DNA from: a virus
IMG/VR virus record: IMGVR_UViG_3300035190_001334
Coordinates: 64,001 to 128,000 of that record
DNA length: 64,000 nucleotides
Reading direction: 5' to 3' (one strand)
The translations under genes were made by a program, and so were the position numbers. Shown in pieces: positions 1 to 64,000 of this stretch. The notes beneath the pieces were generated by a model. It was not told where the DNA came from. It was given only the letters and a program-made list of their open reading frames with translations, and did no database searches. Numbering within the stretch: position 1 is the first letter of the stretch; each line of letters begins with the position of its first letter.

Positions 1-2915
1 AGACTGTTAATTGCTCCTTTGGGGTCAATATCAGCTTGTACAGTGATATTGCTCAATACACCTTGCAATTGAGGTAGAATTTTTGAGAACTCTTCAATAT
101 CAACTTTAGACAGGTCAATTTTATCTATTGTGAATATTTTGTCAAGTGTCTGCTTAAGCTGCGTAAACTGAGCTTTAGATGAACTATTGAAAGATACACT
201 TGTACTGATTGCAATAGGTACTGCACTATCAAAAGACTGTAATCTTCTCAACTGACTAGTCAGAAGAATACGTTTTTGTTCAATGTCAGCCGCTTTTTTT
301 TGTTGTTCAGCTTGTTTTTTTAGTGATTCAAGCTGCTCTTGAAACTCTTGGACTCTTTCGCGACTACCAACTCCACCTTTCTCTTCTTCAGCTTTTATTT
401 TTGACTGAACAGTAGCTACACGTTTTTCAATGATGTCTTTTTGAGCTTGAAATGAATTTCTAACGGCTTGTACATCTTCTTCATTAAGAACAATACCAAG
501 TTGAATTTTTTGCTTGGCAGTTTTTTCAGCGTCAGTTACAGCCTTGAAATTACCAGACTTGATACCAGCTTGGTCGGTATTGACTTGAGATGTTAAAAGT
601 GAAGTAGCTCTATCTGCTTCGCGTTGAAATCGGTCATTTTGAGCAGCATTGCCATTAAGAATATTGAAACTTTGCCCTAAATTACTGATAATAGTATTCA
701 GAGCTTTTGCGTCAGAGCTTAGACCTTTAAGTTGGGTTCTTGAATCGCTTATCCCTTTTACAAATTCATCGAGTCCAGCAACACCTTTAAGCTCCTTTAG
801 GTCGTTGGCTAGTTCTTTTACTTCAGGGATACTTGCTGCGTTAGCGTAAGCGTTAAATGAAGTCACACCACCCGCAAGAGCCGTGCCAAGTAGTGCAATT
901 CCACCACCAACAAGTCCAGTTGATAGCCCAAAACTTAGTAGTTCCTTGGTTGCACCTCCGATTACGTTACGAATAGGAGCCGATGCATTGTAAAGTTTAC
1001 CGACAGCACCCGTAGTCTTGTCAAAACTTTCTTTTGTGCTTGCGATGAAGTTCTTGTTCGTTGGTGTCTCAACAATCACATTAGGATTTACTAACGCTTT
1101 TGCCCCACCTTTAGTAACTTCTTTACCTACATTGGAAATCTCTTCATTGACTTGCTGGACAATACCCTTGACCTTGGAGACAACTGCTTTGGCAATTCTC
1201 ACAATTGCAGCTTCTATTTTTTGTGCGAGAGTTTCGTACTTTATATCACCATCGTCAAGTTTGAGGGCTTGCTTGATTGTTTGACCTAAGCGACCAAGAT
1301 TCTTGAACAGAAAAGAGAAAAATGCAAGTGGAGCGACCACACTGAATACGCTACCGATGAATCCAGAGACAGCCTGAAACTTATTGGCAATTCCGTCAAG
1401 CTGACCTGCAAATGAGCCAAAACTGCTACTACTCTTAGTTGCAAGAACTCCTAGCAAAGTATTTGTATCTTGCAGATTCTTTTTGACAGATTCTCCTACA
1501 CCAGAGCCGAAATCTTCGACCGCAGCTTGTGATTTGTTGAACGAAGACCTAAACGCACCTTCAAGAGTTTCACCACGCTCCTTAGCGCTTTGCTTCAGCT
1601 TGTCCTGACCAATGCTGCTACCTGCTTCATCAATAGTTTGTCGGAAGCTTTTACGATTCTCTCCGCCAGACTGCAACAATGCGTTCGCCGCCTTGACTGC
1701 TTCACTCGAACTGAAAATTCTATTAAGAGCATCCCGACTTCCGCCAGTAGCTTTGCCCAAACGCTCGATAATGCTAATCAGACCATCTTGCTTGAGCGCC
1801 CCAAAACCAAATTGAATTGGCTTACCAGCTTCATCTCTGAGAATACCTAAAGCTTCCTGCGCCTTTGAGCTATTATTAACAATCTCAGAAACAAGCGAAC
1901 GAATCGCAGTTGAACCTTCGCCAGCAGATAGACCTTGTGTAGTGACAAGAGCCAAAGCCGTAGCCATTTCCTCGAACGCAACACCAGCACCTACACCAGT
2001 TGACGCTAATTCAGCCGCTTCGCTGTTTAGCTGATTGAGGGTGAGAATACCTACCTTAGTAGTCGCAAAGAGTTGTGAAGCCCGTTTATCGGCATCTCTG
2101 AAGCTATCCCCTAAGTTCTTATTGGCAGAAAGAATCTTGACAATCCCTTGATTGGTTCCTTCAATATCAGCAAAACCAACTTCAGATAGGTTGATAGACG
2201 CGCTACCAACACTTTTTTGAGCTAGTTTGGAGGCAAAACCCGCAGAAGCAACGTCATACTGAGCATTGAGGGTCTGTGTAGAGTTTGTGGCAAAATTTGT
2301 CTCACGTTGTAATTCGCGCAAAGCCTTGATACGAGCGCCAACCGCACTGAGAGCAGATTCCTCGCTAGTGGTTGTTATTGTGGCAAGACGAAATGCAGCA
2401 CTCTCAACTTTGCTATACGCAGCAACCGCGCCGATAGACCATTTTTGGTATGAACTGTTGTCGAAGATAATTTGGCTGGCAGTACTAATGCGATTGAATA
2501 CACCGTCAGTAGTCTCTTCAAGAATCTTGATGTTCGCACCAAACTCTTTTGTGCCAAGAATTGCTTCGCTGAAATCTAGACTCTTACTGATACCGACTAA
2601 GTTCTTGACAGAAGTATAAGCGCCATCTACAATGCTTTTTGCGCCTTGAATCTTGTTGAATGCACTGCTGATGTTGGCTACAGCAAACGTGGCATTTATA
2701 GCGATGGAGCCGAGCGCACCAAGAGAAGCACCTAATTTAGCCGTCTGACTAATATTAGATGCCCAAGTACCCGACAATTTAGTGAGACTTTTATCAAGTT
2801 CAGCAACGTTGCCGAGCGTACCCCGAATATCCTCGCCAATGTTTAGAGTGCCTTTATTAAGCGCATCTTTAATTGCTGACTGAGATGGGGATGTATCTAT
2901 TGAGGGTGCTGCCAT
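1..2915 (-). CDS. Tail tape measure protein (N-terminal part, runs off window start)
   Basis: ATG at 2915 (MAAPSIDTSPSQ...). Long Ala/Ser/Leu-rich helical frame with TLNAQYDVASAGF, typical of the TP901-type tape-measure core. Lies directly after the tail chaperones. Absent from the ORF track because its stop is outside the window. Confidence 0.85.
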   Translation of the reverse strand, partial: MAAPSIDTSPSQSAIKDALNKGTLNIGEDIRGTLGNVAELDKSLTKLSGTWASNISQTAKLGASLGALGSIAINATFAVANISSAFNKIQGAKSIVDGAYTSVKNLVGISKSLDFSEAILGTKEFGANIKILEETTDGVFNRISTASQIIFDNSSYQKWSIGAVAAYSKVESAAFRLATITTTSEESALSAVGARIKALRELQRETNFATNSTQTLNAQYDVASAGFASKLAQKSVGSASINLSEVGFADIEGTNQGIVKILSANKNLGDSFRDADKRASQLFATTKVGILTLNQLNSEAAELASTGVGAGVAFEEMATALALVTTQGLSAGEGSTAIRSLVSEIVNNSSKAQEALGILRDEAGKPIQFGFGALKQDGLISIIERLGKATGGSRDALNRIFSSSEAVKAANALLQSGGENRKSFRQTIDEAGSSIGQDKLKQSAKERGETLEGAFRSSFNKSQAAVEDFGSGVGESVKKNLQDTNTLLGVLATKSSSSFGSFAGQLDGIANKFQAVSGFIGSVFSVVAPLAFFSFLFKNLGRLGQTIKQALKLDDGDIKYETLAQKIEAAIVRIAKAVVSKVKGIVQQVNEEISNVGKEVTKGGAKALVNPNVIVETPTNKNFIASTKESFDKTTGAVGKLYNASAPIRNVIGGATKELLSFGLSTGLVGGGIALLGTALAGGVTSFNAYANAASIPEVKELANDLKELKGVAGLDEFVKGISDSRTQLKGLSSDAKALNTIISNLGQSFNILNGNAAQNDRFQREADRATSLLTSQVNTDQAGIKSGNFKAVTDAEKTAKQKIQLGIVLNEEDVQAVRNSFQAQKDIIEKRVATVQSKIKAEEEKGGVGSRERVQEFQEQLESLKKQAEQQKKAADIEQKRILLTSQLRRLQSFDSAVPIAISTSVSFNSSSKAQFTQLKQTLDKIFTIDKIDLSKVDIEEFSKILPQLQGVLSNITVQADIDPKGAINS

Positions 2916-2970
2916 GTTGCCTTACACTTCTTTTCCACTAACGTAGTTGCCTCCAATCATTGTATCATCG

Positions 2971-3423
2971 CTACTGATTGAAGAAGTCGAAGCTGTATTT
3001 CTTGATGCCTCTCAGGGTTCGCTTGTCTAGATTTTCCCAAGGTATTTGCTTATTGCCTAAATTGTCCAACAACTCGTTGAACTTCTGGTTTTTTATTTCT
3101 TGCAGCTTGATATCAGGAGAATACGAAGCTTCGCGTTTGAGGGCTAAAAGTGTCCGAATCTCCCAATAGTCAAGAGTGCGCCATAGCTCCAGAGCGTTCT
3201 CTGGATATGCAGAAAGAAGACAGTCAAGAATTACATCACTGACTTCAAATTCTACAGGGTCTTTGAACTGCGGGAAATTTAGTTCGGTAAGTCTTCGGTT
3301 GGTTTTGGCTTGTAGGTTTCGACTAGACTTTCGATTTCCTTCTCCCGTTCTAGAAGAAGTTTGCCCTGATTCAGTTTCCACTGATGGTAATGGTTCTGAA
3401 GGTGTAGCTCGAAGGGCAAAAAA
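2971..3423 (-). CDS. -1 frameshift extension of tail chaperone (gpGT-like)
   Basis: -1 frame is open from the slippery heptamer (F-A-L-R-A-T-P-S-E...) to the stop at 2971. Confidence 0.6.
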   Translation of the reverse strand, partial: FFALRATPSEPLPSVETESGQTSSRTGEGNRKSSRNLQAKTNRRLTELNFPQFKDPVEFEVSDVILDCLLSAYPENALELWRTLDYWEIRTLLALKREASYSPDIKLQEIKNQKFNELLDNLGNKQIPWENLDKRTLRGIKKYSFDFFNQ

Positions 3424-3800
3424 TGTAGCTTGCTGACCTCTGGTTCTGTAGTGCTTTCAACTTTGCGGGTCTTTTCGTCAATGGAGCCGTTGAATACTAA
3501 GCGAACGAGTTGTTCCCAGTTTTCCTTGAGGTCTTCATAGTCCAAATAGGCTTCGTCTTCGCCTTGAATTGGTAACAGTCCCAAATACTCTTTGATGAGT
3601 GCAACAATGTCGTCCTGAATAAATAACTCGGAAATGGCTCCGTTTACTTCAAGATACTTGCCTACTAACTCACCTTGAAGTTCAATTAGGCGTTTTAAAT
3701 TGCTTTGCGGAGTACGTCTTACGCGAACTTTTTTGCCGCTATCTAGAACGACCTCTAGGGTTTGGTAGGATGGTTTGTTTAATGTCGAGGAGCTTGCCAT
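3279..3800 (-). CDS. Tail assembly chaperone (lambda gpG-like)
   Basis: Upstream of the tape measure gene; contains slippery T TTT TTG at 3423-3417. Confidence 0.65.
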   Translation of the reverse strand: MASSSTLNKPSYQTLEVVLDSGKKVRVRRTPQSNLKRLIELQGELVGKYLEVNGAISELFIQDDIVALIKEYLGLLPIQGEDEAYLDYEDLKENWEQLVRLVFNGSIDEKTRKVESTTEPEVSKLHFLPFELHLQNHYHQWKLNQGKLLLEREKEIESLVETYKPKPTEDLPN

Positions 3801-4167
3801 AAAATTGTCCTAATTGTGTTTTTTCGTTGAGTGTTGATTTGTTTTGCACCGACAGCTTTGGTTGAAAAGCGTAAAGTGCCTTGTAGCCGTAAGATTCGTT
3901 GCGTGGGTCTTCTTTCTGATGTATAGACCGAAGAAAGAAAGAGCATATCCTACCATCAAAAGCCATCACATAGAAAAACAAGTCAAATATGTAATCCAAT
4001 ATGAGTGGACTTTCGTAATAATTAGCATAGCATATCTCTATTGTCGCTTTGTCTGAGTCAACAACAATATGGTAAGGGGCAGGGAACGTAAAAAAATCGC
4101 TATCCAAACTCCTGACAAAGAGGTTAGAGATAGCGAAATATTTAGTACCTTCACATTCGATACTCAT
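3739..4167 (-). CDS. Hypothetical tail-region protein
   Basis: 142 aa ORF, collinear within the tail operon. Confidence 0.55.
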   Translation of the reverse strand: MSIECEGTKYFAISNLFVRSLDSDFFTFPAPYHIVVDSDKATIEICYANYYESPLILDYIFDLFFYVMAFDGRICSFFLRSIHQKEDPRNESYGYKALYAFQPKLSVQNKSTLNEKTQLGQFYGKLLDIKQTILPNPRGRSR

Positions 4168-4173
4168 TTAAGT

Positions 4174-5025
4174 TTATGCGCCAGTAGGAGCAGCTACACC
4201 AGCTTTGGTACGATAGTTGTTGAGGTCGATTTGATACTGACCGATGTTGCTGTAAGTCAAGGCTGAGTAGTTCAGACCATTAAAACCTTCAGTGCTACCG
4301 ACAACCTGAGAACCGTCAAGAGTTGCAGAAGAAATGCTGAGAGTGGCTTTTGCATTTACTGCGTTATCAACAGGAGTTAAGCGAAGAACTGTTAACACGC
4401 CATCAACTGCACCGCCCTTTATGGTGACGTTGCCAGCTACGCCTGTGGTCGCTACTGTGCTGTCGAAGTCGATTTCGTTGGGGTTAGCTACGGCAGTGGA
4501 CTTACGGACTGCTGTGACGCGAATCTTGGGGGTTACAGAGACGCTTGCAACTTTACTTTCGGTAAGGGCTTTGTCAATGTAGATTTTACGGGCTGCGTAG
4601 TCGATTTTGGTGACAATTGTATTACTAGGAATACCTGTGCCAGCAGAAGCTACGGTAATTGCATCCCCAGACTTCACACCTAAGTTGGTGCTGTTGTAGT
4701 TTTCGTCATAAGTAATTTCCTTCAATCCAGAAGCCAAATAGACGTTATTAACCGCTACGTTGCTTTTTGCAGTCAAGGAACCAGTCGCAACTGCGGTAAT
4801 AAAATCACCAACACGAACTTTATCGAATGCACCAGCAACTTCAGCTTTTAGTTTGGATTGGGTAGCGATAGGAATGACAGATGCGGTGATGTCAGCTTGT
4901 GCAACAGCGATAGTTACAGGAACGTACTCAGAGTCACCAATTGTTTTGATTGGGTTTGTGCTGAGGTCGAGGGTTGTAAGTACTGTAGGATTAGCTACTC
5001 CTAAAGCAATTTGAATGTTTGACAT
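4174..5025 (-). CDS. Virion structural protein, possibly major tail protein
   Basis: Thr/Val/Ala-rich beta-type composition; sits between neck genes and chaperones. Confidence 0.5.
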   Translation of the reverse strand: MSNIQIALGVANPTVLTTLDLSTNPIKTIGDSEYVPVTIAVAQADITASVIPIATQSKLKAEVAGAFDKVRVGDFITAVATGSLTAKSNVAVNNVYLASGLKEITYDENYNSTNLGVKSGDAITVASAGTGIPSNTIVTKIDYAARKIYIDKALTESKVASVSVTPKIRVTAVRKSTAVANPNEIDFDSTVATTGVAGNVTIKGGAVDGVLTVLRLTPVDNAVNAKATLSISSATLDGSQVVGSTEGFNGLNYSALTYSNIGQYQIDLNNYRTKAGVAAPTGA

Positions 5026-5064
5026 AGTTATTTGTTCTTAACGTTAAGATTTAGTTTAATTATA

Positions 5065-5547
5065 TCAGTACGCAAATACCGCGCAATTTATCTTGGCTAA
5101 GTCGAATATTCTATCAGTTTTATCAACCGACTCATATCTGATAATAATCCCTTGTTCTTTGTCAATAGTAAAAGGTATATTGTCATCAACCTCACTATTT
5201 TGAAGTATACGACAAATTTCTTTAGCTACATGGTGAGTTAATCCTGAAGCTGAGTCTGTATGCTTGTACGACAATACATAAGCAATTGTAAGGCTAATTA
5301 CATTACCTGCGCCAATAGGGAACAAAAAAGACTCCTCATTACGAAATATCTTCAGCAGTGGGTAGATATTCGTCCCTAGAGGCAGTTTGTTGGTGTTGTC
5401 TACTGTATAACTGGAAATAGCTGATTTGCCGCCTAAAGGCGTACTGAACGTAATATTAACCTCATTTCTAATGTACGCCGCAATTGTCTGAAGGTCTACG
5501 TCAGGAAACTTAAAATCGATTGGGTAAGTGGGACGGTCTATGAACAT
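5065..5547 (-). CDS. Putative tail terminator/completion protein
   Basis: 160 aa with YPLL motif; synteny. Confidence 0.45.
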   Translation of the reverse strand: MFIDRPTYPIDFKFPDVDLQTIAAYIRNEVNITFSTPLGGKSAISSYTVDNTNKLPLGTNIYPLLKIFRNEESFLFPIGAGNVISLTIAYVLSYKHTDSASGLTHHVAKEICRILQNSEVDDNIPFTIDKEQGIIIRYESVDKTDRIFDLAKINCAVFAY

Positions 5548-5556
5548 GGCTTCGCT

Positions 5557-6258
5557 CTACCAAAAACTGATTGTATCTTGATTGCGATAATTACCAGAAG
5601 GAGGAATGTACCGAGCGCGTCGAGTCTGTACTCCATCTATAACGAAGTCACTATCGTTAGTACCAACAACATCATTGAAATCGTCAGCACAATAAAAACT
5701 AGGCTCGATGTTTAAGTTCTTCTTGAAAATATCTGTGTCGCTTGTGCCGTCATTGTTAAAGTCATAACCAATGAAGGCTTTGAGTTCTTCACCAGCCAGT
5801 ACGATGTTTTTGTTTTGTTGTTGCTGAGCGTTAGGGTCATTTTGAATAGCTTGAAGTGCTGCGTTTGCACCAGCTACGAAGATGCCAGTACCCGCAAATA
5901 GCGATTGCAGCCTATCTAAGCCACGTTGCAGTGTTATTTGGCTAAATCCATCATTGTTAGCTTCACCGTCGGTCTGACGAGGAAATTTGAAGTCAATGAT
6001 TTTGGCAATTGCGATATCTTCAGCAATCATTTTCAGATAGTTGACTGTAGATGCCTCGGTAAGCTTAAGAGGGAACACATAAATCATTTGAAGATATGTG
6101 TCGATGTCACCTGATTCAATTTCGTCTACAAGCATCTCGACAGTTTCAGTATCAATCTCTTGGGTAGCGATACCAGTGATGCCAGATGTCTCGAAAGGCA
6201 CAACTTCGAGGCGACCTTTTAGCTTTTTTGTTAATGAGGAGATGTTTGCGTATTTCAT
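5557..6258 (-). CDS. Putative head-tail adaptor (Mu gp36-like)
   Basis: N-terminal YA, 'IDTYL...YVFPL' and 'IAEDIA' pattern; synteny. Confidence 0.55.
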   Translation of the reverse strand: MKYANISSLTKKLKGRLEVVPFETSGITGIATQEIDTETVEMLVDEIESGDIDTYLQMIYVFPLKLTEASTVNYLKMIAEDIAIAKIIDFKFPRQTDGEANNDGFSQITLQRGLDRLQSLFAGTGIFVAGANAALQAIQNDPNAQQQQNKNIVLAGEELKAFIGYDFNNDGTSDTDIFKKNLNIEPSFYCADDFNDVVGTNDSDFVIDGVQTRRARYIPPSGNYRNQDTISFW

Positions 6259-6266
6259 AACTGCGT

Positions 6267-6794
6267 TTAGCCGTAAAGTAGTTTTCCGACATAGGGGAGA
6301 TAGCCTTGACGAATAGCAGACTTACCTTCGCGGAATGTGTCTAGTTTGGCTCGATAGTTGGCTCTGGCGTTGGCACTCTCACGAATTTTATTCTTAGCTT
6401 CGATTTCTCGCTGCCGATGGATAGCTTCGTTGATTTGTTGGTCAGTCATCTCTGCTAACTCATCATCGGGGATATCATCGATGGAGTAATATCTTTGGCG
6501 ACCAGTTAAGTTTAGGAACTCGGCTACTCGTTGATTGTCAGGGGCAGAAAAAGGAGATGAGTAGTTACCTAGCCCAAAATTAGCTAAATTAGTGTTCATA
6601 AATGCGAATGTCATGTTCTTGCCCATACCTGCTGAGATTACACCTTTGCGGCGCTTTACTACTGGTGCTGTGAAACCGCCACTTTTCTTGTTGGTCGCGC
6701 CCATACGAGCTTGGGGCAATCGCTCTCCGAAGAGTGGCTTCATTGCCCCTTGTTTCATCTTGGGTAGGTTTGGCGCTTTAAGCTGATTTTCCAT
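6267..6794 (-). CDS. Hypothetical head-associated protein with AxF motifs
   Basis: Basic N-terminus followed by NLANF and RVAEF. Confidence 0.55.
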   Translation of the reverse strand: MENQLKAPNLPKMKQGAMKPLFGERLPQARMGATNKKSGGFTAPVVKRRKGVISAGMGKNMTFAFMNTNLANFGLGNYSSPFSAPDNQRVAEFLNLTGRQRYYSIDDIPDDELAEMTDQQINEAIHRQREIEAKNKIRESANARANYRAKLDTFREGKSAIRQGYLPYVGKLLYG

Positions 6795-7305
6795 TTGTGG
6801 TTTCTGCGGTGTAGCCGAATGTCTTGAGTCCTTCGTAGACTAGACCATGAGTAGGGTCGGGCAGTTCAAAGTCGATAACGGCAATGTCTTCCCATTTCTT
6901 GCCGCCCTTGAGTGGAGCGATGCGGTCTAGTTGTGCGTATGATTCAATTTTAGCATCTTTACGAGCTTCGGTGATTTTTTGGGTTGCTACTTTGCCGACG
7001 AACTTGAGGGCTTCAATTTCGGAAGGTTCTGCGGAATTGATTTTCAGCTTTTTGACTGTGTGGATTGTGGTTGTGTTGTCGAAGGTCAGGTCGTTGCTAG
7101 GGATGAAGGAGATATCAGGATTGAGGTTGGTGGGAGTAACGGCTTGGAACTCACTAGCGTTGACCAGAACTGCGGTAGATTTAGTTCTGGCTTCTACAAT
7201 GTCAATTTCTGTTTCACTGTAGATACCCTCTGGGACTACAAATCCCTCATAATTTATATATGCGGGAAAAATACGATATTGCTTTGGAGGTGTTTTGGGA
7301 ATCAT
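6778..7305 (-). CDS. Helix-hairpin-helix (ComEA-like) domain protein
   Basis: LKINSAEPSEIEALKFVGKVATQKITEAR HhH motif; start reassigned to MIPKTPP (7305). Confidence 0.65.
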   Translation of the reverse strand: MIPKTPPKQYRIFPAYINYEGFVVPEGIYSETEIDIVEARTKSTAVLVNASEFQAVTPTNLNPDISFIPSNDLTFDNTTTIHTVKKLKINSAEPSEIEALKFVGKVATQKITEARKDAKIESYAQLDRIAPLKGGKKWEDIAVIDFELPDPTHGLVYEGLKTFGYTAETTNGKSA

Positions 7306-7327
7306 AGTTGTATAAGTGTAGATGTAT

Positions 7328-8572
7328 TTATGATAGCAGAGATTGTAAAGCTTCAAGTCTAGCTAAATGTGCTTCTTCGGGTGTGTTGAAACTGCCGACA
7401 CGCTTAGTTTTGTTGTTTACAGATATAACAGAGTAAAACTTGTTGTACTTAGGATACACTCCAACAGGTAATTCTCGCTCTTTTTTAGGTTTGTTAAAAA
7501 GTTCTGCAAAAGATTCATCACCATCATAATAATATTTTTCGGCTTTGATACGATGCTCTCTTGCTTCCTCTTCTGTACCAAAGTTACCTACAGAAAATGT
7601 TTTATTGTTGACTGTAATACAGGCTGTGTAAGTACCATGCCCATTTCTACTGACTCCAACGCCTTTACGCTTTTGGTTAGTTTTAGTTTTAGCTTTTGAA
7701 CGCGCAGCCTCTAATTCTTTCTTAAATTCATGTTGTCCATCCCAATATACTTTCTCAGCAAGACTTCTCACTAGACGCGCTTGCTCTTCAGTTTCGTACC
7801 TACCGAGTTCTGTAGTTTTCCCATTGTAAAAAATACTTGCTGCCCAACTTCCACTTTCAACCAAACGTACTCCTAACCCATAGATTCTGGAGTTAGCTAT
7901 ATACTTACCGTCTTTTTCTACTCCTCTTCTGTGGGTAAACAACTCATCTAATTCTGATTGTTTTTCCGCGATACCATCAATATACAATTCTTCGGCAACT
8001 TTTCGTACTTGTCTTGCTAATTCTTCTGTTCTATATTTACCAAGACAAACTTTTTTATTCGTTCCAATCTCAACCTTTATAACTACACCCCAACAATCAT
8101 CCGCGTATTTTGTTACACCAGACCCACGAACTAATCTAGCTTTTGATAACTTTAAACGTGTCTCTTCTGAAACAGCCTTACCAAAATTAGGATTTTTCTC
8201 TCCTTTATTGTTTTCCGACATCTTCTTTCTTGTATTTTCCGATATAGGAATAATTTCAGCATCAGGATTTGTAATCTTCAATACGTTATAGCATAAAGAC
8301 CAGTCCTCTACGCCATCTAAATAAGTTTGCTCTAATTGTCTAATTTCTTTTACTGTAGCGTTTTCCAAAAGTTCTACAATCTCAAAGAAGAAATTATCTT
8401 CTCCGTTTTTAGTGAAAGAAGCCTGTAGTTGCTTATTACCGTGTTTACCTCTTCTTAATCTTGATAAGTGAGTACTTTTTCTGTAATTGAGATTGTTGCT
8501 TGAACCAATGTAATATTTTCCATTGATTTTATTCGTGATTTTGTAAATTCCAGCCGATTTAGGGAAGTCCAT
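7328..8572 (-). CDS. Free-standing GIY-YIG homing endonuclease with NUMOD3 and four AP2-like repeats
   Basis: GIYKITNKINGKYYIGSS; SEETRLKLS; repeats LGKYRTEELA, LGRYETEEQA, VGNFGTEEEA, VGSFNTPEEA. Confidence 0.88.
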   Translation of the reverse strand: MDFPKSAGIYKITNKINGKYYIGSSNNLNYRKSTHLSRLRRGKHGNKQLQASFTKNGEDNFFFEIVELLENATVKEIRQLEQTYLDGVEDWSLCYNVLKITNPDAEIIPISENTRKKMSENNKGEKNPNFGKAVSEETRLKLSKARLVRGSGVTKYADDCWGVVIKVEIGTNKKVCLGKYRTEELARQVRKVAEELYIDGIAEKQSELDELFTHRRGVEKDGKYIANSRIYGLGVRLVESGSWAASIFYNGKTTELGRYETEEQARLVRSLAEKVYWDGQHEFKKELEAARSKAKTKTNQKRKGVGVSRNGHGTYTACITVNNKTFSVGNFGTEEEAREHRIKAEKYYYDGDESFAELFNKPKKERELPVGVYPKYNKFYSVISVNNKTKRVGSFNTPEEAHLARLEALQSLLS

Positions 8573-8671
8573 AATTTTGTAATAAGGATATTAAGGATAA
8601 AAGAAAAAAGTGGGAGGCAGTCCTTAAGCTGTTTTCGTATTGCAATTACTATCCCACATAACTATAATAAC

Positions 8672-8710
8672 AAAAATCTCTCCCTAAACAATATGTCTAA
8701 GGAGAGATTT
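8672..8710 (-). terminator. Rho-independent terminator after major capsid gene
   Basis: Minus strand aaatctctccttagaca-tat-tgtttagggagagattt followed by T residues. Confidence 0.65.
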
Positions 8711-8734
8711 AATTTTAACTAATTAGCATTAGTA

Positions 8735-9982
8735 TTAGGAGATGACAGTTAAACCGTCAGCAGGGTTGAAAGTGGTAAATTCCGCAAGATTTACTGAACT
8801 TTCCAAGTTAGCCAATTTAGCAAATTTACGTGCGCTTCCAGTGCGACCAATAGTAGGAGCCGCAACCAACTGCATACTTGCAGTGTTGGTGATGGAAAGA
8901 GGTGGGTCGCCAGCTTTGGTGTACGTGTTGACGTAGATACCTGCTTTTCCTCCGTTCTCAAGAGTTCCGCCAAGAATACGATTAAACTGACCTTGACGAC
9001 TTAGGAATACTACAGTACCTTCATCAAGTACACGAGTAGGAACTGACTTGCCTTCATTGTCTGTTAGTTCTACATAGTCGTCAACTAAGACGAACTTAGG
9101 TAAAAATCTGCGAGTTAGAACTTCATTAACTTGGTCAATAGAAGGAGTACCAGTAATAACGTTACCGATAACATTAGCTGCAACTACAGCTTCCTTAACC
9201 GACTTACAACGAACCATATTCAAAAGAAGACGTTCGCTAATTGCAATTTCGTCAGCAGGGAACCCGTTAACCCACTTGTAGTTAGAGTGCATATCTACAA
9301 GGTCTTGTAAAGGGTCAGCAGTTTCGTGCTGAGTCCAGTCGCGCTTGAGAGAGTCAACAGTTTCAGTTCCGTTGTAATCCGTTTGATATACGGGCTGAGG
9401 GAACATATTTCTGCGAACAGGCTGAGCTTTTAACCAATTTAACGAAACGTTCAGACCTGTACGACGGTCGGTATACGCCATTTTACCAGTTTGTAGAGTC
9501 TGCCAAGCAAGATAGTCAATCAAATTGATGTGACCACGAACAAGAGAAGCTACAGAACCAAAAATGACCTTAGCCAATTCGTTATCTTGCCCTAACTGCA
9601 CTTTACCTTCAGAAACTTGAATATTCTGAATGGTGATGTTGCGTAACTTAGCGATTTCGCTAACTTCTTGCATACGCCACTGCGTATCTTCATCCCAGTG
9701 ATACGAAATCGCTGCTTTGAAGTTACGAGCTTGAATGCGAGAGAAGTCGCCTTTTTTCGCTTCAGGATAATCCTGACCAGTTGCAACAAGAGACGCAATG
9801 GGGTCTGTGGTTGTCCCAAGATAAGCAAGCCAATCACGACCTGTCTTTTCAATCAAGGGAACATAAGTGTTGAGAACTTTGCTGCGTTCTTTGGTCTGAC
9901 GAAGGGTATTGTTGATAACCAAGTCCGCCGCCTTAGCAGCGCGTGCTTCTTTTAAAAAGCTTTCAATAGGGGACATTGCCAT
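8735..9982 (-). CDS. Major capsid protein (lambda gpE-like family)
   Basis: 415 aa; 'LAWQTLQTGK' and 'W...TADPLQDL' patterns; follows scaffold and decoration genes and precedes a terminator. Confidence 0.85.
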   Translation of the reverse strand: MAMSPIESFLKEARAAKAADLVINNTLRQTKERSKVLNTYVPLIEKTGRDWLAYLGTTTDPIASLVATGQDYPEAKKGDFSRIQARNFKAAISYHWDEDTQWRMQEVSEIAKLRNITIQNIQVSEGKVQLGQDNELAKVIFGSVASLVRGHINLIDYLAWQTLQTGKMAYTDRRTGLNVSLNWLKAQPVRRNMFPQPVYQTDYNGTETVDSLKRDWTQHETADPLQDLVDMHSNYKWVNGFPADEIAISERLLLNMVRCKSVKEAVVAANVIGNVITGTPSIDQVNEVLTRRFLPKFVLVDDYVELTDNEGKSVPTRVLDEGTVVFLSRQGQFNRILGGTLENGGKAGIYVNTYTKAGDPPLSITNTASMQLVAAPTIGRTGSARKFAKLANLESSVNLAEFTTFNPADGLTVIS

Positions 9983-9998
9983 TTTTTATATTTCTCCG

Positions 9999-10907
9999 TT
10001 ATTTGTTGAAGTATGGTTTAATGTGCAAGTGCAAACCAAACAAACGCTTCAATTGACGGTCAATGTAGGGCAGATTGTTTTGATAGATACCAGCAATTTC
10101 ACTGATAACTGCAAAATGGCGCACAGGCTCGTTGGTTAGGTCTACAGGGTCAGGATACAAACCGAGAACTTCTTCAACGTTAATACCGACAATAGTGTTG
10201 ATAGGTAGAGCTTGAGCAGCGTTAGCAGCCAAAGTCACCGAACGAACACCAGTGGTAGCATTTTCAGCACCGATTGCGAGAATCGTACCTAAAGGAGTGA
10301 GATTATCACCTAAGTAACCAGCTTCAGTAGTTTCGACAACAACTTGACCAGCAGCACCAGAGGTAGTGAAGTACACATCATAGCTGTCGTTAGCGTAGAT
10401 AGTAGCTACAGCAGTAGAACCAACTTGAGCGAAGGTAATGCCAGCAGCCAACAGAGCAGCAGCGTTAGCGGTCGCGAAATCAGCAGCAGCACCAGCACCA
10501 GTTTGAGTAGCTCCTACAGTTGCCGAGTAAGTCACACCACCAATCTTGGCAGTAATAACATCACTAGTAGCAAAAGTGCCAACAAACTTGATTCGAGCGA
10601 AACAGTGCTTAGCGTACAGTACATCGCCAACCTTAAATTGAGAACAAGGGGTCTTCAATGAGATAGTGGGAGAGTTAGTAGCGGTCGCAGCGTTTAAGCG
10701 AGTGCGAGGAAGAAAACGGGCAACTCTTTCGCCAGAAGTGCCAGTAGTAGCGATGAAGCTACCTTCAGGAACTGCGGCAATCCCTTCAGAGTTGAGTTGA
10801 ATATCGGCACTCTTAATTTCAACACCATCAATTGCAACTTTCTTAGCTGCGGCGTTGAAAATGATTGCCTTACCGTTACGGATATATTTTTGAGTTGTTA
10901 AATACAT
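9999..10907 (-). CDS. Head decoration/cement protein
   Basis: Immediately upstream of capsid gene; Ala/Thr/Gly-rich; C-terminal 'GIYQNNLP'. Confidence 0.6.
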   Translation of the reverse strand: MYLTTQKYIRNGKAIIFNAAAKKVAIDGVEIKSADIQLNSEGIAAVPEGSFIATTGTSGERVARFLPRTRLNAATATNSPTISLKTPCSQFKVGDVLYAKHCFARIKFVGTFATSDVITAKIGGVTYSATVGATQTGAGAAADFATANAAALLAAGITFAQVGSTAVATIYANDSYDVYFTTSGAAGQVVVETTEAGYLGDNLTPLGTILAIGAENATTGVRSVTLAANAAQALPINTIVGINVEEVLGLYPDPVDLTNEPVRHFAVISEIAGIYQNNLPYIDRQLKRLFGLHLHIKPYFNK

Positions 10908-10922
10908 TGTGTTTTTTGCTCC

Positions 10923-11834
10923 TTATAGTCCGAAATCCAGACCCATAGCAATCAAGTCGCCCTTAGCAGCTTCTTCAAGGCTAGATGAGAAATTAGCAGT
11001 TGCAACTTCTTCAGCGCTAACAGAGAAGTCAGTGAACTGAGTCACATTAGCAACATTACGCAATAGAGAGTAAGCAAACTCCGACATATTGAGTTGTTCT
11101 TGCAAATCACGCGCACCGTTAGTTTGAGCGATACCAGTAAACTGAGCAACTCGTTGGCGAGGGTCAGAGAAGTTACCGATAAGAGCTTCCTTCATTGCAG
11201 GGGTGATAACACCGTCAACAACGTCTTGACTAACACGGGCGTTCAAATCGGTCAGTGCTTGAGATAATTGTGCTTCAAAGTTAGCTTGAGAGAATTGGGC
11301 TTCAAGAGCTTCTTTTTCTGCACGAAGTTTTTGGATTTCGCTAACTACTGTCTTATTGAAATTAGCTTGAATTGCTGGGTTGTATGCCGCAGCGTAATTA
11401 GCAGCGTCTTCAGTCATAGGTTCTTCTGCGCCTCCTTCAGCGCCTTCTGTTGCGTATTGTGCTTCTAGAGCTTGGCGGTCTTGTTCTAACACTCCATCAG
11501 CAACTTCGATAAGTTTATCCAAGTCTTCTTCGGTAGCATCAGGGAATGCAGAAATCATTGCTTCCAAATCTTCGACATTATCAACGATGTTTTCGCCACT
11601 AATGTAGCCAGTTACATCTTCTTCGCTTAATCCAGTTGCCTGAACGAGAGCTTGAATACCAGCACTGATTGCAGGGGAAGTATCCTCTGGGTCAGTAATT
11701 AGGTCAGCAAACTGAGCTTCAATAAGGTCAAGCAAGAGTTCGCCAAAAGCATTGGTTGGATTGAGTTCGGTCGCTTGACCTTCTCCTTCTATACCAGCGT
11801 CCTGAGCGCCTAAATCTTGTTGTTCTTCATCCAT
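10923..11834 (-). CDS. Capsid scaffolding protein
   Basis: Acidic, coiled-coil, upstream of decoration/capsid genes; multiple AxF motifs. Confidence 0.65.
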   Translation of the reverse strand: MDEEQQDLGAQDAGIEGEGQATELNPTNAFGELLLDLIEAQFADLITDPEDTSPAISAGIQALVQATGLSEEDVTGYISGENIVDNVEDLEAMISAFPDATEEDLDKLIEVADGVLEQDRQALEAQYATEGAEGGAEEPMTEDAANYAAAYNPAIQANFNKTVVSEIQKLRAEKEALEAQFSQANFEAQLSQALTDLNARVSQDVVDGVITPAMKEALIGNFSDPRQRVAQFTGIAQTNGARDLQEQLNMSEFAYSLLRNVANVTQFTDFSVSAEEVATANFSSSLEEAAKGDLIAMGLDFGL

Positions 11835-11864
11835 TTTTATTATTTTCGTTTTTAGGATTAAAAC

Positions 11865-11900
11865 AATAATGCCACACTAATTTCTCAGCATGGCATTATT
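11865..11900 (-). terminator. Hairpin (possible terminator) between cargo cluster and scaffold
   Basis: aataatgcca ... tggcattatt inverted repeat. Confidence 0.4.
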
Positions 11901-11933
11901 TATGGCTTTTTCCCGTAACTGACGTAATGACTG

Positions 11934-13607
11934 CTATTCGATTTCTATAGAGCGTGGAACTGTGTTGGGATTCTTGAATGCGTCTGGATTATCCTTGCGA
12001 CGACTCTGTAAACGTTGGTTAGCTTGATAACGATTGACACCAGCGCCAGCAACTGAACCAACTCCACGACCTACACCAGCACCTAATCCAGTCATACCAA
12101 GTACTTTACCTGCACGACCGACCAAACCTGTGCTTCTTCGTTGCTCTTCTGTTTCATTGATACCAGAACCTTCAAGAGCGCCTAGACCCGCACCAACAGC
12201 AGTACCGACATTAGCGGCATTGATTTGAGGAGATAGATTGCCAAAACGATTTGCAGCACCTCTAGCAACTTTTTGAGCGCCATTAACTAAACCAGTAGGA
12301 ATGATGCCAAACGATGCAGACTTACGGATGCTTTTGCTATAACGAGCTTCGTTTTCTTGTTTCTTTTGTGCCAATTTAGCAGCAAGTAGACCACCACCAG
12401 CAAGTGCAGTACCTCCAACACCGATTGCAGCATATTTAGCTGCCTTATCCGTGTCAAGAACTTTAGCTACAGAGTTAAGCGCATCATGAGTACCTACAGC
12501 CGCTTTAGCAGCCCCATAGTTAACTTTGTCTGCAATACCAAAAGGAAGACTTGCGACAATACGATTACCAGTCACAGAAGCTAAATTACCTCCACCAGCC
12601 TTAGTCGCAGCTTTACGAACCACTTTAGCTGCGGGTTGTGTGATTAATTTGCCAGCAGATACAAGACCTTTATTAATTTGGTCGCCAATGCCAAAATTAG
12701 CTTCTTGTTGACGTTTGAGGAAGTTTGCTGATTTGCGGATTTCTTTATTGAAGTACTTGCCTACTGGCTTGCCCGATTCAATCATCGAGTTGATTTCTTT
12801 TACCCCCATACTTGCAGGTACTTTAGGGTCGCGCAATTTCTTTTTCTGCATCTTGCCGCGCAAAGTTGACTCTAAGCTGACGACTCCAGTATTGTTTTGA
12901 GGGATATATGTGCTTCCGTGTTGGATTAGGCGTTGAATTGTAGCTGGGTCTTGGAAATTTGCTGATTTGCGAATCATTTTACTTAACTCTGTAGTTGAAT
13001 TTACGTTTACTGTGTTTGGTGGGATACCTCCACCTGCTTCTTTTTTCATTCTGACTTTACCAAGCAAACTACCAAAAAATTGCTTAGTAGTTTCTATATC
13101 TTGTTTACCTTTGTTAATAGCTTGGTCAATCAACGGTGTTGGCTCAGGTCGTGTAGATTGACGTAGTAGTTCTTCCGCCATCCTAGCTTCTCTTTGGTCA
13201 AGATTCGGAGCTACAACCTCTTGCACTTTATTTTTTACAGCTTCAACTTCCTTACCAACTCTATTAGCAGCTTTACGAACGCCTCTAGGATTTGCAGCTT
13301 CGTGTTGAGCTACAACAGCCTCTCGTCTTCGTAATTCTAGTTCAGGAGCCACAGCAGCTTTATAACGATTTACACCATATCCAGCCCCAGCACCAAGTCC
13401 AGCACCGACAGTAGAGCTTGTCAGCACCTTACCTAAACGATTACCGACATTAGTAGCTCTCTTTTCTGCATCTGATTCAAATATGCCAGCACCTTGTAAT
13501 AGTCCAAGTCCACCGCCCACACCAGCACCAATTTTCACTGCATTAGGTATGGCAGAAAGAAGTGAGGGAGCGAAGCTGGCTGATTTTCGTAGTAGTTTTT
13601 TAGTCAT
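11934..13607 (-). CDS. Modular Gly-zipper polyprotein, putative internal head protein
   Basis: Four (I/L)RKSA[NS]F junctions plus QEANF; two related glycine-zipper hairpins. Confidence 0.6.
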   Translation of the reverse strand: MTKKLLRKSASFAPSLLSAIPNAVKIGAGVGGGLGLLQGAGIFESDAEKRATNVGNRLGKVLTSSTVGAGLGAGAGYGVNRYKAAVAPELELRRREAVVAQHEAANPRGVRKAANRVGKEVEAVKNKVQEVVAPNLDQREARMAEELLRQSTRPEPTPLIDQAINKGKQDIETTKQFFGSLLGKVRMKKEAGGGIPPNTVNVNSTTELSKMIRKSANFQDPATIQRLIQHGSTYIPQNNTGVVSLESTLRGKMQKKKLRDPKVPASMGVKEINSMIESGKPVGKYFNKEIRKSANFLKRQQEANFGIGDQINKGLVSAGKLITQPAAKVVRKAATKAGGGNLASVTGNRIVASLPFGIADKVNYGAAKAAVGTHDALNSVAKVLDTDKAAKYAAIGVGGTALAGGGLLAAKLAQKKQENEARYSKSIRKSASFGIIPTGLVNGAQKVARGAANRFGNLSPQINAANVGTAVGAGLGALEGSGINETEEQRRSTGLVGRAGKVLGMTGLGAGVGRGVGSVAGAGVNRYQANQRLQSRRKDNPDAFKNPNTVPRSIEIE

Positions 13608-13609
13608 GG

Positions 13610-14971
13610 TTATCCTTGGTATCTATTGCGTCCAGATTCTCTCAAAATCTTGGTTGCATGGTAAAGTCTAGAATTGTCTTGCTGACCAGTTAAAGATTGA
13701 GGAATAGCTGTAGGTGCTTGGTAGTCATTGTAACTACCGATTGACCTTGGTGAGTAACCTACTTCTTCTCCTGTTAAAGATTGGGGGATGCCTACAGGAG
13801 ATTGATAATCGCCGTTCCATTGAGGAGGAAGTGGCAGTCTTTCGGAAATTTTATCGCGTAAATACTTACCGCTTTTTAAACCATATTCTTTGGCTTGACC
13901 ACCGTAACCTTCAGCTTGTTGGCGTAAGCCTTCAAAGTCAATATCAGGTGTTTCGCCCTTCAAAGCCTTGTAAGCAAGCAAACCACCACCAGCTAAACCA
14001 GCAAGACCTGCTCCAGCACCCAGACGTTGTTTAACGGAAGAGCCTTTAATTGCATCAATAACACCAAACTCAGCTACAGCTTGAATATATGCACGTTTGA
14101 ATTGAATATAAGTAGAATTATGTTTACGTGTGAATTTTGTCATGTTTTTGTTGTTTTTGTTAAAGTGAGAACCTAGTAAATAAGATGTAGCACCTGCCGA
14201 AGCAAGACCACCTCCTACAATACCCAAACCTGTTAAAGCGGCATTTTTAGTATTTTCGCGATTCAGATTATTTAAGTCATTATAGTACCGATTTTCGGTC
14301 TTTTCTTGTTCGCTGTTGGATAATCTTTTATATTTTTTTGAAGGCTCTATTCTGTTTTTGAATCGGTCTACTTTATTGAGGGCATTGTCATATTCTGTGT
14401 CTTTATTGGGTTGTAAAGAGGCTACAAGATTACCTCCAGCTAACCCGCCTAATACTCCAGAACCAATTATATTTTTATATTCGACGTATTTAGTTAGTTC
14501 TTCTGGAGATAAGTCTTGAACGTTATCAGGTAAAGAAAAGAAATTAGCGAAATGTTGTTTGTCGCCACTGAAATCGTTGTTAAGACCGTAACCTAATCCT
14601 ATAGCACCTCCAACTGCGCCAGCACCTAAAGTGCCAACACCGATGCCTTTAGCTTTATTAAGCCATCTGCTAACTTCTGCATCTGATTCTCTATTGCGAG
14701 TCGAGTCACCAATAACTCTATCTCTCTGAACTCTGAGCTTTTGTAGCTCTCTTATTTTTTGTTTCTCTGGTAGGTTGCTTTCTAAGAGTGCGCGAGATTG
14801 TTGGTCGTAGTCTACATTTGCATCAGACTCTCTACCTAAAGAACGAGCTTTACTTCGATAATAAGCATCTTCTCCCCACTTGTTACCGATATATTTACCA
14901 ATAACTCCGCCACCAAGAGCTAATCCTGCCCCTGCGCCAACTCCACCTAATGCGTAATCTTCAAAGTCCAT
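13610..14971 (-). CDS. Modular Gly-zipper polyprotein, putative internal head protein
   Basis: Five Gly-rich hydrophobic helices; QHFANF and AVAEF junctions. Confidence 0.6.
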   Translation of the reverse strand: MDFEDYALGGVGAGAGLALGGGVIGKYIGNKWGEDAYYRSKARSLGRESDANVDYDQQSRALLESNLPEKQKIRELQKLRVQRDRVIGDSTRNRESDAEVSRWLNKAKGIGVGTLGAGAVGGAIGLGYGLNNDFSGDKQHFANFFSLPDNVQDLSPEELTKYVEYKNIIGSGVLGGLAGGNLVASLQPNKDTEYDNALNKVDRFKNRIEPSKKYKRLSNSEQEKTENRYYNDLNNLNRENTKNAALTGLGIVGGGLASAGATSYLLGSHFNKNNKNMTKFTRKHNSTYIQFKRAYIQAVAEFGVIDAIKGSSVKQRLGAGAGLAGLAGGGLLAYKALKGETPDIDFEGLRQQAEGYGGQAKEYGLKSGKYLRDKISERLPLPPQWNGDYQSPVGIPQSLTGEEVGYSPRSIGSYNDYQAPTAIPQSLTGQQDNSRLYHATKILRESGRNRYQG

Positions 14972-14975
14972 AGTG

Positions 14976-15908
14976 TTATTGATACTTATTAGTTAATTGT
15001 ACATCATCAGCCTGTTTTTGTTTTCTACGCTCGTCATAAGCTTTCTTAAGTGTGTAACCACCATGAACTAGACCGATAGCATTAGCTGCTGCAACTGTTT
15101 CACCTAAACGACTTTTACCTACGTTTGGTAGTGCAGAAGGAATAGGATGTGCAGCTTGTCTTTCTATTTCTAAGCTGCGACCATGAAAGAACCCATCATC
15201 TCTACCCATTTGCTCCTCTAAAGCAGCACGACGTAAAAACGGTTTAGATAAGTCATCGACAAATTTATATTTGCCTTCTGGCTCTACCTTATAAAGCTCA
15301 CCATCTAAAGCTGCCAACCTACCACCGTCCATTGCAGCGTTAAGAGTAGAGTAGAAATTTTTCTGAGGTAATCCGAATTTATATTTGTAGGTAACAGGCT
15401 CATCGTATTCTCTTGTAATTACTAAGGAGGGGTTGACAACACCCTTTTTAGATAAACTTTCATAATTTTGCCTGATGTTCTTGTCACTAATTAAATCTTG
15501 AAAACTAGGGTATCTTGGAATGTTAGATACATCTACATCCTCACCACTGACTCCAGCAGCGTTTGCCGATAGTATTGTTGGGTGAGTGTGAGCCATTTGT
15601 AGATTCTCAAGACCTCCTAAGTTGTTGGGGTAGCCTTTTACCCAAGGAACTATTCTATCAAGTGGAATTGACGTTGAAATAGCTTCTTTACTCGGAAGAT
15701 TAATTGCATCTTTGAAAGTACGATTACCTAGTGTGTTTATGTAGTTCGCAGAAGTATAGCCGACCTCAGAATTTGGATACTTACTGACTAAACCTCGCAA
15801 ACTATTCTCTGCATGGTCTTTTAGGTTAGGGTATTCATCTACAGATTTACCTGTAAGATTTTCTAGATAGTCGTCCCAACTAATACCAAAATTTACAAAG
15901 TGTCTCAT
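14976..15908 (-). CDS. JAB/MPN-like metalloenzyme domain protein, putative head cargo
   Basis: Start MRHFVNF; AHTHP ... PSFQD motif; C-terminal hydrophobic helix and basic tail. Confidence 0.5.
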   Translation of the reverse strand: MRHFVNFGISWDDYLENLTGKSVDEYPNLKDHAENSLRGLVSKYPNSEVGYTSANYINTLGNRTFKDAINLPSKEAISTSIPLDRIVPWVKGYPNNLGGLENLQMAHTHPTILSANAAGVSGEDVDVSNIPRYPSFQDLISDKNIRQNYESLSKKGVVNPSLVITREYDEPVTYKYKFGLPQKNFYSTLNAAMDGGRLAALDGELYKVEPEGKYKFVDDLSKPFLRRAALEEQMGRDDGFFHGRSLEIERQAAHPIPSALPNVGKSRLGETVAAANAIGLVHGGYTLKKAYDERRKQKQADDVQLTNKYQ

Positions 15909-15910
15909 AG

Positions 15911-17611
15911 TTACAAAGCACCCCAATTTACATTTTTCAATCCTGTTCGCAACACAGACTTAACATCACCATTCAAAGCCGCATCAATAATCCGATTACG
16001 AGAACCGTCATCGATTACATCCCCTTTAGCTTTTGCTATTAATGCGCGACGGAGTTGCTTATCCTTAATTGCGTCAAGAGCAGCAAGTTTTTGTGCCTCG
16101 AACACCTCTTCTTGTTGGTCAGCAGCCTTTTTTCTATTGTAGATACCGTAAAGTGTACCTCCAATAGCTAAGCTTGGGGTAATTAGTGGGTCGAAAAAAT
16201 TTGCAGTATTAGAATTGTCGTTGAATTGTAGCTGAGTACCTACTAAGTAGCCTTCCCTAGCTAAGGAGCCTCCTACTAACCCCCCAGCCATACTAGCACC
16301 TAAATACTTGCCAGTTCTACCTACATTTTGGAAGTACTTATCTCTCAAACTTCCTTGTTGAAGTTTTTTTTCTTCGGGAGACAAGTTATTGAATCTTTGT
16401 AATTCATCTACAAATTCTTGGTTTTGGTTTTTAAATTGCTCCCTAGAAGTGCCAGTCAGTCTTCGTGCGACACTCCCACCAAGTAAAGCACCGCCAATAC
16501 CTGAACCTAAATAACCAGCACCATATAGCAACTGAGCATCTTCAGGAGACATAAACTCAGCAATCTTGCCTTTACTTCTAGAATACCGAGTAGTCTTGCC
16601 TTTTCTTTTCTGCACTTCGGCTTGCTGTGCAGGAGTAAGTCTGTCAAGAGGATTATCCGTAATACCTTGAAGTAAAGGGTTGCCAGTAATATTAGCAGCT
16701 TCGCGAATCAAGTTGTCTGCATGGTATTGAGGACTGTCGAAATAGCTAGCTGCAAAGTCTTGAGCATTTTTATCTTTGAGGCTATTTACCTTGTAGGCAT
16801 CAAGCGCTCTTTGTTTGTTGAGCTTAGATAGCAAACCATACCCAGCAACTAATGTACCTCCGATTGCAGCAAGTGGAAGTGCTTTTTCTTTTTTAATGAA
16901 GAAAGGGTTACGAACACCAATCTTAGGAAATGCGAAGTTGGCTGGTGTAACTAAAGGGGCAGCACTAAAAAAGTTGTATGGCACTCTCACCTGAGTTTGA
17001 GGTTGTTGGGCTTGCGCTTGACGTTGTTCCAATAGTAGATTCCTTTTTGCAATTATTTCTTGTACTTTGTCGCGGTGAGCTTGAGCCTGAGCTTGTTTTT
17101 CTTTCTCTGCTTCTTTAGTTTTATGATTTTGATATAGCAAAGCCCCCGCCGCTAAAGGTGCAACAGTTAAACCTCCAAGAGTACCGACAACTGCTGCCTC
17201 ATTAGCCCCAAATTTATCAATTAATTTGTTAGATACATAATTTACAGCAGGAGCAACTAAAGGGAGATTGCTATTTGCATATTTATCCCGAAGTCTTTGG
17301 GTTTCTGCCTTGGCTACTCTAGCTTTTTTAGCTACTGCTCTATCACCTTGAGCATTTCCGATTTCAGTTGATGTTGGCTCAGGGGCTTTAGGTGGCTCAG
17401 AAGCCCGTCTTTCGCGTTCACGCGCTATTTTGGCGCGTTCCTTCATAACAGCTTCTTCATTCATCTGCTGTTGACGAGATTTTCCTCTGGGGCGATTATC
17501 TTTCTGCTTTCTAAAGAAAGGGTCATTCCCCCAGTTAGTTTCCCTCCCCTCCCTATTGTTAGGGGCGTATTTCTGTTGTCTAGCCGCAAACTCAGCTTTC
17601 AAACTTAACAT
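15911..17611 (-). CDS. Modular polyprotein, putative internal head protein
   Basis: KAEF, PANF, IAEF, TANF junctions, each followed by a module with Gly/Ala hydrophobic helices. Confidence 0.6.
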   Translation of the reverse strand: MLSLKAEFAARQQKYAPNNREGRETNWGNDPFFRKQKDNRPRGKSRQQQMNEEAVMKERAKIARERERRASEPPKAPEPTSTEIGNAQGDRAVAKKARVAKAETQRLRDKYANSNLPLVAPAVNYVSNKLIDKFGANEAAVVGTLGGLTVAPLAAGALLYQNHKTKEAEKEKQAQAQAHRDKVQEIIAKRNLLLEQRQAQAQQPQTQVRVPYNFFSAAPLVTPANFAFPKIGVRNPFFIKKEKALPLAAIGGTLVAGYGLLSKLNKQRALDAYKVNSLKDKNAQDFAASYFDSPQYHADNLIREAANITGNPLLQGITDNPLDRLTPAQQAEVQKRKGKTTRYSRSKGKIAEFMSPEDAQLLYGAGYLGSGIGGALLGGSVARRLTGTSREQFKNQNQEFVDELQRFNNLSPEEKKLQQGSLRDKYFQNVGRTGKYLGASMAGGLVGGSLAREGYLVGTQLQFNDNSNTANFFDPLITPSLAIGGTLYGIYNRKKAADQQEEVFEAQKLAALDAIKDKQLRRALIAKAKGDVIDDGSRNRIIDAALNGDVKSVLRTGLKNVNWGAL

Positions 17612-18630
17612 CTAGCTGTACCTCGTACATACTTCTTGGTTGTGCCAATTGACAAGTTGAACTGAGCCAACTTATTACTACCACGCTTATAAGTAGTTTG
17701 TTGCTGTAATTGTGGAATTGTCATGCCACTCTCAGCACCACCTTGCAATTGAGCCTGAGTTTGTGCAGCTTGGTCTTGCTGAGTCATTACGCCAGCTTGT
17801 GCTTGCTGATTCATTTGTTGCATTAACTGAGTCAAACCGAGCAGTTCGATAATCTTGACACTGAACCCATTTAACTGAGAGTAAATCAATTGCAACAACA
17901 CTTCTGGGCTATCAATGTTAATCGCATCGTTGTCATAAGCATTTTTGAGCAAGAGCCACAATTTCTGGCAAATTTCGTTGTATTCGTCTTGAAGGTCGTC
18001 AATTGCTTGGTCATTAGCATCAAGCTCATCCCAAGTTACTGCGTTGCCACTATCTGGTATTCCAGAGAAGTTAGCGGTCATTGCTTTGCCCACTTTTTTA
18101 TGAAATAGTCCCATGTTAGGAATTGCAGGAATAGGTACAAGGCTGAGTTCCATGATGCGATGTTCGTTAGGGTCAAGGTTAAGTCCCATGCTAACGCTCT
18201 TGACACCACTACGCAATGCTTCAATACCTTTAGCTGCTGCAACCTTTACGCCACTTAAGAACATCCCAAGCTTGCCTACTAAATGCTTGGAATTTTGGTT
18301 TGGTAAATCTGCTTCCGTAATTACTTTTGTGAACGCTCGTCCTGAAATACTTCCAATAGTATTTGGAATATCTTTTTTGTGGTCAGCACAAACAGGTACA
18401 ACTGTGCCGCTATCGATAGCTCGGTTGGTATGCTCAACGATTGTATTGAGACGTTCGGGACTAAATTCGTGTTCAACATCAGTACTATCGGTAAACTTGC
18501 CTTCAGTGGCTACAAGAGCCGTGTACTCGTCTTTAATAGGAGTGCCAGAAACCAACACCTGCCCCAACTCAAAGTTGGCTCTTGATGCTGGGGCTTTAAA
18601 ATAAGCGATATTAGGTGAGGTTTTTTTCAT
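17605..18630 (-). CDS. Prohead maturation protease (Mu gpI-like) with C-terminal helical tail
   Basis: EGKFTDS, ADH, SVSMG and ELSLVPIPAIPNM motifs; first gene of the head operon. Confidence 0.75.
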   Translation of the reverse strand: MKKTSPNIAYFKAPASRANFELGQVLVSGTPIKDEYTALVATEGKFTDSTDVEHEFSPERLNTIVEHTNRAIDSGTVVPVCADHKKDIPNTIGSISGRAFTKVITEADLPNQNSKHLVGKLGMFLSGVKVAAAKGIEALRSGVKSVSMGLNLDPNEHRIMELSLVPIPAIPNMGLFHKKVGKAMTANFSGIPDSGNAVTWDELDANDQAIDDLQDEYNEICQKLWLLLKNAYDNDAINIDSPEVLLQLIYSQLNGFSVKIIELLGLTQLMQQMNQQAQAGVMTQQDQAAQTQAQLQGGAESGMTIPQLQQQTTYKRGSNKLAQFNLSIGTTKKYVRGTARC

Positions 18631-18674
18631 TGTTAGCTAATGCGCTATCATAACTATATAGATACAATCTTAAC

Positions 18675-18914
18675 ATGAACGACAAGTCACTCTTTAACCA
18701 GCAAGTCGGGGATAAGCTACGCCGCCTTCGTAAAGCCAAGAACAAATCTCAGGCTAGTGTCGCCGCAGATTTCTCTTTTGGGCAAGATGTTGTTAGTGAG
18801 ATTGAACGTGGGGTAAAAACAATCAGTGCATTTGAGTTGGCAGCTTTTAGCGCGTATTACGAGAAGCCTATCGTGTATTTTTACATGAACTCGCCTCTAC
18901 CCTCTAAGAAATAA
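18675..18914 (+). CDS. XRE-family helix-turn-helix regulator
   Basis: LRRLRKAKNKSQASVA...VSEIERG. Confidence 0.85.
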   Translation: MNDKSLFNQQVGDKLRRLRKAKNKSQASVAADFSFGQDVVSEIERGVKTISAFELAAFSAYYEKPIVYFYMNSPLPSKK

Positions 18915-20496
18915 TACTGACACTTCGAGCTACCTTATTTACAATATTCTTTTCTGCCCCAACAAAATTGAGTGCTTCAAGTCCTGATTCTACTATGCGG
19001 GGTAAGTTGGCTGCATCTGGTACGGGCAATCGAGGTGTTGTAAACGTCGAGTAAATAGCTTTGGCTGTGGCATTGCCTAGTGATTTGTTAGATGCTAGTA
19101 GTGCAAGTCCAGCGACGAATGCAGTAGCAGCGATAGCAATCTTAATTGGTGTACCTAAGCCGCCTTGTGGTGGACGATTTGGAGGTTGTTTTTTAGGGTC
19201 AAAATCTTCTTCGTCAATGTCTTCCGAGAGCGAGTAATAACACATACAACTACAATGGAAAGGTATAGAAGGTTTGCTGTGATTCCGCCACACGGTAGGG
19301 TTTCCGCGTTTGTAGTTAATAACATCCCCTCCGCTTCTTTGATTCTCTATTATCTCGAACAAGTAGTATTCAAGACCATCTTGAAGTTCACAATCTTCAC
19401 ATGGTACTGGGTCAGTTCTCTTACTTCCACTTGCTAATCTCTTGTACCTACTAATCAGTGCGTATTCCCTATCAACATTCCATCTAAAGCGTTTGTATCT
19501 ATCAGCTTTACCTCCAAATGCCGCTACCTTCCCGAAGTTGTATGCAATTGCCAACTCGGTCTTCACAATTACATCTGGCGACTGTTGCTTAAACGCGCCT
19601 TGCAAGCCTTGCTGGTCTTTGTTGATAATGTTCCTAATCCTTACTTTGAGAAGGTTAAGGTCGTATTCGTACTTGTTACGTTGAGATTTGATGTTAGTGA
19701 TGTACTCTCGATTATCAGCTAAGAATAATGCAACAGCCTTACGAATTTGCTTGTTACTTTCGGCTGAGTATGATGTTTGCAATACTCGACGACGCTTACC
19801 TAAGTAGTTACTTGATATGAAGTTCTGTTTCTCGTCGTTATTACCATATAAGAAGTTCATCATGGCAGCTTTACCTGCATTAGTGCTGTCACTAATCTTG
19901 TTGAGCATATAGACATTACGAGAGACTTCATCAGCTATCTTGACACGCTCTTGTATCTTGGCAACATCGTTAATATTCGTTTGTTCAGCACGTTGATTAA
20001 GAAGGTTGTTAACTGCATTGCGGGTCAAACTATACCTAATCTTATTTTTGTTCTCTGCCTCGTAACTCTTTGGTGCTGCGGCAAACTCTACCGACAGTTC
20101 CTTGGTGTCTTCTGTTATTACTTGCGTGTCGAAGTATTTACGAATATCATCATCGCCATACTCGTACAAATAGTCGTACATCTGATGTCTCAGCGCCAAT
20201 TTAATCATTGACTCGAAGTTAGTAGTCAGAACTTTACCGAACTCGACCTGCACCTTAGCAAAATACTTGTTAGTGATATCACTCACATTCTTTTCTGCAA
20301 ACTTGTCGAAGATGGTGCTTGGTACTTCATAGATGCTGGTATTCGATTTGGCAATCCACTTAGCTAGTTCATCGACAAAGGTGTTCTTAGCAAAGTCACT
20401 GTTGATTGCTCTGCGAACTTGCAGAACTGACTCAGCCAACGCTTTGAAATATTCTTGCGTCTTGAACTCTTTGAAGCTATTGGACTGTTTTCGCAT
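18904..20496 (-). CDS. MuF/SPP1 gp7-like head morphogenesis protein with C-terminal hydrophobic helix
   Basis: KTELAIAYNFG, CEDC, PFHCSCMC; TM-like IAIAATAFVAGLALLA. Confidence 0.72.
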   Translation of the reverse strand: MRKQSNSFKEFKTQEYFKALAESVLQVRRAINSDFAKNTFVDELAKWIAKSNTSIYEVPSTIFDKFAEKNVSDITNKYFAKVQVEFGKVLTTNFESMIKLALRHQMYDYLYEYGDDDIRKYFDTQVITEDTKELSVEFAAAPKSYEAENKNKIRYSLTRNAVNNLLNQRAEQTNINDVAKIQERVKIADEVSRNVYMLNKISDSTNAGKAAMMNFLYGNNDEKQNFISSNYLGKRRRVLQTSYSAESNKQIRKAVALFLADNREYITNIKSQRNKYEYDLNLLKVRIRNIINKDQQGLQGAFKQQSPDVIVKTELAIAYNFGKVAAFGGKADRYKRFRWNVDREYALISRYKRLASGSKRTDPVPCEDCELQDGLEYYLFEIIENQRSGGDVINYKRGNPTVWRNHSKPSIPFHCSCMCYYSLSEDIDEEDFDPKKQPPNRPPQGGLGTPIKIAIAATAFVAGLALLASNKSLGNATAKAIYSTFTTPRLPVPDAANLPRIVESGLEALNFVGAEKNIVNKVARSVSIIS

Positions 20497-20534
20497 CGTG
20501 GTAGACTTGGAATTGATATGTATATTACTTCATT

Positions 20535-21092
20535 ATGACACAACTTACACCCGAACCTTACGTCGATACCGTAAGGAAGCAGAAAGAGAAAGACCTTATC
20601 AATGTGACTAAAAAGACGCGCAAGCACATACCAGCTTACGTTTTCCAAGCTCATGCCAATTTACTTGAGCGATTTCCAGACTCAGGACATTTTCTAACTC
20701 CAGCATTTGTCTACCAAACACTTCGCGAAATTACCAAGGCAGCTAAGGCTCAACTATGTGCTGATGAAACTTCGACCATTGACATTTTTGGTTTGGGCAA
20801 ATTAGTACTACTCCGCAAGAAAGCATACAGGAGCGAAGACAAGACCAAGCAGCAACTATATTTGAAGTTCAGGCACTCCAATGTCTTCTTGTATGAAATT
20901 CGCAGACATCACGGTACAGCTACACCAGCCGAACTCAAGATGCTGGAAAAGTCTGACAACTATATGAAGGAATTGCAAGCCAAACGGGAGAAATTTTTAC
21001 GCGAACGAGAAATGAAGAGGAAGGGTGAACTGGATGAACTTGACCCAAGCAATTATTTGAGTCAATTTTCAGGTGTTCTTGACCTTAATTAG
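20535..21092 (+). CDS. HU/IHF-like DNA-binding protein
   Basis: IDIFGLGKL...LKFRHS HU signature. Confidence 0.65.
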   Translation: MTQLTPEPYVDTVRKQKEKDLINVTKKTRKHIPAYVFQAHANLLERFPDSGHFLTPAFVYQTLREITKAAKAQLCADETSTIDIFGLGKLVLLRKKAYRSEDKTKQQLYLKFRHSNVFLYEIRRHHGTATPAELKMLEKSDNYMKELQAKREKFLREREMKRKGELDELDPSNYLSQFSGVLDLN

Positions 21093-24000
21093 ATTGCATA
21101 AGCACTACTAGGTGGTGCAAAGCTTGCACCGTTGTAAAGCGAGATTCTTCGATACACCACAAAAGAATCCAAGTTGATGTTCAAGCCGCTTGTAGTTATT
21201 GCAGTGGCTTGTCCTATTTGTGCAGGTGTATTCCAGTCACGGTACTCGTAGTCATCAGCAGCTTCGTATACTCGAACTCCACCAACATACAACCTTAGTA
21301 TTCCATTTTGTCTTGTCAGAGCAATGTGGTTGAATACAGTCGAGGATAGGGACAAAGCTACAGAAAAGAGAGCAAGCCCAAGTATTAGAGAGCGCCCTAA
21401 GTATAATCGGTCGGCAGAAAAGAACAGTGAGAGTCCTTGTTGTGTGTAGATGTTAACCACCTCACCATTGGTAGCTTGGTCAGTAAGCAGCCAACCCGCA
21501 ATTGTAAAATCGCCCGACAGAAAAGAGAAGTCTGAGTCATTTGGTATTTGCACATAAGCTGGTACACTGTTTTTGGAAATAGGAAAGCTAGCGGCTCCGA
21601 ACTTTTTGGTAACGGTGTCAAGTACCGAGATGTTGCTGGTCAAGGTCTTGGAGCGATAACTTTGGTCAATAATACTGCTATCGAAGTTCAGTAACGTAAC
21701 TATTTTAGCTGGCTGGTAGTAGTCGCGAATGCTTCGCTCGATGGCAGAAAAAGAAGTTGGACTAATCTTGTAGTCCACAATACAAAACATGGCTACACTG
21801 CCTTTTACACTCCTGTCCTCGAACACCCTGTCCTTAGCAATGGAATTGATGGTAACTAGGTCAGTTGAGTTGAAAATGACTACGCTTAACGATTCTTCAG
21901 GTAGCACATAATCACGCTCTCTTTCTGCCCCGTTCGCCCAAACGTCCCCGTAGAAGTCATTTGCCAGTAATTCTCCATTGTTCCCAGAATTGAAAATGTT
22001 GTTGCTATCCTGACCAAATAAGAAAGCTGCACCAGTTTGCCCTGCTTTGCGAATGTAAGCCATGACGAAGCAGTAACCACTACTTGTGCTGGGAGTGCCG
22101 AAGTCGAGGTGCGAAGAGCCATCTATCTCAAATCGAGCCGCAGGTAGTCCATCGAGTTGAGTTGGTGTTGTGTAATTCACTGCGTTCGTCGATATTAATT
22201 CCTGACCATTTGTGCGATACTCATCAAGTTGAAGTATGTTGCCGCTTGATAGTGTAACGGTTTCAGGTGTGACGATGAAAAATGAACTGAAGGTATTAAG
22301 CAGTCCTTTCAAGTTGATGTAAAGCTGATTAGTAAGTAAAGTGATGCTGACGTTAAAACTGAAAGTGACAGACTCGGTAGCTGTGTAGGTTCGGATGGTG
22401 AAACTGATAAAATCGTCGGTCGGGCAAGTGAATGTAAGGTCGTTGCCAGTTATTGTTGCCGAGTAGTGGTTGACCAGTATTTCATAGCTGACTGCATTAC
22501 CAGCAATTTCAGTGACCTTTTTGTCGAGGTTAACAATAACGTCAGAGCTATACCTGAACTCAGTTGAAGTGTTAAACAACAGTAAAGTAGAATCAAAAAA
22601 CTTGTTGGCTAGTAAGTGTGTAGCTTCTGCAAGTTCAGCTTCGCTCAATGCAACAGACCAGCCAATGAAATACAGTAGTTCCCCTTTCAGTTGAGAAGAG
22701 AATCCACTAAAGCCTATTGAAGAAGTTGCATTAGTAGCCGCGATGATTGCGCCGTAGTCTATGGGTTGGCGATAATTAAAAGTATTGACCCCAACTTTGT
22801 TGACTTTTGTGTTCAACTGCGTTATAGCTGTAGTTCCAAACACATCATCACTGGTTCCTGTAGTCCAAAGAACACCATTGGCAAATATATCTGGAAAGCC
22901 GTTAGCCATGAAGCGTTCACCAGTTTGTTTCTGCTTATATACCCAAATGAAGGTTTTGCAATTGACTGAAGTGCCTGAGAGTGAACGAGGATTGAGAGAA
23001 CTATTGGTGATGAAGGAAGAGGTCGTACCGTTGTAAGTTATTTGGTTGACCGAATCGGCTGTGCTGGTGACGTACAGAGGCTTATCAGGTAATCGGCGTG
23101 AGTCTTCCCATTTAGTTATGTTGCCAAAATTATCGGTGTAAATTCCGTAAGGTATGTCATCTACATCTTTTAACGTGGAAAGTGATACCGCTATGTTTGA
23201 TTGTTGTGGTAAGTCAAGAATAAAGGGGTCTGCTATTACAGTTTCTAGTGAAAAACTAAAATAAGACACCATACTATTGCTGTTAGTGATGCTGATGCTA
23301 AAACTACCATCAAAAACTTCAGGTATATAACCTGATAAAACTGAACCTGTGAAGCTTAGTCCTAAGCCACTTGGAGATATATAGCTGTACGAAGTGATAT
23401 CAAAAAATTCGTCAATTGCAATAGTCGCAAAGTCAAAGCTAAAATAAGCCCCAACAAATGCTCTAAATGAAGGTTGAGATGAAATAACTACACCATTGTA
23501 AGCAATATATATTTGAGCTAACTTAGCTTCTACTGATGCCAATATATCTAACGGGCAAGGTGATGATGATGTGATGATTGCAGCTATTTTTCCACGAACA
23601 CTGAAGTTGCTAGTCCCATTTTTACCCCCAAAACCTGTAATAGTTTCATACTCGTTGCTATTGGATATGTTGGTGACACTTAAAATTCTTGAGGTGTTAA
23701 GGGGAACGAACGTTGTTGGTGCTACTGCTCGACTATTTATTCTTGATGTGGCATTGTAAATAGAGTTGCCAGCTAAAGGCTGCTCTGACCAAAGCGAAGC
23801 GCCACCAGAAGGAAAAGCATCATAAAGAAAAGGTGGGTCGCCTAGTGTTTGACGAGGGGCATATATTAGAAAACTACCTGACTCCCTTGTAAGGTAAACG
23901 AGAATAATTGTACCTACATTGATAGGTCTGTTGAAAAATAGTTGTTGATTACCAGTATCTGAGAAGTTTATGCTTGGCTGATTATTAAACTGGCTATCAT

Positions 24001-24241
24001 TAGGTATTAATGTAGGTCTATTGCTTGTAGCTTGTAGATAGTTACCATCGAAAAGCAAGTTGTAAATGGTTTGGACTTGATTGTTGTCTCCAGTAGTACC
24101 TATCTTCGAGAACTCTAGATATTCTGGGTCACATAAATACAGACCATTCAAATCTGGTATTAACTTTGCAACGTCATAAACCTGACTAGTATATGAGTAA
24201 CCACCAGAAAAAGAATGATTAAATGCTGCCGATAATTTCAT
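21089..24241 (-). CDS. Large tail fibre/receptor-binding protein with LamG (ConA-like) domains
   Basis: 1050 aa, Ser/Thr-rich; C-terminal DFTIAGW...FNHIALTR...LYVGG LamG motif; internal repeats. Confidence 0.7.
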   Translation of the reverse strand: MKLSAAFNHSFSGGYSYTSQVYDVAKLIPDLNGLYLCDPEYLEFSKIGTTGDNNQVQTIYNLLFDGNYLQATSNRPTLIPNDSQFNNQPSINFSDTGNQQLFFNRPINVGTIILVYLTRESGSFLIYAPRQTLGDPPFLYDAFPSGGASLWSEQPLAGNSIYNATSRINSRAVAPTTFVPLNTSRILSVTNISNSNEYETITGFGGKNGTSNFSVRGKIAAIITSSSPCPLDILASVEAKLAQIYIAYNGVVISSQPSFRAFVGAYFSFDFATIAIDEFFDITSYSYISPSGLGLSFTGSVLSGYIPEVFDGSFSISITNSNSMVSYFSFSLETVIADPFILDLPQQSNIAVSLSTLKDVDDIPYGIYTDNFGNITKWEDSRRLPDKPLYVTSTADSVNQITYNGTTSSFITNSSLNPRSLSGTSVNCKTFIWVYKQKQTGERFMANGFPDIFANGVLWTTGTSDDVFGTTAITQLNTKVNKVGVNTFNYRQPIDYGAIIAATNATSSIGFSGFSSQLKGELLYFIGWSVALSEAELAEATHLLANKFFDSTLLLFNTSTEFRYSSDVIVNLDKKVTEIAGNAVSYEILVNHYSATITGNDLTFTCPTDDFISFTIRTYTATESVTFSFNVSITLLTNQLYINLKGLLNTFSSFFIVTPETVTLSSGNILQLDEYRTNGQELISTNAVNYTTPTQLDGLPAARFEIDGSSHLDFGTPSTSSGYCFVMAYIRKAGQTGAAFLFGQDSNNIFNSGNNGELLANDFYGDVWANGAERERDYVLPEESLSVVIFNSTDLVTINSIAKDRVFEDRSVKGSVAMFCIVDYKISPTSFSAIERSIRDYYQPAKIVTLLNFDSSIIDQSYRSKTLTSNISVLDTVTKKFGAASFPISKNSVPAYVQIPNDSDFSFLSGDFTIAGWLLTDQATNGEVVNIYTQQGLSLFFSADRLYLGRSLILGLALFSVALSLSSTVFNHIALTRQNGILRLYVGGVRVYEAADDYEYRDWNTPAQIGQATAITTSGLNINLDSFVVYRRISLYNGASFAPPSSAYAI

Positions 24242-24746
24242 CGAGCTTCACTTTGGTATAGGCTATGAGGAGATTAGCCACAATATTTTTTGAGTTAGGG
24301 AATTGCAAGTCCTTCCATGTCTGCAAGAATAGCAACCACCCCCCGTCTTTGGTCACGTAATTCTTTATTGTATCAAGCTCTGCTTCACTTAGAGGTACAG
24401 TTGTTTTGGTCTTAGTAGCTACTAACTGAGGTAAGGGAGGAAGTACGGCACAGTCAGGACAATCACGCACTACTGACCGCCAAGCCTCGACTGCATCTTT
24501 TGTTGCTTTTGTAAGATGTTTCGCGCTACTTACCCAGTCCACACTTGCCAATACTTCTTTTCTGCGCTCTTGGCTTACACCTATTTGTTGTGGTGCAATT
24601 TCTTCAGGTGCAGGAGTAAACCCATACAAAGATAAGGTGTCGTCATCAATATAGGACGGCTCTACTACCGTACCCAATTCGTTGAGCAGCAATAATATGG
24701 CTCTAGCACGATTTATTAATTGACCTTCCTTGTTTCTGTACAGCAT
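24219..24746 (-). CDS. Putative tail fibre assembly protein
   Basis: DW...WRSVVRD-P motif resembling YRQALRDLP chaperones. Confidence 0.45.
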   Translation of the reverse strand: MLYRNKEGQLINRARAILLLLNELGTVVEPSYIDDDTLSLYGFTPAPEEIAPQQIGVSQERRKEVLASVDWVSSAKHLTKATKDAVEAWRSVVRDCPDCAVLPPLPQLVATKTKTTVPLSEAELDTIKNYVTKDGGWLLFLQTWKDLQFPNSKNIVANLLIAYTKVKLDEIIGSI

Positions 24747-24752
24747 TGGTGG

Positions 24753-25508
24753 CTACAAACCTAATTTTTTCTTTATCCAGTGTACCACTTTAGTCGTCCT
24801 AGAAGTGCCTCTGTCGTATATAAGGCTGTTTACTCGCATCACTTTTTGATAAGCCGAGTTTGTAACAGAGGAACTCCAACCAACTTCCCCTCCTCTAGAT
24901 ACTTCACATTTTTCAGGGCTGTCGTATTGAATGAAAATAGCTCCATAAGGGTCGGTGAGAACGTCATCTTGAAGCAACATCACATACTGACCAAACATAT
25001 AGCAATTAATTAAGAATCTGCGTTGCTGGATAGATATAGTTGGCAAATCTCTATTAATGTGAATAAAAGTTTTGTGAGCGCCAAGCGTTTTTAAAAATTC
25101 ATAGTCATTAGAACTGAAAACGGAAATTGTATCTAAGTCTTTTGTTTTATGAAGCACAGACTCTACGCCAAATCTAGTAGCTTCTGCAAGAGTTGAAATT
25201 CTGCGCCAATGGTAAAGGGTATTCTGTTTACCGTTGTGGAAGCCTGTAATGAGTACTCTATCGGCTTGAGTCAATTCACGTAACTCTACCGCTATATCGT
25301 CAAGATTTTCAAGTAACTGCAAATCCGCCCCACGTAAAAGGTCTATAGCAAATCCCACTGGTTTAGACTTAAGGATAAGCACCAAATTCGTGATAAAAAT
25401 GAGGGTCAGCAATAGCGGTGTAGATTGTGGAGGAAGAGTCACAGGATACCCGAATATATCTAAAGAGGGATTCTCAGTTTGCTGACCCTCATATTGCTTA
25501 AGTCCCAT
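24753..25508 (-). CDS. Single-TM GAF-like protein, possible T4-T-type holin
   Basis: N-terminal TM LLLTLIFITNLVLIL; ADRVLITGFHNG GAF-like strand. Confidence 0.45.
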   Translation of the reverse strand: MGLKQYEGQQTENPSLDIFGYPVTLPPQSTPLLLTLIFITNLVLILKSKPVGFAIDLLRGADLQLLENLDDIAVELRELTQADRVLITGFHNGKQNTLYHWRRISTLAEATRFGVESVLHKTKDLDTISVFSSNDYEFLKTLGAHKTFIHINRDLPTISIQQRRFLINCYMFGQYVMLLQDDVLTDPYGAIFIQYDSPEKCEVSRGGEVGWSSSVTNSAYQKVMRVNSLIYDRGTSRTTKVVHWIKKKLGL

Positions 25509-26493
25509 TAGAAAATGACCCCATATTACGATTTTTGTGTAAAATAACTACTTTTATCTTAACATCATCCTTATATATCAGTAAGGTGTAGGTATTCTCT
25601 GGTTTGCTTATCTTAGGTAAATATCCGTTCTCAAATCTTATATCTGCATCTGCTTTGAAACTTACAATACCAGTAAAATTACTTAGATTGAGAGTGAAAA
25701 ACTTAAGGTGGTTGTTATTAATAACTAGTTGTATGTTCAGTACCTTCACTCCGTTGGTGCAGACTACGTTAGTTTCGGAATGTTGGATAGTGTCAATAAT
25801 GAGACTTGATAGTGGCTGTGTTGCTGATATGTTTTGGCAGTTATATATTAGATTATTAAGTGATTTTCCATTGCAGTTAAGCGCACCTCCAAGTACAGGC
25901 GACCTATCCCACCTAATACTTAATGGAAGCACTTTTTTAGTGTTACCAAAACCCCCTTGATTAGTTGGAGCAAAATTAGATACTAGGCAAGCATAAGGTA
26001 TCGGAGCTAACTCATACTCTATATCATCAAATTTACTTAGTGCTGAAGCTTCAGGGGCATAGTACCACTCTTCGTTTGAGGCATTATAAGTTAGTGCATA
26101 TTTGTTTCGCGCTACCGTATCAACTACATCACTCAGTTGTTTTATCTGATATTCTTTTCTGACCGTGTTAATCACTTGCCCCAAAGAGTTAACTGCCAAG
26201 TAAGTGTCAGCACCACCTATTACTACACCTGAAATATCTCTTAAGTAGATGTTAGGTACGGTTGTCGTTAGTTGCCCTTTGTAAAAACGAAGGATAGCTC
26301 CATCAGAGTATGTATAGTACTTAATAAAGTCTTTAAGGTTGCGTTTGCTATTACCTACAATTGCTACACTATTTTTATATGTCTTTGTGGTTATGTTTTT
26401 AGACATAAATCCTAAAAGCAAAGTGCCTACAGGAATCAGATTGTAGTCAGCAGTATTTTCATTTACTGTATGTGGAAATATGCTAACGCTCAT
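25498..26493 (-). CDS. Tail fibre-associated structural protein
   Basis: QLSDV repeat and D-x-x-P-x-LG-x-x-LN motif shared with 26490-28331. Confidence 0.55.
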   Translation of the reverse strand: MSVSIFPHTVNENTADYNLIPVGTLLLGFMSKNITTKTYKNSVAIVGNSKRNLKDFIKYYTYSDGAILRFYKGQLTTTVPNIYLRDISGVVIGGADTYLAVNSLGQVINTVRKEYQIKQLSDVVDTVARNKYALTYNASNEEWYYAPEASALSKFDDIEYELAPIPYACLVSNFAPTNQGGFGNTKKVLPLSIRWDRSPVLGGALNCNGKSLNNLIYNCQNISATQPLSSLIIDTIQHSETNVVCTNGVKVLNIQLVINNNHLKFFTLNLSNFTGIVSFKADADIRFENGYLPKISKPENTYTLLIYKDDVKIKVVILHKNRNMGSFSNGT

Positions 26494-28331
26494 GAGAATA
26501 TCTGATTACCAATACTGTGGTGAAAGTAATTGAACGACTGCGAGTGAACTACATCTTCAAGACCACCCAAGCGCCCAAACCTCATAGCTGGAGGCTGATA
26601 AACTGCATCTGTATAGCGACCTTTACCTACCGTCAATCGAACTGAATCAAGTCGCCCAATCATACTTATAGTTGCCGAAGAGATAGCTAAATTAGTAACT
26701 CCAGAATCAATCATAAGCCCTGTTTTTTCTGTCAGCAATTGACCATCACAATGCACCTTGATGCTCGTCCCAACTCGCGTGACAGAAAAGAATATGTAGC
26801 GGCTGTTCTGGTATCTAAAAAGTCGGTTGGCGTTATCAAATGTGTAGGTGTTAGCGCCAATAACCAGAGTGAACGTGAGGTTTTGTGTACTGGTTGTTAA
26901 TTGACCTGTATAACTAATCTTAAAGTTGGTTGAGTCAAAATATTTGTGTGTGACTGACGTAGTTGATTCGTAAAATGCTGTGTTTTGGTATTGCAGATAA
27001 AATTCAAATGTGAAGTCGCCTGTGACATTGATAGTGGCAGCAGGGGTGATGGTAATGGTGTCGATGCTGTTATCGAACTCTGCAATTTGGTTAGGGATGC
27101 CGAAGGTCGTGATGTCAGTATCTTGTTGCGTTACCCCTAATATTGCAACTGGAACTGATAAGCTACTCTTGTCCTCATACCAAAGCTTGCTGCGCCATGA
27201 TTGCGCCTCAAAGTCTAGCAGTAGTTTGACGTACTTGAAATAGTCGTCGTATAGTTTAGGAGCCGCCAGTAGTTGTGCTTGGTTATCTACGATGTCATAT
27301 CGCCATGCAGGTATTCCGCCTTGCCCCAGCGCAGCTATATTAAGTGCAGTTGCTGTGACGTAAGTGGTAATTGTTCCCCCGACGTTCTGAACCAGTACTG
27401 TGATGATGTCAGTTTTGCCATTGCCTGATAGCTTAATCGCTCTACCATCTTCGTACTTGACGTTAGTTAGACCGCCAATGAGAATTTGACCAGTGTTTTG
27501 CCGTATCTCAATCAACATCACGGCTGCTTGATTACTCGCTGGCGCGATTTGTGGCAACAAGATACACTGTGATTGAGTTTCTACGGCTACACCCGTTACA
27601 ATCCAATAATCCGCAGTAGCATAAGGCAGATTAATAGTGGGAGCATTACCCACCACTGTACCAATATTAGTAAAAGAATTATAAAGATAATTGCCATTGG
27701 CGTTGAGGTTTGCACCCAATGTCGGATTAGGGTCACGAACAATTTGCAGGTCTTGATTGCTCCAGACAGTCCCGCCAACATCAAGTGAAAGTATTTGGAA
27801 TCGGTGTGGGTCGTCTACTAATCCTGTAGTTGGAGTTATCTCAACGTCATCAAGTTCATTTACTAAGTTGATTCTATTGCGAGGCTTCCATCTTGCTGCG
27901 GTTGCGTCCCAATACAGTACTTGATTGTTTTCCAGTGTGCTTAAATCTACGTCTGTAAGCTGTGATAATGCATAATCTGGACTTGCATTCACATAGGCTT
28001 CACGAAGCGCGTCATAGCGCAAATACTGTCCATTTGTGGGACTGTTTATTTCTACATCACTAAGTCTAGTGAGACTGCCAATCTGCGACGCTGCTGTAAA
28101 ACCGTTGCCTTGCTTGACTAGGAAATCGCCTTCACGCGCATTAGTTATATTGACATCTTGAAGCTCCGTAAACTTCTGAACCCCCTTGCCAATCTCCAGT
28201 ACTTTGCCAGTGAAGTCCTTCGTATAAAGAACTGCTTGCTCATCTTTAATTGCCAAGACAAGTTCACCAACAGCAATTTCGTGTGGTGCTGGTAGTGAGT
28301 CATTGTTGAGAGTATGCTTAAGTATTGACAC
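26490..28331 (-). CDS. Tail fibre protein with LxDV repeats and C-terminal LamG domain
   Basis: Repeats ELQDV, RLSDV, QLTDV, ELDDV; GDFTFEF...DSVRLTVGKGRY. Confidence 0.7.
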   Translation of the reverse strand: MSILKHTLNNDSLPAPHEIAVGELVLAIKDEQAVLYTKDFTGKVLEIGKGVQKFTELQDVNITNAREGDFLVKQGNGFTAASQIGSLTRLSDVEINSPTNGQYLRYDALREAYVNASPDYALSQLTDVDLSTLENNQVLYWDATAARWKPRNRINLVNELDDVEITPTTGLVDDPHRFQILSLDVGGTVWSNQDLQIVRDPNPTLGANLNANGNYLYNSFTNIGTVVGNAPTINLPYATADYWIVTGVAVETQSQCILLPQIAPASNQAAVMLIEIRQNTGQILIGGLTNVKYEDGRAIKLSGNGKTDIITVLVQNVGGTITTYVTATALNIAALGQGGIPAWRYDIVDNQAQLLAAPKLYDDYFKYVKLLLDFEAQSWRSKLWYEDKSSLSVPVAILGVTQQDTDITTFGIPNQIAEFDNSIDTITITPAATINVTGDFTFEFYLQYQNTAFYESTTSVTHKYFDSTNFKISYTGQLTTSTQNLTFTLVIGANTYTFDNANRLFRYQNSRYIFFSVTRVGTSIKVHCDGQLLTEKTGLMIDSGVTNLAISSATISMIGRLDSVRLTVGKGRYTDAVYQPPAMRFGRLGGLEDVVHSQSFNYFHHSIGNQIFS

Positions 28332-28695
28332 AAGCTGGTGTTAATTGGTTATCTAGGCGTTCAAGATATTCAAGGCTGGTTAGGTCATGTTCAATAAGGC
28401 TAAGTATCCTGATGATTCCATAGAGGTCGCCTATGTCTGCTAATTTATTGAGGTTATACTTCTTCCAGTCGTTTGCAATTTTATAAAGTAGGTCAAAATC
28501 GTTTTGGTACAAGAACTCACCAGCCAGATACAGCACCTGAGACAGAAAATACAACTGGCGTTGTTGAGTACTTAAATCTAGAGCCACTACAAGGTCGCGC
28601 CAATGAAGCATAAACATTTTGACCTTAGCCATTGGGAAGGATAGCGAGGCGCTGTATACTATTTTGTCTGTGATGTAGTCTTTGGGGTTGGTCAT
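28318..28695 (-). CDS. Hypothetical protein
   Basis: Start reassigned to MTNPKDY (28695), just downstream of terL. Confidence 0.55.
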   Translation of the reverse strand: MTNPKDYITDKIVYSASLSFPMAKVKMFMLHWRDLVVALDLSTQQRQLYFLSQVLYLAGEFLYQNDFDLLYKIANDWKKYNLNKLADIGDLYGIIRILSLIEHDLTSLEYLERLDNQLTPACVNT

Positions 28696-28705
28696 GCGGT
28701 TAGGT

Positions 28706-30373
28706 CTAGAATTGAATACTATTAATATCTTCTGTGCTAGGTACGCTATCAGTGAAAATAAAGAAGTCATTGGATTCATTATAACTTGAGTCGTGTTTTG
28801 CCCAATACTCGTCTTCAGTAAGTTTGTGGTCGCTGTCGCCAAATAGCATGATGGTACTGTTGCTGGTTTTTTGGCTTAGGTAGCCGATTGCATAACTTAC
28901 ATCGTCTACCCACTCGTTAGTTGAAAATAGCGGGAATCCAACCAACTCATTAATAGCGTGGTCTGGGTCGTATGTCTCGTCAAGAGTGTAGTCGGTTGAA
29001 TGAGGTTTGTAGAAATACAGTTGCCCATTTTTAATGAAAGGTACAGCAGCACCAAATCGCTTTTCTTTGTCTGCCTGTGTCTTGCCGCCCCACACGCTAG
29101 GTCTGAAAGGTACAATGTTAGGGAACTCACTAGCAAGTAACCGCATCACTGCTTCGCCATTAGCTTTTGCCTCAACACCAATTTCAGCTTCGGGATATTT
29201 CTTGGCTAGTTTTTTGATAGCTGCCATTTGCCCTACGATGTCCAGTTTAGCGCGAATACCATCGATGACATAGTAGCTATCTTCTTTTCTGCCTACCACT
29301 GCGCCGAGATTCCAGCTTGTAGACGCTTCTGATGCCGCAAAGGTCAAATCCCACATGATAAGCATCGAGTCCATCTTAGTTGGCTTCTGTGACACAATGC
29401 GAATATCTTTCTCGTCGAGCGTGATACCCTTACCACCACCTGAAGGGTCTTGTTGGAAGAGCGTCTTGCGTCTGATTGGATTGATTGTCTCAAGGTAACT
29501 GAGAGGTAAGCGCTTCTTGTCCATAAGCTCACCTTCAGTCTTGCGTGGGTCATTCCACTTGGCTCCGAGGGGCGAGAAGTAAGTCTTACGAGCAGCAAAC
29601 TCAGCAGGTATACAAAGCTCAAAGAAACCGTCTTCACCTTTGTATTTCTCAAAGAGGTGAGCAATTAAGTCATCATCACCAAGACGCTGACAAATTGCCA
29701 TCTTGACATCGGTATTAACATCATTGCTACGTCCGAATAGCTGGTCAGTTACCCAGTTATTGCGCTCACGACGAATACGCTCGTTTTGATACATTGTTTC
29801 ATCGATAATGTCATCGATGATGAATACGGTTCCCCCATTACCGATAATTCCAGTGTCAGGTGAAGATATATTGATGTCACCACTTGCGGTATTACTAATC
29901 TTTTTCTTAGTTGATTGGTCTTCCGATAACTTAAAGGCAAAGTTTGGGCTTTCTAGTTTGCAATATCTATCTCCATACCGAGGGTTGTTAATGATGTTTC
30001 GACTTTTAATTAAGTTTGTAGTGCAAAGGTCTAACTTGTGAGAAGATAGGAAAAAACGTTCTTCTGGTGTTGTAATCCATCTGAAGGCTGGCGTACAAAT
30101 GGATGCTACACTGGTTTTCGAGCTACGGGGGCTAACAGTAATCGCAAGCTTTCTTATTTGCCTATTTAATGCCGCTTCAATATGTTCGGCAATAATATCA
30201 ATGTGCCAATTACTCACTAGTGGCGTACCTTCATACAAATCCCAAGCCCAAGGTACAAAGTGGCGCAACTTCTTACTCGCTTTTTCTGCCAACACATCAT
30301 CGAGCGCGTCACTCATCTTGCGGAGTTCAGCTTCGCTCATGTCATTGGATTGTTTCTGTGTGGTTCTTGCCAT
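28706..30373 (-). CDS. terL: Terminase large subunit
   Basis: SPRSSKT Walker A, IIDD Walker B, IMWDLTF and DDVSYAI nuclease motifs. Confidence 0.92.
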   Translation of the reverse strand: MARTTQKQSNDMSEAELRKMSDALDDVLAEKASKKLRHFVPWAWDLYEGTPLVSNWHIDIIAEHIEAALNRQIRKLAITVSPRSSKTSVASICTPAFRWITTPEERFFLSSHKLDLCTTNLIKSRNIINNPRYGDRYCKLESPNFAFKLSEDQSTKKKISNTASGDINISSPDTGIIGNGGTVFIIDDIIDETMYQNERIRRERNNWVTDQLFGRSNDVNTDVKMAICQRLGDDDLIAHLFEKYKGEDGFFELCIPAEFAARKTYFSPLGAKWNDPRKTEGELMDKKRLPLSYLETINPIRRKTLFQQDPSGGGKGITLDEKDIRIVSQKPTKMDSMLIMWDLTFAASEASTSWNLGAVVGRKEDSYYVIDGIRAKLDIVGQMAAIKKLAKKYPEAEIGVEAKANGEAVMRLLASEFPNIVPFRPSVWGGKTQADKEKRFGAAVPFIKNGQLYFYKPHSTDYTLDETYDPDHAINELVGFPLFSTNEWVDDVSYAIGYLSQKTSNSTIMLFGDSDHKLTEDEYWAKHDSSYNESNDFFIFTDSVPSTEDINSIQF

Positions 30374-30565
30374 AGAGTTATATGTTGTGTTATATTGGTC
30401 AAGTATATCATTAGGTTGAATTGGCTATGACCCCAGACTATTTCCAGCAAAAAACTGCATACAACAATAAGAAAGCTAATAATGTTGTTATATCTAAAGG
30501 TTTCCAAGATTTTATAGATAGTTTACCTAAAACCTATGAACCAAAAGCCAGAATAGTAAAACAAG

Positions 30566-30895
30566 ATGGCTCGATTCAAAGTTCAGATTAAAAACAGTAT
30601 CCTCAAGCAGCCTGTCAAGCGCTACATTCCGCCTGATACTATTGGTGTGCAGTTCTTGATTGACTTTGCTAAATGTGATGCTAAAAATTCGCGTACTATC
30701 GAGTACTTGAAGGTTATCATGCCGTCAGAAAAGAATGTTGTAGCAGCTAATGCAGTGACGGTTTGGATAGTCGCGCACAAAGAACTGGACTTGAAGCTAT
30801 ATAGCCCTAAGCAGGGCGTGGTAGAGTACATTGATAGCAACCTCACTCCGTTCGGGGTGCAGAAAAAAGAGATTAGGAGAAGTAATGACAAATAA
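30566..30895 (+). CDS. Hypothetical protein
   Basis: 109 aa ORF overlapping the start of the next gene. Confidence 0.55.
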   Translation: MARFKVQIKNSILKQPVKRYIPPDTIGVQFLIDFAKCDAKNSRTIEYLKVIMPSEKNVVAANAVTVWIVAHKELDLKLYSPKQGVVEYIDSNLTPFGVQKKEIRRSNDK

Positions 30896-31613
30896 CATAG
30901 AACAAAAGCTGCAATCACTACGCAACTTAAATAGTGAACAGCCCGAAATGCAAAAGATAACAGTACATAAACTCAGCAAAACAAGTTGGGTAAATTGGAC
31001 TGATATTAAACGCGCATATATTCTTGGCAAGCGTATCGAGGAGTTCGACGAGGAGACTGGACACACGCGGATTTGGTCTGAGAGCTACAATCTGCAAGAA
31101 CTTGCTGAGGAGTTTGGTGTTGGAGTTAGTCAGCTAACCAAGAAGTCGGCTACCGAAGGTTGGGGCGGATTGCGCGATAGTTACTTGGCGCGAGTACAGG
31201 AAGAGGCGCTAGGCACTGAGCTTGGTTATTTCACCAACGAGGAGAGCGAGACTGAGGCAAACAGCTTGGCTATCATTCGTAAGGGCATGAAACTGATTAA
31301 CTTAGGGCTTGAGCAAGAGTATGGCGACTTACTTGAGGCTGTGGACGCTGATGGTGATGTGGACTTGCGCGAGTATAGTAAGGTCAACTTGAAGGCGCTG
31401 ACTGAAGGAATCAAGGGGCTGAAGATGCTGCATGAGATGCATGGTAAGGTGATGGAGCAAGCACCTAAGACTAACCAAGAGCTACTGGAGCAACTGAATC
31501 GTAGCAAGACGGTTGAGAGGCTGAAGAATCCTAAAGAGCGCGAGAAATTGCAAAAGGAGCTACAAAAGAAATTGCAACTCCTTAGTCAGATAGAGGAAGA
31601 TGATGAAGATTAG
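30885..31613 (+). CDS. Putative terminase small subunit
   Basis: HTH LQELAEEFGVGVSQLTKKSATEGW then coiled coil; RBS aggaga before ATG 30885. Confidence 0.55.
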   Translation: MTNNIEQKLQSLRNLNSEQPEMQKITVHKLSKTSWVNWTDIKRAYILGKRIEEFDEETGHTRIWSESYNLQELAEEFGVGVSQLTKKSATEGWGGLRDSYLARVQEEALGTELGYFTNEESETEANSLAIIRKGMKLINLGLEQEYGDLLEAVDADGDVDLREYSKVNLKALTEGIKGLKMLHEMHGKVMEQAPKTNQELLEQLNRSKTVERLKNPKEREKLQKELQKKLQLLSQIEEDDED

Positions 31614-32551
31614 TCGTCGATGTTGTTACGGCGATAGTACTTAGCATTTGCATAGGCATCTTTTAACCCTTCTTTGGCTACGCCTCCTGTAAAACCAAGT
31701 CCACCACCGACAATTCCGCCAACACCCGCATTGCCGACTAATTTACCTAATCTCCCCAAGCCTGTAGTTCTAGCTTTTTCTTCTTCTGACTCTCCAACAC
31801 CCGAACCTTTAACTAGTCCAGCAGCAGCCCCAATACCAGCACCAATTTGTACTCCTCTGTTCTGTGCAAAGGCTTGACCTACTCCCTTGGCTGCACTGCC
31901 AGCATCTTGAACGTTGTGCCAATAAGGACGGGCTTTATCTACTATTGCAGGTAAGGGATTTGTGAAACCAAAATTAGCGAAATGTTGCATCTGTGTGTGT
32001 TGTGTAAAATTTATTCTGCTATTATAGCCTGTGTTAAATGCTTGGGGCATATAGTACGACTGCATCATTTTTTTGTCGTAGTCACTTTTTATATTTTTGA
32101 TTGCATCGTTATCAATAAGCTGCACCTTTTTACGTTTTGGGCTTAGCCGAACTATATTGCCCTCATGTAAGTCGGTGTGACCTAGACCTTTACTGAGCAG
32201 CTTATTTTGTATTCTACCAACTTGAGAACCTAATTTGTATTGCTCTTTAGCACTAACCCCTTCTAGTTGTTCAGGTAGAGATTTGCCAGCATAGTCTTGT
32301 GTGTAGGTTTGTAGATTTCCACGTTCGCGGTAATTCTGTACTGCGGGGACTACACCGAGCTTAGATGCTGTATCGGCATTGGCATATTCTTTTCTGCTGC
32401 TTCGGATGTCTGCTTGTCGGTACTCTGGTACGTCAGAGCCTATGTTGTCGATGCGTACTTTGTTAGTTTTAGGGAAATGTAGTACACGCTTCTCTGGTGT
32501 GAGAAGGAGGGCTTTGGCGTTGCGGATACGGGCAAAGTCGGTTATGTTCAT
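31610..32551 (-). CDS. Kinase-like domain fused via HFANF to Gly-zipper module
   Basis: HTDLHEGNIV ... LIDND catalytic motifs; C-terminal module paralogous to those in 11934-13607. Confidence 0.62.
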   Translation of the reverse strand: MNITDFARIRNAKALLLTPEKRVLHFPKTNKVRIDNIGSDVPEYRQADIRSSRKEYANADTASKLGVVPAVQNYRERGNLQTYTQDYAGKSLPEQLEGVSAKEQYKLGSQVGRIQNKLLSKGLGHTDLHEGNIVRLSPKRKKVQLIDNDAIKNIKSDYDKKMMQSYYMPQAFNTGYNSRINFTQHTQMQHFANFGFTNPLPAIVDKARPYWHNVQDAGSAAKGVGQAFAQNRGVQIGAGIGAAAGLVKGSGVGESEEEKARTTGLGRLGKLVGNAGVGGIVGGGLGFTGGVAKEGLKDAYANAKYYRRNNIDD

Positions 32552-32553
32552 GG

Positions 32554-32919
32554 TTAGAATACTTTATAGAGGATATCGGGATTCAAAGACATTATTTTCC
32601 TTGACTCTGCACTGAGGGGGTTGCGGTCTGAAGTACAGAAATAAAGCTTAGTACGCTCTTCGTTATAATGCATAGCGTAGTGCCTGAGTTGAGAAATTGC
32701 AGACTTTAAGCTACTAGAATCGTTCCTTCTCTTACATTCGATAATGTGCCAACAAATACCACCAGAGGGCAAGTATTCACGCACCAAGCAGTCTATACGT
32801 CCTGTGGGTACTTTTACCTCAGTCTGCACAACAAAACCGCTAGACCGCATAAAATTGGCAACTGCGTCTCTAGTATATTTCTCAAGTGGCAGATTACTTG
32901 TTTTACGCTTAGCAGCCAT
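32554..32919 (-). CDS. PD-(D/E)XK nuclease
   Basis: EV...GRIDCLV...IIECK...AISQLRHY. Confidence 0.75.
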   Translation of the reverse strand: MAAKRKTSNLPLEKYTRDAVANFMRSSGFVVQTEVKVPTGRIDCLVREYLPSGGICWHIIECKRRNDSSSLKSAISQLRHYAMHYNEERTKLYFCTSDRNPLSAESRKIMSLNPDILYKVF

Positions 32920-33134
32920 TAACTCTTGATACGCGAAATTAACTCAGCACTGACATTCTTTTTCTGCAACGCCTTTGGCATGAGAGGAGGTTTGGCTACT
33001 TGTTTCAGCATCTTCTTATCAGCTTTTTTGCCTGTTAGTCCCTTAAGGTCAGTTAGGGGAGGTGGGAAGATGTTGGGTAGTTTGGTGTCGGGCTTTTTGG
33101 TCGCTACGGGTGTAGTAGTGTCGTCAGGGTTCAT
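32919..33134 (-). CDS. Small Pro/Lys-rich hypothetical protein
   Basis: Overlapping stop/start with both neighbours. Confidence 0.5.
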   Translation of the reverse strand: MNPDDTTTPVATKKPDTKLPNIFPPPLTDLKGLTGKKADKKMLKQVAKPPLMPKALQKKNVSAELISRIKS

Positions 33135-33385
33135 TGTGGGTCGCCAATCTTAGTGTAGGTGTAGGTCGCTTCATTTACTTGTCGGTAACTTCCATCTGTA
33201 TAGTATAGCGTGTAGACGTTGGGAACGCACTGGTTGAGGTTGTTGCATCCGCCAATTGTTTTTTGCTTGGCTGTGAGAGTGACGGGTGACGAAGAAGGTG
33301 ACGGACTGGGCTTGTCATTGAGTTCGGGGCAACCAACTAGGAGTGGAACGAGGAGTAGAGCGAAAGGGAGGATTTTTTTGAGCAT
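33131..33385 (-). CDS. Lipoprotein
   Basis: Signal MLKKILPFALLLVPLLVG-C with lipobox LVGC. Confidence 0.7.
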   Translation of the reverse strand: MLKKILPFALLLVPLLVGCPELNDKPSPSPSSSPVTLTAKQKTIGGCNNLNQCVPNVYTLYYTDGSYRQVNEATYTYTKIGDPQ

Positions 33386-33396
33386 GGTTAAGCAGC

Positions 33397-33885
33397 TTAC
33401 GCAGTTACGCTGGTTGGTTTGTATAATTCGACAATTTTTGGCAGTAACAGAGCAAGTTTGTCTTTTGGGACATATTGAGACATTTCAACTAAGGCTTGAA
33501 AAAGTGTTACTATACTAGTTCTACACAGTTCCCCGACTTCTTGCAGATTATTCTCAGCACCTCTGGCATTGTCGATAAGGTCAAAGAAATCTAGTTCTTC
33601 GCGCCCTAAGTCTTCTGCAATCATATCAGCTTGGTAGGCAAGTAGTTTTTCGATTAAGCTGTCGTCAACTGAGAACCACTCGCCACGTACTTTGTTAAAT
33701 TGAAAGATGTCGTGCAATGAGGCTTCTTCTTTCTTGCCGCCTTTGAATAGAGACAAAAGAGAAAGTTCTGATGAGTTGCCCATTTGAAGCTGCGAGAGTC
33801 GGGCGAAGGGGCTGTCACTGTAACCAATTTTGATGGTGTTAAGTTGTTTGCAGTGAATAATATACACGTAAGATTGTCTTTTCAT
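33397..33885 (-). CDS. T5orf172/MUG113 GIY-YIG family protein
   Basis: YVYII...IKIGYS..P..RLSQLQ...E..LH...RGEWF. Confidence 0.85.
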   Translation of the reverse strand: MKRQSYVYIIHCKQLNTIKIGYSDSPFARLSQLQMGNSSELSLLSLFKGGKKEEASLHDIFQFNKVRGEWFSVDDSLIEKLLAYQADMIAEDLGREELDFFDLIDNARGAENNLQEVGELCRTSIVTLFQALVEMSQYVPKDKLALLLPKIVELYKPTSVTA

Positions 33886-34562
33886 GGTTTTGTGTAGTAA
33901 ATGGCTCTTGAGGTGTCTTTGTGTTCTGTGTAGCCTAAATCATCCATAATAGATTTAAGCAGCTTCTGGGTGCTGTCTGGGTAGCCTTCACAAGCTTTCT
34001 TGATATCTTTAAGGAAGACGCGGCTACGTTTTTTTGTTGTGTAGGTCGAGAAATAGTCCTCAAGATACTCTTCGACGAAATTAACAAGGATATTGTCTTG
34101 TCTACGCAAAATTGCAAAGTAACGCTTAATACCAGTTAACAGTACTCCGTAAGGTATATGCCCAGAGAAGTAGTTTTGTAAATCTATCGATAAGAATGCT
34201 ATACAGTCGTCTCCATCTTTTATTGGGGAGTTTTTATAGAGTAGTTGTTTATTTTCTGCATCATAGTTAAACTTGTCTAGTAAATAAGGCGCAGTCACAA
34301 AAAACTTAGCTAACTTGGTTTCTGTTACTCTAGTATCTTTAGCACTCTCGATTAACTCACGTAATTGTGCGTTAGTTTGTTCCTGATTTTTCTTTAAGGT
34401 GTCGAAGTTTTTATCGGTTTGTACAAGATAACCTAAAACCACACCTAGAACGTTTTTATAGTTGCTGTCGTTTGCAGTCTCTATAATCGCGTCTATGTCT
34501 ATGGGTCTGGTAGCAAGCGATGTCTCAATTGTATCAGCTTCTATGGGGTTTGCATACTTCAT
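33882..34562 (-). CDS. Hypothetical protein, paralog of 54155-54847
   Basis: Shared ETKLA.FF.TAP.LL..F.YD and GIKRYFAI segments. Confidence 0.75.
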   Translation of the reverse strand: MKYANPIEADTIETSLATRPIDIDAIIETANDSNYKNVLGVVLGYLVQTDKNFDTLKKNQEQTNAQLRELIESAKDTRVTETKLAKFFVTAPYLLDKFNYDAENKQLLYKNSPIKDGDDCIAFLSIDLQNYFSGHIPYGVLLTGIKRYFAILRRQDNILVNFVEEYLEDYFSTYTTKKRSRVFLKDIKKACEGYPDSTQKLLKSIMDDLGYTEHKDTSRAIYYTKP

Positions 34563-35585
34563 ATCTGTCTTTATTACTATTCAATAAGTATAGCATAACC
34601 AATAGCACTAGAAAAACTATGCTGCCTTTTTCTGTTTGAAAACTATTGGTAGTCGAGAAAAAACTAGTGGTATATCGAGTGTTTGCTGCCTATACTTTCA
34701 AATTTGCATATTTATTGAAGTGCCTCAAACGTCGAGGAATCGTTGAATAACCATTGTTTTTGGTGTGCCTTATATTACTACTTCTTCTTCTTCTGGGGGC
34801 AACATCTTGAATTAGCCATGCGGCGATGAGCTAGTACTAACTTCGATATTCATAGTATTATCTAGCTGTTTTATAGTACTTTCTTTGGTAAATTCACGTT
34901 ATGTATGCTTTCTGAGATTTGGCGTAACAGAGGTGTGAGTATGAAAAATGAGAGGGATATGGGTATATTGATGAGTGTGAATATTGATGATAGTCGATAT
35001 ATCGAGGGGGTTGAAGCAAAATGATAATCATTCTCACTCCCAAAAATCTCCCATATATGAGCTACACACGATACAATCCCATTCCATCCCTCACACAAAT
35101 CCCACATTCTATCTCTTAACCCCTATCCTTCCCTAAGACAAATATCACATCTCTCACATAAATATCACTCTTTGCATTGTATAATCCGATACAGTACATT
35201 ATACAACCTATATGCTATAATCGTTTGAGCGATTTTAATTAAGTCACTCATCCTTTTAGATTACTTTCACTTACAAGATTATTATATATGTTTCACTTAT
35301 CTGATTATATAACGACAGCTACCATATGCAATTTGTTGCATAGTCCTAAAATCGATTCTGAGACTAGCAAAATGTCTAATGTGCAAATATACCTGAATGT
35401 ATGTAAACAAGTCTTACAGGTCAATTTAGCGACAGTACAAAAAACCATAAGGAATAACTAACGTAGTGACGCGCACGATACTATATGCTATAACGAAAAT
35501 TACACGACTTTACTTCGTTGTTTACATAACTTTACAATCGATAGTAGCTGAAACCCTTACCTAGAGCCAATCTCGAACCAATTTA

Positions 35586-35623
35586 AAAAAAGTGTTGACA
35601 TTCTAAGCTAACTCCTGTAACTT
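35586..35623 (+). promoter_or_regulatory. Sigma70-type early promoter P1
   Basis: A-tract, TTGACA (35595-35600), 17 bp spacer, TAACTT. Confidence 0.65.
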
Positions 35624-35693
35624 AGTTTACATGAGATACGAGATAAGCAAACGCAAGCAATCAAACGCAAGCAGTAAGCCAATCGTCTCTCCC

Positions 35694-35712
35694 GTACCTT
35701 GAAAATTTCATA
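35694..35712 (+). promoter_or_regulatory. boxA-like antitermination element 1
   Basis: gtaccttgaaaatttcata resembles cyanobacterial rrn boxA GAACCTTGAAAA. Confidence 0.45.
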
Positions 35713-35756
35713 TTTCATCTGACTCGACACAAACGAGTTCGCTAAAAACGAATTTT

Positions 35757-35794
35757 AAAAAAGTGTTGACAACCAAAAAGAAATATGCAAAGCT
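35757..35794 (+). promoter_or_regulatory. Sigma70-type early promoter P2
   Basis: Same aaaaaagtgTTGACA (35766-35771) as P1; weaker -10 (TGc-AAAGCT). Confidence 0.5.
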
Positions 35795-35853
35795 TTAAAG
35801 GTCAAAGCAACTAAAGCTTGTATCTGGGTTCTCCAGCGCTACAGATTTAGCCT

Positions 35854-35872
35854 GTACCATGAAAACCGAATA
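35854..35872 (+). promoter_or_regulatory. boxA-like antitermination element 2
   Basis: gtaccatgaaaaccgaata, at a similar distance from P2 as element 1 is from P1. Confidence 0.45.
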
Positions 35873-35988
35873 ACTACACAAAACCCAGTTTTATTTTTAG
35901 GGTTATCTAATCGCAGTTATCCTGATAGCAAGGGATTGAACGTAAGGCGCTAGATAGGGTATAGCAAGCAACTGCTTAGTTATATCGC

Positions 35989-36236
35989 GTGATTCTGTCG
36001 TATGAGACACAACGTTATCTATAGAGCTTAACCTATAGAATCGTAAGAATAGTTAAGCCTTAGAAAGTTCGCAGTCACCTAAAAACTGCAAAATATCAAT
36101 AAAGACAACGACATACTTAATTTTGTAAACGTAACAACTGCTTAAAGCTTGTGATTGTAAGATTATCACTGACTGTTAAATTAAGACGGTTAAACGAATA
36201 AAACAAGTTAAGTTAGTCTAGTCCTAACTGTGCTGT
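35989..36236 (+). repeat. ~250 nt structured direct repeat, copy 1 (candidate ncRNA)
   Basis: Near-identical to 36683-36934 except for a 41 nt central segment. Confidence 0.85.
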
Positions 36237-36280
36237 AATTCGCTTACGCTCATTTAAAATAACAAAGGAGATAAGACAAA

Positions 36281-36610
36281 ATGATAACTAAAGAGTTATT
36301 AGATAAAGAATACTACTACATAAGAGACTTAGATAAGCTAACTAGCCCTGAGTACTTACAGAATATAAAGTACTACGATTTAGAATATTTTCAAAGAGGC
36401 TATTTTTATCTCTACTTTTCTGACAAAATGAACAATTTGGTTCTAAGTTGGATTAACGATAATCTCGACCCTAAAGGTAATACTGGACACTTTTTAGAAG
36501 TTATTGCTACAGCTTTTGATGCTGTAGGATTACCTATTGGAGAGTATGAACGTGTTTTTACTGATAGTAGAGCGCACGACTTTTTTCTAGATTTGTTTGA
36601 TTTTGAGTAA
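36281..36610 (+). CDS. Hypothetical early protein (cassette 1)
   Basis: RBS aggagataaga; enclosed by a 19 nt inverted repeat. Confidence 0.75.
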   Translation: MITKELLDKEYYYIRDLDKLTSPEYLQNIKYYDLEYFQRGYFYLYFSDKMNNLVLSWINDNLDPKGNTGHFLEVIATAFDAVGLPIGEYERVFTDSRAHDFFLDLFDFE

Positions 36611-36682
36611 CTAAGCTGAACAAATGAACGAAGTAAATACAGCACAGCTAAGACTAGCACTATCGCTAGTTGTTATCGTGAG

Positions 36683-36934
36683 GTGATTCTGTCGTATGAG
36701 ACACAACGTTATCTATAGAGCTTAACCTATAGAACCGTAAGAACAGTTAAGCCTATCTTTTGATAGATATAACCTAACGGCTGGTTAGTAAACCGTTTAA
36801 GACAATGACATACTTAACTTTGTAAACGTAACAACTGCTTAGAGTTTGTGAATGTAAGATTATCATTGACTGTTAAATTAAGACGGTTGAACGAATAAAA
36901 CAGGTTAAGTTTAGTCTAGTCCTAACTGTGCTGT
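36683..36934 (+). repeat. ~250 nt structured direct repeat, copy 2 (candidate ncRNA)
   Basis: Near-identical to 35989-36236 except for a 44 nt central segment. Confidence 0.85.
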
Positions 36935-36967
36935 GAAGCTTATCACTACTATATAGGAGATAAGAAT

Positions 36968-37276
36968 ATGTGTGAAGTTCATAGAAATGGTAAAGCACTG
37001 AAACAAGTTAAAAATCTTGGTTGGTTGCTAAGAAATTGGAAAGATGTAAAAAACTTTGATGTGCGTTTATCAGGTAATAGGTTCCCTAGTGAATATACAT
37101 TAACCGCTTTCTCTGATGATTGGTTTTTTACCACTGACTACGCATCGTTAAGCGTGTTACATACTTGGTTAAATAGACCTGTATTTGTTGGGTTGCCTAT
37201 CAATTGGTTATCTGCTGATAAAGTTAAGATTGGTAGCCTTGAGTATGTAAAATTAAGTCCTGATATCGCATCGTAA
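36968..37276 (+). CDS. Hypothetical early protein (cassette 2)
   Basis: RBS aggagataaga; enclosed by the same inverted repeat. Confidence 0.75.
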   Translation: MCEVHRNGKALKQVKNLGWLLRNWKDVKNFDVRLSGNRFPSEYTLTAFSDDWFFTTDYASLSVLHTWLNRPVFVGLPINWLSADKVKIGSLEYVKLSPDIAS

Positions 37277-37337
37277 CTAAGCTGACAGCACAGCTAAGAC
37301 TAGCACTAACGCTATGTCTATTATCGTGAGGTTAATT

Positions 37338-37472
37338 ATGTATCTCGACATCGTGCCAAGTCAATATAGAGGTTTTTGGTTCTGTCATAACTTCGATGTT
37401 GTTGAGTCACCAAAGTATGTTGATGTTTGTGTTTGGTGTGTAAGGTTGCAAGCGTACTTTAAAAGCTTGTAA
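37338..37472 (+). CDS. Small hypothetical protein (44 aa, not in ORF track)
   Basis: gaggt RBS, MYLDIVPSQY... Confidence 0.4.
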   Translation: MYLDIVPSQYRGFWFCHNFDVVESPKYVDVCVWCVRLQAYFKSL

Positions 37473-37553
37473 CATTAACAAAACACCCTACACCCATTAA
37501 TGAGTCTATGGTAAATATTTAAAATCCCCCAAAAATTTCTGTCTAGCTTCATG

Positions 37554-37611
37554 TAGGTTGATTATTCCTAACAGCATAGTTTTTTACTGTGCTGTCAAGA
37601 GTATTCACCTA
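37554..37611 (+). other. CUA/CAA internal-loop hairpin A
   Basis: ttc-cta-acagcatagt...actgtgctgt-caa-gag. Confidence 0.6.
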
Positions 37612-37663
37612 AAAAGTGTATATCTCTACTAACCGCTAAAACAGTCTATAGGACTGGAATCAA

Positions 37664-38017
37664 ATGAACAAACGTGGGATTATAGCTGAAGGTCTTAATA
37701 GAGGCTACAGCATAGCAAAAAACATCGAACTTGTAGATATTGGTGATTACTGCGATGGTCAATTTTTAGATGAACGTGAAAACGTCAAAATCACATCAGA
37801 CAATTGGCTAGAGTTTCATACTAACTACGCCTATGAATGCGAGTCTAATGACCGTCAATTTTCACCATTTGAGTTCTTGGCTAACGACATCAACGCTACA
37901 GAAGATAATCCAAGGGTTAAATTTGAACCTTGGAGTGTTTTCGATGAAGCAATTTCTCGTGGTATCGCTAAAGCGCTTAAAGAGCGATGGAAGTCTCTAC
38001 AAGTTGACAAAAAGTAG
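37664..38017 (+). CDS. Hypothetical early protein
   Basis: 117 aa ORF with RBS-like element. Confidence 0.7.
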   Translation: MNKRGIIAEGLNRGYSIAKNIELVDIGDYCDGQFLDERENVKITSDNWLEFHTNYAYECESNDRQFSPFEFLANDINATEDNPRVKFEPWSVFDEAISRGIAKALKERWKSLQVDKK

Positions 38018-38108
38018 AGACTAAAACTAATGAAGCTTTAGAAGTGTTAAATCAACTTAAATTTAACTCTACTTGTCTGCTTAGTTCTATAGAACGTGAT
38101 ACAGGCTA

Positions 38109-38172
38109 TTGACTTTTTTCCTAACTGCCTGTAAGCTTTATGTTTATTGGCAGTCAAGAGCAAAGTAGTTAA
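38109..38172 (+). other. CUA/CAA internal-loop hairpin B
   Basis: ttc-cta-actgcc...ggcagt-caa-gag. Confidence 0.6.
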
Positions 38173-38228
38173 CACTTATAGCGCTCTTTTCGCTAACGCT
38201 TAAACTAGAACAACTAGGAATTAATACA

Positions 38229-38750
38229 ATGAAACCTACAACAGAAAATATCATCACTCGCAACACTGAAACCGATGAAGTGATTGGCATCTATGAAGTG
38301 ATTATCTCGCACATGAGAAATCCTGATACCTCCAGAGATGAAAAATCTAAAAACTTTCCAGATGATAGTGACGCTTGGCTTGTAGTCATTAATGGTCAAA
38401 GGTTTGACTACTATACAGGTGTAGGTCATCGCCATATCGATAAAATGACTGTATTTGGTACTAAATGGGATTACGACTACATTAAAAAGAATCGTCATAG
38501 ACTGTATACGGATGTGTTGGTGCAAGTGTCAAAACCCGTAACGCCTAAATTTGACAGCATTTTGGCTTGTCTAGTAGAAGATGCTGTAGGTAGCGCCCAA
38601 ACCTTTGATGATTGGTGTTATTGCTACGGTTATGATACTGATAGCCGTAAAGCTTTAGATATATACATGACTTGTCAAGAGACAGCTAAAAAGTTGAGAC
38701 TCGCTAGAGTGCCAGTAGATGCAGAAGCAAAACGCCTAGAAGATTACTAA
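38229..38750 (+). CDS. Hypothetical phage protein
   Basis: TFDDWC..YGYDTDSRKA..IY motif; RBS aggaa. Confidence 0.75.
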   Translation: MKPTTENIITRNTETDEVIGIYEVIISHMRNPDTSRDEKSKNFPDDSDAWLVVINGQRFDYYTGVGHRHIDKMTVFGTKWDYDYIKKNRHRLYTDVLVQVSKPVTPKFDSILACLVEDAVGSAQTFDDWCYCYGYDTDSRKALDIYMTCQETAKKLRLARVPVDAEAKRLEDY

Positions 38751-38751
38751 A

Positions 38752-38799
38752 TAGAGTTTTCCTAGCAGTATCCGCTTGGGTATTGCTAAGAGCGCTCTA
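38752..38799 (+). other. CUA/UAA internal-loop hairpin C
   Basis: ttc-cta-gcagtatcc-gctt-gggtattgc-taa-gag. Confidence 0.6.
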
Positions 38800-38850
38800 A
38801 GTGTCTCTTTTCAATTAATCACTTACTGTAAAAACAGGAATTAAAATCTC

Positions 38851-39813
38851 ATGGCAAGAATCAAACGTGTTTTTCAAAATGCTAAGGAATGCATTCATGC
38901 ATGGGCGCAACAGTCCCAAGATGAGGGACGCTCTAGTAATGTATCATTCAGAGCATCTAGCACTGCCCTAGAAGTTGGTGATGTGCTTTACAGCTACGAT
39001 ACTGCTATAGCTGCATTTCGTGAAACCCCTAACGGTGCAAAAGTCGTATTTCTTGACTATTGCTCCCACTCATCTTGCACATCAAAGCATCAAATGGCTA
39101 TACGTCACAGCATTACACAACCTATCTACACTTATGACGATATCCCTCACTGGGTTAGAGATGATGTGAGATACCTTAGCGGTAGACGTGGCTCTAGGCG
39201 TGACAATGCGCCCCACACTGTCAAACCTGAATCTATTTGGCAACAATACAAAGATATCTTTGATGCTCTTGTTGCTACAGTTGGACAAAAGCGCTTTGCA
39301 CGTACATCTTGCGAACGCTTAAACATGGCTAGAGAGTATGAAGCTGAAGCCAATCGCATCAAGCGTTGTTTCAATCTTGATAATTTCCCTGACTTAGAGC
39401 TAGTCATTACTCCTCAAATGCAGGAGTATGTAGAGCTTGCAGAACAAGCTAAAGCAGCAAAAGAAAAACGTGAGAAGGAAAGAATTCAGCGTGACATTGA
39501 ACGTACTGCAATCGACCGTGAAAAATGGCTTACAGGACATTGCAATCGTTACCCTCACAGCTACTCTTTGCCAATTGTTCTACGCCTATCCCCTAGCGAC
39601 TCTGAGCGTGTTGAAACCTCTAGAGGTGCATTTGTACCTGTCAAGGTGTGCGAACGTCTCTATCGTGCATTTAAAGCCCGTCAAATGCCTGATGATGTAC
39701 GAGTTGGTAACTACACTTTGAATGAAGTATCTGAAAACGGCATAACTATCGGTTGCCATAAAATCAGCACTGATGAGCTTGAGAGATTTGCTAAAGTAAT
39801 CGGTCTAGCTTAA
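38851..39813 (+). CDS. Hypothetical phage protein
   Basis: 320 aa; TSKHQ, ETSRGA.VP, IGCHKI motifs; RBS aggaa. Confidence 0.8.
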   Translation: MARIKRVFQNAKECIHAWAQQSQDEGRSSNVSFRASSTALEVGDVLYSYDTAIAAFRETPNGAKVVFLDYCSHSSCTSKHQMAIRHSITQPIYTYDDIPHWVRDDVRYLSGRRGSRRDNAPHTVKPESIWQQYKDIFDALVATVGQKRFARTSCERLNMAREYEAEANRIKRCFNLDNFPDLELVITPQMQEYVELAEQAKAAKEKREKERIQRDIERTAIDREKWLTGHCNRYPHSYSLPIVLRLSPSDSERVETSRGAFVPVKVCERLYRAFKARQMPDDVRVGNYTLNEVSENGITIGCHKISTDELERFAKVIGLA

Positions 39814-39888
39814 CTGTCGAAACCTCACTCGCGACCGTAGGGAGTGAGGTCTTGTCTAGCTGACTACTAGGCAACTGATGAGACAAGT
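39813..39888 (+). ncRNA. Type II hammerhead ribozyme
   Basis: UGUC-GAAA-CCUCACUC/GAGUGAGG-UC-UUGUCUAG/CUAGGCAA-CUGAUGA-GACA: full catalytic core and three stems; predicted cleavage after C39851. Confidence 0.9.
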
Positions 39889-39917
39889 CAATTACAAACT
39901 ACAAAGGAGTAGGAATA

Positions 39918-40301
39918 ATGTCTATAACTGTAAGACTTTGGACTGATGCAGACTTAGAACGTCTTGCGACCGATGATAACCTCTTGACTATATTCTTTAA
40001 CGTCAAGACTTACTCACAGAAAGAAATCAAGCGCTTACATCAATTGACTGAAAAGCGCAAAACCTATTTCATCTTTTTCACTCCTTTAAATGAAGTAGAT
40101 AGACAGCAAGAACTCTCAGAGAAACAAATTAATCTAGATTTGTTTGTGCAGCACGAAGAGAGTGATGACTATGAAGACTGCATCAAAGTCTATGCTGTAT
40201 CTGATGAGAGCTTGCGATGGTTTCTCAAGCAAGAGTACCACTACTCAATGATTGATTCTATTATCGAAGTTGTTTCCACTACAAGAGAAGTATCACTATG
40301 A
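39918..40301 (+). CDS. Hypothetical early protein
   Basis: RBS aaggag/agga; directly downstream of the hammerhead. Confidence 0.75.
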   Translation: MSITVRLWTDADLERLATDDNLLTIFFNVKTYSQKEIKRLHQLTEKRKTYFIFFTPLNEVDRQQELSEKQINLDLFVQHEESDDYEDCIKVYAVSDESLRWFLKQEYHYSMIDSIIEVVSTTREVSL

Positions 40302-40621
40302 ATAATTCAGGTCTTGAATTACGATTGAGCGAGAAAAATAGTTACCTTATCCTAGATGGCTCTGCTATCCCCTCTACCCTTGCAGAACATGAGATTGCAT
40401 GGTTGAATGGATTCTCACACGATACAGCACTTATAGAACTTCTAGAGCATTGCCTGTGCAATGGTTGGCAAGTAGTGGCTGTAGCTTGTTTTGGTGGTAT
40501 GGTTTTAGAGAGTCCTGACGGTGTTCTCTATGCTGATGTGAAGCATCAAACTCACAATGCAGTCTCTCAACTGCTAGAGGGTAAAAACTACTACTTCCAT
40601 AGGACAGAAAGAGATGAATAA
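40298..40621 (+). CDS. Hypothetical protein
   Basis: ATGA overlap with previous gene. Confidence 0.7.
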   Translation: MNNSGLELRLSEKNSYLILDGSAIPSTLAEHEIAWLNGFSHDTALIELLEHCLCNGWQVVAVACFGGMVLESPDGVLYADVKHQTHNAVSQLLEGKNYYFHRTERDE

Positions 40622-40796
40622 AACCAAACTAAAATCTTTTGTTGCAGACAAGCACATCCGCAAAATTCTAAGTAAGAGTAAAATGCAAAAACCGCTTACC
40701 GATGAGATTGCACAACTATTAACAAATCTTGAGCAGCATTCTACAAATATGCGTAGTTAACATAACTACGACAGTCCAGATTTAAGTGAACGCAGT

Positions 40797-41027
40797 ATGT
40801 TACATCTTGCAGAATCTTATTTTCTGCAAATCTGCGACAAAGTAGTTATCGAACTATACGCTAAAGAGGTTTCTAGACCTATTATTGATGTTCTACTAAA
40901 AGTCAACATGAAAAGAGACAGCTTCGAGCTATTTAAAGAGCTTTTCAACAAAGACTACATCGTGAGAGAGGTTATCTACTTTTTTAGAAATCAGACACTA
41001 GAATTTGAGACTAAAACTCATGCCTGA
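40797..41027 (+). CDS. Hypothetical protein
   Basis: Collinear ORF. Confidence 0.5.
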   Translation: MLHLAESYFLQICDKVVIELYAKEVSRPIIDVLLKVNMKRDSFELFKELFNKDYIVREVIYFFRNQTLEFETKTHA

Positions 41028-41188
41028 TATACAATTCCACAAAAACGCTGTAGTCTTTAACGGTATTAACTGGCAGCTTGATTTAAGGTTGCTTGATTTT
41101 AGTTGGGTTTGGGACTTTCACAGAAAGAGTAAATCTAGCCTTGAGATTTTTACTCCTCTGTTATCTATTTACTTTTGGAAGGGTTGTG

Positions 41189-41383
41189 ATGATTGAAGGA
41201 GCTATTTTTGGTTTTACATTAGGTTGTGTCATGTCTGGCTTTACTTGTTTCCATCTTGGTTACGAGCAACGCAAATGGGACACACTCGAAATTACAGCAC
41301 AAAAGAATGCCAAGATTGAGGCTTACGAGTCTATACTTGGCACGATGAAAATTAAAAAAGAGATTGGACACAATCATGACTAA
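41189..41383 (+). CDS. Small membrane-anchored protein
   Basis: MIEGAIFGFTLGCVMSGF hydrophobic N-terminus. Confidence 0.5.
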   Translation: MIEGAIFGFTLGCVMSGFTCFHLGYEQRKWDTLEITAQKNAKIEAYESILGTMKIKKEIGHNHD

Positions 41384-41708
41384 AAACTTTATTGTCGCTA
41401 GACTTTACGATAACGATTATGGACAAACGCTAGCTGAAGGATTGCAAGAGGCTATTCTTGATTACGGTTTGGAAAATGCTAGCGAAGCTTTACTAAAAAG
41501 GTTTCTAATCAATTTCACCATAGGCAAGCACCTATGCAAGCATACAAGACTGAATAAGTTGGAGTTGGATATAGATTATATCAAATCAGTTGACAGCTAT
41601 CTAACTGAACAGCTTAGGGTTAGCTTTGAAAAATCTGCCCCAACACTTGACCATGACGGAGGCTCGGCAGTCTTTGACCTGAATCTTTTAAAATCGTGGA
41701 CTTACTAG
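41376..41708 (+). CDS. Hypothetical protein
   Basis: Collinear ORF, start MTKNF. Confidence 0.65.
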   Translation: MTKNFIVARLYDNDYGQTLAEGLQEAILDYGLENASEALLKRFLINFTIGKHLCKHTRLNKLELDIDYIKSVDSYLTEQLRVSFEKSAPTLDHDGGSAVFDLNLLKSWTY

Positions 41709-41737
41709 ATTTACTCCCAAAGGTATACAAAATAACT

Positions 41738-41794
41738 TGACTTTTCCTATCTGTTCGTGAGAAGCTACCCTTAACGAACAGACAAAAGCAGTCA
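41738..41794 (+). other. CUA/CAA internal-loop hairpin D
   Basis: tgact-tttc-cta-tctgttcgt...acgaacaga-caa-aagc-agtca. Confidence 0.55.
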
Positions 41795-42108
41795 CGCTCT
41801 ACAACAAACTTTTACAATCGGAATATTACGCCATGAAAACATATCAATCACCATTTCATGCAACTTTACCAAAAAGTGAAGCAGACAAAGCTTGCATCGA
41901 AGCTGACTACACGATACATAATCGAGACTTGCCACTATCTCGCCCAACATCAAGGCGCAATTCTTGGAGCTTAATTCCAGCCATCAAATATTAGAGCATC
42001 GTATGGGAGGGTATACCCTTAACTACCCTCTCTTTAATTCGCTCACTACGTCAGTTACGCTCATTCTTTCCACTGACGTTAGTTGCCAACTTTCTCAGGA
42101 AAATAACT

Positions 42109-42294
42109 ATGGAAACTGAAATTATCTACAGGTTGCAAGTCTACCGTGACACATACAACGACTTCAAAGACGCTGGTTTTGATGATTGGCTTGATGAAGC
42201 TGATGCAAAAGATTTTTTAGACCATCAACAGAAAGATTATGAGCATGAGTTATGGAGACTCATTAAAATCACAACTACCTATGAACCTATCTAA
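42109..42294 (+). CDS. Hypothetical protein
   Basis: RBS agga; 61 aa. Confidence 0.6.
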   Translation: METEIIYRLQVYRDTYNDFKDAGFDDWLDEADAKDFLDHQQKDYEHELWRLIKITTTYEPI

Positions 42295-42434
42295 ACTCAC
42301 TCACTGCTATCAACTCTCAATCGCTGAGAGAAGCGTCACCAAGACACGCAACCAAGTTAACCTTGTAAAGATAGCCTCACACCTGCAACAAGTCTCAAAT
42401 CGTCAAATCTTGCACTCTATAGGAGAATATCTCA

Positions 42435-42791
42435 ATGACAATAACTAATCGATGGTTTATAGAAAAGAAGTTTTTAGAAGGTGATTGGACAGATTACCCT
42501 TTCAACCCTGAAAGTGGCTATGAAACTAAAGAACAAGCTGAACAGTACACACCCGCACCTCATCATGGTTATGAGTATCGCGTCACTGAACGTCAAATAG
42601 AGTTTCCTGTTAAGCGTAATGTATTTCTCAAAAGTCGCGTTACTGAGTTGATAATAGATGGTCACTTGTACCGCAAAACTGAACTTCCAGATAGTTTTAC
42701 ATGGGAGCAGTTCGATTTCGATAATACATGGACAGAGCCTTACTTTCTCGATGTACCAGAACTTGAACGTGTCTTGACTTCACAGACGTAA
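42435..42791 (+). CDS. Hypothetical protein (W..P.LE domain family)
   Basis: RBS aggag; C-terminal motif shared with genes in 55367-56737. Confidence 0.7.
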   Translation: MTITNRWFIEKKFLEGDWTDYPFNPESGYETKEQAEQYTPAPHHGYEYRVTERQIEFPVKRNVFLKSRVTELIIDGHLYRKTELPDSFTWEQFDFDNTWTEPYFLDVPELERVLTSQT

Positions 42792-42861
42792 AAGAAAAGA
42801 AGCCGTCCTTGCCCCTAGCAAGGCGTGGCGGTACACTAACCCGCCGCTTGAGGTAAGAATA

Positions 42862-43107
42862 ATGACTAATTCGTTTACCCTTTGGGAAACTATCCGAAAT
42901 CGTCTTGAATACAAAATCAAGGCAGAAGTAAAAGCGAAAGCTGAATCCCTAATAAATTCTGGCGCTATAAACTTCGATGCTTACCCTGATAACGTTGAAC
43001 TCGCTGATTTATTACTCACTGCTGCTTTGCAAGACATCGTAGCCAAGCGCTTACACATCGCATCTAACAAGACCAGAAAAGAATTGAAAAACTTGAAGCA
43101 TTTCTAA
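42862..43107 (+). CDS. Hypothetical protein
   Basis: RBS gaggt. Confidence 0.65.
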   Translation: MTNSFTLWETIRNRLEYKIKAEVKAKAESLINSGAINFDAYPDNVELADLLLTAALQDIVAKRLHIASNKTRKELKNLKHF

Positions 43108-43367
43108 TGAACCAAACTTTCCGTATCAACAAAAATTGGTACATCGTCAAAGTCGAACCTATCGATATTCGCAGACCTTTTTTGCGAGTCATTGGTGAGT
43201 TCGCACACAAGCCAAACGTAGTGGATTACCCTATCCATTACAACGATGGAAGACAAAATCCAATCGCCTACGATTATCCCGAACGCATTCCCCAATTTGT
43301 CAAAAACAAAGTAGCCGCCTTGTACGAAAAATTTCCAATCTTAAAATGTGAGAAAAATCCCTCATGA
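43107..43367 (+). CDS. Hypothetical protein
   Basis: TAATG overlap; AYDYPERIP motif. Confidence 0.65.
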   Translation: MNQTFRINKNWYIVKVEPIDIRRPFLRVIGEFAHKPNVVDYPIHYNDGRQNPIAYDYPERIPQFVKNKVAALYEKFPILKCEKNPS

Positions 43368-43613
43368 AAGCAATTGTAGTTTCCTATTCCAATCTCACTC
43401 GCAAGTATCGCGCCAAAGCTGAAGGCGTTCCTGCAATTTTTCGCAGTGTCGAACAAGACGGTGGCTACACTGCCCCTAGAATCGCTCAAGAGCTTGCAGA
43501 TAAATATAACTGATGTAAGTTCAACGGTGAAATCAAATATCGCTTAGAGCATGGCTTCTTACCCAATGGCGATGATGTATTCGTGTTTGTCAAAGATGTT
43601 CAACCACTCCTAG

Positions 43614-43997
43614 ATGAAGTTGAGTACATTCTTTCAATTGACTACGACTCCCAAAATCGCAACTTGGAACTTTGCAAAGATACCGTTGACACACTTCGAG
43701 AAACTTACGAAAAATACACCAATGGCTAACAAACACTTACCGAAAAAAGGTAGCGCCGACTTTGGGACTGTTGAACATTATTACTTTGAGATTGAGAGAA
43801 AAATGGAACCAACTATTTTTAATTGTATCGAGTCTGCTATTGTTGCCCGTATCGATGGCGACTGGGATAATCCAGACCTACTAGACTACGGTGATTTGAA
43901 TGTGAGTGAAAAGGCTGATATTGAAAAAATTATATCAACTGCTCCTCTAGAAGAAACAGATAAATATAAATTGAGGGTTAAATATCTTGCAAACTAA
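43614..43997 (+). CDS. Hypothetical protein (start uncertain)
   Basis: Collinear ORF. Confidence 0.55.
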   Translation: MKLSTFFQLTTTPKIATWNFAKIPLTHFEKLTKNTPMANKHLPKKGSADFGTVEHYYFEIERKMEPTIFNCIESAIVARIDGDWDNPDLLDYGDLNVSEKADIEKIISTAPLEETDKYKLRVKYLAN

Positions 43998-44577
43998 AAA
44001 CCTCTCTCGCGAAGCCTTACTCACTTCTTTTCTGCAACGAGCTTGCGACATCTCTTCCAGTGGCTTGCAAATCTGCACTGACGGCTATCTCTATGCTTCT
44101 GGTGAAATGATAGCCGCTTGGCGCGAAGCCGTCTTGTTCATCGATTTTGGCTCTGATAAGGTATGCAATCGTAGAGCAGCTAACGACCTCAAAGAGTTGG
44201 CAGAAAAGGAAGGTGTCGTGTATGCCCCTTACAATACACACTCCTATGTAATCTCACGCGAATTTCAGTTTGCTGAGCGTATGGTGTCATATACCATCTG
44301 GGCTACCCCTAAAGATGTAAATCCAAAAAATATCTTTGCCCAATCGAAAAAAGTGCTTGACAAAGCTATAGAAAAAAATATAAGCTATGAAAGCATTCAC
44401 GCATTGATTGATTCAACACAACACATTGCATCGTTATTCAGTTTTGAGTTTGATGCAACACAGTACGAAACACAACGAAAACAACAAGAGCAACTAGAAC
44501 GCACTAAAAAACAAAAAGCTGCTCAGTATCATTTCCAAGAATATCAACGCATCACACAGGAGCTAGAGGCATCATGA
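43987..44577 (+). CDS. Hypothetical protein
   Basis: 196 aa, TTG start after gaggg. Confidence 0.65.
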   Translation: MQTKNLSREALLTSFLQRACDISSSGLQICTDGYLYASGEMIAAWREAVLFIDFGSDKVCNRRAANDLKELAEKEGVVYAPYNTHSYVISREFQFAERMVSYTIWATPKDVNPKNIFAQSKKVLDKAIEKNISYESIHALIDSTQHIASLFSFEFDATQYETQRKQQEQLERTKKQKAAQYHFQEYQRITQELEAS

Positions 44578-44867
44578 ATAATAAAAAAGCAACATTCTGG
44601 AAGTATCAGGGAAATCACCACGAAGGTAGGAATTGTGAACGGAAAGACCCTCACAGTTTTGGACTTGCTTTAATTTCATTCATGGAATATATGCACAGGT
44701 CGGGTAATTACCAATATCCTGTAGATGAGTTTGATATTGAGCGTATCAAAATCACCAAACACAAACCCAAAGATGCTTTTGGTCAAGAAATTACAGTCTC
44801 AGCACCTCAAGAAATCTGGGATAAGGCGAAACAGTTTCAAGAAAGTATCGGATACCTGACAAATTAG
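44574..44867 (+). CDS. Hypothetical protein
   Basis: RBS gagg; ATGA overlap. Confidence 0.65.
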   Translation: MNNKKATFWKYQGNHHEGRNCERKDPHSFGLALISFMEYMHRSGNYQYPVDEFDIERIKITKHKPKDAFGQEITVSAPQEIWDKAKQFQESIGYLTN

Positions 44868-44915
44868 ATTCTCTCTCGCTGGGTAGTCTTGTACTGCCTA
44901 GCCAAAGGTAATCTA
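44865..44915 (+). other. CUC/CAA internal-loop hairpin E
   Basis: tagatt-ctct-ctc-gctgggtag...ctgcctagc-caa-aggt-aatcta. Confidence 0.5.
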
Positions 44916-44952
44916 GCGTTACCTCAACAAACTACATTAAGGAGCAATTCAA

Positions 44953-45240
44953 ATGACTCTCGCTACACTACCTAAAAACCCTCTCACTCTCAAAGATTTC
45001 ACTCTCCACGACCTTTTCTTGCGCCAAAGCCTAGATAATACCTTCGGCAAGCTTGCAACGGGCTACAAGCCGCCTAAACTACAGGGGCGACCCCATGCAG
45101 TCAAAGAGTTCATTCTCTTGCACACAGAAAAAGAGTTGGTTATCCTCTACAGACACTCAGGACGCTTGATTGAAAAAGTGTTCACTGATGTAGATGCTTG
45201 CCTTGAATTTGCAGAAAAGAGATTTGGAGTGACATTGTAA
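44953..45240 (+). CDS. Hypothetical protein
   Basis: RBS aaggag. Confidence 0.7.
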   Translation: MTLATLPKNPLTLKDFTLHDLFLRQSLDNTFGKLATGYKPPKLQGRPHAVKEFILLHTEKELVILYRHSGRLIEKVFTDVDACLEFAEKRFGVTL

Positions 45241-45449
45241 TGATTACTACTTACCAAGAATTAAAGGAAGCTTTTTGCGACTTCAACGATAACAACGATG
45301 GGTTTCCCCCTGTAGACGTTCTACAAAACACTTCAAACTATTCTCTCGTTTATACAGGCGCAGAACCAATCGAACGTAAAGACTTCGAGATTTTGCTTGC
45401 TGAGTTTTGGGACTATATTGACTGGTACTTAGATGAGGAAACACCATGA
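45240..45449 (+). CDS. Hypothetical acidic protein
   Basis: TAATG overlap. Confidence 0.6.
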   Translation: MITTYQELKEAFCDFNDNNDGFPPVDVLQNTSNYSLVYTGAEPIERKDFEILLAEFWDYIDWYLDEETP

Positions 45450-45565
45450 CAATCGAACTTTCAATCTCAGGTGAGGCGGGGACGTTACTGCAAGACCTTT
45501 CCGCCTTATCACAATCAAGAAATCCTTAGCGACTAAATTCTACTACTACAAGAGGTAATCCTGAA

Positions 45566-46060
45566 ATGACCGCTACTACGCAGTTACACCATCGCCAGAC
45601 CGCACCACAACACTTCACCAATTCACGCATCACCTCACAAGTTTGCGCCATACTCAAGAGCGCTCGTAAATCCATAGCGGTCAGCAACCACGCTAAAGAC
45701 AAGTATGAGCGTTACTTGTGGCAACCACGAACAAATTCAGTCACCAAAAATGGCAGAGAGTTCCCAATCAGCCGACTCGACTACACCTCACTAAGATTCA
45801 GCACTTCTTTTTCTGCCCTCCTAGCGTCAGCGCAGGAAACTAACATCTTCGAGATTGTTTTGAATACAGATTATGAGGTAACTAAACTCGCTCTACGGGT
45901 AGATTTACCAACAAGCCCTGATACGGATATCATTCTCGTATTAGCTGGTGAACTGGAAACCGACAGACTTGAATACCAAAGCGTAAGACTGGTCACTTGG
46001 TACTTGAACCACAAAAACGACAATCATTCCACACTACAGAAAGAGAGATACGCATCATGA
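45566..46060 (+). CDS. Hypothetical phage protein
   Basis: SNHAKDK ... VTWYLN.KND.HSTL motif; RBS gaggt. Confidence 0.7.
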   Translation: MTATTQLHHRQTAPQHFTNSRITSQVCAILKSARKSIAVSNHAKDKYERYLWQPRTNSVTKNGREFPISRLDYTSLRFSTSFSALLASAQETNIFEIVLNTDYEVTKLALRVDLPTSPDTDIILVLAGELETDRLEYQSVRLVTWYLNHKNDNHSTLQKERYAS

Positions 46061-46224
46061 TTGTAATCACAGAAGTTTCTAATCCCCAAGACATTCAAAA
46101 ATTTGATTCACTTCGAGAATTGTTGGTCTTCATTAATGCTTATCTCGTTGAAGGTAGTATTGATTACACTGAAGAAGACTACAAAGATGGCTTATCTTTT
46201 CTTGGTTTCGGTTTGGTAGGTTAG
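46057..46224 (+). CDS. Small hypothetical protein
   Basis: ATGA overlap. Confidence 0.5.
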   Translation: MIVITEVSNPQDIQKFDSLRELLVFINAYLVEGSIDYTEEDYKDGLSFLGFGLVG

Positions 46225-46333
46225 CTTGCCTACAACATTTTTGAACCTAGCCCCCAACTCGCTAAGATTGGTGCAACTATTGCATTGCTTGGACTTACAG
46301 GCGCAGCTTTAACTAACATTAACGACTAAACAC

Positions 46334-46705
46334 ATGAAACCAAAAGAAATTCTCGACCGACTCACACCTTCATATCGCACAGTAGAAGCCATTAAGGGCG
46401 GCTTAGTCATCGTTGCAGCTATCGGCGCAGTTGGCGGCTTCATCTACCTTCTTGGCACTGAAGCTCTCAAAGCTCATGACCGAGCCTATAACAACTTGAT
46501 ACAGTTCTCTCTCGCTAATGGGTTGACTGCTGGTACTTGCAACCAGTGGGACACAGATAATGATGGTAGAATCTCTTGCACAGCTACTGACAAACAAGGA
46601 CGCTTCATTCAACTAGAGTGTGGTGCTAACTGGCTCTCAGAGAACACTGCTTCTTGCAATCTTCCCAAACTACGCATTCAATCCACCTCTTCTTCCTCTA
46701 ACTAG
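46334..46705 (+). CDS. Membrane-anchored Cys-rich protein
   Basis: TM GLVIVAAIGAVGGFIYLL; four Cys; DTDNDG. Confidence 0.65.
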   Translation: MKPKEILDRLTPSYRTVEAIKGGLVIVAAIGAVGGFIYLLGTEALKAHDRAYNNLIQFSLANGLTAGTCNQWDTDNDGRISCTATDKQGRFIQLECGANWLSENTASCNLPKLRIQSTSSSSN

Positions 46706-46965
46706 GTACAATCAATGTTTTTCCCTTGGACTGGTTTCTGTTTGACTGTTTGGATTGTATCTGTAACTATTGCAATGATTACACCTCCTAAAGATGATGG
46801 TAAAAAATAATGAAACTTGCTTGCTCATTCGGACTTCCAATTATTGTGGCTTTTGGATTATTTAGCCCTCTCACTAACAACTGGCTCAAAGGACTGACCC
46901 TAGCTGGAACTATCCTTTTCTGCACCGCTACAGCGATAGAAACATTCACTCAGGACGATAACTAA

Positions 46966-48078
46966 ATGACAACTGCAACCGCTACAATCGACAACACACC
47001 AAAATCTCTTCACGTTAGCACGACTGGAGCGTTCGGTCAGCTTGAAACTTCCAAGGTAGTTCCAAAGATTACCCCTGATGATATCATCGCTGACGCTAAA
47101 CTCGAAGAGTGGCAATCTTTCATGTACCCCAACATGAACGAAGACAACACACCTGTAGATGCGCTCAAGTCGAACTACATTCGCCAAGAATTTCTTAAAG
47201 AAGAAGCAGTTGGTATCAACCCTGTATATCTTACGGATGAACATATCGACCATCACGGACGCAACTTCGCCCTCAAAGTTCCTGCTAAATACCGCATCAT
47301 TCAGTATCAAGATGGTTTGCGCTGGCTTGAGAATTACACCGATGAACGCTTGATTGAGATTCAAGATTGGCTCTTACTCGACTCTGGCGCTATTCTTGCA
47401 GTCAACAACTTGATTCCCGATGAAGTACTGACGATTCAAGGTGAAGCAGACAAAATCACTCCTTATATGATTTTCTGCCTTTCTCATGATGGAACCACTC
47501 CTCGCGCAGTTTTCTTCAGTTCGTTCCGAGCGATTTGCAAAAACACTTTGATGATGGCACTTGCGTCAGCCAAAGGCACTGAGAAATTCTTTGGCTTCGA
47601 CCCCAAGCCCAAAGGCAGCCACAAGTCACCGCAAGAATTGATGACAATGGCTAAGCGAAACATCGATTTAGCTAAAACTAAGTTCCACGATGAAACCGCA
47701 CCTCACCTCGAAGCCCTGCGCGACCTACAACTTGATACGAAAGTGGTTGATACTCTCACTCGCGACCTCTTTGCAATTCGCCGCACACAAGAGATTCCTG
47801 CGGTTCTCGATGAGGACGAAAGTTACCCATCTTCGGTCAAGAACTACCACAAGTTCATGGACATCTACAGAAGTTTGTCTGATGTCGATATTTTCGATGC
47901 AAGTCAGCACACTGGATATCGCTTTGCCAATGCTGCGACCTCCTTTGTCAAGACTACGGGCAAGGACTCTGGCTACGACCCATTATCGGGTTTCAAGGGC
48001 AATATGTTTGGTAAAGTGCGTAAGAATGCGTTCGACTATCTAGATGAGCTATTACCTGCTAAGCACATCGGAGCATAG
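46966..48078 (+). CDS. DUF932-family protein
   Basis: Y.IIQY, SHDGT and RAICKNTL motifs. Confidence 0.8.
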   Translation: MTTATATIDNTPKSLHVSTTGAFGQLETSKVVPKITPDDIIADAKLEEWQSFMYPNMNEDNTPVDALKSNYIRQEFLKEEAVGINPVYLTDEHIDHHGRNFALKVPAKYRIIQYQDGLRWLENYTDERLIEIQDWLLLDSGAILAVNNLIPDEVLTIQGEADKITPYMIFCLSHDGTTPRAVFFSSFRAICKNTLMMALASAKGTEKFFGFDPKPKGSHKSPQELMTMAKRNIDLAKTKFHDETAPHLEALRDLQLDTKVVDTLTRDLFAIRRTQEIPAVLDEDESYPSSVKNYHKFMDIYRSLSDVDIFDASQHTGYRFANAATSFVKTTGKDSGYDPLSGFKGNMFGKVRKNAFDYLDELLPAKHIGA

Positions 48079-48151
48079 ATAAGTCTTTAGAGGGAGTGAC
48101 AACAAAAACTCCCTCGCTCTACAATTTTTATTCACTAACAGGAAACGAATT

Positions 48152-48352
48152 ATGAAAACTCTTCTCGCTGTAATTATTGCTATCCCTCTTGCAATCAGTT
48201 TCTCTGCTTTTTTTGCTTATGTTTTCATGCTCCTATGGAACTGGGCTTTGGTTGGTATTTTCCCTGCTGTACCTGTGCTTGAGTTCTACAAAGCTTGGGG
48301 CTTGACAATCTTACTATCAATCATCGGTTCATTTTTCAAAAGTAGCAAGTAA
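48152..48352 (+). CDS. Small membrane protein
   Basis: MLLWNW...FYKAWGL, two hydrophobic segments. Confidence 0.7.
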   Translation: MKTLLAVIIAIPLAISFSAFFAYVFMLLWNWALVGIFPAVPVLEFYKAWGLTILLSIIGSFFKSSK

Positions 48353-48676
48353 TCCTTATGACACAACAACAAGTAATCCATTTGATGAGCAGCGCGACAT
48401 CTGAAAGTGACTGGAACGACAAATGTGACCAAGTTAAAACTGCTTGCAATGGCTACCCTGATTTTTGGTTTTCGTCGATTGTTCCTTCTGGTTTAGTTGA
48501 TAGAGTTTCTGCTAAGTGGTAAAAGCTCTAGGCAATGTCAATAAGTCCTAATCACAGAACCCGAAAAAGACCGCTTGTGCTGAGCAAGAGTCGCAGCTAC
48601 CCGTACCCAACAAAGGACGGTTGACGGTTGCTATAGGTTCTGTTTTATTTTTCTTTAACTATTAGGAGAAACTTCC

Positions 48677-49201
48677 ATGTCTTACGCTAGAGTTCGAGTC
48701 GAAAAGTTTGGTGACAATTTCTATTTGCAAATTAATGGTCAGACTAAGCAGTTCAATCGTGAGTCATCTGACCTACTAACATCACCTATCGAAGCTGCTG
48801 AAGATTTTCGTAGTGGCATTTTCTCTTCTGGTTTTGTGGTTAAATTCTCTGACGGTGCAAAGACATTAGCTATAGACTTTCAGTACTCGTTTAGTCCCAA
48901 GGAAACAGACGCTAACCCATTGGCAGAGATTCGGCGCAGAGTTCGACTGGTGCAAGAGACTTTCGCTAAAGCAGAGGCAGAAAAAGAAGTGTGGGAAGGT
49001 ATTGTCGGTGAGCTACCGCTAGTTACTGAGTCTGAGGAGTTGTACGATGTATTTTTCCTTGGAACTACCCCTGACTGCATTCAAGTCACTCGTATCGCCG
49101 CTAAAGCTGTTACTTTAGCCGAAGCTCAAAGCTGGAAATTACATTGGGAAGGTTTCTTTATTGCGCCTTCTGGTAAATATAAAGTTGGATATAAACTCTA
49201 A
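48677..49201 (+). CDS. Hypothetical protein
   Basis: RBS aggag. Confidence 0.7.
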   Translation: MSYARVRVEKFGDNFYLQINGQTKQFNRESSDLLTSPIEAAEDFRSGIFSSGFVVKFSDGAKTLAIDFQYSFSPKETDANPLAEIRRRVRLVQETFAKAEAEKEVWEGIVGELPLVTESEELYDVFFLGTTPDCIQVTRIAAKAVTLAEAQSWKLHWEGFFIAPSGKYKVGYKL

Positions 49202-49368
49202 TGAAAAAAGCCCGTACAACTACAGCAGCAATTGGGTTCCGTAATAAAATCTGGGGCATCGCACCCAAACCTACAGCACCGACATCAACCAAACTCAAGG
49301 TGAAACGACCTTCTGCTACGCCTCTTGAAGAAATAGCTCAAGTGTTCTCACTCATTACAGGTTAAATC

Positions 49369-49737
49369 ATGTCACTCACAATACTTTCTGGCTTACCCAA
49401 ATCTGGCAAAACTCGACAAGCCTATCTTCTCGCAGCTAAAGTTGCTGAGACTGGTGAAGTACTGATTTTCACAGAGGAAGATAGACGAACTTTACAATGT
49501 CTCGCAAGAGAGATGTCTGCTCTTGAGGTTGACTTTGCTGTTCGTTTCGTTACCTTGTTTGACATCGACACTTTGCAACTACAAATTGAAGACTTAAAAC
49601 CTTCTCTTGTAATTATCGATAACTCCGTATTGAATGTTAATGTTCAACGGGTTTCAGATATCGCTGACCACACAAATACACAAATCCTCTTGGTTCGCAA
49701 CACTATTATGGGTACGCACGAGCCAGCTACTTACTAA
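49369..49737 (+). CDS. Short P-loop NTPase-like protein (RecA/KaiC-type fragment)
   Basis: ILSGLPKSGKT Walker A, LVIIDN Walker B; only 122 aa. Confidence 0.6.
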   Translation: MSLTILSGLPKSGKTRQAYLLAAKVAETGEVLIFTEEDRRTLQCLAREMSALEVDFAVRFVTLFDIDTLQLQIEDLKPSLVIIDNSVLNVNVQRVSDIADHTNTQILLVRNTIMGTHEPATY

Positions 49738-49745
49738 TCACTCTT

Positions 49746-49770
49746 GCGGTACTTGACCTCTAAGTACCGC
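49746..49770 (+). terminator. Hairpin upstream of the IscB guide
   Basis: gcggtactt-gacctct-aagtaccgc then ttaattt. Confidence 0.45.
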
Positions 49771-50028
49771 TTAATTTAACATAGGAGCTATTGTCAGCAA
49801 CCCCGCACTGAAGTGACGGGGCTTCGAGCCTAAAGCTTGGAGCCATGCTGACCAGCCTAAGTCTTAACTGACTACGTTATTTAGGTCACGACACCTCGGA
49901 ATGCTTGCTAGTTCCCCGCTCTGTCGTTTGTAATTAAACAGTTCTAAGGTCACTGGAACAGTGTTGCAAGCCTAACAAGCCTAGATAACATTGGCGAAGC
50001 AAACATTACTTTTGTAGGCGACACAACC
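49771..50028 (+). ncRNA. omegaRNA (HEARO-type) of IscB; guide ~49771-49792, scaffold from 49793
   Basis: gtcagcaaccccgcactgaagtgacggggctt...gaccagcctaag...ctacgtt...acattggcgaag hallmark segments. Confidence 0.85.
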
Positions 50029-51300
50029 ATGTCAAACCAAATCTTTGTACTAGACACCAATCTCAAGCCACTGACACCTTGCAAGCCATCTATGGCGCGT
50101 AAGTTACTCAATGCAAATAAAGCTGCGGTATTCCGTCAATTCCCATTCACTATTATCTTAAAAAAGGAAGTAGTTGCTAACCCAGAACCAATTGAAATAA
50201 AGATTGATGCTGGCTCCAAAACAACGGGATTTGCATTAGTTCAAGACGAAAAAGTTATCTTTGGCGCAGAACTTAGTCACCGTGGTCAAGCCATCAAAAA
50301 TAGTCTTGAATCGCGCCAATCTCTGAGACGCGGCAGACGAAATCGCAAAACTCGTTACCGTCAAGCTAGATTTTTGAATCGCACCCGTCCTAAAGGTTGG
50401 TTAGCTCCAAGCCTAGAACATCGTGTTTTAACGATTATGACTTGGGTACGCAAGTTTATTAAATTAGCCCCCATTGGTTCAATTGTTTCTGAACTTGTTC
50501 GATTCGACTTGCAACAGATAGAGAATCCTGAAATATCAGGGATTGAATATCAGCAAGGAGAACTACAAGGCTATGAAGTACGCGAGTATCTACTTGAAAA
50601 ATGGGACAGAAAATGTGCTTACTGCGGTACTAAAAATGTACCGTTGCAAGTAGAACATATTCACCCTAAATCTAAAGGCGGCTCTAACCGTATCTCTAAT
50701 CTATGTCTTGCCTGTGAGCCATGCAACCTTAAAAAAGGAGTGCAAGGCATTACCGATTTCTTAGTTAAAAAACCTGATGTTTTGAAAAAAGTGTTGGCTC
50801 AAGTCAAGCGCCCACTGAAAGATGCGGCAGCCGTGAACTCTACCCGTTGGGCATTGCTCAATGCTCTCAAAGCTACTGGCTTGCCTACTAGTACTGGCTC
50901 AGGCGGTCAAACTAAATTCAATCGCTCTCGCTTAAATCTGCCTAAAACCCATTGGCTTGACGCGGCTTGTGTCGGGCAAGTTGATAGCTTGAAAGTGCTA
51001 ACTAACAAGCCTTTAATTATTAAGGCAACTGGTCACGGCACTAGGCAAATGTGCAGAACAGACAAGTATGGATTTCCATCGCGCCATGTTCCTAGATGTA
51101 AATTTGTTAAAGGTTTCCAGACTGGTGACATTGTGAAAGCGATGGTCACTACTGGCAAAAAGATTGGTGAATATGTTGGGCGTATTGCTGTCCGCTCTAC
51201 GGGTAGTTTCAATATCTCAGCATCAACATTGATTCAAGGTATCAGTCACAAGTATTGCAAAACTATTCATCGCAAGGATGGCTATAGCTATGGTTTCTAA
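49793..51300 (+). mobile_element. Non-autonomous IS200/IS605-family IscB (OMEGA) element
   Basis: omegaRNA plus iscB; no tnpA in the window. Confidence 0.75.
50029..51300 (+). CDS. iscB: IscB RNA-guided endonuclease (RRXRR/HNH)
   Basis: PLTP (PLMP domain), IDAGSKTTG RuvC-I, RRGRRNRKTRYR bridge helix, ELVRFD, CAYC..EHI..N..C..CN HNH, HWLDAAC RuvC-III. Confidence 0.95.
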   Translation: MSNQIFVLDTNLKPLTPCKPSMARKLLNANKAAVFRQFPFTIILKKEVVANPEPIEIKIDAGSKTTGFALVQDEKVIFGAELSHRGQAIKNSLESRQSLRRGRRNRKTRYRQARFLNRTRPKGWLAPSLEHRVLTIMTWVRKFIKLAPIGSIVSELVRFDLQQIENPEISGIEYQQGELQGYEVREYLLEKWDRKCAYCGTKNVPLQVEHIHPKSKGGSNRISNLCLACEPCNLKKGVQGITDFLVKKPDVLKKVLAQVKRPLKDAAAVNSTRWALLNALKATGLPTSTGSGGQTKFNRSRLNLPKTHWLDAACVGQVDSLKVLTNKPLIIKATGHGTRQMCRTDKYGFPSRHVPRCKFVKGFQTGDIVKAMVTTGKKIGEYVGRIAVRSTGSFNISASTLIQGISHKYCKTIHRKDGYSYGF

Positions 51301-51754
51301 TATCTACTGGCGGTTTCAACCGCCGTTCACTGACCTCCGCACCACTAACTTCCTACCACTTTCAATCTCATTTCACAAAATTGACCGCAACCCAGAATTT
51401 TTTCGACAAATCTACAAGCGCGACAGCTATATAGACGCAGCGTATGCGTTTGCTACTAACCAGAACGAACTGCTAACTCGAATCGGTAAACTACTTGAGT
51501 CTGCAAGACCTTTTTACAACTCCCCACAGCACACAGAAAAGAAGGTAAGGTCGTTCATTTCTCGCTTCAACGCTTTGGTTCACAGAGCTTTGTTGATACA
51601 TCCAACTCATTCTGATACTCTCACTGTAATTCGTGGCTTTGCGGGACTAATAAACAGCATTGAGGACAGTGCGATTCTTTTTTCTGTCAAGCCGCTACTT
51701 CGTGAATATGTCGAGTACTTCTTTTATCCCTATGTGAAACAGGTGAAACCATGA
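51290..51754 (+). CDS. Hypothetical protein
   Basis: Start MVSNIYW overlaps the end of iscB. Confidence 0.55.
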   Translation: MVSNIYWRFQPPFTDLRTTNFLPLSISFHKIDRNPEFFRQIYKRDSYIDAAYAFATNQNELLTRIGKLLESARPFYNSPQHTEKKVRSFISRFNALVHRALLIHPTHSDTLTVIRGFAGLINSIEDSAILFSVKPLLREYVEYFFYPYVKQVKP

Positions 51755-52542
51755 CCTACAGACTTAATGTTTGCAACTTGTCTGGCATTTTTGAAAAAAG
51801 TTTCGGGCTGACTAATTTCTCTGAAGATTATTATGCATTGCTAAATAGTTTTAGGGGTTTGGAGTCGGCTGTAAATGACTCTTCTTATACACTATCGCCA
51901 AGAACTCTTGAAGAATATTTAGAGTATAAAGACTGGTATCAAGACTACAGACTCTTTTGCAAGTTGTCACATTTCGTTGATGACTTCAACTTCTTCATCA
52001 ACGAAAGTGTAAGAACAAGAACTGAACATGACTCCAAGCATTTGGTTGACAGACGTTTGCACGACTTCATTCGGCGCGTTGAGAGTATGAAAATTCCGCA
52101 ACAGACTAAAGATACTATTGCGGGTTTCTTGAAAATGCAGAGAGCGAAAGTTGCACTTGTTGCTATTAGGGAAAGTCCTTGGGTAGTCCCAAACTTGTTG
52201 GAGAATGAGAATCTACAGATAATTGCCGCCAAAGCTAAAAACGAGGAGGTCAGAAAAAGATTGATTATGACCACACAAATACTTCAGACTTGGGGCAAAT
52301 TTCCCGAACTGAGATTGGGGCAACTGATTTCAAATTCTCTGCCTGAAGGTACTGACCTTTTCTATAGCAAGTTAATTTTTGTGTACTCTTGGCGTTCGGC
52401 GCAACAACGGACTATGATAATTCTTGCGGATTCGAGAGAAGAATCAGATACTATTTTCAAATCTGAAGAACCTAATATCAGCCCTTACGTCACCCAGCTA
52501 TTTGTCGATGGCGGTGAGTCTACAATTATCTATAACCACTAA
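51751..52542 (+). CDS. Hypothetical protein
   Basis: 263 aa; W.KFPELRLGQL motif; possibly a fusion. Confidence 0.6.
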   Translation: MTYRLNVCNLSGIFEKSFGLTNFSEDYYALLNSFRGLESAVNDSSYTLSPRTLEEYLEYKDWYQDYRLFCKLSHFVDDFNFFINESVRTRTEHDSKHLVDRRLHDFIRRVESMKIPQQTKDTIAGFLKMQRAKVALVAIRESPWVVPNLLENENLQIIAAKAKNEEVRKRLIMTTQILQTWGKFPELRLGQLISNSLPEGTDLFYSKLIFVYSWRSAQQRTMIILADSREESDTIFKSEEPNISPYVTQLFVDGGESTIIYNH

Positions 52543-53003
52543 TGAACATCTTCGTACTTCACAAAAACCCAATCGAAGCTGCCCATCTTGTCCCAGTCAA
52601 AGTAGCTAGCAAAATGGCTCTCGAAGCTGCTCAAATGCTTGCAGTCGCTTGCGCTCATCAAGGTCTAGCGCTGCCGCACAAAAAAGATGGTAACGAGTAT
52701 TCACCAAAATCGCACGTTAATCATCCTTGTACTAAATGGGCTTGTCAGAGTCGTGAAAATATGTTATGGCTTTGTTTGCACGGTGTCACGCTTTGCTGCC
52801 TCCATGAAGAAAACTACGGAAAAATGCCAGCACACCTCAAGGCTCTGCAAGAAGTAGCTACCCAACTCGGTGCAATACCTTTCTATGACCACACACCATT
52901 TGTTTCTGCTATGCCTGACGAGTTCAAGACTGATGATGTAGTTGAGAGTTACCGTGCCTATATCAAGACCAAACCGTACTATGTTGAAGGAGAAACGAAG
53001 TGA
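52542..53003 (+). CDS. Pyrimidine-dimer DNA glycosylase (DenV)-like family protein
   Basis: MNIFVL...KMALEAAQML...HVNHPCTKW...AMPDEFK..D.VESYRAY. Confidence 0.75.
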   Translation: MNIFVLHKNPIEAAHLVPVKVASKMALEAAQMLAVACAHQGLALPHKKDGNEYSPKSHVNHPCTKWACQSRENMLWLCLHGVTLCCLHEENYGKMPAHLKALQEVATQLGAIPFYDHTPFVSAMPDEFKTDDVVESYRAYIKTKPYYVEGETK

Positions 53004-53320
53004 TGAGCGAGAAGATTTGTCACGTTGATGGCTCATGCCCCTTTGCTTGTAGTGAAGCAAGTGAAATCGCGCAAAACTACGGTTGTCTTCCGACTGCATA
53101 CGGCATTAAGATTATGCGCCTCCAGTACGGTAAAACTTGGGCTTGCCACTCAGATACCTCTAAGCCATGCCAAGGCGCTATTCAGCATCTAAAACGTAAT
53201 GGTGAAGATGCTTCGGTGATTGACCCGCAGTTGATTACAGAAGAGAGTGATTGGGGTGAACTTGTAACGCCGAGCGAGAAAACGAGAGAATATATCAAGA
53301 GTAAATTTTGGAGTTACTGA
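53000..53320 (+). CDS. Cys-rich hypothetical protein
   Basis: CPF...QNYGCLP...WACH...C. Confidence 0.7.
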   Translation: MMSEKICHVDGSCPFACSEASEIAQNYGCLPTAYGIKIMRLQYGKTWACHSDTSKPCQGAIQHLKRNGEDASVIDPQLITEESDWGELVTPSEKTREYIKSKFWSY

Positions 53321-53321
53321 T

Positions 53322-53510
53322 ATGAGATTTAATGTGGTCAACATTGACCTTGACTCATGCTTGAATCACGGCTACACTTACAACGAGAAGTTGGAGATTT
53401 GCTTGAACCGCGCTATCCGAGAAGATGATGAAAAACTTATTTCTCTTGAGAGCATCGGTGAGGGTAAGTATCGTGTTGTTTATGAAAAATTTGGAGGTAT
53501 AGGGCGATGA
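53322..53510 (+). CDS. Hypothetical protein
   Basis: Collinear; RBS ggag. Confidence 0.55.
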   Translation: MRFNVVNIDLDSCLNHGYTYNEKLEICLNRAIREDDEKLISLESIGEGKYRVVYEKFGGIGR

Positions 53511-54154
53511 TTGATTACACTTACCTGACCACGATACAAAACTGCGGCTGGTGGTTCGTTGTAGCCATCCGCCCTAGTGGTGTGATTGAACATCTGGCTA
53601 CATTTGATAATTTTGAAGATGCCGAATGGTATGGGACTACGCAAGCGATGTGATACTGAGGAGGTGTTGTTATGCAGCATCTCTTTTTCTTTTGTCTCGC
53701 TGGCGCTCACCTTTTTTCTGCACACGACCGTAGGGAGATTTTATGGATAACAAAGAAATGTTGAGGCAGTATGAGGACAAAGAAGTGAAAAACGTGTATG
53801 TGGTTTGTAAGGAGCTATTGCGCGAACATGAGAGGAATAAGGAAGCTAAGTCTTTCTCATTGCCGAAGGGCTAGGCTAACGCCAGTTGTCTCAAGCGCCG
53901 ACGGCTGGGATTCTTTCTAGAAGTAGCAGGAGAATATAGGGTGATGACATTTGCTACTACTATCTACGAGACTACGTTGTTTCAAGCCCCTAATAATCTG
54001 CAAATATTTTTAGCAAATCGTTGTAATAATCTAGCAGAAAAACACACTAACGTAATTGCAGCTTTTAAAACCCTGCAAATAATCTGCATAGATTGTCTAG
54101 CAAAAACCATGCAAAAAGAGTGTGCTATTATAATAAAAAGACTATTAAAAGCTT

Positions 54155-54847
54155 ATGAAATCGGCAAACCCTGAAGACCTACTAAAAATAAAACTAGCTG
54201 AGCGACCGCTAGAGGCTCATGACATCGTGGAGCTATTCACACCAGACAACTACAAACTAAGTGCCGCCATACTCGCAAAACAGCACGTTGAGACTATTGA
54301 AGTGCTTGGAGGTATGCAGAAGTCACTAGATGACCTAAAGAACCAGCAGAAAGAAACTCAAAAGCTGCTAGTTGAGTTGTCAGCAGACAAGAAAATCTCC
54401 GAGACTAAACTAGCTCGGTTTTTCACTACTGCCCCACATTTACTAACCAACTTTGACTACGATTTTGAGCAAAAGGTTATTACGTTCAAAGACTGCCCTC
54501 TGGAAACCGACTCTGAAGAAGTTGCTTTTTTATCGTTGAGTCTTGAAGATTATTTTGGCGCTAACCACATTCCTTTTTCTGTCCTGCTTAGCGGAATCAA
54601 GCGCTACTTTGCAATCAAGAAAAAACAGAACTTTGCTATCAAAGATTTTCTAGAAGAGTATTGTGAAGAAACTTTATCTAATACCAAGACAAAAAGGCGC
54701 ACAAGAATCTATTTTAAAAACTTGAAAGCTGCTTGCGAAGATTGTCCAGAAGTAACTCCAAAAGTTATTAAGGATGTGATGCAAGATTTGGGCTACGAGC
54801 AAAAGACCGATGCTTCTAGAGTTGTATTTTTTGAGAAGGTAAAGTAG
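54155..54847 (+). CDS. Hypothetical protein, paralog of 33882-34562
   Basis: Shared motifs; preceded by tgctattataat. Confidence 0.75.
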   Translation: MKSANPEDLLKIKLAERPLEAHDIVELFTPDNYKLSAAILAKQHVETIEVLGGMQKSLDDLKNQQKETQKLLVELSADKKISETKLARFFTTAPHLLTNFDYDFEQKVITFKDCPLETDSEEVAFLSLSLEDYFGANHIPFSVLLSGIKRYFAIKKKQNFAIKDFLEEYCEETLSNTKTKRRTRIYFKNLKAACEDCPEVTPKVIKDVMQDLGYEQKTDASRVVFFEKVK

Positions 54848-54848
54848 G

Positions 54849-55358
54849 ATGAGCCAAACATTTATCTACGCTATCTACTGTCCAAACAAACAAGAAGTTA
54901 AAATCGGATATGCAACAAACCCAACATCGAGATTATCTTCGTTACAAGTTGGCACTACCGATAGACTTGATATTCTGATGACTTTTATAGGGGGCTTAGA
55001 AGAGGAGAGACTATTGCACAGCATCTTGTCACATCTCAGGTTGTCTGGTGAGTGGTTTGAATATACAACAGAAGTTAGGGATACTTTATTAAGGTTCTCT
55101 TCTAAGAATCTTCCACTACCTAAAGACGATGCCTATATCCTATCAAAAAATCATGCGATAGTTGAAAAGGCTTACACCATAGTAGATTCGCATCCAAACA
55201 AAAGAAAAATCACTATTCCAGAGTTAAAAAGGACAATGCCTTATGGTGAGATTTCCACAAAAGAAGTTGAAGAAGTATTACTAGAGGCTGGCTGGGAAAT
55301 TTTTAAATCTGGAACTTGCCCTACTAAGTTTTTCCGACCTCCCCTAGAAAATAATTAG
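54849..55358 (+). CDS. T5orf172/MUG113 GIY-YIG family protein
   Basis: FIYAI...VKIGYA..P..RL.SLQ...E..LH...GEWF. Confidence 0.85.
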   Translation: MSQTFIYAIYCPNKQEVKIGYATNPTSRLSSLQVGTTDRLDILMTFIGGLEEERLLHSILSHLRLSGEWFEYTTEVRDTLLRFSSKNLPLPKDDAYILSKNHAIVEKAYTIVDSHPNKRKITIPELKRTMPYGEISTKEVEEVLLEAGWEIFKSGTCPTKFFRPPLENN

Positions 55359-55366
55359 CTAAAACC

Positions 55367-55600
55367 ATGACCCAAACCAACCGCATCAATTCCTCTTCTG
55401 CACATATCACCGTAGACAGCCTAGATTGGCTCCGCAAGACACACGAAAACAACATCACATGGATTCCACTGTTCGCAAACTATTACTACGCCTACAGAGC
55501 CATAGAGCAGCAATGGTGGTACGTTGACGAGGAAAAAAAGTTCAAAGTAGATGCAGCACCAGACATTGAATCAATTTATCAAGAGATGAAAAAACCATGA
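55367..55600 (+). CDS. Hypothetical protein (W..P.IE domain family)
   Basis: APDIESIYQ. Confidence 0.65.
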   Translation: MTQTNRINSSSAHITVDSLDWLRKTHENNITWIPLFANYYYAYRAIEQQWWYVDEEKKFKVDAAPDIESIYQEMKKP

Positions 55601-55824
55601 CTTACGATTTAGTCGAGATTAATTGGGACACCACGCTCGTAACAAAACTTCATCTTCAAGATGTTACCGAATATGTGATAGAACTGCATAAGCATACAAC
55701 AGTTACCTCTAAAGGATGTTTTCTAAGTGTGAAGCCTCATGGTAAATTTCGAGTTGGCGAAACAGCTTGTGAGTTCACACCTGAAAATGACCGATGCCCT
55801 ATAAGACTTGGAGAAAAGTTATGA
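55597..55824 (+). CDS. Hypothetical protein
   Basis: ATGA overlaps. Confidence 0.55.
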   Translation: MTYDLVEINWDTTLVTKLHLQDVTEYVIELHKHTTVTSKGCFLSVKPHGKFRVGETACEFTPENDRCPIRLGEKL

Positions 55825-56291
55825 CCACAACAACAACTATCGTATGTGAAAAAACTTCCCGTCCTTACAAAAGAGAAGAGGATGATGAAGTTATTAGGTG
55901 GTTCAAAGACAACAGCATTATAGCTGACTTTGCTTTTCGTAAGTCTGAAGGAATATGGCGTTATCATGGCTACCCATTCCAACTGTCTAAAGCATTAGAA
56001 TCTCCTCCTGACATCGAACTACAATACCAAGAGTCTCGCGCCAAAGGCTTCAAGATACACACTACCCAAACTAGCATCTCTTATGACGACTTATCATGGA
56101 CTCGACTAGCAGACAAAGCTGGTGTCACTTGGCTTCACGAAATGGTTCCAGAGCGCGAAAACATCTCGTATCGTTTCGATGAAAGTATCGGTTGGGCTTG
56201 GGCTTACCAGAAAGGAAATATCATGGCTTGGGTAGATTGCGAAAAGCCTGAGATTGAAAAACTTTACCAAAAATATATCAAGAGGTTTTAA
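55821..56291 (+). CDS. Hypothetical protein with two W..P.IE domains
   Basis: PPDIELQYQ and KPEIEKLYQ. Confidence 0.65.
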   Translation: MTTTTTIVCEKTSRPYKREEDDEVIRWFKDNSIIADFAFRKSEGIWRYHGYPFQLSKALESPPDIELQYQESRAKGFKIHTTQTSISYDDLSWTRLADKAGVTWLHEMVPERENISYRFDESIGWAWAYQKGNIMAWVDCEKPEIEKLYQKYIKRF

Positions 56292-56293
56292 CC

Positions 56294-56491
56294 ATGAGTC
56301 AACCCCAGTATCGCCTCATATCTCGCGGTCAGTCCTTTACTGGTCAAGAGGTAATCGAGCTTCACGTTTACAATCAGTCTCGCGGCATATATCAAAAAAT
56401 GCCAGTCAAAGTTACCATTAATCCAGAATGCGTAATCAAAACACTCGAAGAGCTTGAAAATTGGACTAAAGAAAGTTGGAGTACCCACTAA
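56294..56491 (+). CDS. Hypothetical protein
   Basis: RBS gagg. Confidence 0.55.
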   Translation: MSQPQYRLISRGQSFTGQEVIELHVYNQSRGIYQKMPVKVTINPECVIKTLEELENWTKESWSTH

Positions 56492-56737
56492 ATGAGCCGA
56501 CTTAAAGAATTAGAATGCGTAACTGACGTTGTTTTTGATGATAAGCACTGGAATCGCAGACAACTTGATAACTATATTCATTGGTGTTGCATTGAGTTGA
56601 CCCATGAGTACAAGTACGAAGACCCTAGAGACGGTTGGCTTTTTAGAAAATCTTTAGGTAACTGGTGGACTAGTTGTAACGAGCCTGAAATTGAAACTTT
56701 ACACAAAAAAGCGGTAACAAAGTATGAGCAACCTTAA
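56492..56737 (+). CDS. Hypothetical protein (W..P.IE domain family)
   Basis: WWTSCNEPEIETLHK. Confidence 0.65.
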   Translation: MSRLKELECVTDVVFDDKHWNRRQLDNYIHWCCIELTHEYKYEDPRDGWLFRKSLGNWWTSCNEPEIETLHKKAVTKYEQP

Positions 56738-57053
56738 CATCAGCCAAGACCAAGAATCTCTAATCCGTAACGCAGTTATTATCCTGCTTACTAACACCAA
56801 AACAGAATGGAATGACTGGAACATTCAAAACACTGGAGTCGAAATTAATTGCACTATCAATGGTATCGAAGTTGATTTTGTACGTTTGGTTCAAGAAGTC
56901 AACTCCTCATTTGAAGGTCGTGTCAATGAGGCAGTACAAGAAATTGTAAAAACTCAACTTCAAGATTTAAGCGAATCGCTGAGCGAAATAGCAAGGCGTA
57001 TCGGCAACACACAAAAAGAATTGCGCCTATCTAATATTTATTTTGATGATTAA
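56724..57053 (+). CDS. Hypothetical protein
   Basis: Collinear ORF. Confidence 0.6.
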   Translation: MSNLNISQDQESLIRNAVIILLTNTKTEWNDWNIQNTGVEINCTINGIEVDFVRLVQEVNSSFEGRVNEAVQEIVKTQLQDLSESLSEIARRIGNTQKELRLSNIYFDD

Positions 57054-57055
57054 TT

Positions 57056-57301
57056 ATGCGACCTAAACTATTTTTCGGACTTGGTGGTTCTTGTGACATC
57101 ACCAACAGCTTCCTGCCATTTTTCATCAACACACGGCTCATCTTTTTTATGGTCGTTGATGCACTGTCTTACGTCATAGAGTGCGAACAAGATATGCAAG
57201 ATTGTTACAACTCAATGTCACCGCAAGAAAAAGCTTGGATTGATGACAAGTCGATGCTCAATTTACACACTGATGAGTTAGGGAGAAGTTATTATGTCTA
57301 A
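57056..57301 (+). CDS. Hypothetical protein
   Basis: Collinear ORF. Confidence 0.45.
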   Translation: MRPKLFFGLGGSCDITNSFLPFFINTRLIFFMVVDALSYVIECEQDMQDCYNSMSPQEKAWIDDKSMLNLHTDELGRSYYV

Positions 57302-57512
57302 TCAAGGACTTGTTCAAAAATTTTACATCGAGCGAACTGATGGTGAAGAGTTACCAGAAGGCGCTAAATACTTCACGCTCCGCTACGACTCAGAAAGTAA
57401 GGATGGTGAAGCTTCTCGCAAAGCACTAACTGTCTACGCTGATGAGATAAAGGATATTAATCCAGTATTGTCTGAAGAATTACTTCAGGCTATCAGGAAT
57501 GAATCGCCATGA
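57294..57512 (+). CDS. Hypothetical phage protein
   Basis: KFYIERTDG...YFTLR...AL..YA motif. Confidence 0.7.
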   Translation: MSNQGLVQKFYIERTDGEELPEGAKYFTLRYDSESKDGEASRKALTVYADEIKDINPVLSEELLQAIRNESP

Positions 57513-57835
57513 AAAGCGCCTACAACCAGCTTGAGTTTTGTCAAGTCGAACAAGTGCCAATCACTACGCCCAAGAAAATTCACATCATTCGTTCCGAGCA
57601 GCAAGGTGCATTTAAGGTTGTGCTTAGCTCCAGAGATGCAGCTAAAATCGTCTCTGAGCTTCAGAAAGGCAATCCACATACTTTGACCTGCTACATGAGC
57701 TTCGGCGGTACTAACGACACCAAAACGTCAGTGTTGAGTGATTGCAAAGAATTTAGCTTACATGGCGATTGGATAGCTGATAACGAAGCTGTTCGTGAAT
57801 ACTTAAACTCTCAACTAAATGTTTTAGTAAACTAA
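57509..57835 (+). CDS. Hypothetical protein
   Basis: ATGA overlap. Confidence 0.6.
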   Translation: MKSAYNQLEFCQVEQVPITTPKKIHIIRSEQQGAFKVVLSSRDAAKIVSELQKGNPHTLTCYMSFGGTNDTKTSVLSDCKEFSLHGDWIADNEAVREYLNSQLNVLVN

Positions 57836-58077
57836 TGATTACCATCGCCTACAAATTTCCACATCACCCTGAGTGGGATTGTGTCAATGAAGCTGATAAC
57901 CTGCTATTCTCTCCTTTCGATGGTAAAGAAGAAGATGCTGTGACAATAGCTTCGCTCATCAACTCCAAGAAGCTAAAAATACTCGGACACCCGAAAATCG
58001 GGAGTATTGGTACAGCAGACTTCAAACAACGAGCAACTATTACTGGCTTAGATAGCCTCACGGTGACTTTCTCATGA
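57835..58077 (+). CDS. Hypothetical protein
   Basis: TAATG overlap. Confidence 0.55.
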   Translation: MITIAYKFPHHPEWDCVNEADNLLFSPFDGKEEDAVTIASLINSKKLKILGHPKIGSIGTADFKQRATITGLDSLTVTFS

Positions 58078-58256
58078 ACACATCACATCAAGAGTTTTGG
58101 GAGTTGGCAGAAAAACACTGGCTGACTCCTGCATTACTAGGTCAAATCACCAGCGCACCGATTAAAGTGTTGCTAGATTGGCTCAACAATGAAACTACGC
58201 CTGAATCTGCCTTGAATGATTTAAAAAAGTACCTAAATTATGACTCGGCAAATTAA
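58074..58256 (+). CDS. Small hypothetical protein
   Basis: ATGA overlap. Confidence 0.55.
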   Translation: MNTSHQEFWELAEKHWLTPALLGQITSAPIKVLLDWLNNETTPESALNDLKKYLNYDSAN

Positions 58257-58558
58257 AGATAATGTTCCGCTAGAGCTAGTGACAATCGATGACAAAAAGA
58301 TTATCATTACTTATAATTCCGAAACAAAGCAGCTAGTCGTTAAGGCTGGCGCTAACACATTGAAATCGAGATTGGTGAATTAATATGTCGATAAAACTGA
58401 ATAAAGAAGGACGATACAAAATTTCCTTTGAAGATGGTACAGATGTAATCGTTACGTCAGATAATTGCTTCTTTGCGACCGTCGGTGAAAATCTTATCGG
58501 TTACACAACTATTGATGTGAAGTTCAACTCGAAAATCAGTAAAGTGGAGCGTTTGTAA

Positions 58559-58906
58559 ATGAAAGTACATTACCTACACGTAATTGTAATTGACCACGAT
58601 GCTCTAGGAGCCGATGAAGTTGAGCGCGTCCTCGAAGATGCGAATTACCCGAACGATTGCATTGCCCCTAATGTAATCAAGTCTCAGACCGCAGAGGTTG
58701 GTGATAACCCGTTGAACCACAGCAACACTCAAGCTGCTGAAATTGAGCGATTGTTCAGTGCTTGGCAACCGATTGAAACTGCACCTAGAAATAAGCGTAT
58801 TTTAGTTTGTACTGATGAACACGTTTGGGTTAATAAATTAGATAGACAAATCTTTGAGAGTGAGCTTTTAGGTTGGATGCCCTTGCCAAATCCCCCTCAA
58901 GGCTGA
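58559..58906 (+). CDS. DUF551-like C-terminal domain protein
   Basis: WQPIETAP...ILV...WMPLPNPP. Confidence 0.7.
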   Translation: MKVHYLHVIVIDHDALGADEVERVLEDANYPNDCIAPNVIKSQTAEVGDNPLNHSNTQAAEIERLFSAWQPIETAPRNKRILVCTDEHVWVNKLDRQIFESELLGWMPLPNPPQG

Positions 58907-59076
58907 TGCTAAGCTAAGTAAAATCACTTACTATTACTTGCAATGAATACCAAAAAATACGTTGTTGACGACTCAACCGCACAAACTATTTTCAAGACTA
59001 TTCAGAAACATCAAGTCACTCGTCGAGAGTGCATTCTCGCTTCTCAGTACTGCCACATTATCCATAGGAATTTCAC

Positions 59077-59307
59077 ATGGTTAGCCGCTTAATTCGTTGG
59101 CTATTTAAACGCAATTCACTTAGCACATATATTTACCGCACCGAACAACTCCTTGCAGAAAAAAAGTATTGTGAGGCTGATGCTTGCGCTTTTTTAGGGT
59201 TGCAACTTTTTCCCAATCAACCTGAGCTTCTTCAGCTTAAACGTAACGCCGAAAAAATGTTCTCTTCTTATCTATATTCGCAGGAGTTAGGTCATGAGCA
59301 ATTTTGA
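59077..59307 (+). CDS. Hypothetical protein (TPR-like helix pair)
   Basis: RBS agga; GLQLFPNQPEL. Confidence 0.55.
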   Translation: MVSRLIRWLFKRNSLSTYIYRTEQLLAEKKYCEADACAFLGLQLFPNQPELLQLKRNAEKMFSSYLYSQELGHEQF

Positions 59308-59872
59308 AATCTGGTATGCAATCAAGAATGCCAACAAGTACCTGTCTTTCACTAAAAGCAAAAACGATATTTCACATCATGCTTATGATGGTTTTGCAAT
59401 TACAGAACTAGCTGTCTCGGTACTTGAAAAACGCGATTCTCCTGCCACAAACTATGTCGCATTAATCGAGAACGATAAGATTGCAGCGATTATGGATTTC
59501 GAGTTGGCATTTCATCTTTATGACGACTTGACGAACATTTACCCTGTTGTTGTCGAACCAATTGTTCGCTGCCAAAGATGCGAGATTGCTTATATCGGCG
59601 GCGTATTCCATTGGAGCTACAAGTTTCAACCTACAACTCCTGAAGCAGTGCTGGCGAAAGTCTGCATTCCGACTGCGGGACATGGCGACAAGCAAAACAT
59701 CCCTTGCCTTGCCAAGCAGTTGCACGAATCTGATTTGGGCTTACTGCAAAAGACACCCGCAGAGTTGACCGACTTTGTTCGAGCCAACAATAACGCGATT
59801 GAGTTTGAGCTGCCTGATGAAGATTATTACTTGAAAATGGCAAAGGAGATTCTGAACGATGAACAGCACTAA
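59294..59872 (+). CDS. Hypothetical protein with CxxC
   Basis: CQRC...FHWS...KVC...PC. Confidence 0.65.
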   Translation: MSNFEIWYAIKNANKYLSFTKSKNDISHHAYDGFAITELAVSVLEKRDSPATNYVALIENDKIAAIMDFELAFHLYDDLTNIYPVVVEPIVRCQRCEIAYIGGVFHWSYKFQPTTPEAVLAKVCIPTAGHGDKQNIPCLAKQLHESDLGLLQKTPAELTDFVRANNNAIEFELPDEDYYLKMAKEILNDEQH

Positions 59873-60314
59873 TTTTGAAACTACTGCGCTAGACCTTCTA
59901 GACAAAATGTACGAGGCAATACCCAAAGAGTGCCAACCCCTTCCCAGAGGTGTACTACAATCGAAAAATGCCCTTGCGAATTTGATTCGAGGAGTATCCC
60001 AAGAGCAAATTCCTTCTGAAATCGAGTCTAAAAAAGTAAGTATCGGTGATACTGTATATTATTTAGGGTCTAGCTCGGTGCAAATTGGTGTAGTAAGAAG
60101 GGTAGTGACTGTTGAAGGTTATCCTGTATCAGGTAATCCAAGAGAAGGTTCTGTAAGATACTCTGAAACACCTAAAATTCAAAAAGAGTATTTTGTATTG
60201 CCCCAGAGTGCTATTCCTTTAATAGGGGGCTATAGCACTGCTGAAGAGTTTTACGTCAAATTAAACTCCCGTCAACTTTTCACAACTAAACAGGAGCTAC
60301 TAGATTCACTATGA
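59859..60314 (+). CDS. Hypothetical protein, paralog of 61052-61429
   Basis: IGDTVYYL ... LFTTKQELLDSL. Confidence 0.65.
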   Translation: MNSTNFETTALDLLDKMYEAIPKECQPLPRGVLQSKNALANLIRGVSQEQIPSEIESKKVSIGDTVYYLGSSSVQIGVVRRVVTVEGYPVSGNPREGSVRYSETPKIQKEYFVLPQSAIPLIGGYSTAEEFYVKLNSRQLFTTKQELLDSL

Positions 60315-60499
60315 GCGATACAACTTTCAAATTCGATATCGGGCAACGTGTCCGATTTGGCACACAAGCAAGCATCTTCGAGGTGTACTCGCACTACGCT
60401 CCAGAAGACGGCTCAGAGCATCAATACTACCTGAAGAGTGCAACTACACCTAGCTATTTACAATGGGCGCTAGAGAGCGATTTAAGCGAGGTTATTTAG
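60311..60499 (+). CDS. Small SH3-like hypothetical protein
   Basis: FKFDIGQRVRF...W..ESDL. Confidence 0.6.
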   Translation: MSDTTFKFDIGQRVRFGTQASIFEVYSHYAPEDGSEHQYYLKSATTPSYLQWALESDLSEVI

Positions 60500-60992
60500 A
60501 TTTCTTGGGTTCGTAACGTTTTTCGCCAGTTTTGAATCTCTTATCGTTTTCGAGTACACCATCAGCGCTTGCCCTGCTCAAGTCTCGCGCCCCATCTTTT
60601 TCATAATTTGCTTTACCTTCTTTTCTGTAGCGGTCAGCGATTTCCTTTGTAGGGTCGCTGGCTCCTGCCGTCGCTCTTGGCTTGCGAGGCTCGACATACT
60701 TCAATGTGGTGTCCTTGGCAGTCTTCTCTCTTTCTGCCGCCTTGTTAGCTTCATTCTTATCACGAAGAGCTTTGTTGGCACGTTGTTTGGCTTCAGATGC
60801 GCCTTTACCCAAATCGGTGTAGCTGGCGTTTTTCTTGGGGTCAGTCCAAGCTTTCTTGCTGGCAATATCCTTAACGGCTCCTACAGTTGTTTTGATATCT
60901 GCTTTGGCGCGAGTTAACCAACGGTCGAGATTGCCAATGGCGAAGTCAGCTTCGTTGCCTAGAGGCGAGTTCATGTGTTTGTAATCTGTCAT
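60492..60992 (-). CDS. Basic protein with N-terminal ADF motif, putative head cargo
   Basis: Lone minus-strand gene; HMNSPLGNEADF; upstream TGATACAAT extended -10. Confidence 0.6.
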   Translation of the reverse strand: MTDYKHMNSPLGNEADFAIGNLDRWLTRAKADIKTTVGAVKDIASKKAWTDPKKNASYTDLGKGASEAKQRANKALRDKNEANKAAEREKTAKDTTLKYVEPRKPRATAGASDPTKEIADRYRKEGKANYEKDGARDLSRASADGVLENDKRFKTGEKRYEPKKSK

Positions 60993-61051
60993 TTGATAGA
61001 TGCAATTTTTGTTATTTTATTTTATTGTATCAGGATTAGCGAGAGGTACTT

Positions 61052-61429
61052 ATGTCTAATTACCAAATCAACACCAGAATCGAAAAACTTCGAGCTACAG
61101 GCAATTCACAAGAATTTCTAGATGCTCTTCATTGCCTTGAGTTAGCTATTAAAGACTTACTTGAGAATAATCCCACTTTCAAGTTTGCGGTGAGTCAAGA
61201 AGTCTGGTTTCTCAAGAATGATAAGGTGCAGAAAGGAAATGTGCGACTTCGTCAGATTACTGAGAGCAGTGAAAAACTACGAGACGAAGTAGATTATTTC
61301 AATAGAAGTACAGATGACAAACTTATTATTGTATATTCTTTATCTGAATCTAAGACCGCAGACCCAAATTGGTTGCTCGATGAACGTACTCTATTTGCAA
61401 GTAAAGCTGACTTGTTGGAGTCACTGTAA
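61052..61429 (+). CDS. Hypothetical protein, paralog of 59859-60314
   Basis: VSQEVWFL ... LFASKADLLESL. Confidence 0.65.
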   Translation: MSNYQINTRIEKLRATGNSQEFLDALHCLELAIKDLLENNPTFKFAVSQEVWFLKNDKVQKGNVRLRQITESSEKLRDEVDYFNRSTDDKLIIVYSLSESKTADPNWLLDERTLFASKADLLESL

Positions 61430-61680
61430 TGTACCATACCACTCGTGAAGGAAAGCAAATTCTTATTAAGGATATGACAACTCAACATATCCTTAACACT
61501 ATTAAAGTTCTTGAGGGAAATATTAGTAGAAAATATCTTGCGGAACTTTTAATTCGTACTAAACAGTATGGTAGTATTACCACACTTCTTGAGGAAATTC
61601 GTGACGATGAGTATGGGGACGACAATGAAAACTACAGAGAAGACCATTTTGGAATGATGGAATATTCGGAGACTTTTTAA
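61429..61680 (+). CDS. Hypothetical phage protein
   Basis: TREG..I.IKDMTT.HI.NTI motif. Confidence 0.65.
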   Translation: MYHTTREGKQILIKDMTTQHILNTIKVLEGNISRKYLAELLIRTKQYGSITTLLEEIRDDEYGDDNENYREDHFGMMEYSETF

Positions 61681-62090
61681 TGTTAATTGTAGGACATCTC
61701 AAAGAACGTCAACTTGACTCAGATATTCGCTGTGACCGAGCAACTGCGCTTGGCAACCCTTTTGATTTAGTCAGTGAAGAATTTCGTGACGAAGTTTGCG
61801 ATGCTCATGAAGCTTACTTAAAACTAGTAATCAGACGTTACAATGCTGGCATGAAAGACCAATATGTTGACCCTAGAGAGATTAGTAAAACACTCCCAAT
61901 CTCGAAAGTCTGGAAAACACCCTCAACGAAAGATATCGTTTTTAAGTTGCATCAGCTTGTACCTTTGTATAAAGAAAAGAAAGTATATAGAGTGAGGTGT
62001 TGGTGTCGTCGAAGTGATGCTGTCGAACTTGTACCTCGATGTCATTTAGATACGGTTGTTCGTTGTGTAAAATATTGGAGTGAGAAATAA
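61680..62090 (+). CDS. DUF4326-like protein
   Basis: DR...LGNPF...R.EVC ... CWC ... CH.D. Confidence 0.7.
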   Translation: MLIVGHLKERQLDSDIRCDRATALGNPFDLVSEEFRDEVCDAHEAYLKLVIRRYNAGMKDQYVDPREISKTLPISKVWKTPSTKDIVFKLHQLVPLYKEKKVYRVRCWCRRSDAVELVPRCHLDTVVRCVKYWSEK

Positions 62091-62528
62091 GTGTCGGCAA
62101 TCAACTGTCTTGGTGACGAAGAAGTGTATGGTGAAGTTGTAGAAGGTTGGACTCTCGTAAGATTAGTTAGACCTACCAACCACAAATCCCCTGAAGGTCT
62201 AAGGAGTACCCACCAACACTCTACAAAACTGCACAACGATGTGTATATGTTTTGGAATGATTGGGGTCTAACACGAAGTAATGACCCAGATTTCATTTTC
62301 AGATGCGACCCATTACCTAAAACTAGTCGCTCGAAGAAACAACTGCAACGCTTCCAACACTACAGAGAACGCTTGACAGGTGATGTAGAGATTGGGTATA
62401 GTTTAATGGCTGCTTGTCTTAAAGCTGGCTATAATCCCAAGAAACTGCGTCTTGCAGAGTGGTTAATGGATAGAATGTATCATCACTTGAAAAATTTGGA
62501 TTGGAAACCTTTGTATACTAATCACTGA
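62091..62528 (+). CDS. Hypothetical protein
   Basis: Collinear ORF, GTG start. Confidence 0.6.
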   Translation: MSAINCLGDEEVYGEVVEGWTLVRLVRPTNHKSPEGLRSTHQHSTKLHNDVYMFWNDWGLTRSNDPDFIFRCDPLPKTSRSKKQLQRFQHYRERLTGDVEIGYSLMAACLKAGYNPKKLRLAEWLMDRMYHHLKNLDWKPLYTNH

Positions 62529-62529
62529 A

Positions 62530-62748
62530 ATGAAAACCCTTCGTAAATACATTCAACAACTTGAAGCTCTTGCAGATAAGTATGGCGACGATACTCCTGT
62601 AGTTCGCAAACAAACATGGCAAGAATCAGGCAAACCTGTCAAATATTCGATGGCTGTTGTACCTAGAGTTATTTCTAAAGATAAAAAGCCGCAAATTCTA
62701 ATCAATCCTGACCAAGTTACAGTTGATTGGGGAAGATTATATGACTAG
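62530..62748 (+). CDS. Hypothetical protein
   Basis: Collinear ORF. Confidence 0.6.
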   Translation: MKTLRKYIQQLEALADKYGDDTPVVRKQTWQESGKPVKYSMAVVPRVISKDKKPQILINPDQVTVDWGRLYD

Positions 62749-63199
62749 AAATAAAAGTAACGACTACCGCCGCTACCGAACATCGATGTACGCCTACAAC
62801 CAACATCAGCGACCAGAAGGTAAACGTGGCGCTCACAAGTTGAAACGCCTAGCTTGGAGGGAAGAGATTGCTACGCTGGTAGAAGAGAATCGGCTCCAAA
62901 AAATCAGCAACATCGAAGACTTGGTACTTGTGCTGGTGAAAGCTGGCTACAAGGTCAGTAAAGGTAAGAAGGATTTCCACTACCGATTCGAGAATGACAC
63001 TATTTTTGGCTTGTTCGGTGGTGAAGGCGATTACGCGATGTCCCCATATACCGAAAACAAAATTTGTGCAGCAATCCGTTGCACTTTTGACCGATGGAGT
63101 ACCGCAGAGATTCTTGATTTAGAGTTCATCGGTAAAGATGCAGAAGAGATTTTGTTAACATTGAAAGACCTCGAACACGGAGATTGGATTAACTTATGA
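62741..63199 (+). CDS. Hypothetical protein
   Basis: Start MTRNK (62741). Confidence 0.6.
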   Translation: MTRNKSNDYRRYRTSMYAYNQHQRPEGKRGAHKLKRLAWREEIATLVEENRLQKISNIEDLVLVLVKAGYKVSKGKKDFHYRFENDTIFGLFGGEGDYAMSPYTENKICAAIRCTFDRWSTAEILDLEFIGKDAEEILLTLKDLEHGDWINL

Positions 63200-63483
63200 T
63201 TAATTTACAAGAAGCATTTGAAAAGTATTCTTCCGAGTCACATACATTTCCACAAATCCAAAACCCTCTGCATCCAAAAAGACCTGATATTGCAGCTTTT
63301 TTACTTTTAGACAAGTTAGTACCTAACGATGGCTATAACATCATTGGAGGTGCTGGTCATGATGTAATTTGGTTAGACACTAATATAGAATTACTTGCAG
63401 AAGTTGCCACAGAAGAAGATATTTTGTATTTGTACCGTTGTGGTGTAAGGCTGGGTGATGACACCTTGGAGATGTTTACCTAA
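63196..63483 (+). CDS. Hypothetical phage protein
   Basis: RPDIAAFLLLDKL...HDVIWL...RCGV. Confidence 0.7.
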   Translation: MINLQEAFEKYSSESHTFPQIQNPLHPKRPDIAAFLLLDKLVPNDGYNIIGGAGHDVIWLDTNIELLAEVATEEDILYLYRCGVRLGDDTLEMFT

Positions 63484-63668
63484 TGGAAGATGAAATTGAC
63501 CAACCTCGGCTAACAAATCGTGAGCGTTCGCGTAAACCTCATAAAACGTTGGGTTGGTGTAGTACTTGTGATAGGGATATGGTAAGTGCTGGTAGTAGAT
63601 GCCCTACTTGTGGTAAACGCGAGTCTGGAAACGAAGCTAGAAAAAGAGATGTGAGGATATATGAGTAA
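63483..63668 (+). CDS. Small zinc-ribbon protein
   Basis: WCSTCDR...RCPTCG. Confidence 0.65.
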   Translation: MEDEIDQPRLTNRERSRKPHKTLGWCSTCDRDMVSAGSRCPTCGKRESGNEARKRDVRIYE

Positions 63669-63900
63669 ATGGCAACTTACATTGATTCAAAATGGTAAGA
63701 AACTTCGTAAATTTGGTGGTACTAAGGGTGATGTAAAGTGGGAGACTGAGCGCATGACTCATTGGTTAGAGCATTATGACCGCCATAAACAACTACCTTA
63801 TGCATTAATTAGAGATGTACCTTGTCAATTTGTTGTCTCGAAATACAACAATTCCCGTACTAAAAAGAAAATTATCATGGAAGTTCGCAATTTTGACTAA
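63661..63900 (+). CDS. Hypothetical protein
   Basis: Collinear; RBS gagg. Confidence 0.55.
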   Translation: MSKWQLTLIQNGKKLRKFGGTKGDVKWETERMTHWLEHYDRHKQLPYALIRDVPCQFVVSKYNNSRTKKKIIMEVRNFD

Positions 63901-64000
63901 ACCTAAATTTTTAGATATAAACGACAAAGACCAGTGGTGGGATGGCACTACTTGGAGAAACGAAGGTGAAGAAGGCTCGGAAGAGCTTATGCGAACAAAC

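Follow-up and report, generated by a model that had tools for sequence, protein, structure and literature searches.

Why does the head-assembly operon of a cyanophage carry additional ORFs between its protease and scaffold genes, and why does one short peptide motif divide them? The window, a stretch of 64,000 nucleotides, comes from the 145-kb genome of a Pam2/PA-SR01-like Pseudanabaena siphophage, and its positions 10923-18630 are part of the head-assembly operon. An initial annotation, made from the DNA alone, had noted about 5.7 kb of extra ORFs punctuated by A-x-F and proposed that a Phe-specific protease releases small proteins from packaged polyproteins, with the motif acting as a portable tag for swappable, ejected cargo. 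We found four such ORFs directly after the protease gene, tightly packed and together 5.68 kb long (Table 1). All head genes at 8735-18630 lie on the minus strand. The gene order protease, cargo, scaffold, 302-aa protein, and major capsid protein (MCP) is kept in 15 loci, and the distant loci L014 and L015 (protease 45-47% identical) retain this synteny and, in both their cargo and their scaffold, the motif. A-x-F is most likely a packaging tag and a protease cutting site in one.

Table 1. Genes of the head region and tagged genes elsewhere in the window.
Feature	Coordinates	Strand	Description
Protease	17605-18630	-	341 aa; first gene of operon
Cargo ORF 1	15911-17611	-	566 aa, pI 9.9
Cargo ORF 2	14976-15908	-	310 aa counted from its ATG; JAMM-like (weak label)
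Cargo ORF 3	13610-14971	-	453 aa, pI 9.3
Cargo ORF 4	11934-13607	-	557 aa, pI 10.4
Acidic scaffolding protein	10923-11834	-	303 aa, pI 4.1
302-aa protein	9999-10907	-	Between scaffold and major capsid genes
Major capsid protein	8735-9982	-	415 aa; phrog_29, E 1.3e-19
Head-region protein	6267-6794	-	175 aa, N-terminal part basic
Tagged protein outside head operon	31610-32551	-	313 aa; leader MNITDF, QHFANF 189-194
Basic protein starting MTDF	60492-60992	-	166 aa; 90% identical to Pam2 virion protein gp146

Every motif string quoted in the initial annotation was found where it had been placed, and a count of A-x-F in the head region versus other proteins revealed the enrichment that its reading predicts. 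In the 2,530 aa encoded at 10923-18630, A[NEQSD]F occurs 20 times versus 2.7±1.6 expected from within-protein residue shuffles (maximum 9 in 2,000), whereas the 178 other crude ORFs of the genome contain 42 versus 35.8 expected, which is no excess (Fisher p = 4e-10 for the region versus the rest of the genome). The motif takes up 26% of all Phe in the region versus 2.4% elsewhere, and ANF ranks second among the tripeptides of the region by frequency. At P3 the signal is specific for Ala and at P1 for Phe (positions named on the assumption of a cut after Phe), and the consensus extends to [FY][FY]-S-K-x-I-R-K-S-A-N-F with [GAF]-x-P after it.

The first gene of the operon encodes, as had been supposed, a head-maturation protease, recognized as such by its fold and predicted to be active. 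It matches phrog_976 (head maturation protease, E 5.7e-5), and the N-domain of its AF2 model (domain pLDDT about 70-90) matches T4 gp21 (5jbl: Z 9.2, 127 aa, rmsd 3.6) and the VZV protease (1vzv: Z 9.0, 115 aa, rmsd 3.4); together with 8j3s (Z 7.0), these are the sole non-helical top structural matches of the model. The best structural matches include VZV and HCMV proteases, and the best Foldseek rows are herpesvirus proteases too (E about 0.3-1). Residues D83-H84, S147-x-G149, and E161/S163 are invariant in 23 homologues, and His84 and Ser147 are the predicted catalytic residues of an assemblin-fold serine protease. HMMER placed the protein in no Pfam protease family, and PF10123 (Mu-like_Pro) was matched neither by hmmscan of the protease and 22 homologues nor in a genome search at E<=10. 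According to the PA-SR01 paper, HHpred matches the orthologue to PF10123 (E 4.5e-18), which suggests that a remote kinship with this family is possible.

The protease consists of a leader (residues 1-20) ending in ANF (nt 18571-18579), the protease domain (~21-185), a linker site ANF 186-188 (nt 18067-18075), a helical Q-rich domain (~200-295), a C-terminal site AQF 322-324 (nt 17659-17667), and a basic 17-aa tail. The helical C-terminal part is a scaffold-like domain fused in the same ORF. The motif does bracket the protease domain, as first described: all three sites lie in segments with pLDDT <50 that flank the folded domains, and the sites at the domain boundaries are kept in homologues down to about 40% identity. 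F20 of the leader is at least 90% conserved, and an x-x-F occurs near the C-terminus in 21/23 homologues (29-93% identity). Among ~100 protease representatives, A-x-F reaches 17.9 per 1,000 aa in the leader and 14.1 in the 40 aa past the domain, versus 1.8 inside the domain. Separately, an ORF of ~200 aa upstream of the protease gene in relatives has ...FKHFKNF as its very C-terminus, which fits a docking peptide and a cleavage product equally.

Most cargo modules are basic, contain glycine-rich hydrophobic stretches, and show no recognizable enzyme. ORF 1 has the leader MLSLKAEF and predicted modules 9-226, 227-353, 354-472, and 473-566, bordered by ANF 224-226, AEF 351-353, and ANF 470-472; the module 354-472 was seen only here and in one related locus (L010), and its two neighbours abut exactly in other phages. 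ORF 3 begins with MDF, contains glycine/alanine-rich uncharged stretches, and has predicted modules 4-144, 145-302, and 303-453, bordered by ANF 142-144 and AEF 300-302. In L006, L008, and L005, separate ORFs begin with an N-terminal leader homologous to the internal ORF 3 linker ...MTKFTRKHNSTYIQFKRAYIQAVAEF, which shows gene fusion or fission at the motif. ORF 4 (leader MTKKLLRKSASF) carries glycine-rich hairpin modules repeated at both ends and sites at RKSANF 216-218, RKSANF 294-296, EANF 303-305, and RKSASF 431-433; its 78-aa module 219-296 has exact end-to-end matches (80-96% identical) in different ORFs and positions in other phages.

ORF 2 has the N-terminal tag MRHFVNF as its sole motif variant and no internal sites, and its body past the tag is probably a globular domain. 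It bears a JAMM-like signature (E48...H107-x-H109...S135-x-x-D138) plus an invariant C-terminal tail, and the tag and signature residues (E48, H107, H109, S135, D138) are invariant in nine homologues of 45-97% identity. The HxH-to-S spacing is 25 residues, far above the ~7 residues usual for JAMM. ORF 2 has no Pfam match, and its AF2 model is poor (pLDDT 58); RadC (2qlc, Z 4.2), an Rpn11 homologue (6fjv, Z 4.1), and Rpn11 (9wbg_c, Z 4.0) were matched, the RadC and Rpn11 matches having the longest aligned ranges yet scores in the noise band. The JAMM-like label is weak.

In 13 related phages, each cargo ORF opens with a short leader that has x-[NEQSD]-F as its end. Of the distinct cargo ORF N-termini, 25/29 have [AVS]-x-F within the first 30 aa and 28/29 have [NEQSD]F; the background for the cargo leader motif is 12/176 (p = 4e-19). 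The shuffling of modules at A-x-F junctions that the initial annotation envisaged was found: related phages gain and lose modules at motif sites, and fuse or split them there. Homology breakpoints fall between 15 aa before and 3 aa after a motif site in 38.8% of cases versus 13.4±4.1% for random placement, a comparison whose p-value is optimistic because the interval was picked with the data already in view and the phages in the comparison are relatives of one another; within a strict ±4 aa interval, the enrichment is weak (11.5% versus 5.8%, null maximum 16%).

The motif also recurs, as previously listed, in the scaffold, in the 175-aa head-region protein, and near the capsid C-terminus. The scaffold has six A-x-F sites, one of which (A280-x-F282) lies 21 aa from the C-terminus, and A230, F232, A280, and F282 are invariant down to 38% identity. 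The 175-aa protein contains LANF 71-73 and VAEF 91-93, and LANF is kept in the distant locus L014. In the MCP (N-terminus MAMSPIESF), LAEF (400-402) ends in an invariant F402, and the 13-aa tail beyond it is variable or nearly absent in distant relatives.

Tagged genes are not confined to the operon. The 31610-32551 protein, 57% identical to Pam2 gp189 (leader MSNF), has a kinase-like domain followed by a glycine-rich hairpin module like those of the cargo ORFs. Its Pfam ABC1 kinase-like match (E 0.007) is under the curated cutoff and the label is weak; this protein and the JAMM-like ORF 2 are the only ones of enzymatic look, itself a weak assignment. The 60492-60992 protein belongs only weakly to the tagged set because its leader is very short. 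Mass spectrometry of Pam2 virions, tabulated as presence or absence of proteins, detected gp15 and gp17 (orthologues of ORF 1 and ORF 4), gp22 (orthologue of the 175-aa protein), gp189, and the tagged proteins gp39, gp41, gp42, gp44, gp118, gp186, and gp187 (PMC9382816, Table S2). The expectation that cargo proteins are present in virions is thus borne out for gp15 and gp17 but not for the cargo protein gp16, which is absent from the list, as are the protease gp14, the tagged gp37 and gp52, and, as expected since the scaffold is removed, the scaffold gp18 (PMC9382816). With the strict tag ^M.HF..F, 7/9 Pam2 genes were detected versus 20/182 (p = 1.6e-5), figures that concern virion presence and not position inside the head, and the genes with this tag are scattered over the genome. 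The N-terminal tag M-x-H-F-x-x-F tracks virion presence in Pam2 and may be what causes packaging. The notions of a portable tag and of swappable cargo, to which the leaders and the module exchange also speak, hold up because Pam2 virions contain cargo orthologues and the products of most dispersed tagged genes.

Taken as a whole, the best explanation, and in our view a probable one, is that the operon's assemblin-fold protease cuts at A-[NESQD]-F, the motif doubling as a procapsid tag. The 341-aa protease would recognize A-[NESQD]-F and cut after Phe, releasing its own protease domain from the leader, the scaffold domain, and the basic C-terminal tail. Further cuts would detach the acidic scaffold and break it up, chiefly at the conserved site that lies 21 aa before its C-terminal end, and would take the short N-terminal leaders off every cargo protein. 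They would also split the three polyprotein-like cargo ORFs into ~12 basic modules of 9-24 kDa, the majority of which contain a glycine-rich hydrophobic stretch, and free the single JAMM-like protein of its leader. The N-terminal M-x-H-F-x-N-F or M-x(2-11)-A-x-F would be a portable entry signal for the procapsid, comparable to the capsid-targeting sequence of T4, so that genes anywhere in the genome could add head products.

Alternatively, though we think it unlikely, the motif could be a docking or cargo-loading peptide that is never cut, its binding pocket lying on the scaffold, inside the capsid, or on the protease and its many copies providing multivalent anchoring. Such a peptide would suit both the N-terminal tag that predicts virion presence and the C-terminal copy that ends an ORF in relatives, and cleavage itself is something that we infer. 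However, motif junctions are gene boundaries in other phages, and across a wide family the protease itself has the motif in disordered linkers on either side of its domains. Assemblin-type systems (herpesvirus, T4) cut near the scaffold C-terminus to release the scaffold, which is where the site 21 aa from the C-terminus lies, and the A-x-P1 form matches the sites of same-fold proteases. Moreover, an uncut scaffold held at six sites would be hard to expel, and the Pam2 scaffold was not detected in virions.

Much less probable is cutting by another enzyme, e.g., a host protease, as in Staphylococcus phage 80alpha with Prp. In 80alpha, Prp, a cysteine protease of the host, cuts the leaders of capsid and scaffold (...NLQHF'A) off behind Phe (PMC9405229), a case of host processing of Phe-ending leaders, and the tag M-Q-H-F-A resembles LQHF'A. 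This phage, unlike 80alpha, has its own assemblin-fold protease, with the motif conserved at its domain boundaries. A search that recovered the positive controls from Bacillus, Lactococcus, and Thermotoga did not find Prp (PF04327) in the phage genome, in a cyanobacterial MAG that carries a relative of the phage protease, or in 101 genomes sampled from the phylum of that MAG; its absence from these 101 sampled cyanobacterial genomes makes a Prp-type host protease unlikely. That the enrichment is a functionless by-product of composition or of tandem duplication of linker-containing modules is scarcely credible and largely refuted: several ORF 4 sites do share a longer repeated linker (...IRKSANF) and the modules are paralogous, but composition-keeping shuffles fall far short of the observed count (2.7 versus 20), proteins unrelated to one another (protease, acidic scaffold, JAMM-like protein, kinase-like protein, and 175-aa protein) share the motif, single positions stay invariant between varying flanks at 38-45% identity, and the tag tracks virion presence.

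The reading of A-x-F as tag and cutting site in one has a bolder form, which we regard as doubtful, though conceivable. One 6-7-residue peptide (x-H-F-x-N-F / A-x-F) would be an encapsulin-like loading signal and a Phe-P1 assemblin cleavage site, so that any gene could be plugged into the head; at least a dozen fast-evolving basic pieces would rebuild a channel through the cyanobacterial envelope, and injected JAMM-like and kinase-like enzymes would act on the host or its defences before phage gene expression. Good knowledge of internal and ejected head proteins is limited to T4, P22/T7-like phages, and jumbo phages. If cutting at A-x-F is real, protease-coupled cargo loading reaches large freshwater cyanosiphophages, and the protease fold gains a Phe-specific member, where the phage sites described for it (T4, phiKZ, SPN3US) have Glu at their end. 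The rule of A-x-F plus N-terminal M-x-H-F-x-N-F already predicts Pam2 proteins found in virions, and about 270 metagenomic protease clusters are open to the same A-x-F rule. The tag is also a candidate handle for putting foreign proteins into cyanophage heads, of use in studies of how bloom-forming cyanobacteria are infected.

Several known systems share parts of this arrangement. Encapsulins use a short terminal peptide as a cargo signal that directs diverse cargo into an HK97-fold shell, but, unlike the motif here, these peptides are neither cut nor reiterated inside polyproteins. The short N-terminal leaders on 80alpha capsid-assembly proteins, cut after Phe (...LQHF'A), are like those described here, but there the cut is made by a cysteine protease of the host that is linked to ribosomal protein L27, whereas this phage encodes its own protease. 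In Mu gpI/gpZ (PF10123), too, a protease and a scaffold-like C-terminal part share one reading frame, which lies upstream of the capsid gene, but the PF10123 HMMER profile does not match this phage's protease, and we know of no A-x-F rule or cargo array in Mu. Herpesvirus assemblin (UL26 type; R and M sites) has the same order of protease domain, site, scaffold-like domain, site, and short C-terminal tail; its cleavage sites are (V/L)-x-A'S, it has no sequence similarity to this protease, and herpesviruses are without cargo polyproteins.

T4 gp21, with IPI-III and Alt, has the protease fold in common with this phage; in T4, as here, short N-terminal leaders end in the protease motif and internal-protein genes may lie outside the head operon, and the T4 scaffold is removed by cleavage, as it would be here. 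T4 sites end in Glu ([LI]-x-E), so that P1 is Glu there and would be Phe here. This phage also differs in being a cyanobacterial siphovirus, in the fusion of its protease to a scaffold-like domain, and in cargo that consists largely of multi-module polyprotein-like ORFs with glycine-rich hydrophobic stretches. In SPN3US, where processing affects many head proteins, each propeptide has several A-X-E sites after which gp245 cuts; this protease takes off N-terminal propeptides and also shortens itself at the C-terminus (PMC10052503). The P3-x-P1 form of the motif is the same in phiKZ gp175 and SPN3US gp245, with Ala at P3 in SPN3US, but P1 is Glu there and would be Phe here. phiKZ and SPN3US, which are jumbo myoviruses, lose long propeptides, whereas in this 145-kb phage, which is not a jumbo myovirus, short leaders would go and the pieces between sites look retained. 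The system is most likely a propeptide and capsid-targeting system of the T4/phiKZ/SPN3US type, with Phe in the place of Glu.

The window (bases 64001-128000) belongs to a phage genome of 145,466 bp. The nearest named relatives of the phage are the Pseudanabaena siphophages Pam2 (ON014754) and PA-SR01 (MT234670), which share ~82-84% DNA identity with it across the head region and have capsid proteins 95% identical to that encoded in the window. The Pam2 particle has a head of ~100 nm and a non-contractile tail of ~300 nm (PMC9382816). The genes of interest lie on the minus strand throughout and are tightly packed; we refer to the four ORFs between the protease and scaffold genes as cargo ORFs. 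Pfam gave no match at E<=0.01 for any of ten head-region proteins. No solved structure turned up for this capsid protein or for the 302-aa protein, and their mature termini are therefore not readable from a map.

Features of the head region and other genes discussed here, in window coordinates
Feature	Position	Strand	Remark
Orthologue of Pam2 gp22	6267-6794		
GIY-YIG homing-endonuclease-like ORF, 414 aa	7328-8572	-	repeated AP2-like modules; between capsid gene and next head gene
Major capsid protein	8735-9982	-	phrog_29, E 1.3e-19
302-aa protein	9999-10907	-	
Acidic scaffold	10923-11834	-	pI 4.1
Cargo ORF, 557 aa	11934-13607	-	
Cargo ORF, 453 aa	13610-14971	-	
Cargo ORF, 310 aa	14976-15908	-	JAMM-like
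Cargo ORF, 566 aa	15911-17611	-	
Protease, 341 aa	17605-18630	-	
Small HTH gene		opposite	between MuF-like gene and protease
MuF-like gene, 530 aa	18904-20496	-	
1050-aa protein	21089-24241	-	
Orthologue of Pam2 gp3	26490-28331	-	
Tagged kinase-like ORF	31610-32551		
Small PD-(D/E)XK nuclease	32554-32919	-	PF08011, E 2.3e-8

The GIY-YIG-like ORF is absent in Pam2 and PA-SR01 and occurs in differing versions in several IMG/VR relatives. In PA-SR01, an opposite-strand gene annotated as a DEAD/DEAH-box helicase (7186-8982 of the compared locus L002) forms an insertion that separates the cargo ORFs from the scaffold gene, and two IMG/VR contigs (L009 and L013) have a similar gap without forward ORFs. 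Distant relatives have an intein (PF14890) in the MuF-like gene upstream of the protease (contexts of the proteins P0048 and P0014), and the terminase gene of one distant locus (L015, 1-46) has Hint/intein matches.

The motif A-[NEQSD]-F (A-x-F) is strongly enriched in the head region. It occurs 20 times in 2,530 residues, where 2.7±1.6 are expected from residue shuffles within each protein (2,000 trials, shuffle maximum 9), versus 42 occurrences with 35.8 expected in the genome's other 178 crude ORFs (Fisher p = 4e-10). The initial annotation, which proposed polyprotein cargo punctuated by A-x-F and matured by the prohead protease, thus pointed to a genuine excess, and all of the motif strings it quoted are found in the sequence. 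Within the region, 26% of all Phe residues are part of the motif, against 2.4% elsewhere. The excess is confined to Ala first and Phe last: no comparable excess is seen when Phe is replaced by Tyr, Leu, or Glu, or Ala by other residues. The extended consensus, based on 73 distinct instances in related phages, is [FY][FY]-S-K-x-I-R-K-S-A-N-F, followed by [GAF]-x-P.

In eleven IMG/VR contigs, Pam2, and PA-SR01, the protease (92-97% identical) is followed by a variable ORF set and then by conserved genes for the scaffold, 302-aa, and capsid proteins; two remoter contigs (protease 45-47% identical) have the same gene order, and their cargo and scaffold retain the motif. All cargo ORFs open with a short leader that ends in the motif (MLSLKAEF, MRHFVNF, MRHFANF, MRKSANF, MKHFANF, MTKKLLRKSASF, MNKKPLLQKANF, MLSEF, MANF, or MDF). 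[AVS]-x-F lies within the first 30 residues of 25 of the 29 distinct cargo N-termini, against a background of 12 of 176 other genome ORFs (p = 4e-19, the homologous ORFs being partly non-independent), and [NEQSD]-F is present in 28 of the 29, the sole exception being an over-extended start. Between the protease and the HTH gene, many relatives also have an ORF of ~200 aa (9089-9724 in L003 and 4464-5099 in L004, two of the compared loci; 207 aa in L002), which is absent from the window. It starts with M..QQAEF, and its last residues, ...FKHFKNF, reproduce the tag at the C-terminal instead of the N-terminal end.

Motif-bounded pieces of the cargo ORFs act as units across related phages. Residues 354-472 of the 566-aa ORF are found only in the window and one other contig, and the flanking pieces abut exactly elsewhere. 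A 78-residue piece of the 557-aa ORF (219-296) has end-to-end matches (80-96% identity) in different ORFs and positions in other phages, where a linker from inside the 453-aa ORF also serves as the N-terminal leader of a separate ORF. When whole proteins were compared, 38.8% of homology breakpoints fall between 15 residues before and 3 after a site, versus 13.4±4.1% for random sites, an interval picked after the result of a strict ±4 aa test was known; the strict test gave a weak effect (11.5% versus a null of 5.8%, null maximum 16%). The breakpoints cluster in the 15 residues preceding the motif, where the linkers are themselves conserved. If all sites in the four cargo ORFs are assumed to be cut, 13 products of 78-303 residues result, 12 of which are basic (pI 8-11) and most of which have uncharged Gly/Ala-rich stretches of at least 19 residues. 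The modules matched no known family, and glycine-zipper hints were below threshold (Gly-zipper_Omp 0.13, Pfam at E<=1-5); in the ESM Atlas, a cargo module hit unnamed viral clusters and a low-ranked Gly-zipper_YMGG cluster, all under the trustworthy score.

The 310-aa cargo ORF has an invariant tag, M[RK]HF[AV]NF, and invariant E48, H107-x-H109, and S135-x-x-D138, a signature that is JAMM-like, yet of unusually long spacing. Its structure model is poor, and a fold search gave no decisive match. The C-terminal ~26 residues (YTLKKAYDERRKQKQADDVQLTNKYQ) are almost invariant in homologues that are 45-65% identical overall, which suggests a binding or anchoring role.

Sequence methods barely recognise the protease. 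It matches phrog_976 'head maturation protease' with E 5.7e-5; Pfam gave no match for it or its homologues, its profile retrieved nothing meaningful from PDB sequences, and PF10123, to which the PA-SR01 authors matched the orthologue with HHpred, gave no match across the genome. An AlphaFold model built from 23 homologues (overall pLDDT 63, N-domain mostly 70-90) has T4 gp21 (5jbl; Z 9.2, 127 residues, rmsd 3.6) and the varicella-zoster protease (1vzv; Z 9.0) as its top two matches among structure representatives; the HCMV protease follows (Z 7.0), and the other matches are helical and involve the C-terminal half. With Foldseek, herpesvirus proteases likewise ranked top, below significance. 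D83-H84, S147-x-G149, and E161/S163 are invariant in the homologues, and His84 and Ser147 are likely the catalytic pair; the literature yielded no usable numbering of the T4 gp21 catalytic residues for comparison. The motif sites of the protease (18-20, 186-188, and 322-324) all lie in model segments with pLDDT <50 and divide the protein into four parts: leader, protease domain, helical Q-rich domain, and basic 17-residue tail. Herpesvirus UL26 is laid out in this way (protease, R site, scaffold, M site, tail), and Mu gpI/Z is similar; the structure paper on the Mu-like phage JBD30 gives no protease site. Longer protease homologues of 350-440 aa (P0091, P0095, P0112, P0120, P0138, and P0181) have glycine/alanine-rich hydrophobic C-terminal segments like those of the cargo modules, and a cargo-like segment is thus directly fused to the protease-scaffold protein in other phages.

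The sites are conserved where the surrounding sequence is not. Across the 23 protease homologues (29-93% identity), both the length and the sequence of the N-terminal region are variable, yet x-x-F is kept (F20 in at least 90%), in many cases with a second copy upstream; 21 have x-x-F, mostly [AL]-x-F, at ~6-25 residues from the C-terminus. Among 1.84 billion representatives searched with a profile, 269 clusters matched at E<=0.001; in ~100 of these, A-x-F occurs 17.9 times per 1,000 residues in the leader and 14.1 times in the 40-residue stretch that follows the protease domain, versus 1.8 times inside it. In the scaffold, A230-x-F232 and A280-x-F282 stay invariant at identities as low as 38%; the second of these sites is 21 residues from the C-terminus. 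Capsid F402 is invariant, and the 13-residue tail beyond it is variable, shrinking to 2-3 residues in distant relatives. The capsid N-terminus MAMSPIESF was not counted as a leader: I6 and E7 are invariant, distant relatives have Trp for Phe, and this Phe may be a structural N-arm residue.

Table S2 of the Pam2 paper marks proteins detected by mass spectrometry in purified virions (PMC9382816). The cargo orthologues gp15 and gp17 are marked, as are gp19, the capsid protein gp20, gp22, and gp23; the protease gp14, the scaffold gp18, and the cargo protein gp16 are unmarked (PMC9382816). When N-termini were scored across all 191 rebuilt Pam2 proteins, the strict tag ^M.HF..F was carried by gp37, 39, 41, 42, 44, 52, 118, 186, and 187. 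Virion proteins make up seven of the nine, versus 20 of the 182 others (odds ratio 28, p = 1.6e-5), and a looser tag gives 11 of 23 versus 16 of 168 (p = 2.7e-5). The strict-tag genes are scattered over the tail region, amid replication genes, and beside the terminase, and the tag is therefore portable; most of them lack a homologue in the window's genome, so close relatives differ in their tagged repertoires. The tagged kinase-like ORF of the window comprises the leader MNITDF, a weak kinase-like domain (Pfam ABC1 kinase-like, E 0.007, sub-threshold), QHFANF, and a glycine-rich hairpin module, and is 57% identical to the marked virion protein gp189 (leader MSNF).

The small nuclease gene is directly upstream of the kinase-like gene, and Pam2 has the same arrangement (gp188 and gp189). 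Pam2 gp39, gp41, gp42, gp44, and gp187 (compared loci L017, 39106-43325, and L016, 1012-1971) are paralogous small basic virion proteins with a common M[QEI]HF[AVT][NH]F followed by G[YI][VT]K[QE]..NK, and the window's genome lacks homologues of this family. In the Pam2 record, gp3 and gp54 bear the name 'botulinum neurotoxin type B/A'. No credible Pfam match came up for the gp3 orthologue, and the neighbouring 1050-aa protein matches only the concanavalin/laminin-G lectin fold (E 4e-9), with faint Toxin_R_bind_N matches in distant relatives; the names therefore seem to have been carried over from a common binding-domain fold and are no toxin evidence.

Taken as a whole, a mechanism in which the protease cleaves itself, the scaffold, and the cargo at A-x-F and leaders drive packaging appears probable to us, the cleavage being what we infer. 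The assemblin-fold protease would recognise A-x-F and cut after Phe, so that N-termini such as ARILNAK... (gp189), GYVKQANK... (gp42 and gp44), and AAKQQKYAPNNR... (gp15) would be expected. It would release itself from its leader, scaffold-like domain, and tail, detach and fragment the scaffold, remove the leaders, and split the cargo ORFs into modules retained in the head; the leader would also carry the protein into the procapsid in the style of a T4 capsid-targeting sequence. Once packaged, modules might neutralise DNA charge, form an envelope channel, or act in the cell.

The mass-spectrometric association of the tag, and the ...FKHFKNF at the C-terminus of an ORF in relatives, would also be consistent with a docking peptide that is never cut, but docking accounts less well for sites that coincide with gene-fission points, mark the domain borders of the protease itself, or lie close to the scaffold C-terminus, and we regard it as unlikely, if conceivable. 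Cleavage by a host enzyme has a real precedent in 80alpha, whose capsid and scaffold leaders (...LQHF'A) are cut by the host Prp (PMC9405229). A search in which positive controls were detected found Prp neither in the phage nor in 101 genomes sampled from the phylum of a cyanobacterial MAG that carries a protease relative, and on this sampling a host enzyme seems decidedly improbable. Duplication or composition is contradicted by the shuffles, the motif in unrelated proteins, and its positional conservation, and is scarcely credible.

The word 'protease' is absent from the Pam2 and PA-SR01 papers, which discuss neither a scaffold gene nor any motif, and no phage paper came up in a literature search with the tag strings. 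The general principle is already known from T4, phiKZ, and SPN3US. The closest documented parallel to the proposed mechanism is SPN3US gp245, which cleaves after A-X-E, removes propeptides from N-termini at several sites, and trims its own C-terminus (PMC10052503); Glu there occupies the place of Phe here. New relative to these systems are the Phe-ending rule, the array of polyprotein-like cargo ORFs, whose hydrophobic stretches are rich in glycine, the occurrence in large cyanosiphophages, and a tag by which a published virion proteome can already be sorted.

Follow-up and report, generated by a model that had tools for sequence, protein, structure and literature searches.

Two copies of a predicted, modular non-coding RNA segment at the head of a putative early operon in a Pseudanabaena-type cyanophage

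Comparison with related phages indicates that two repeats of about 250 nt, located between positions 35989 and 36934 of the window (the 64,000-nt stretch of DNA analysed here, bases 64001–128000 of a 145,466-bp virus record), are most probably a duplicated RNA segment, folded, non-coding and previously undescribed, of a cyanophage early operon. The genome that carries them is that of a freshwater cyanophage of ~145 kb related to Pam2 and PA-SR01 (Pseudanabaena type), these two Pseudanabaena phages being its sole relatives among deposited phages; the region of the repeats receives no mention in the publications on PA-SR01 and the Pam phages. The original prediction had described two copies of ~250 nt with conserved blocks around differing cores, and its coordinates hold. 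The first block (35989–36060 versus 36683–36754) is 72 nt long and 97% identical, with 2 differences. The second is composed of a 113-nt part with 93% identity (36102–36214 versus 36799–36911), followed by 24 nt with 100% identity (36213–36236 versus 36911–36934) that are shifted by a 1-nt indel. The cores between the blocks (36061–36101 versus 36755–36798) do not align, except for a common ACCTAA. A whole-genome search identified exactly these 2 copies in the 145,466-bp genome.

A coding role of the repeat was ruled out, none of the six frames being open in the two copies or their homologues. When the interval 35400–37800 was searched against Rfam 15, whose families include HEARO/omega RNA, riboswitches, ribozymes, ROOL, GOLLD and group I/II introns, nothing reached the gathering score and no match was accepted at E-values up to 10; the best one (group-II-D1D4-7, E-value of 1.3), with 16.9 bits where the gathering score is 34, was taken as chance. 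An ARAGORN scan of the window found neither tRNA nor tmRNA genes. The earlier view of an undescribed structured phage ncRNA, distinct from tRNAs and from known RNA families, is thus supported by these searches and by the strong + strand covariation described below. Regarding folding energies, copy 1 is no better than shuffled sequences (z = -0.13), while copy 2 taken with its flanking arms reaches a z-score of -3.28. As thermodynamic support alone is weak, the case for structure rests on comparison.

Related contigs were recovered from IMG/VR and JGI metagenomes through a neighbouring protein and short DNA patterns, four patterns being searched in viral contigs and one in metagenome contigs, which yielded 10 viral and 2 metagenome contigs. 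Two further matches, L018 and L021 (the sole match in a prokaryote genome), were rejected as chance 20-mers, and no homologue was found outside this cyanophage clade in the viral contigs, metagenome contigs and prokaryote genomes searched. The full module is present in L016, L014/L019, L015 and L011, and L020 possesses the 5′ domain up to its contig end. The 3′ domain alone is found in every relative, Pam2 and PA-SR01 included. Within this genome, the two copies are closer to each other than to any relative, suggesting a recent tandem addition of the module or gene conversion.

The 5′ domain of copy 1 (35989–36060, + strand) is predicted to form two hairpins, H1 (35996–35999/36006–36009) and H2 (36018–36024/36033–36039), and a pseudoknot in which 36026–36032 pairs with 36052–36058, leaving a conserved 12-nt A-rich loop at 36040–36051. 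The same elements map in copy 2 (36683–36754, + strand) to 36690–36693/36700–36703 for H1, 36712–36718/36727–36733 for H2 and 36720–36726 with 36746–36752 for the pseudoknot. The geometry is that of a classic H-type pseudoknot, with 7 bp plus 7 bp, a 1-nt first loop and the conserved 12-nt A-rich stretch as third loop. In an alignment of seven sequences, 98% of the cells are paired, against 24–52% in slid controls, and 3 pairs show compensatory changes. The H2 stem reads either UCUAUC/GGUAGA or UCUAUC/GAUAGA among relatives, and the last pseudoknot pair is C-G (3 sequences), U-G (2) or U-A (2); such wobble intermediates pair only if the + strand is read as RNA. This covariation supports the tctatag/ctataga stem and the gcttaac/gttaagc pseudoknot foreseen from the single sequence. 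The long-range stem tgtcgt/a(c/t)gaca, proposed at the same time, is not kept in relatives and is unsupported, since these retain a local hairpin at that place. This hairpin, H1, is maintained with differing sequences (UGUC/GACA, GUCAU/AUGAC, or GCUC/GGGC closed by a UACG tetraloop) and is missing from L016.

The 3′ domain extends over 36100–36236 in copy 1 and 36797–36934 in copy 2, both on the + strand, with a closing helix at 36116–36122/36206–36212 and 36813–36819/36903–36909, respectively. Single-sequence folds of its 13 instances share one common architecture, a closing helix plus a three-way junction, in which the closing helix is accompanied by inner helices, a hairpin with a UGUAAKAYU loop and a variable hairpin. 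The closing helix is ACUUAAC/GUUAAGU, and in one subgroup it is wholly swapped for UAGCUC/GAGCUA or UAACUC/GAGUUA. The acttaa(t/c)/gttaagt stem of the original prediction is this helix and is supported. A covariance model of the domain, R1, was built from five Pam2-like sequences; in a search of 173 kb it picks out exactly 13 instances, spread over 12 contigs (Pam2 and PA-SR01 among them), with no other convincing match. Copy 1 scores 51 bits (E-value of 9e-9) and copy 2 scores 45.9 bits (E-value of 1e-7). The model maps the hairpins of copy 1 (+ strand) to 36151–36155/36165–36169, with the loop UGUAAGAUU, and to 36170–36175/36187–36192; the latter is the variable hairpin, to which the formerly proposed gactgtt/gacggtt stem corresponds, at the position given by the model. 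In the R1 alignment, which was fitted to the structure of the model and is hence favourable to the fold, 91.4% of the cells are paired and 19 of the 31 pairs are compensatory; none of 500 shuffles reaches the observed values, and slid controls are 25–39% paired. MAFFT followed by RNAalifold on the raw alignment recovered just one hairpin, meaning that the model-based alignment is required, and the inner helices were not clearly recovered in the window's own two copies. Part of the covariation may stem from few events, because the family is small (~12 contigs, one clade). Some parts of the fold also appear dispensable, given that a deletion in L011 takes out two helices of the 3′ domain and that L016 lacks H1.

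The cores fall into two types. A type A core (36061–36101, + strand) occurs in copy 1 and L016 and contains a GCAGU/ACUGC hairpin (36071–36075/36085–36089) with the loop CACCUAAAA; a second occurrence of its 14-nt loop motif lies at 37605–37618. Type B (36755–36798, + strand) comprises hairpin H3 (36753–36757/36762–36766), the ACCUAA motif and hairpin H4 (36776–36780/36793–36797), and it occurs in copy 2 and in five other contigs (L014/L019, L015, L011 and L020, the last one without H3). Both type B hairpins covary, as CUAUC/GAUAG versus CUAGC/GCUAG and as AACGG/CCGUU versus CGAUG/CAUCG. These observations bear on the original proposal of a trans-acting guide or decoy RNA, in which a constant scaffold would present a variable segment of 41–44 nt that pairs with a host or phage target, or mimics a host RNA and so titrates a factor. 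The near-identical flanks around different centres and the reality of a structured RNA speak for it, as does the presence in the window of a bona fide guide scaffold, HEARO, which shows that guide systems do occur in this phage. However, instead of the largely unstructured, freely differing segment expected of crRNA, omega RNA or bridge RNA systems, there are just two core types, conserved in other phages and internally paired with compensatory changes, and relatives vary by gain or loss of whole hairpins or ORF cassettes, not by replacement of an unstructured spacer. Comparing the cores with the phage genome, one of the checks suggested at the outset, revealed only 11–12-mers at chance level outside the cores themselves, and neither matches nor complements that reach 13 nt. 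The segment bears no similarity to HEARO or any guide family, and no nuclease, recombinase or effector (Cas, TnpB/IscB, IS110) lies adjacent, the neighbouring ORFs being family-less and variable between phages. We therefore see a very remote chance for a guide or decoy. Of the initial description, unalignable cores that each hold a hairpin are retained, these hairpins being conserved, and the variable guide-like insert is abandoned: the differing middle appears to be a choice between two conserved hairpin modules and to carry no guide sequence.

Both copies terminate with CTAGTCCTAACTGTGCTGT, which represents one side (the 5′ arm) of a putative long stem, and the complement ACAGCACAGCTAAGACTAG follows the next ORF. 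The first 5′ arm (36218–36236) forms the end of the 3′ domain of copy 1; its partner at 36635–36657 (+ strand) is complementary to 36218–36240 over 23 nt (87%), for a predicted duplex of -32.4 kcal/mol. The second (36916–36934) is complementary to 37285–37303 (+ strand) and, together with an AGCUUA/UAAGCU extension, the duplex is predicted at -37.7 kcal/mol. Such stems, which we call brackets, are predicted to form duplexes of 26–37 bp and -30 to -48 kcal/mol. The first bracket encloses ORF A (36281–36610, + strand, 109 aa) and the second ORF B (36968–37276, + strand, 102 aa), which has a homologue in L010; neither belongs to a known family, with no Pfam or PHROG match for either and no usable Atlas match for ORF B. 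The possibility that ORFs A and B are diverged duplicates was discarded, as they share no mutual similarity. The arms are predicted to pair across the ORF rather than across the structured RNA. An alternative pairing of 36639–36657 with 36916–36934 around the second scaffold, seen in the minimum free energy fold, is possible from the sequence and was rejected, relatives showing partner specificity across the ORF. In the relatives, the bracket found here (f1) is accompanied by another one, f2, which is located between the 5′ and 3′ domains; one relative has a third. In L010, L012 and L017 the inner stem of f2 is ACUGCGAUGU/ACAUCGCAG, with two compensatory pairs, while the adjacent f1 has kept ACUGUGCUGU/ACAGCACAG.

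The non-Watson-Crick positions of the stems are G-U on the + strand, with the exception of a C.A/A.C pair and of one extra A.C in L012. The C.A and A.C appositions flank two A-U pairs and are present in 19 of the 19 ORF-enclosing brackets listed, which cover three bracket families. The same internal loop (5′ CUA/3′ YAA) recurs in simple intergenic hairpins at 37554, 38111, 38752 and 41738; the first of them (37554–37612, + strand), with an inner stem at 37571–37580/37586–37595 and a CUA/CAA loop, is conserved in L016. The pattern of non-Watson-Crick positions suggests that the bracket stems are under selection as + strand RNA. The content of the brackets varies: across phages, 7 or more unrelated ORFs are found in f1, which encloses nothing in Pam2 and PA-SR01; the ORFs in f2 belong to 5 families, and this bracket is vacant in L015 and PA-SR01. 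In all of the 12 related contigs examined, the 3′ domain sits in front of f1. The structured segment thus seems independent of any particular ORF, and its retention whatever the cargo speaks for a function linked to the transcript as such rather than for the regulation of a single gene.

The position of the repeats is consistent with early transcription. Leftward genes stop at 34562 and a long run of small rightward ORFs follows, the two being separated by a ~1.7-kb ORF-free stretch in which an A-tract with a perfect TTGACA is found twice, 171 bp apart (35595–35600 and 35766–35771). The first promoter-like element, P1 (35586–35623, + strand), would combine the A-tract and TTGACA with a 17-nt spacer and TAACTT at 35618–35623; it failed a strict consensus promoter scan, and its -35 and -10 boxes are kept in relatives L011 and L017. 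The second, P2 (35757–35794, + strand), proposed from comparison with relatives, has a weak -10 box, AAAGCT, and forms a direct repeat pair with P1. Pam2 and PA-SR01 likewise show the tandem A-tract/TTGACA layout. The structured element lies 220–390 nt downstream of P1 and P2, at the head of the rightward small-gene operon, and these upstream elements make it plausible that the RNA is expressed early in infection.

A long leader of this kind, untranslated and preceded by two promoter-like elements in tandem, could also act in cis on transcription or translation, as a processive antiterminator of the put/EAR type, a protein-binding operator or a riboswitch. The classic H-type pseudoknot with its conserved A-rich loop would suit this role, and so would the constant location of the 3′ domain just upstream of the first bracket; the put element of HK022 likewise occurs in two copies. 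However, the RNA is kept before an empty bracket (Pam2, PA-SR01) and before at least 7 unrelated ORFs, and thus is not tied to one gene product. It also ends ~45 nt before the start codon with no overlap of the ribosome binding site, no convincing intrinsic terminator is found on the + strand between 35.4 and 41 kb, and no riboswitch or leader family is matched. For these reasons we regard a cis-acting leader as unlikely.

The exchange of ORFs raises the question of whether the blocks act at the DNA level, as homology patches for shuffling small early ORFs between phages that infect the same cell, with folding incidental. Known precedents are the PeSL cassettes of T4-type phages, made of a promoter and a terminator of ~50–70 bp and flanking small, non-essential early ORFs (PMC2839356, PMC4122927). 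As in the PeSL regions, conserved intergenic repeats flank small early ORFs in a hyperplastic region, and ORFs are inserted, deleted or replaced between the repeats of related phages; in the cyanophages they are swapped from start to stop codon between conserved flanks, or are absent from empty sites. Mosaic scaffolds also exist, L016 having a type A core between a block 1 that resembles copy 2 and a block 2 that resembles L014, and the closeness of the two copies within one genome would fit gene conversion. On the other hand, compensatory changes and G-U pairs confined to one strand indicate selection for RNA pairing and not for DNA homology, and the invariant C.A/A.C appositions would be meaningless for recombination. 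Furthermore, unlike the PeSLs, the repeats have no promoter-like site (none was detected on the + strand within 35989–36236 or 36683–36934), and neither the brackets nor the related hairpins have the U-tail of a terminator. Two other differences are that the two halves of one stem bracket an ORF and that the repeat includes a large covarying RNA. We also observed no integrase or Y1 transposase that would point to dedicated DNA mobility: the 145-kb genome has no PF00589 match for a tyrosine recombinase such as the IntI type of integron cassette/attC systems, and no PF01797 match for the Y1 transposase of an IS200/IS605-derived PATE. A recombination linker as primary function is thus quite unlikely, and it is compatible with the explanation that we prefer, of which it would be a consequence.

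According to this explanation, to which we give about an even chance on the basis of the comparisons above, the region encodes a modular early leader or spacer RNA with RNase III-type processing stems at its bounds, shuffled by recombination. A module would consist of the 5′ pseudoknot domain, an exchangeable core, the 3′ domain and then a stem arm, with an ORF in the loop of the stem. Starting at the tandem promoter-like elements, the host RNA polymerase would make a single long early RNA of the region, in line with the lack of a convincing + strand terminator, and the bracket stems, together with the intergenic hairpins of the same family, would be sites of double-strand-specific processing, most likely by host RNase III (we found no RNase III gene in the phage genome). 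Cleavage there would yield ORF mRNAs whose ends are protected, and the structured segment would be set free as a separate RNA. The presence of two copies with different cores would be explained if a whole module (RNA, bracket and ORF) had been added in tandem when the shared flanks recombined, after which blocks 1 and 2 became homogenised; the shared flanks would likewise permit shuffling of modules by homologous recombination, as for the PeSLs.

There are precedents for processing of this kind. The early precursor of T7 is cut at five RNase III sites (PMC4858673), and in both systems repeated, sequence-related stems with internal loops separate the cistrons of an early transcript made, in the present case presumably, by the host polymerase. 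In T7 each site is a local hairpin, but the stems described here have protein-coding ORFs inside them; the conserved C.A/A.C loop motif corresponds to no described RNase III signal, and the covarying RNA of ~250 nt that precedes the stem has no T7 counterpart. A second parallel is provided by rRNA operons, in which the 16S and 23S rRNAs are excised from flanking duplexes, and several RNase III enzymes exist in cyanobacteria (PMC8708148); in both cases, the strands of a duplex flank the product to be excised. With 26–37 bp, the bracket stems fall within the length range of RNase III substrates and extend over at least about two helical turns, which makes them candidate cleavage sites.

A different proposal, in our opinion very unlikely, is that the leader of ~500–650 nt is a stand-alone RNA that would have its own function after excision, for example by assembling with a host factor, or titrating it, when infection begins, and that would serve in addition as a landing platform, small gene cassettes with their own inner stem (ACUGUGCUGU...ACAGCACAG) being inserted at the tips of its hairpins and exchanged between them. 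This would amount to a structure-defined exchange of gene cassettes without a recombinase of known family. Whether or not this proposal is right, the RNA resembles ROOL and GOLLD (PMC12286853) in being phage-borne, multi-helical, supported by covariation and unassigned in function. Its ORFs are confined to the tips of hairpins, much as those of group I and II introns reside in peripheral loops, which implies selection on the fold. Unlike ROOL, GOLLD and these introns, it matches none of their families in sequence or structure and is much smaller (~250 nt per module, ~500–650 nt for the whole leader); it has neither an exon context nor a ribozyme core and occurs in one small phage clade.

Returning to the modular leader with processing stems, its unusual feature is that ORFs are nested in conserved stems bearing an invariant non-canonical loop. 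In this layout, accessory ORFs that are unrelated to one another come after a long structured leader, and a conserved double-stranded bracket surrounds every one of them. Very little is known about the organisation of early gene expression in freshwater cyanophages. If the brackets are processing sites, the RNA nuclease acting on them, whether cyanobacterial or phage-directed, would recognise a new motif, and the brackets would explain how discrete messages arise from one long early RNA in a host that is not known to possess Rho. The swapping of ORFs from start to stop codon inside identical brackets would also mark a hotspot for the exchange of accessory early genes. Such genes are often involved in taking over the host or in countering its defences, so that the brackets could be used as a handle in searches for them. 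The pseudoknot and three-way-junction domains would constitute an uncatalogued RNA family. This structured RNA family is confined to one small phage clade, within which it is available in the cultured phages Pam2 and PA-SR01.

A small conserved hairpin, CUAGC-ACUAUC-GCUAG, is found after each 3' arm of the brackets, the long stems whose two arms flank a small ORF (36658-36682 and 37304-37338), and competes with the outer bracket stem. After the hairpin comes UUAUCGUGAGGU; this sequence forms the junction at which the second copy of the structured RNA scaffold starts, and it also makes up the region of the ribosome binding site for the 52-aa ORF at 37339. This junction is a likely crossover point of the tandem module. 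Another junction, AAGACAAUGAC, opens the 3' domain of the scaffold (36797-36830), as it does in the related cyanophage contigs L009 and L016 and in the Pseudanabaena phage Pam2, and is similar to the sequence around the start of the bracketed ORFs, GAUAAGACAAUG. A mini-ORF of 3-6 codons, devoid of a Shine-Dalgarno sequence, begins with this junction in some phages. The junction may be the scar of a former cassette.

Natural deletion variants were encountered for both domains of the scaffold. On the minus strand of a third related contig (L011, 10364-10498), the 3' domain has lost the 5' strand of its inner helix together with the hairpin carrying the UGAAAUAYC loop. The 5' domain is the one affected in L016 (6880-6943), where hairpin H1 is absent and hairpin H2 lacks its 5' half, a loss that apparently arose by deletion between TAGATAG and TCTATAG.

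The tandem promoter-like elements (35586-35623 and 35757-35794), 171 bp apart, each combine an A-tract with a perfect TTGACA, and their unusual -10 boxes, TAACTT and NAAGCT, are kept in relatives, in which the motif GUACCUUGAAAAYUGAAUA also recurs downstream of these elements. Immediately left of the non-coding region, two genes lie on the minus strand, one encoding a GIY-YIG/T5orf172-type nuclease (33397-33885) and the other being a conserved ORF of 226 aa that belongs to no known family (33882-34562); both occupy the same position in Pam2 and in PA-SR01, another Pseudanabaena phage. The HEARO RNA (IscB omega RNA), matched on the plus strand at 49793-50009 over the full length of the model with 165 bits, has no sequence relationship with the scaffold.

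Between two ORFs of the early operon, a candidate type II hammerhead core was read by eye on the plus strand (39813-39888), in the order GAAA, a 9-bp stem III ending with GUC, an 8-bp stem I hairpin, CUGAUGA and stem II. Judged by eye, the core is complete; an Rfam search of a 141-nt slice containing it, with E-values up to 10, returned no hammerhead match. If real, the hammerhead would be one more RNA-processing device within the same operon as the scaffold and the brackets.

Four intergenic hairpins (37554-37612, 38100-38180, 38751-38800 and 41738-41795) form a family sharing one layout, namely a U-rich outer stem, CUA, a variable inner stem-loop, YAA and a GAG outer stem. A U-tail is present in none of the four, and their internal loop is identical to that of the ORF brackets. 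Midway through the early operon, a stretch of about 725 nt (41709-42434) contains no ORF of at least 70 aa and opens with one of these hairpins, of the CUA/CAA form.
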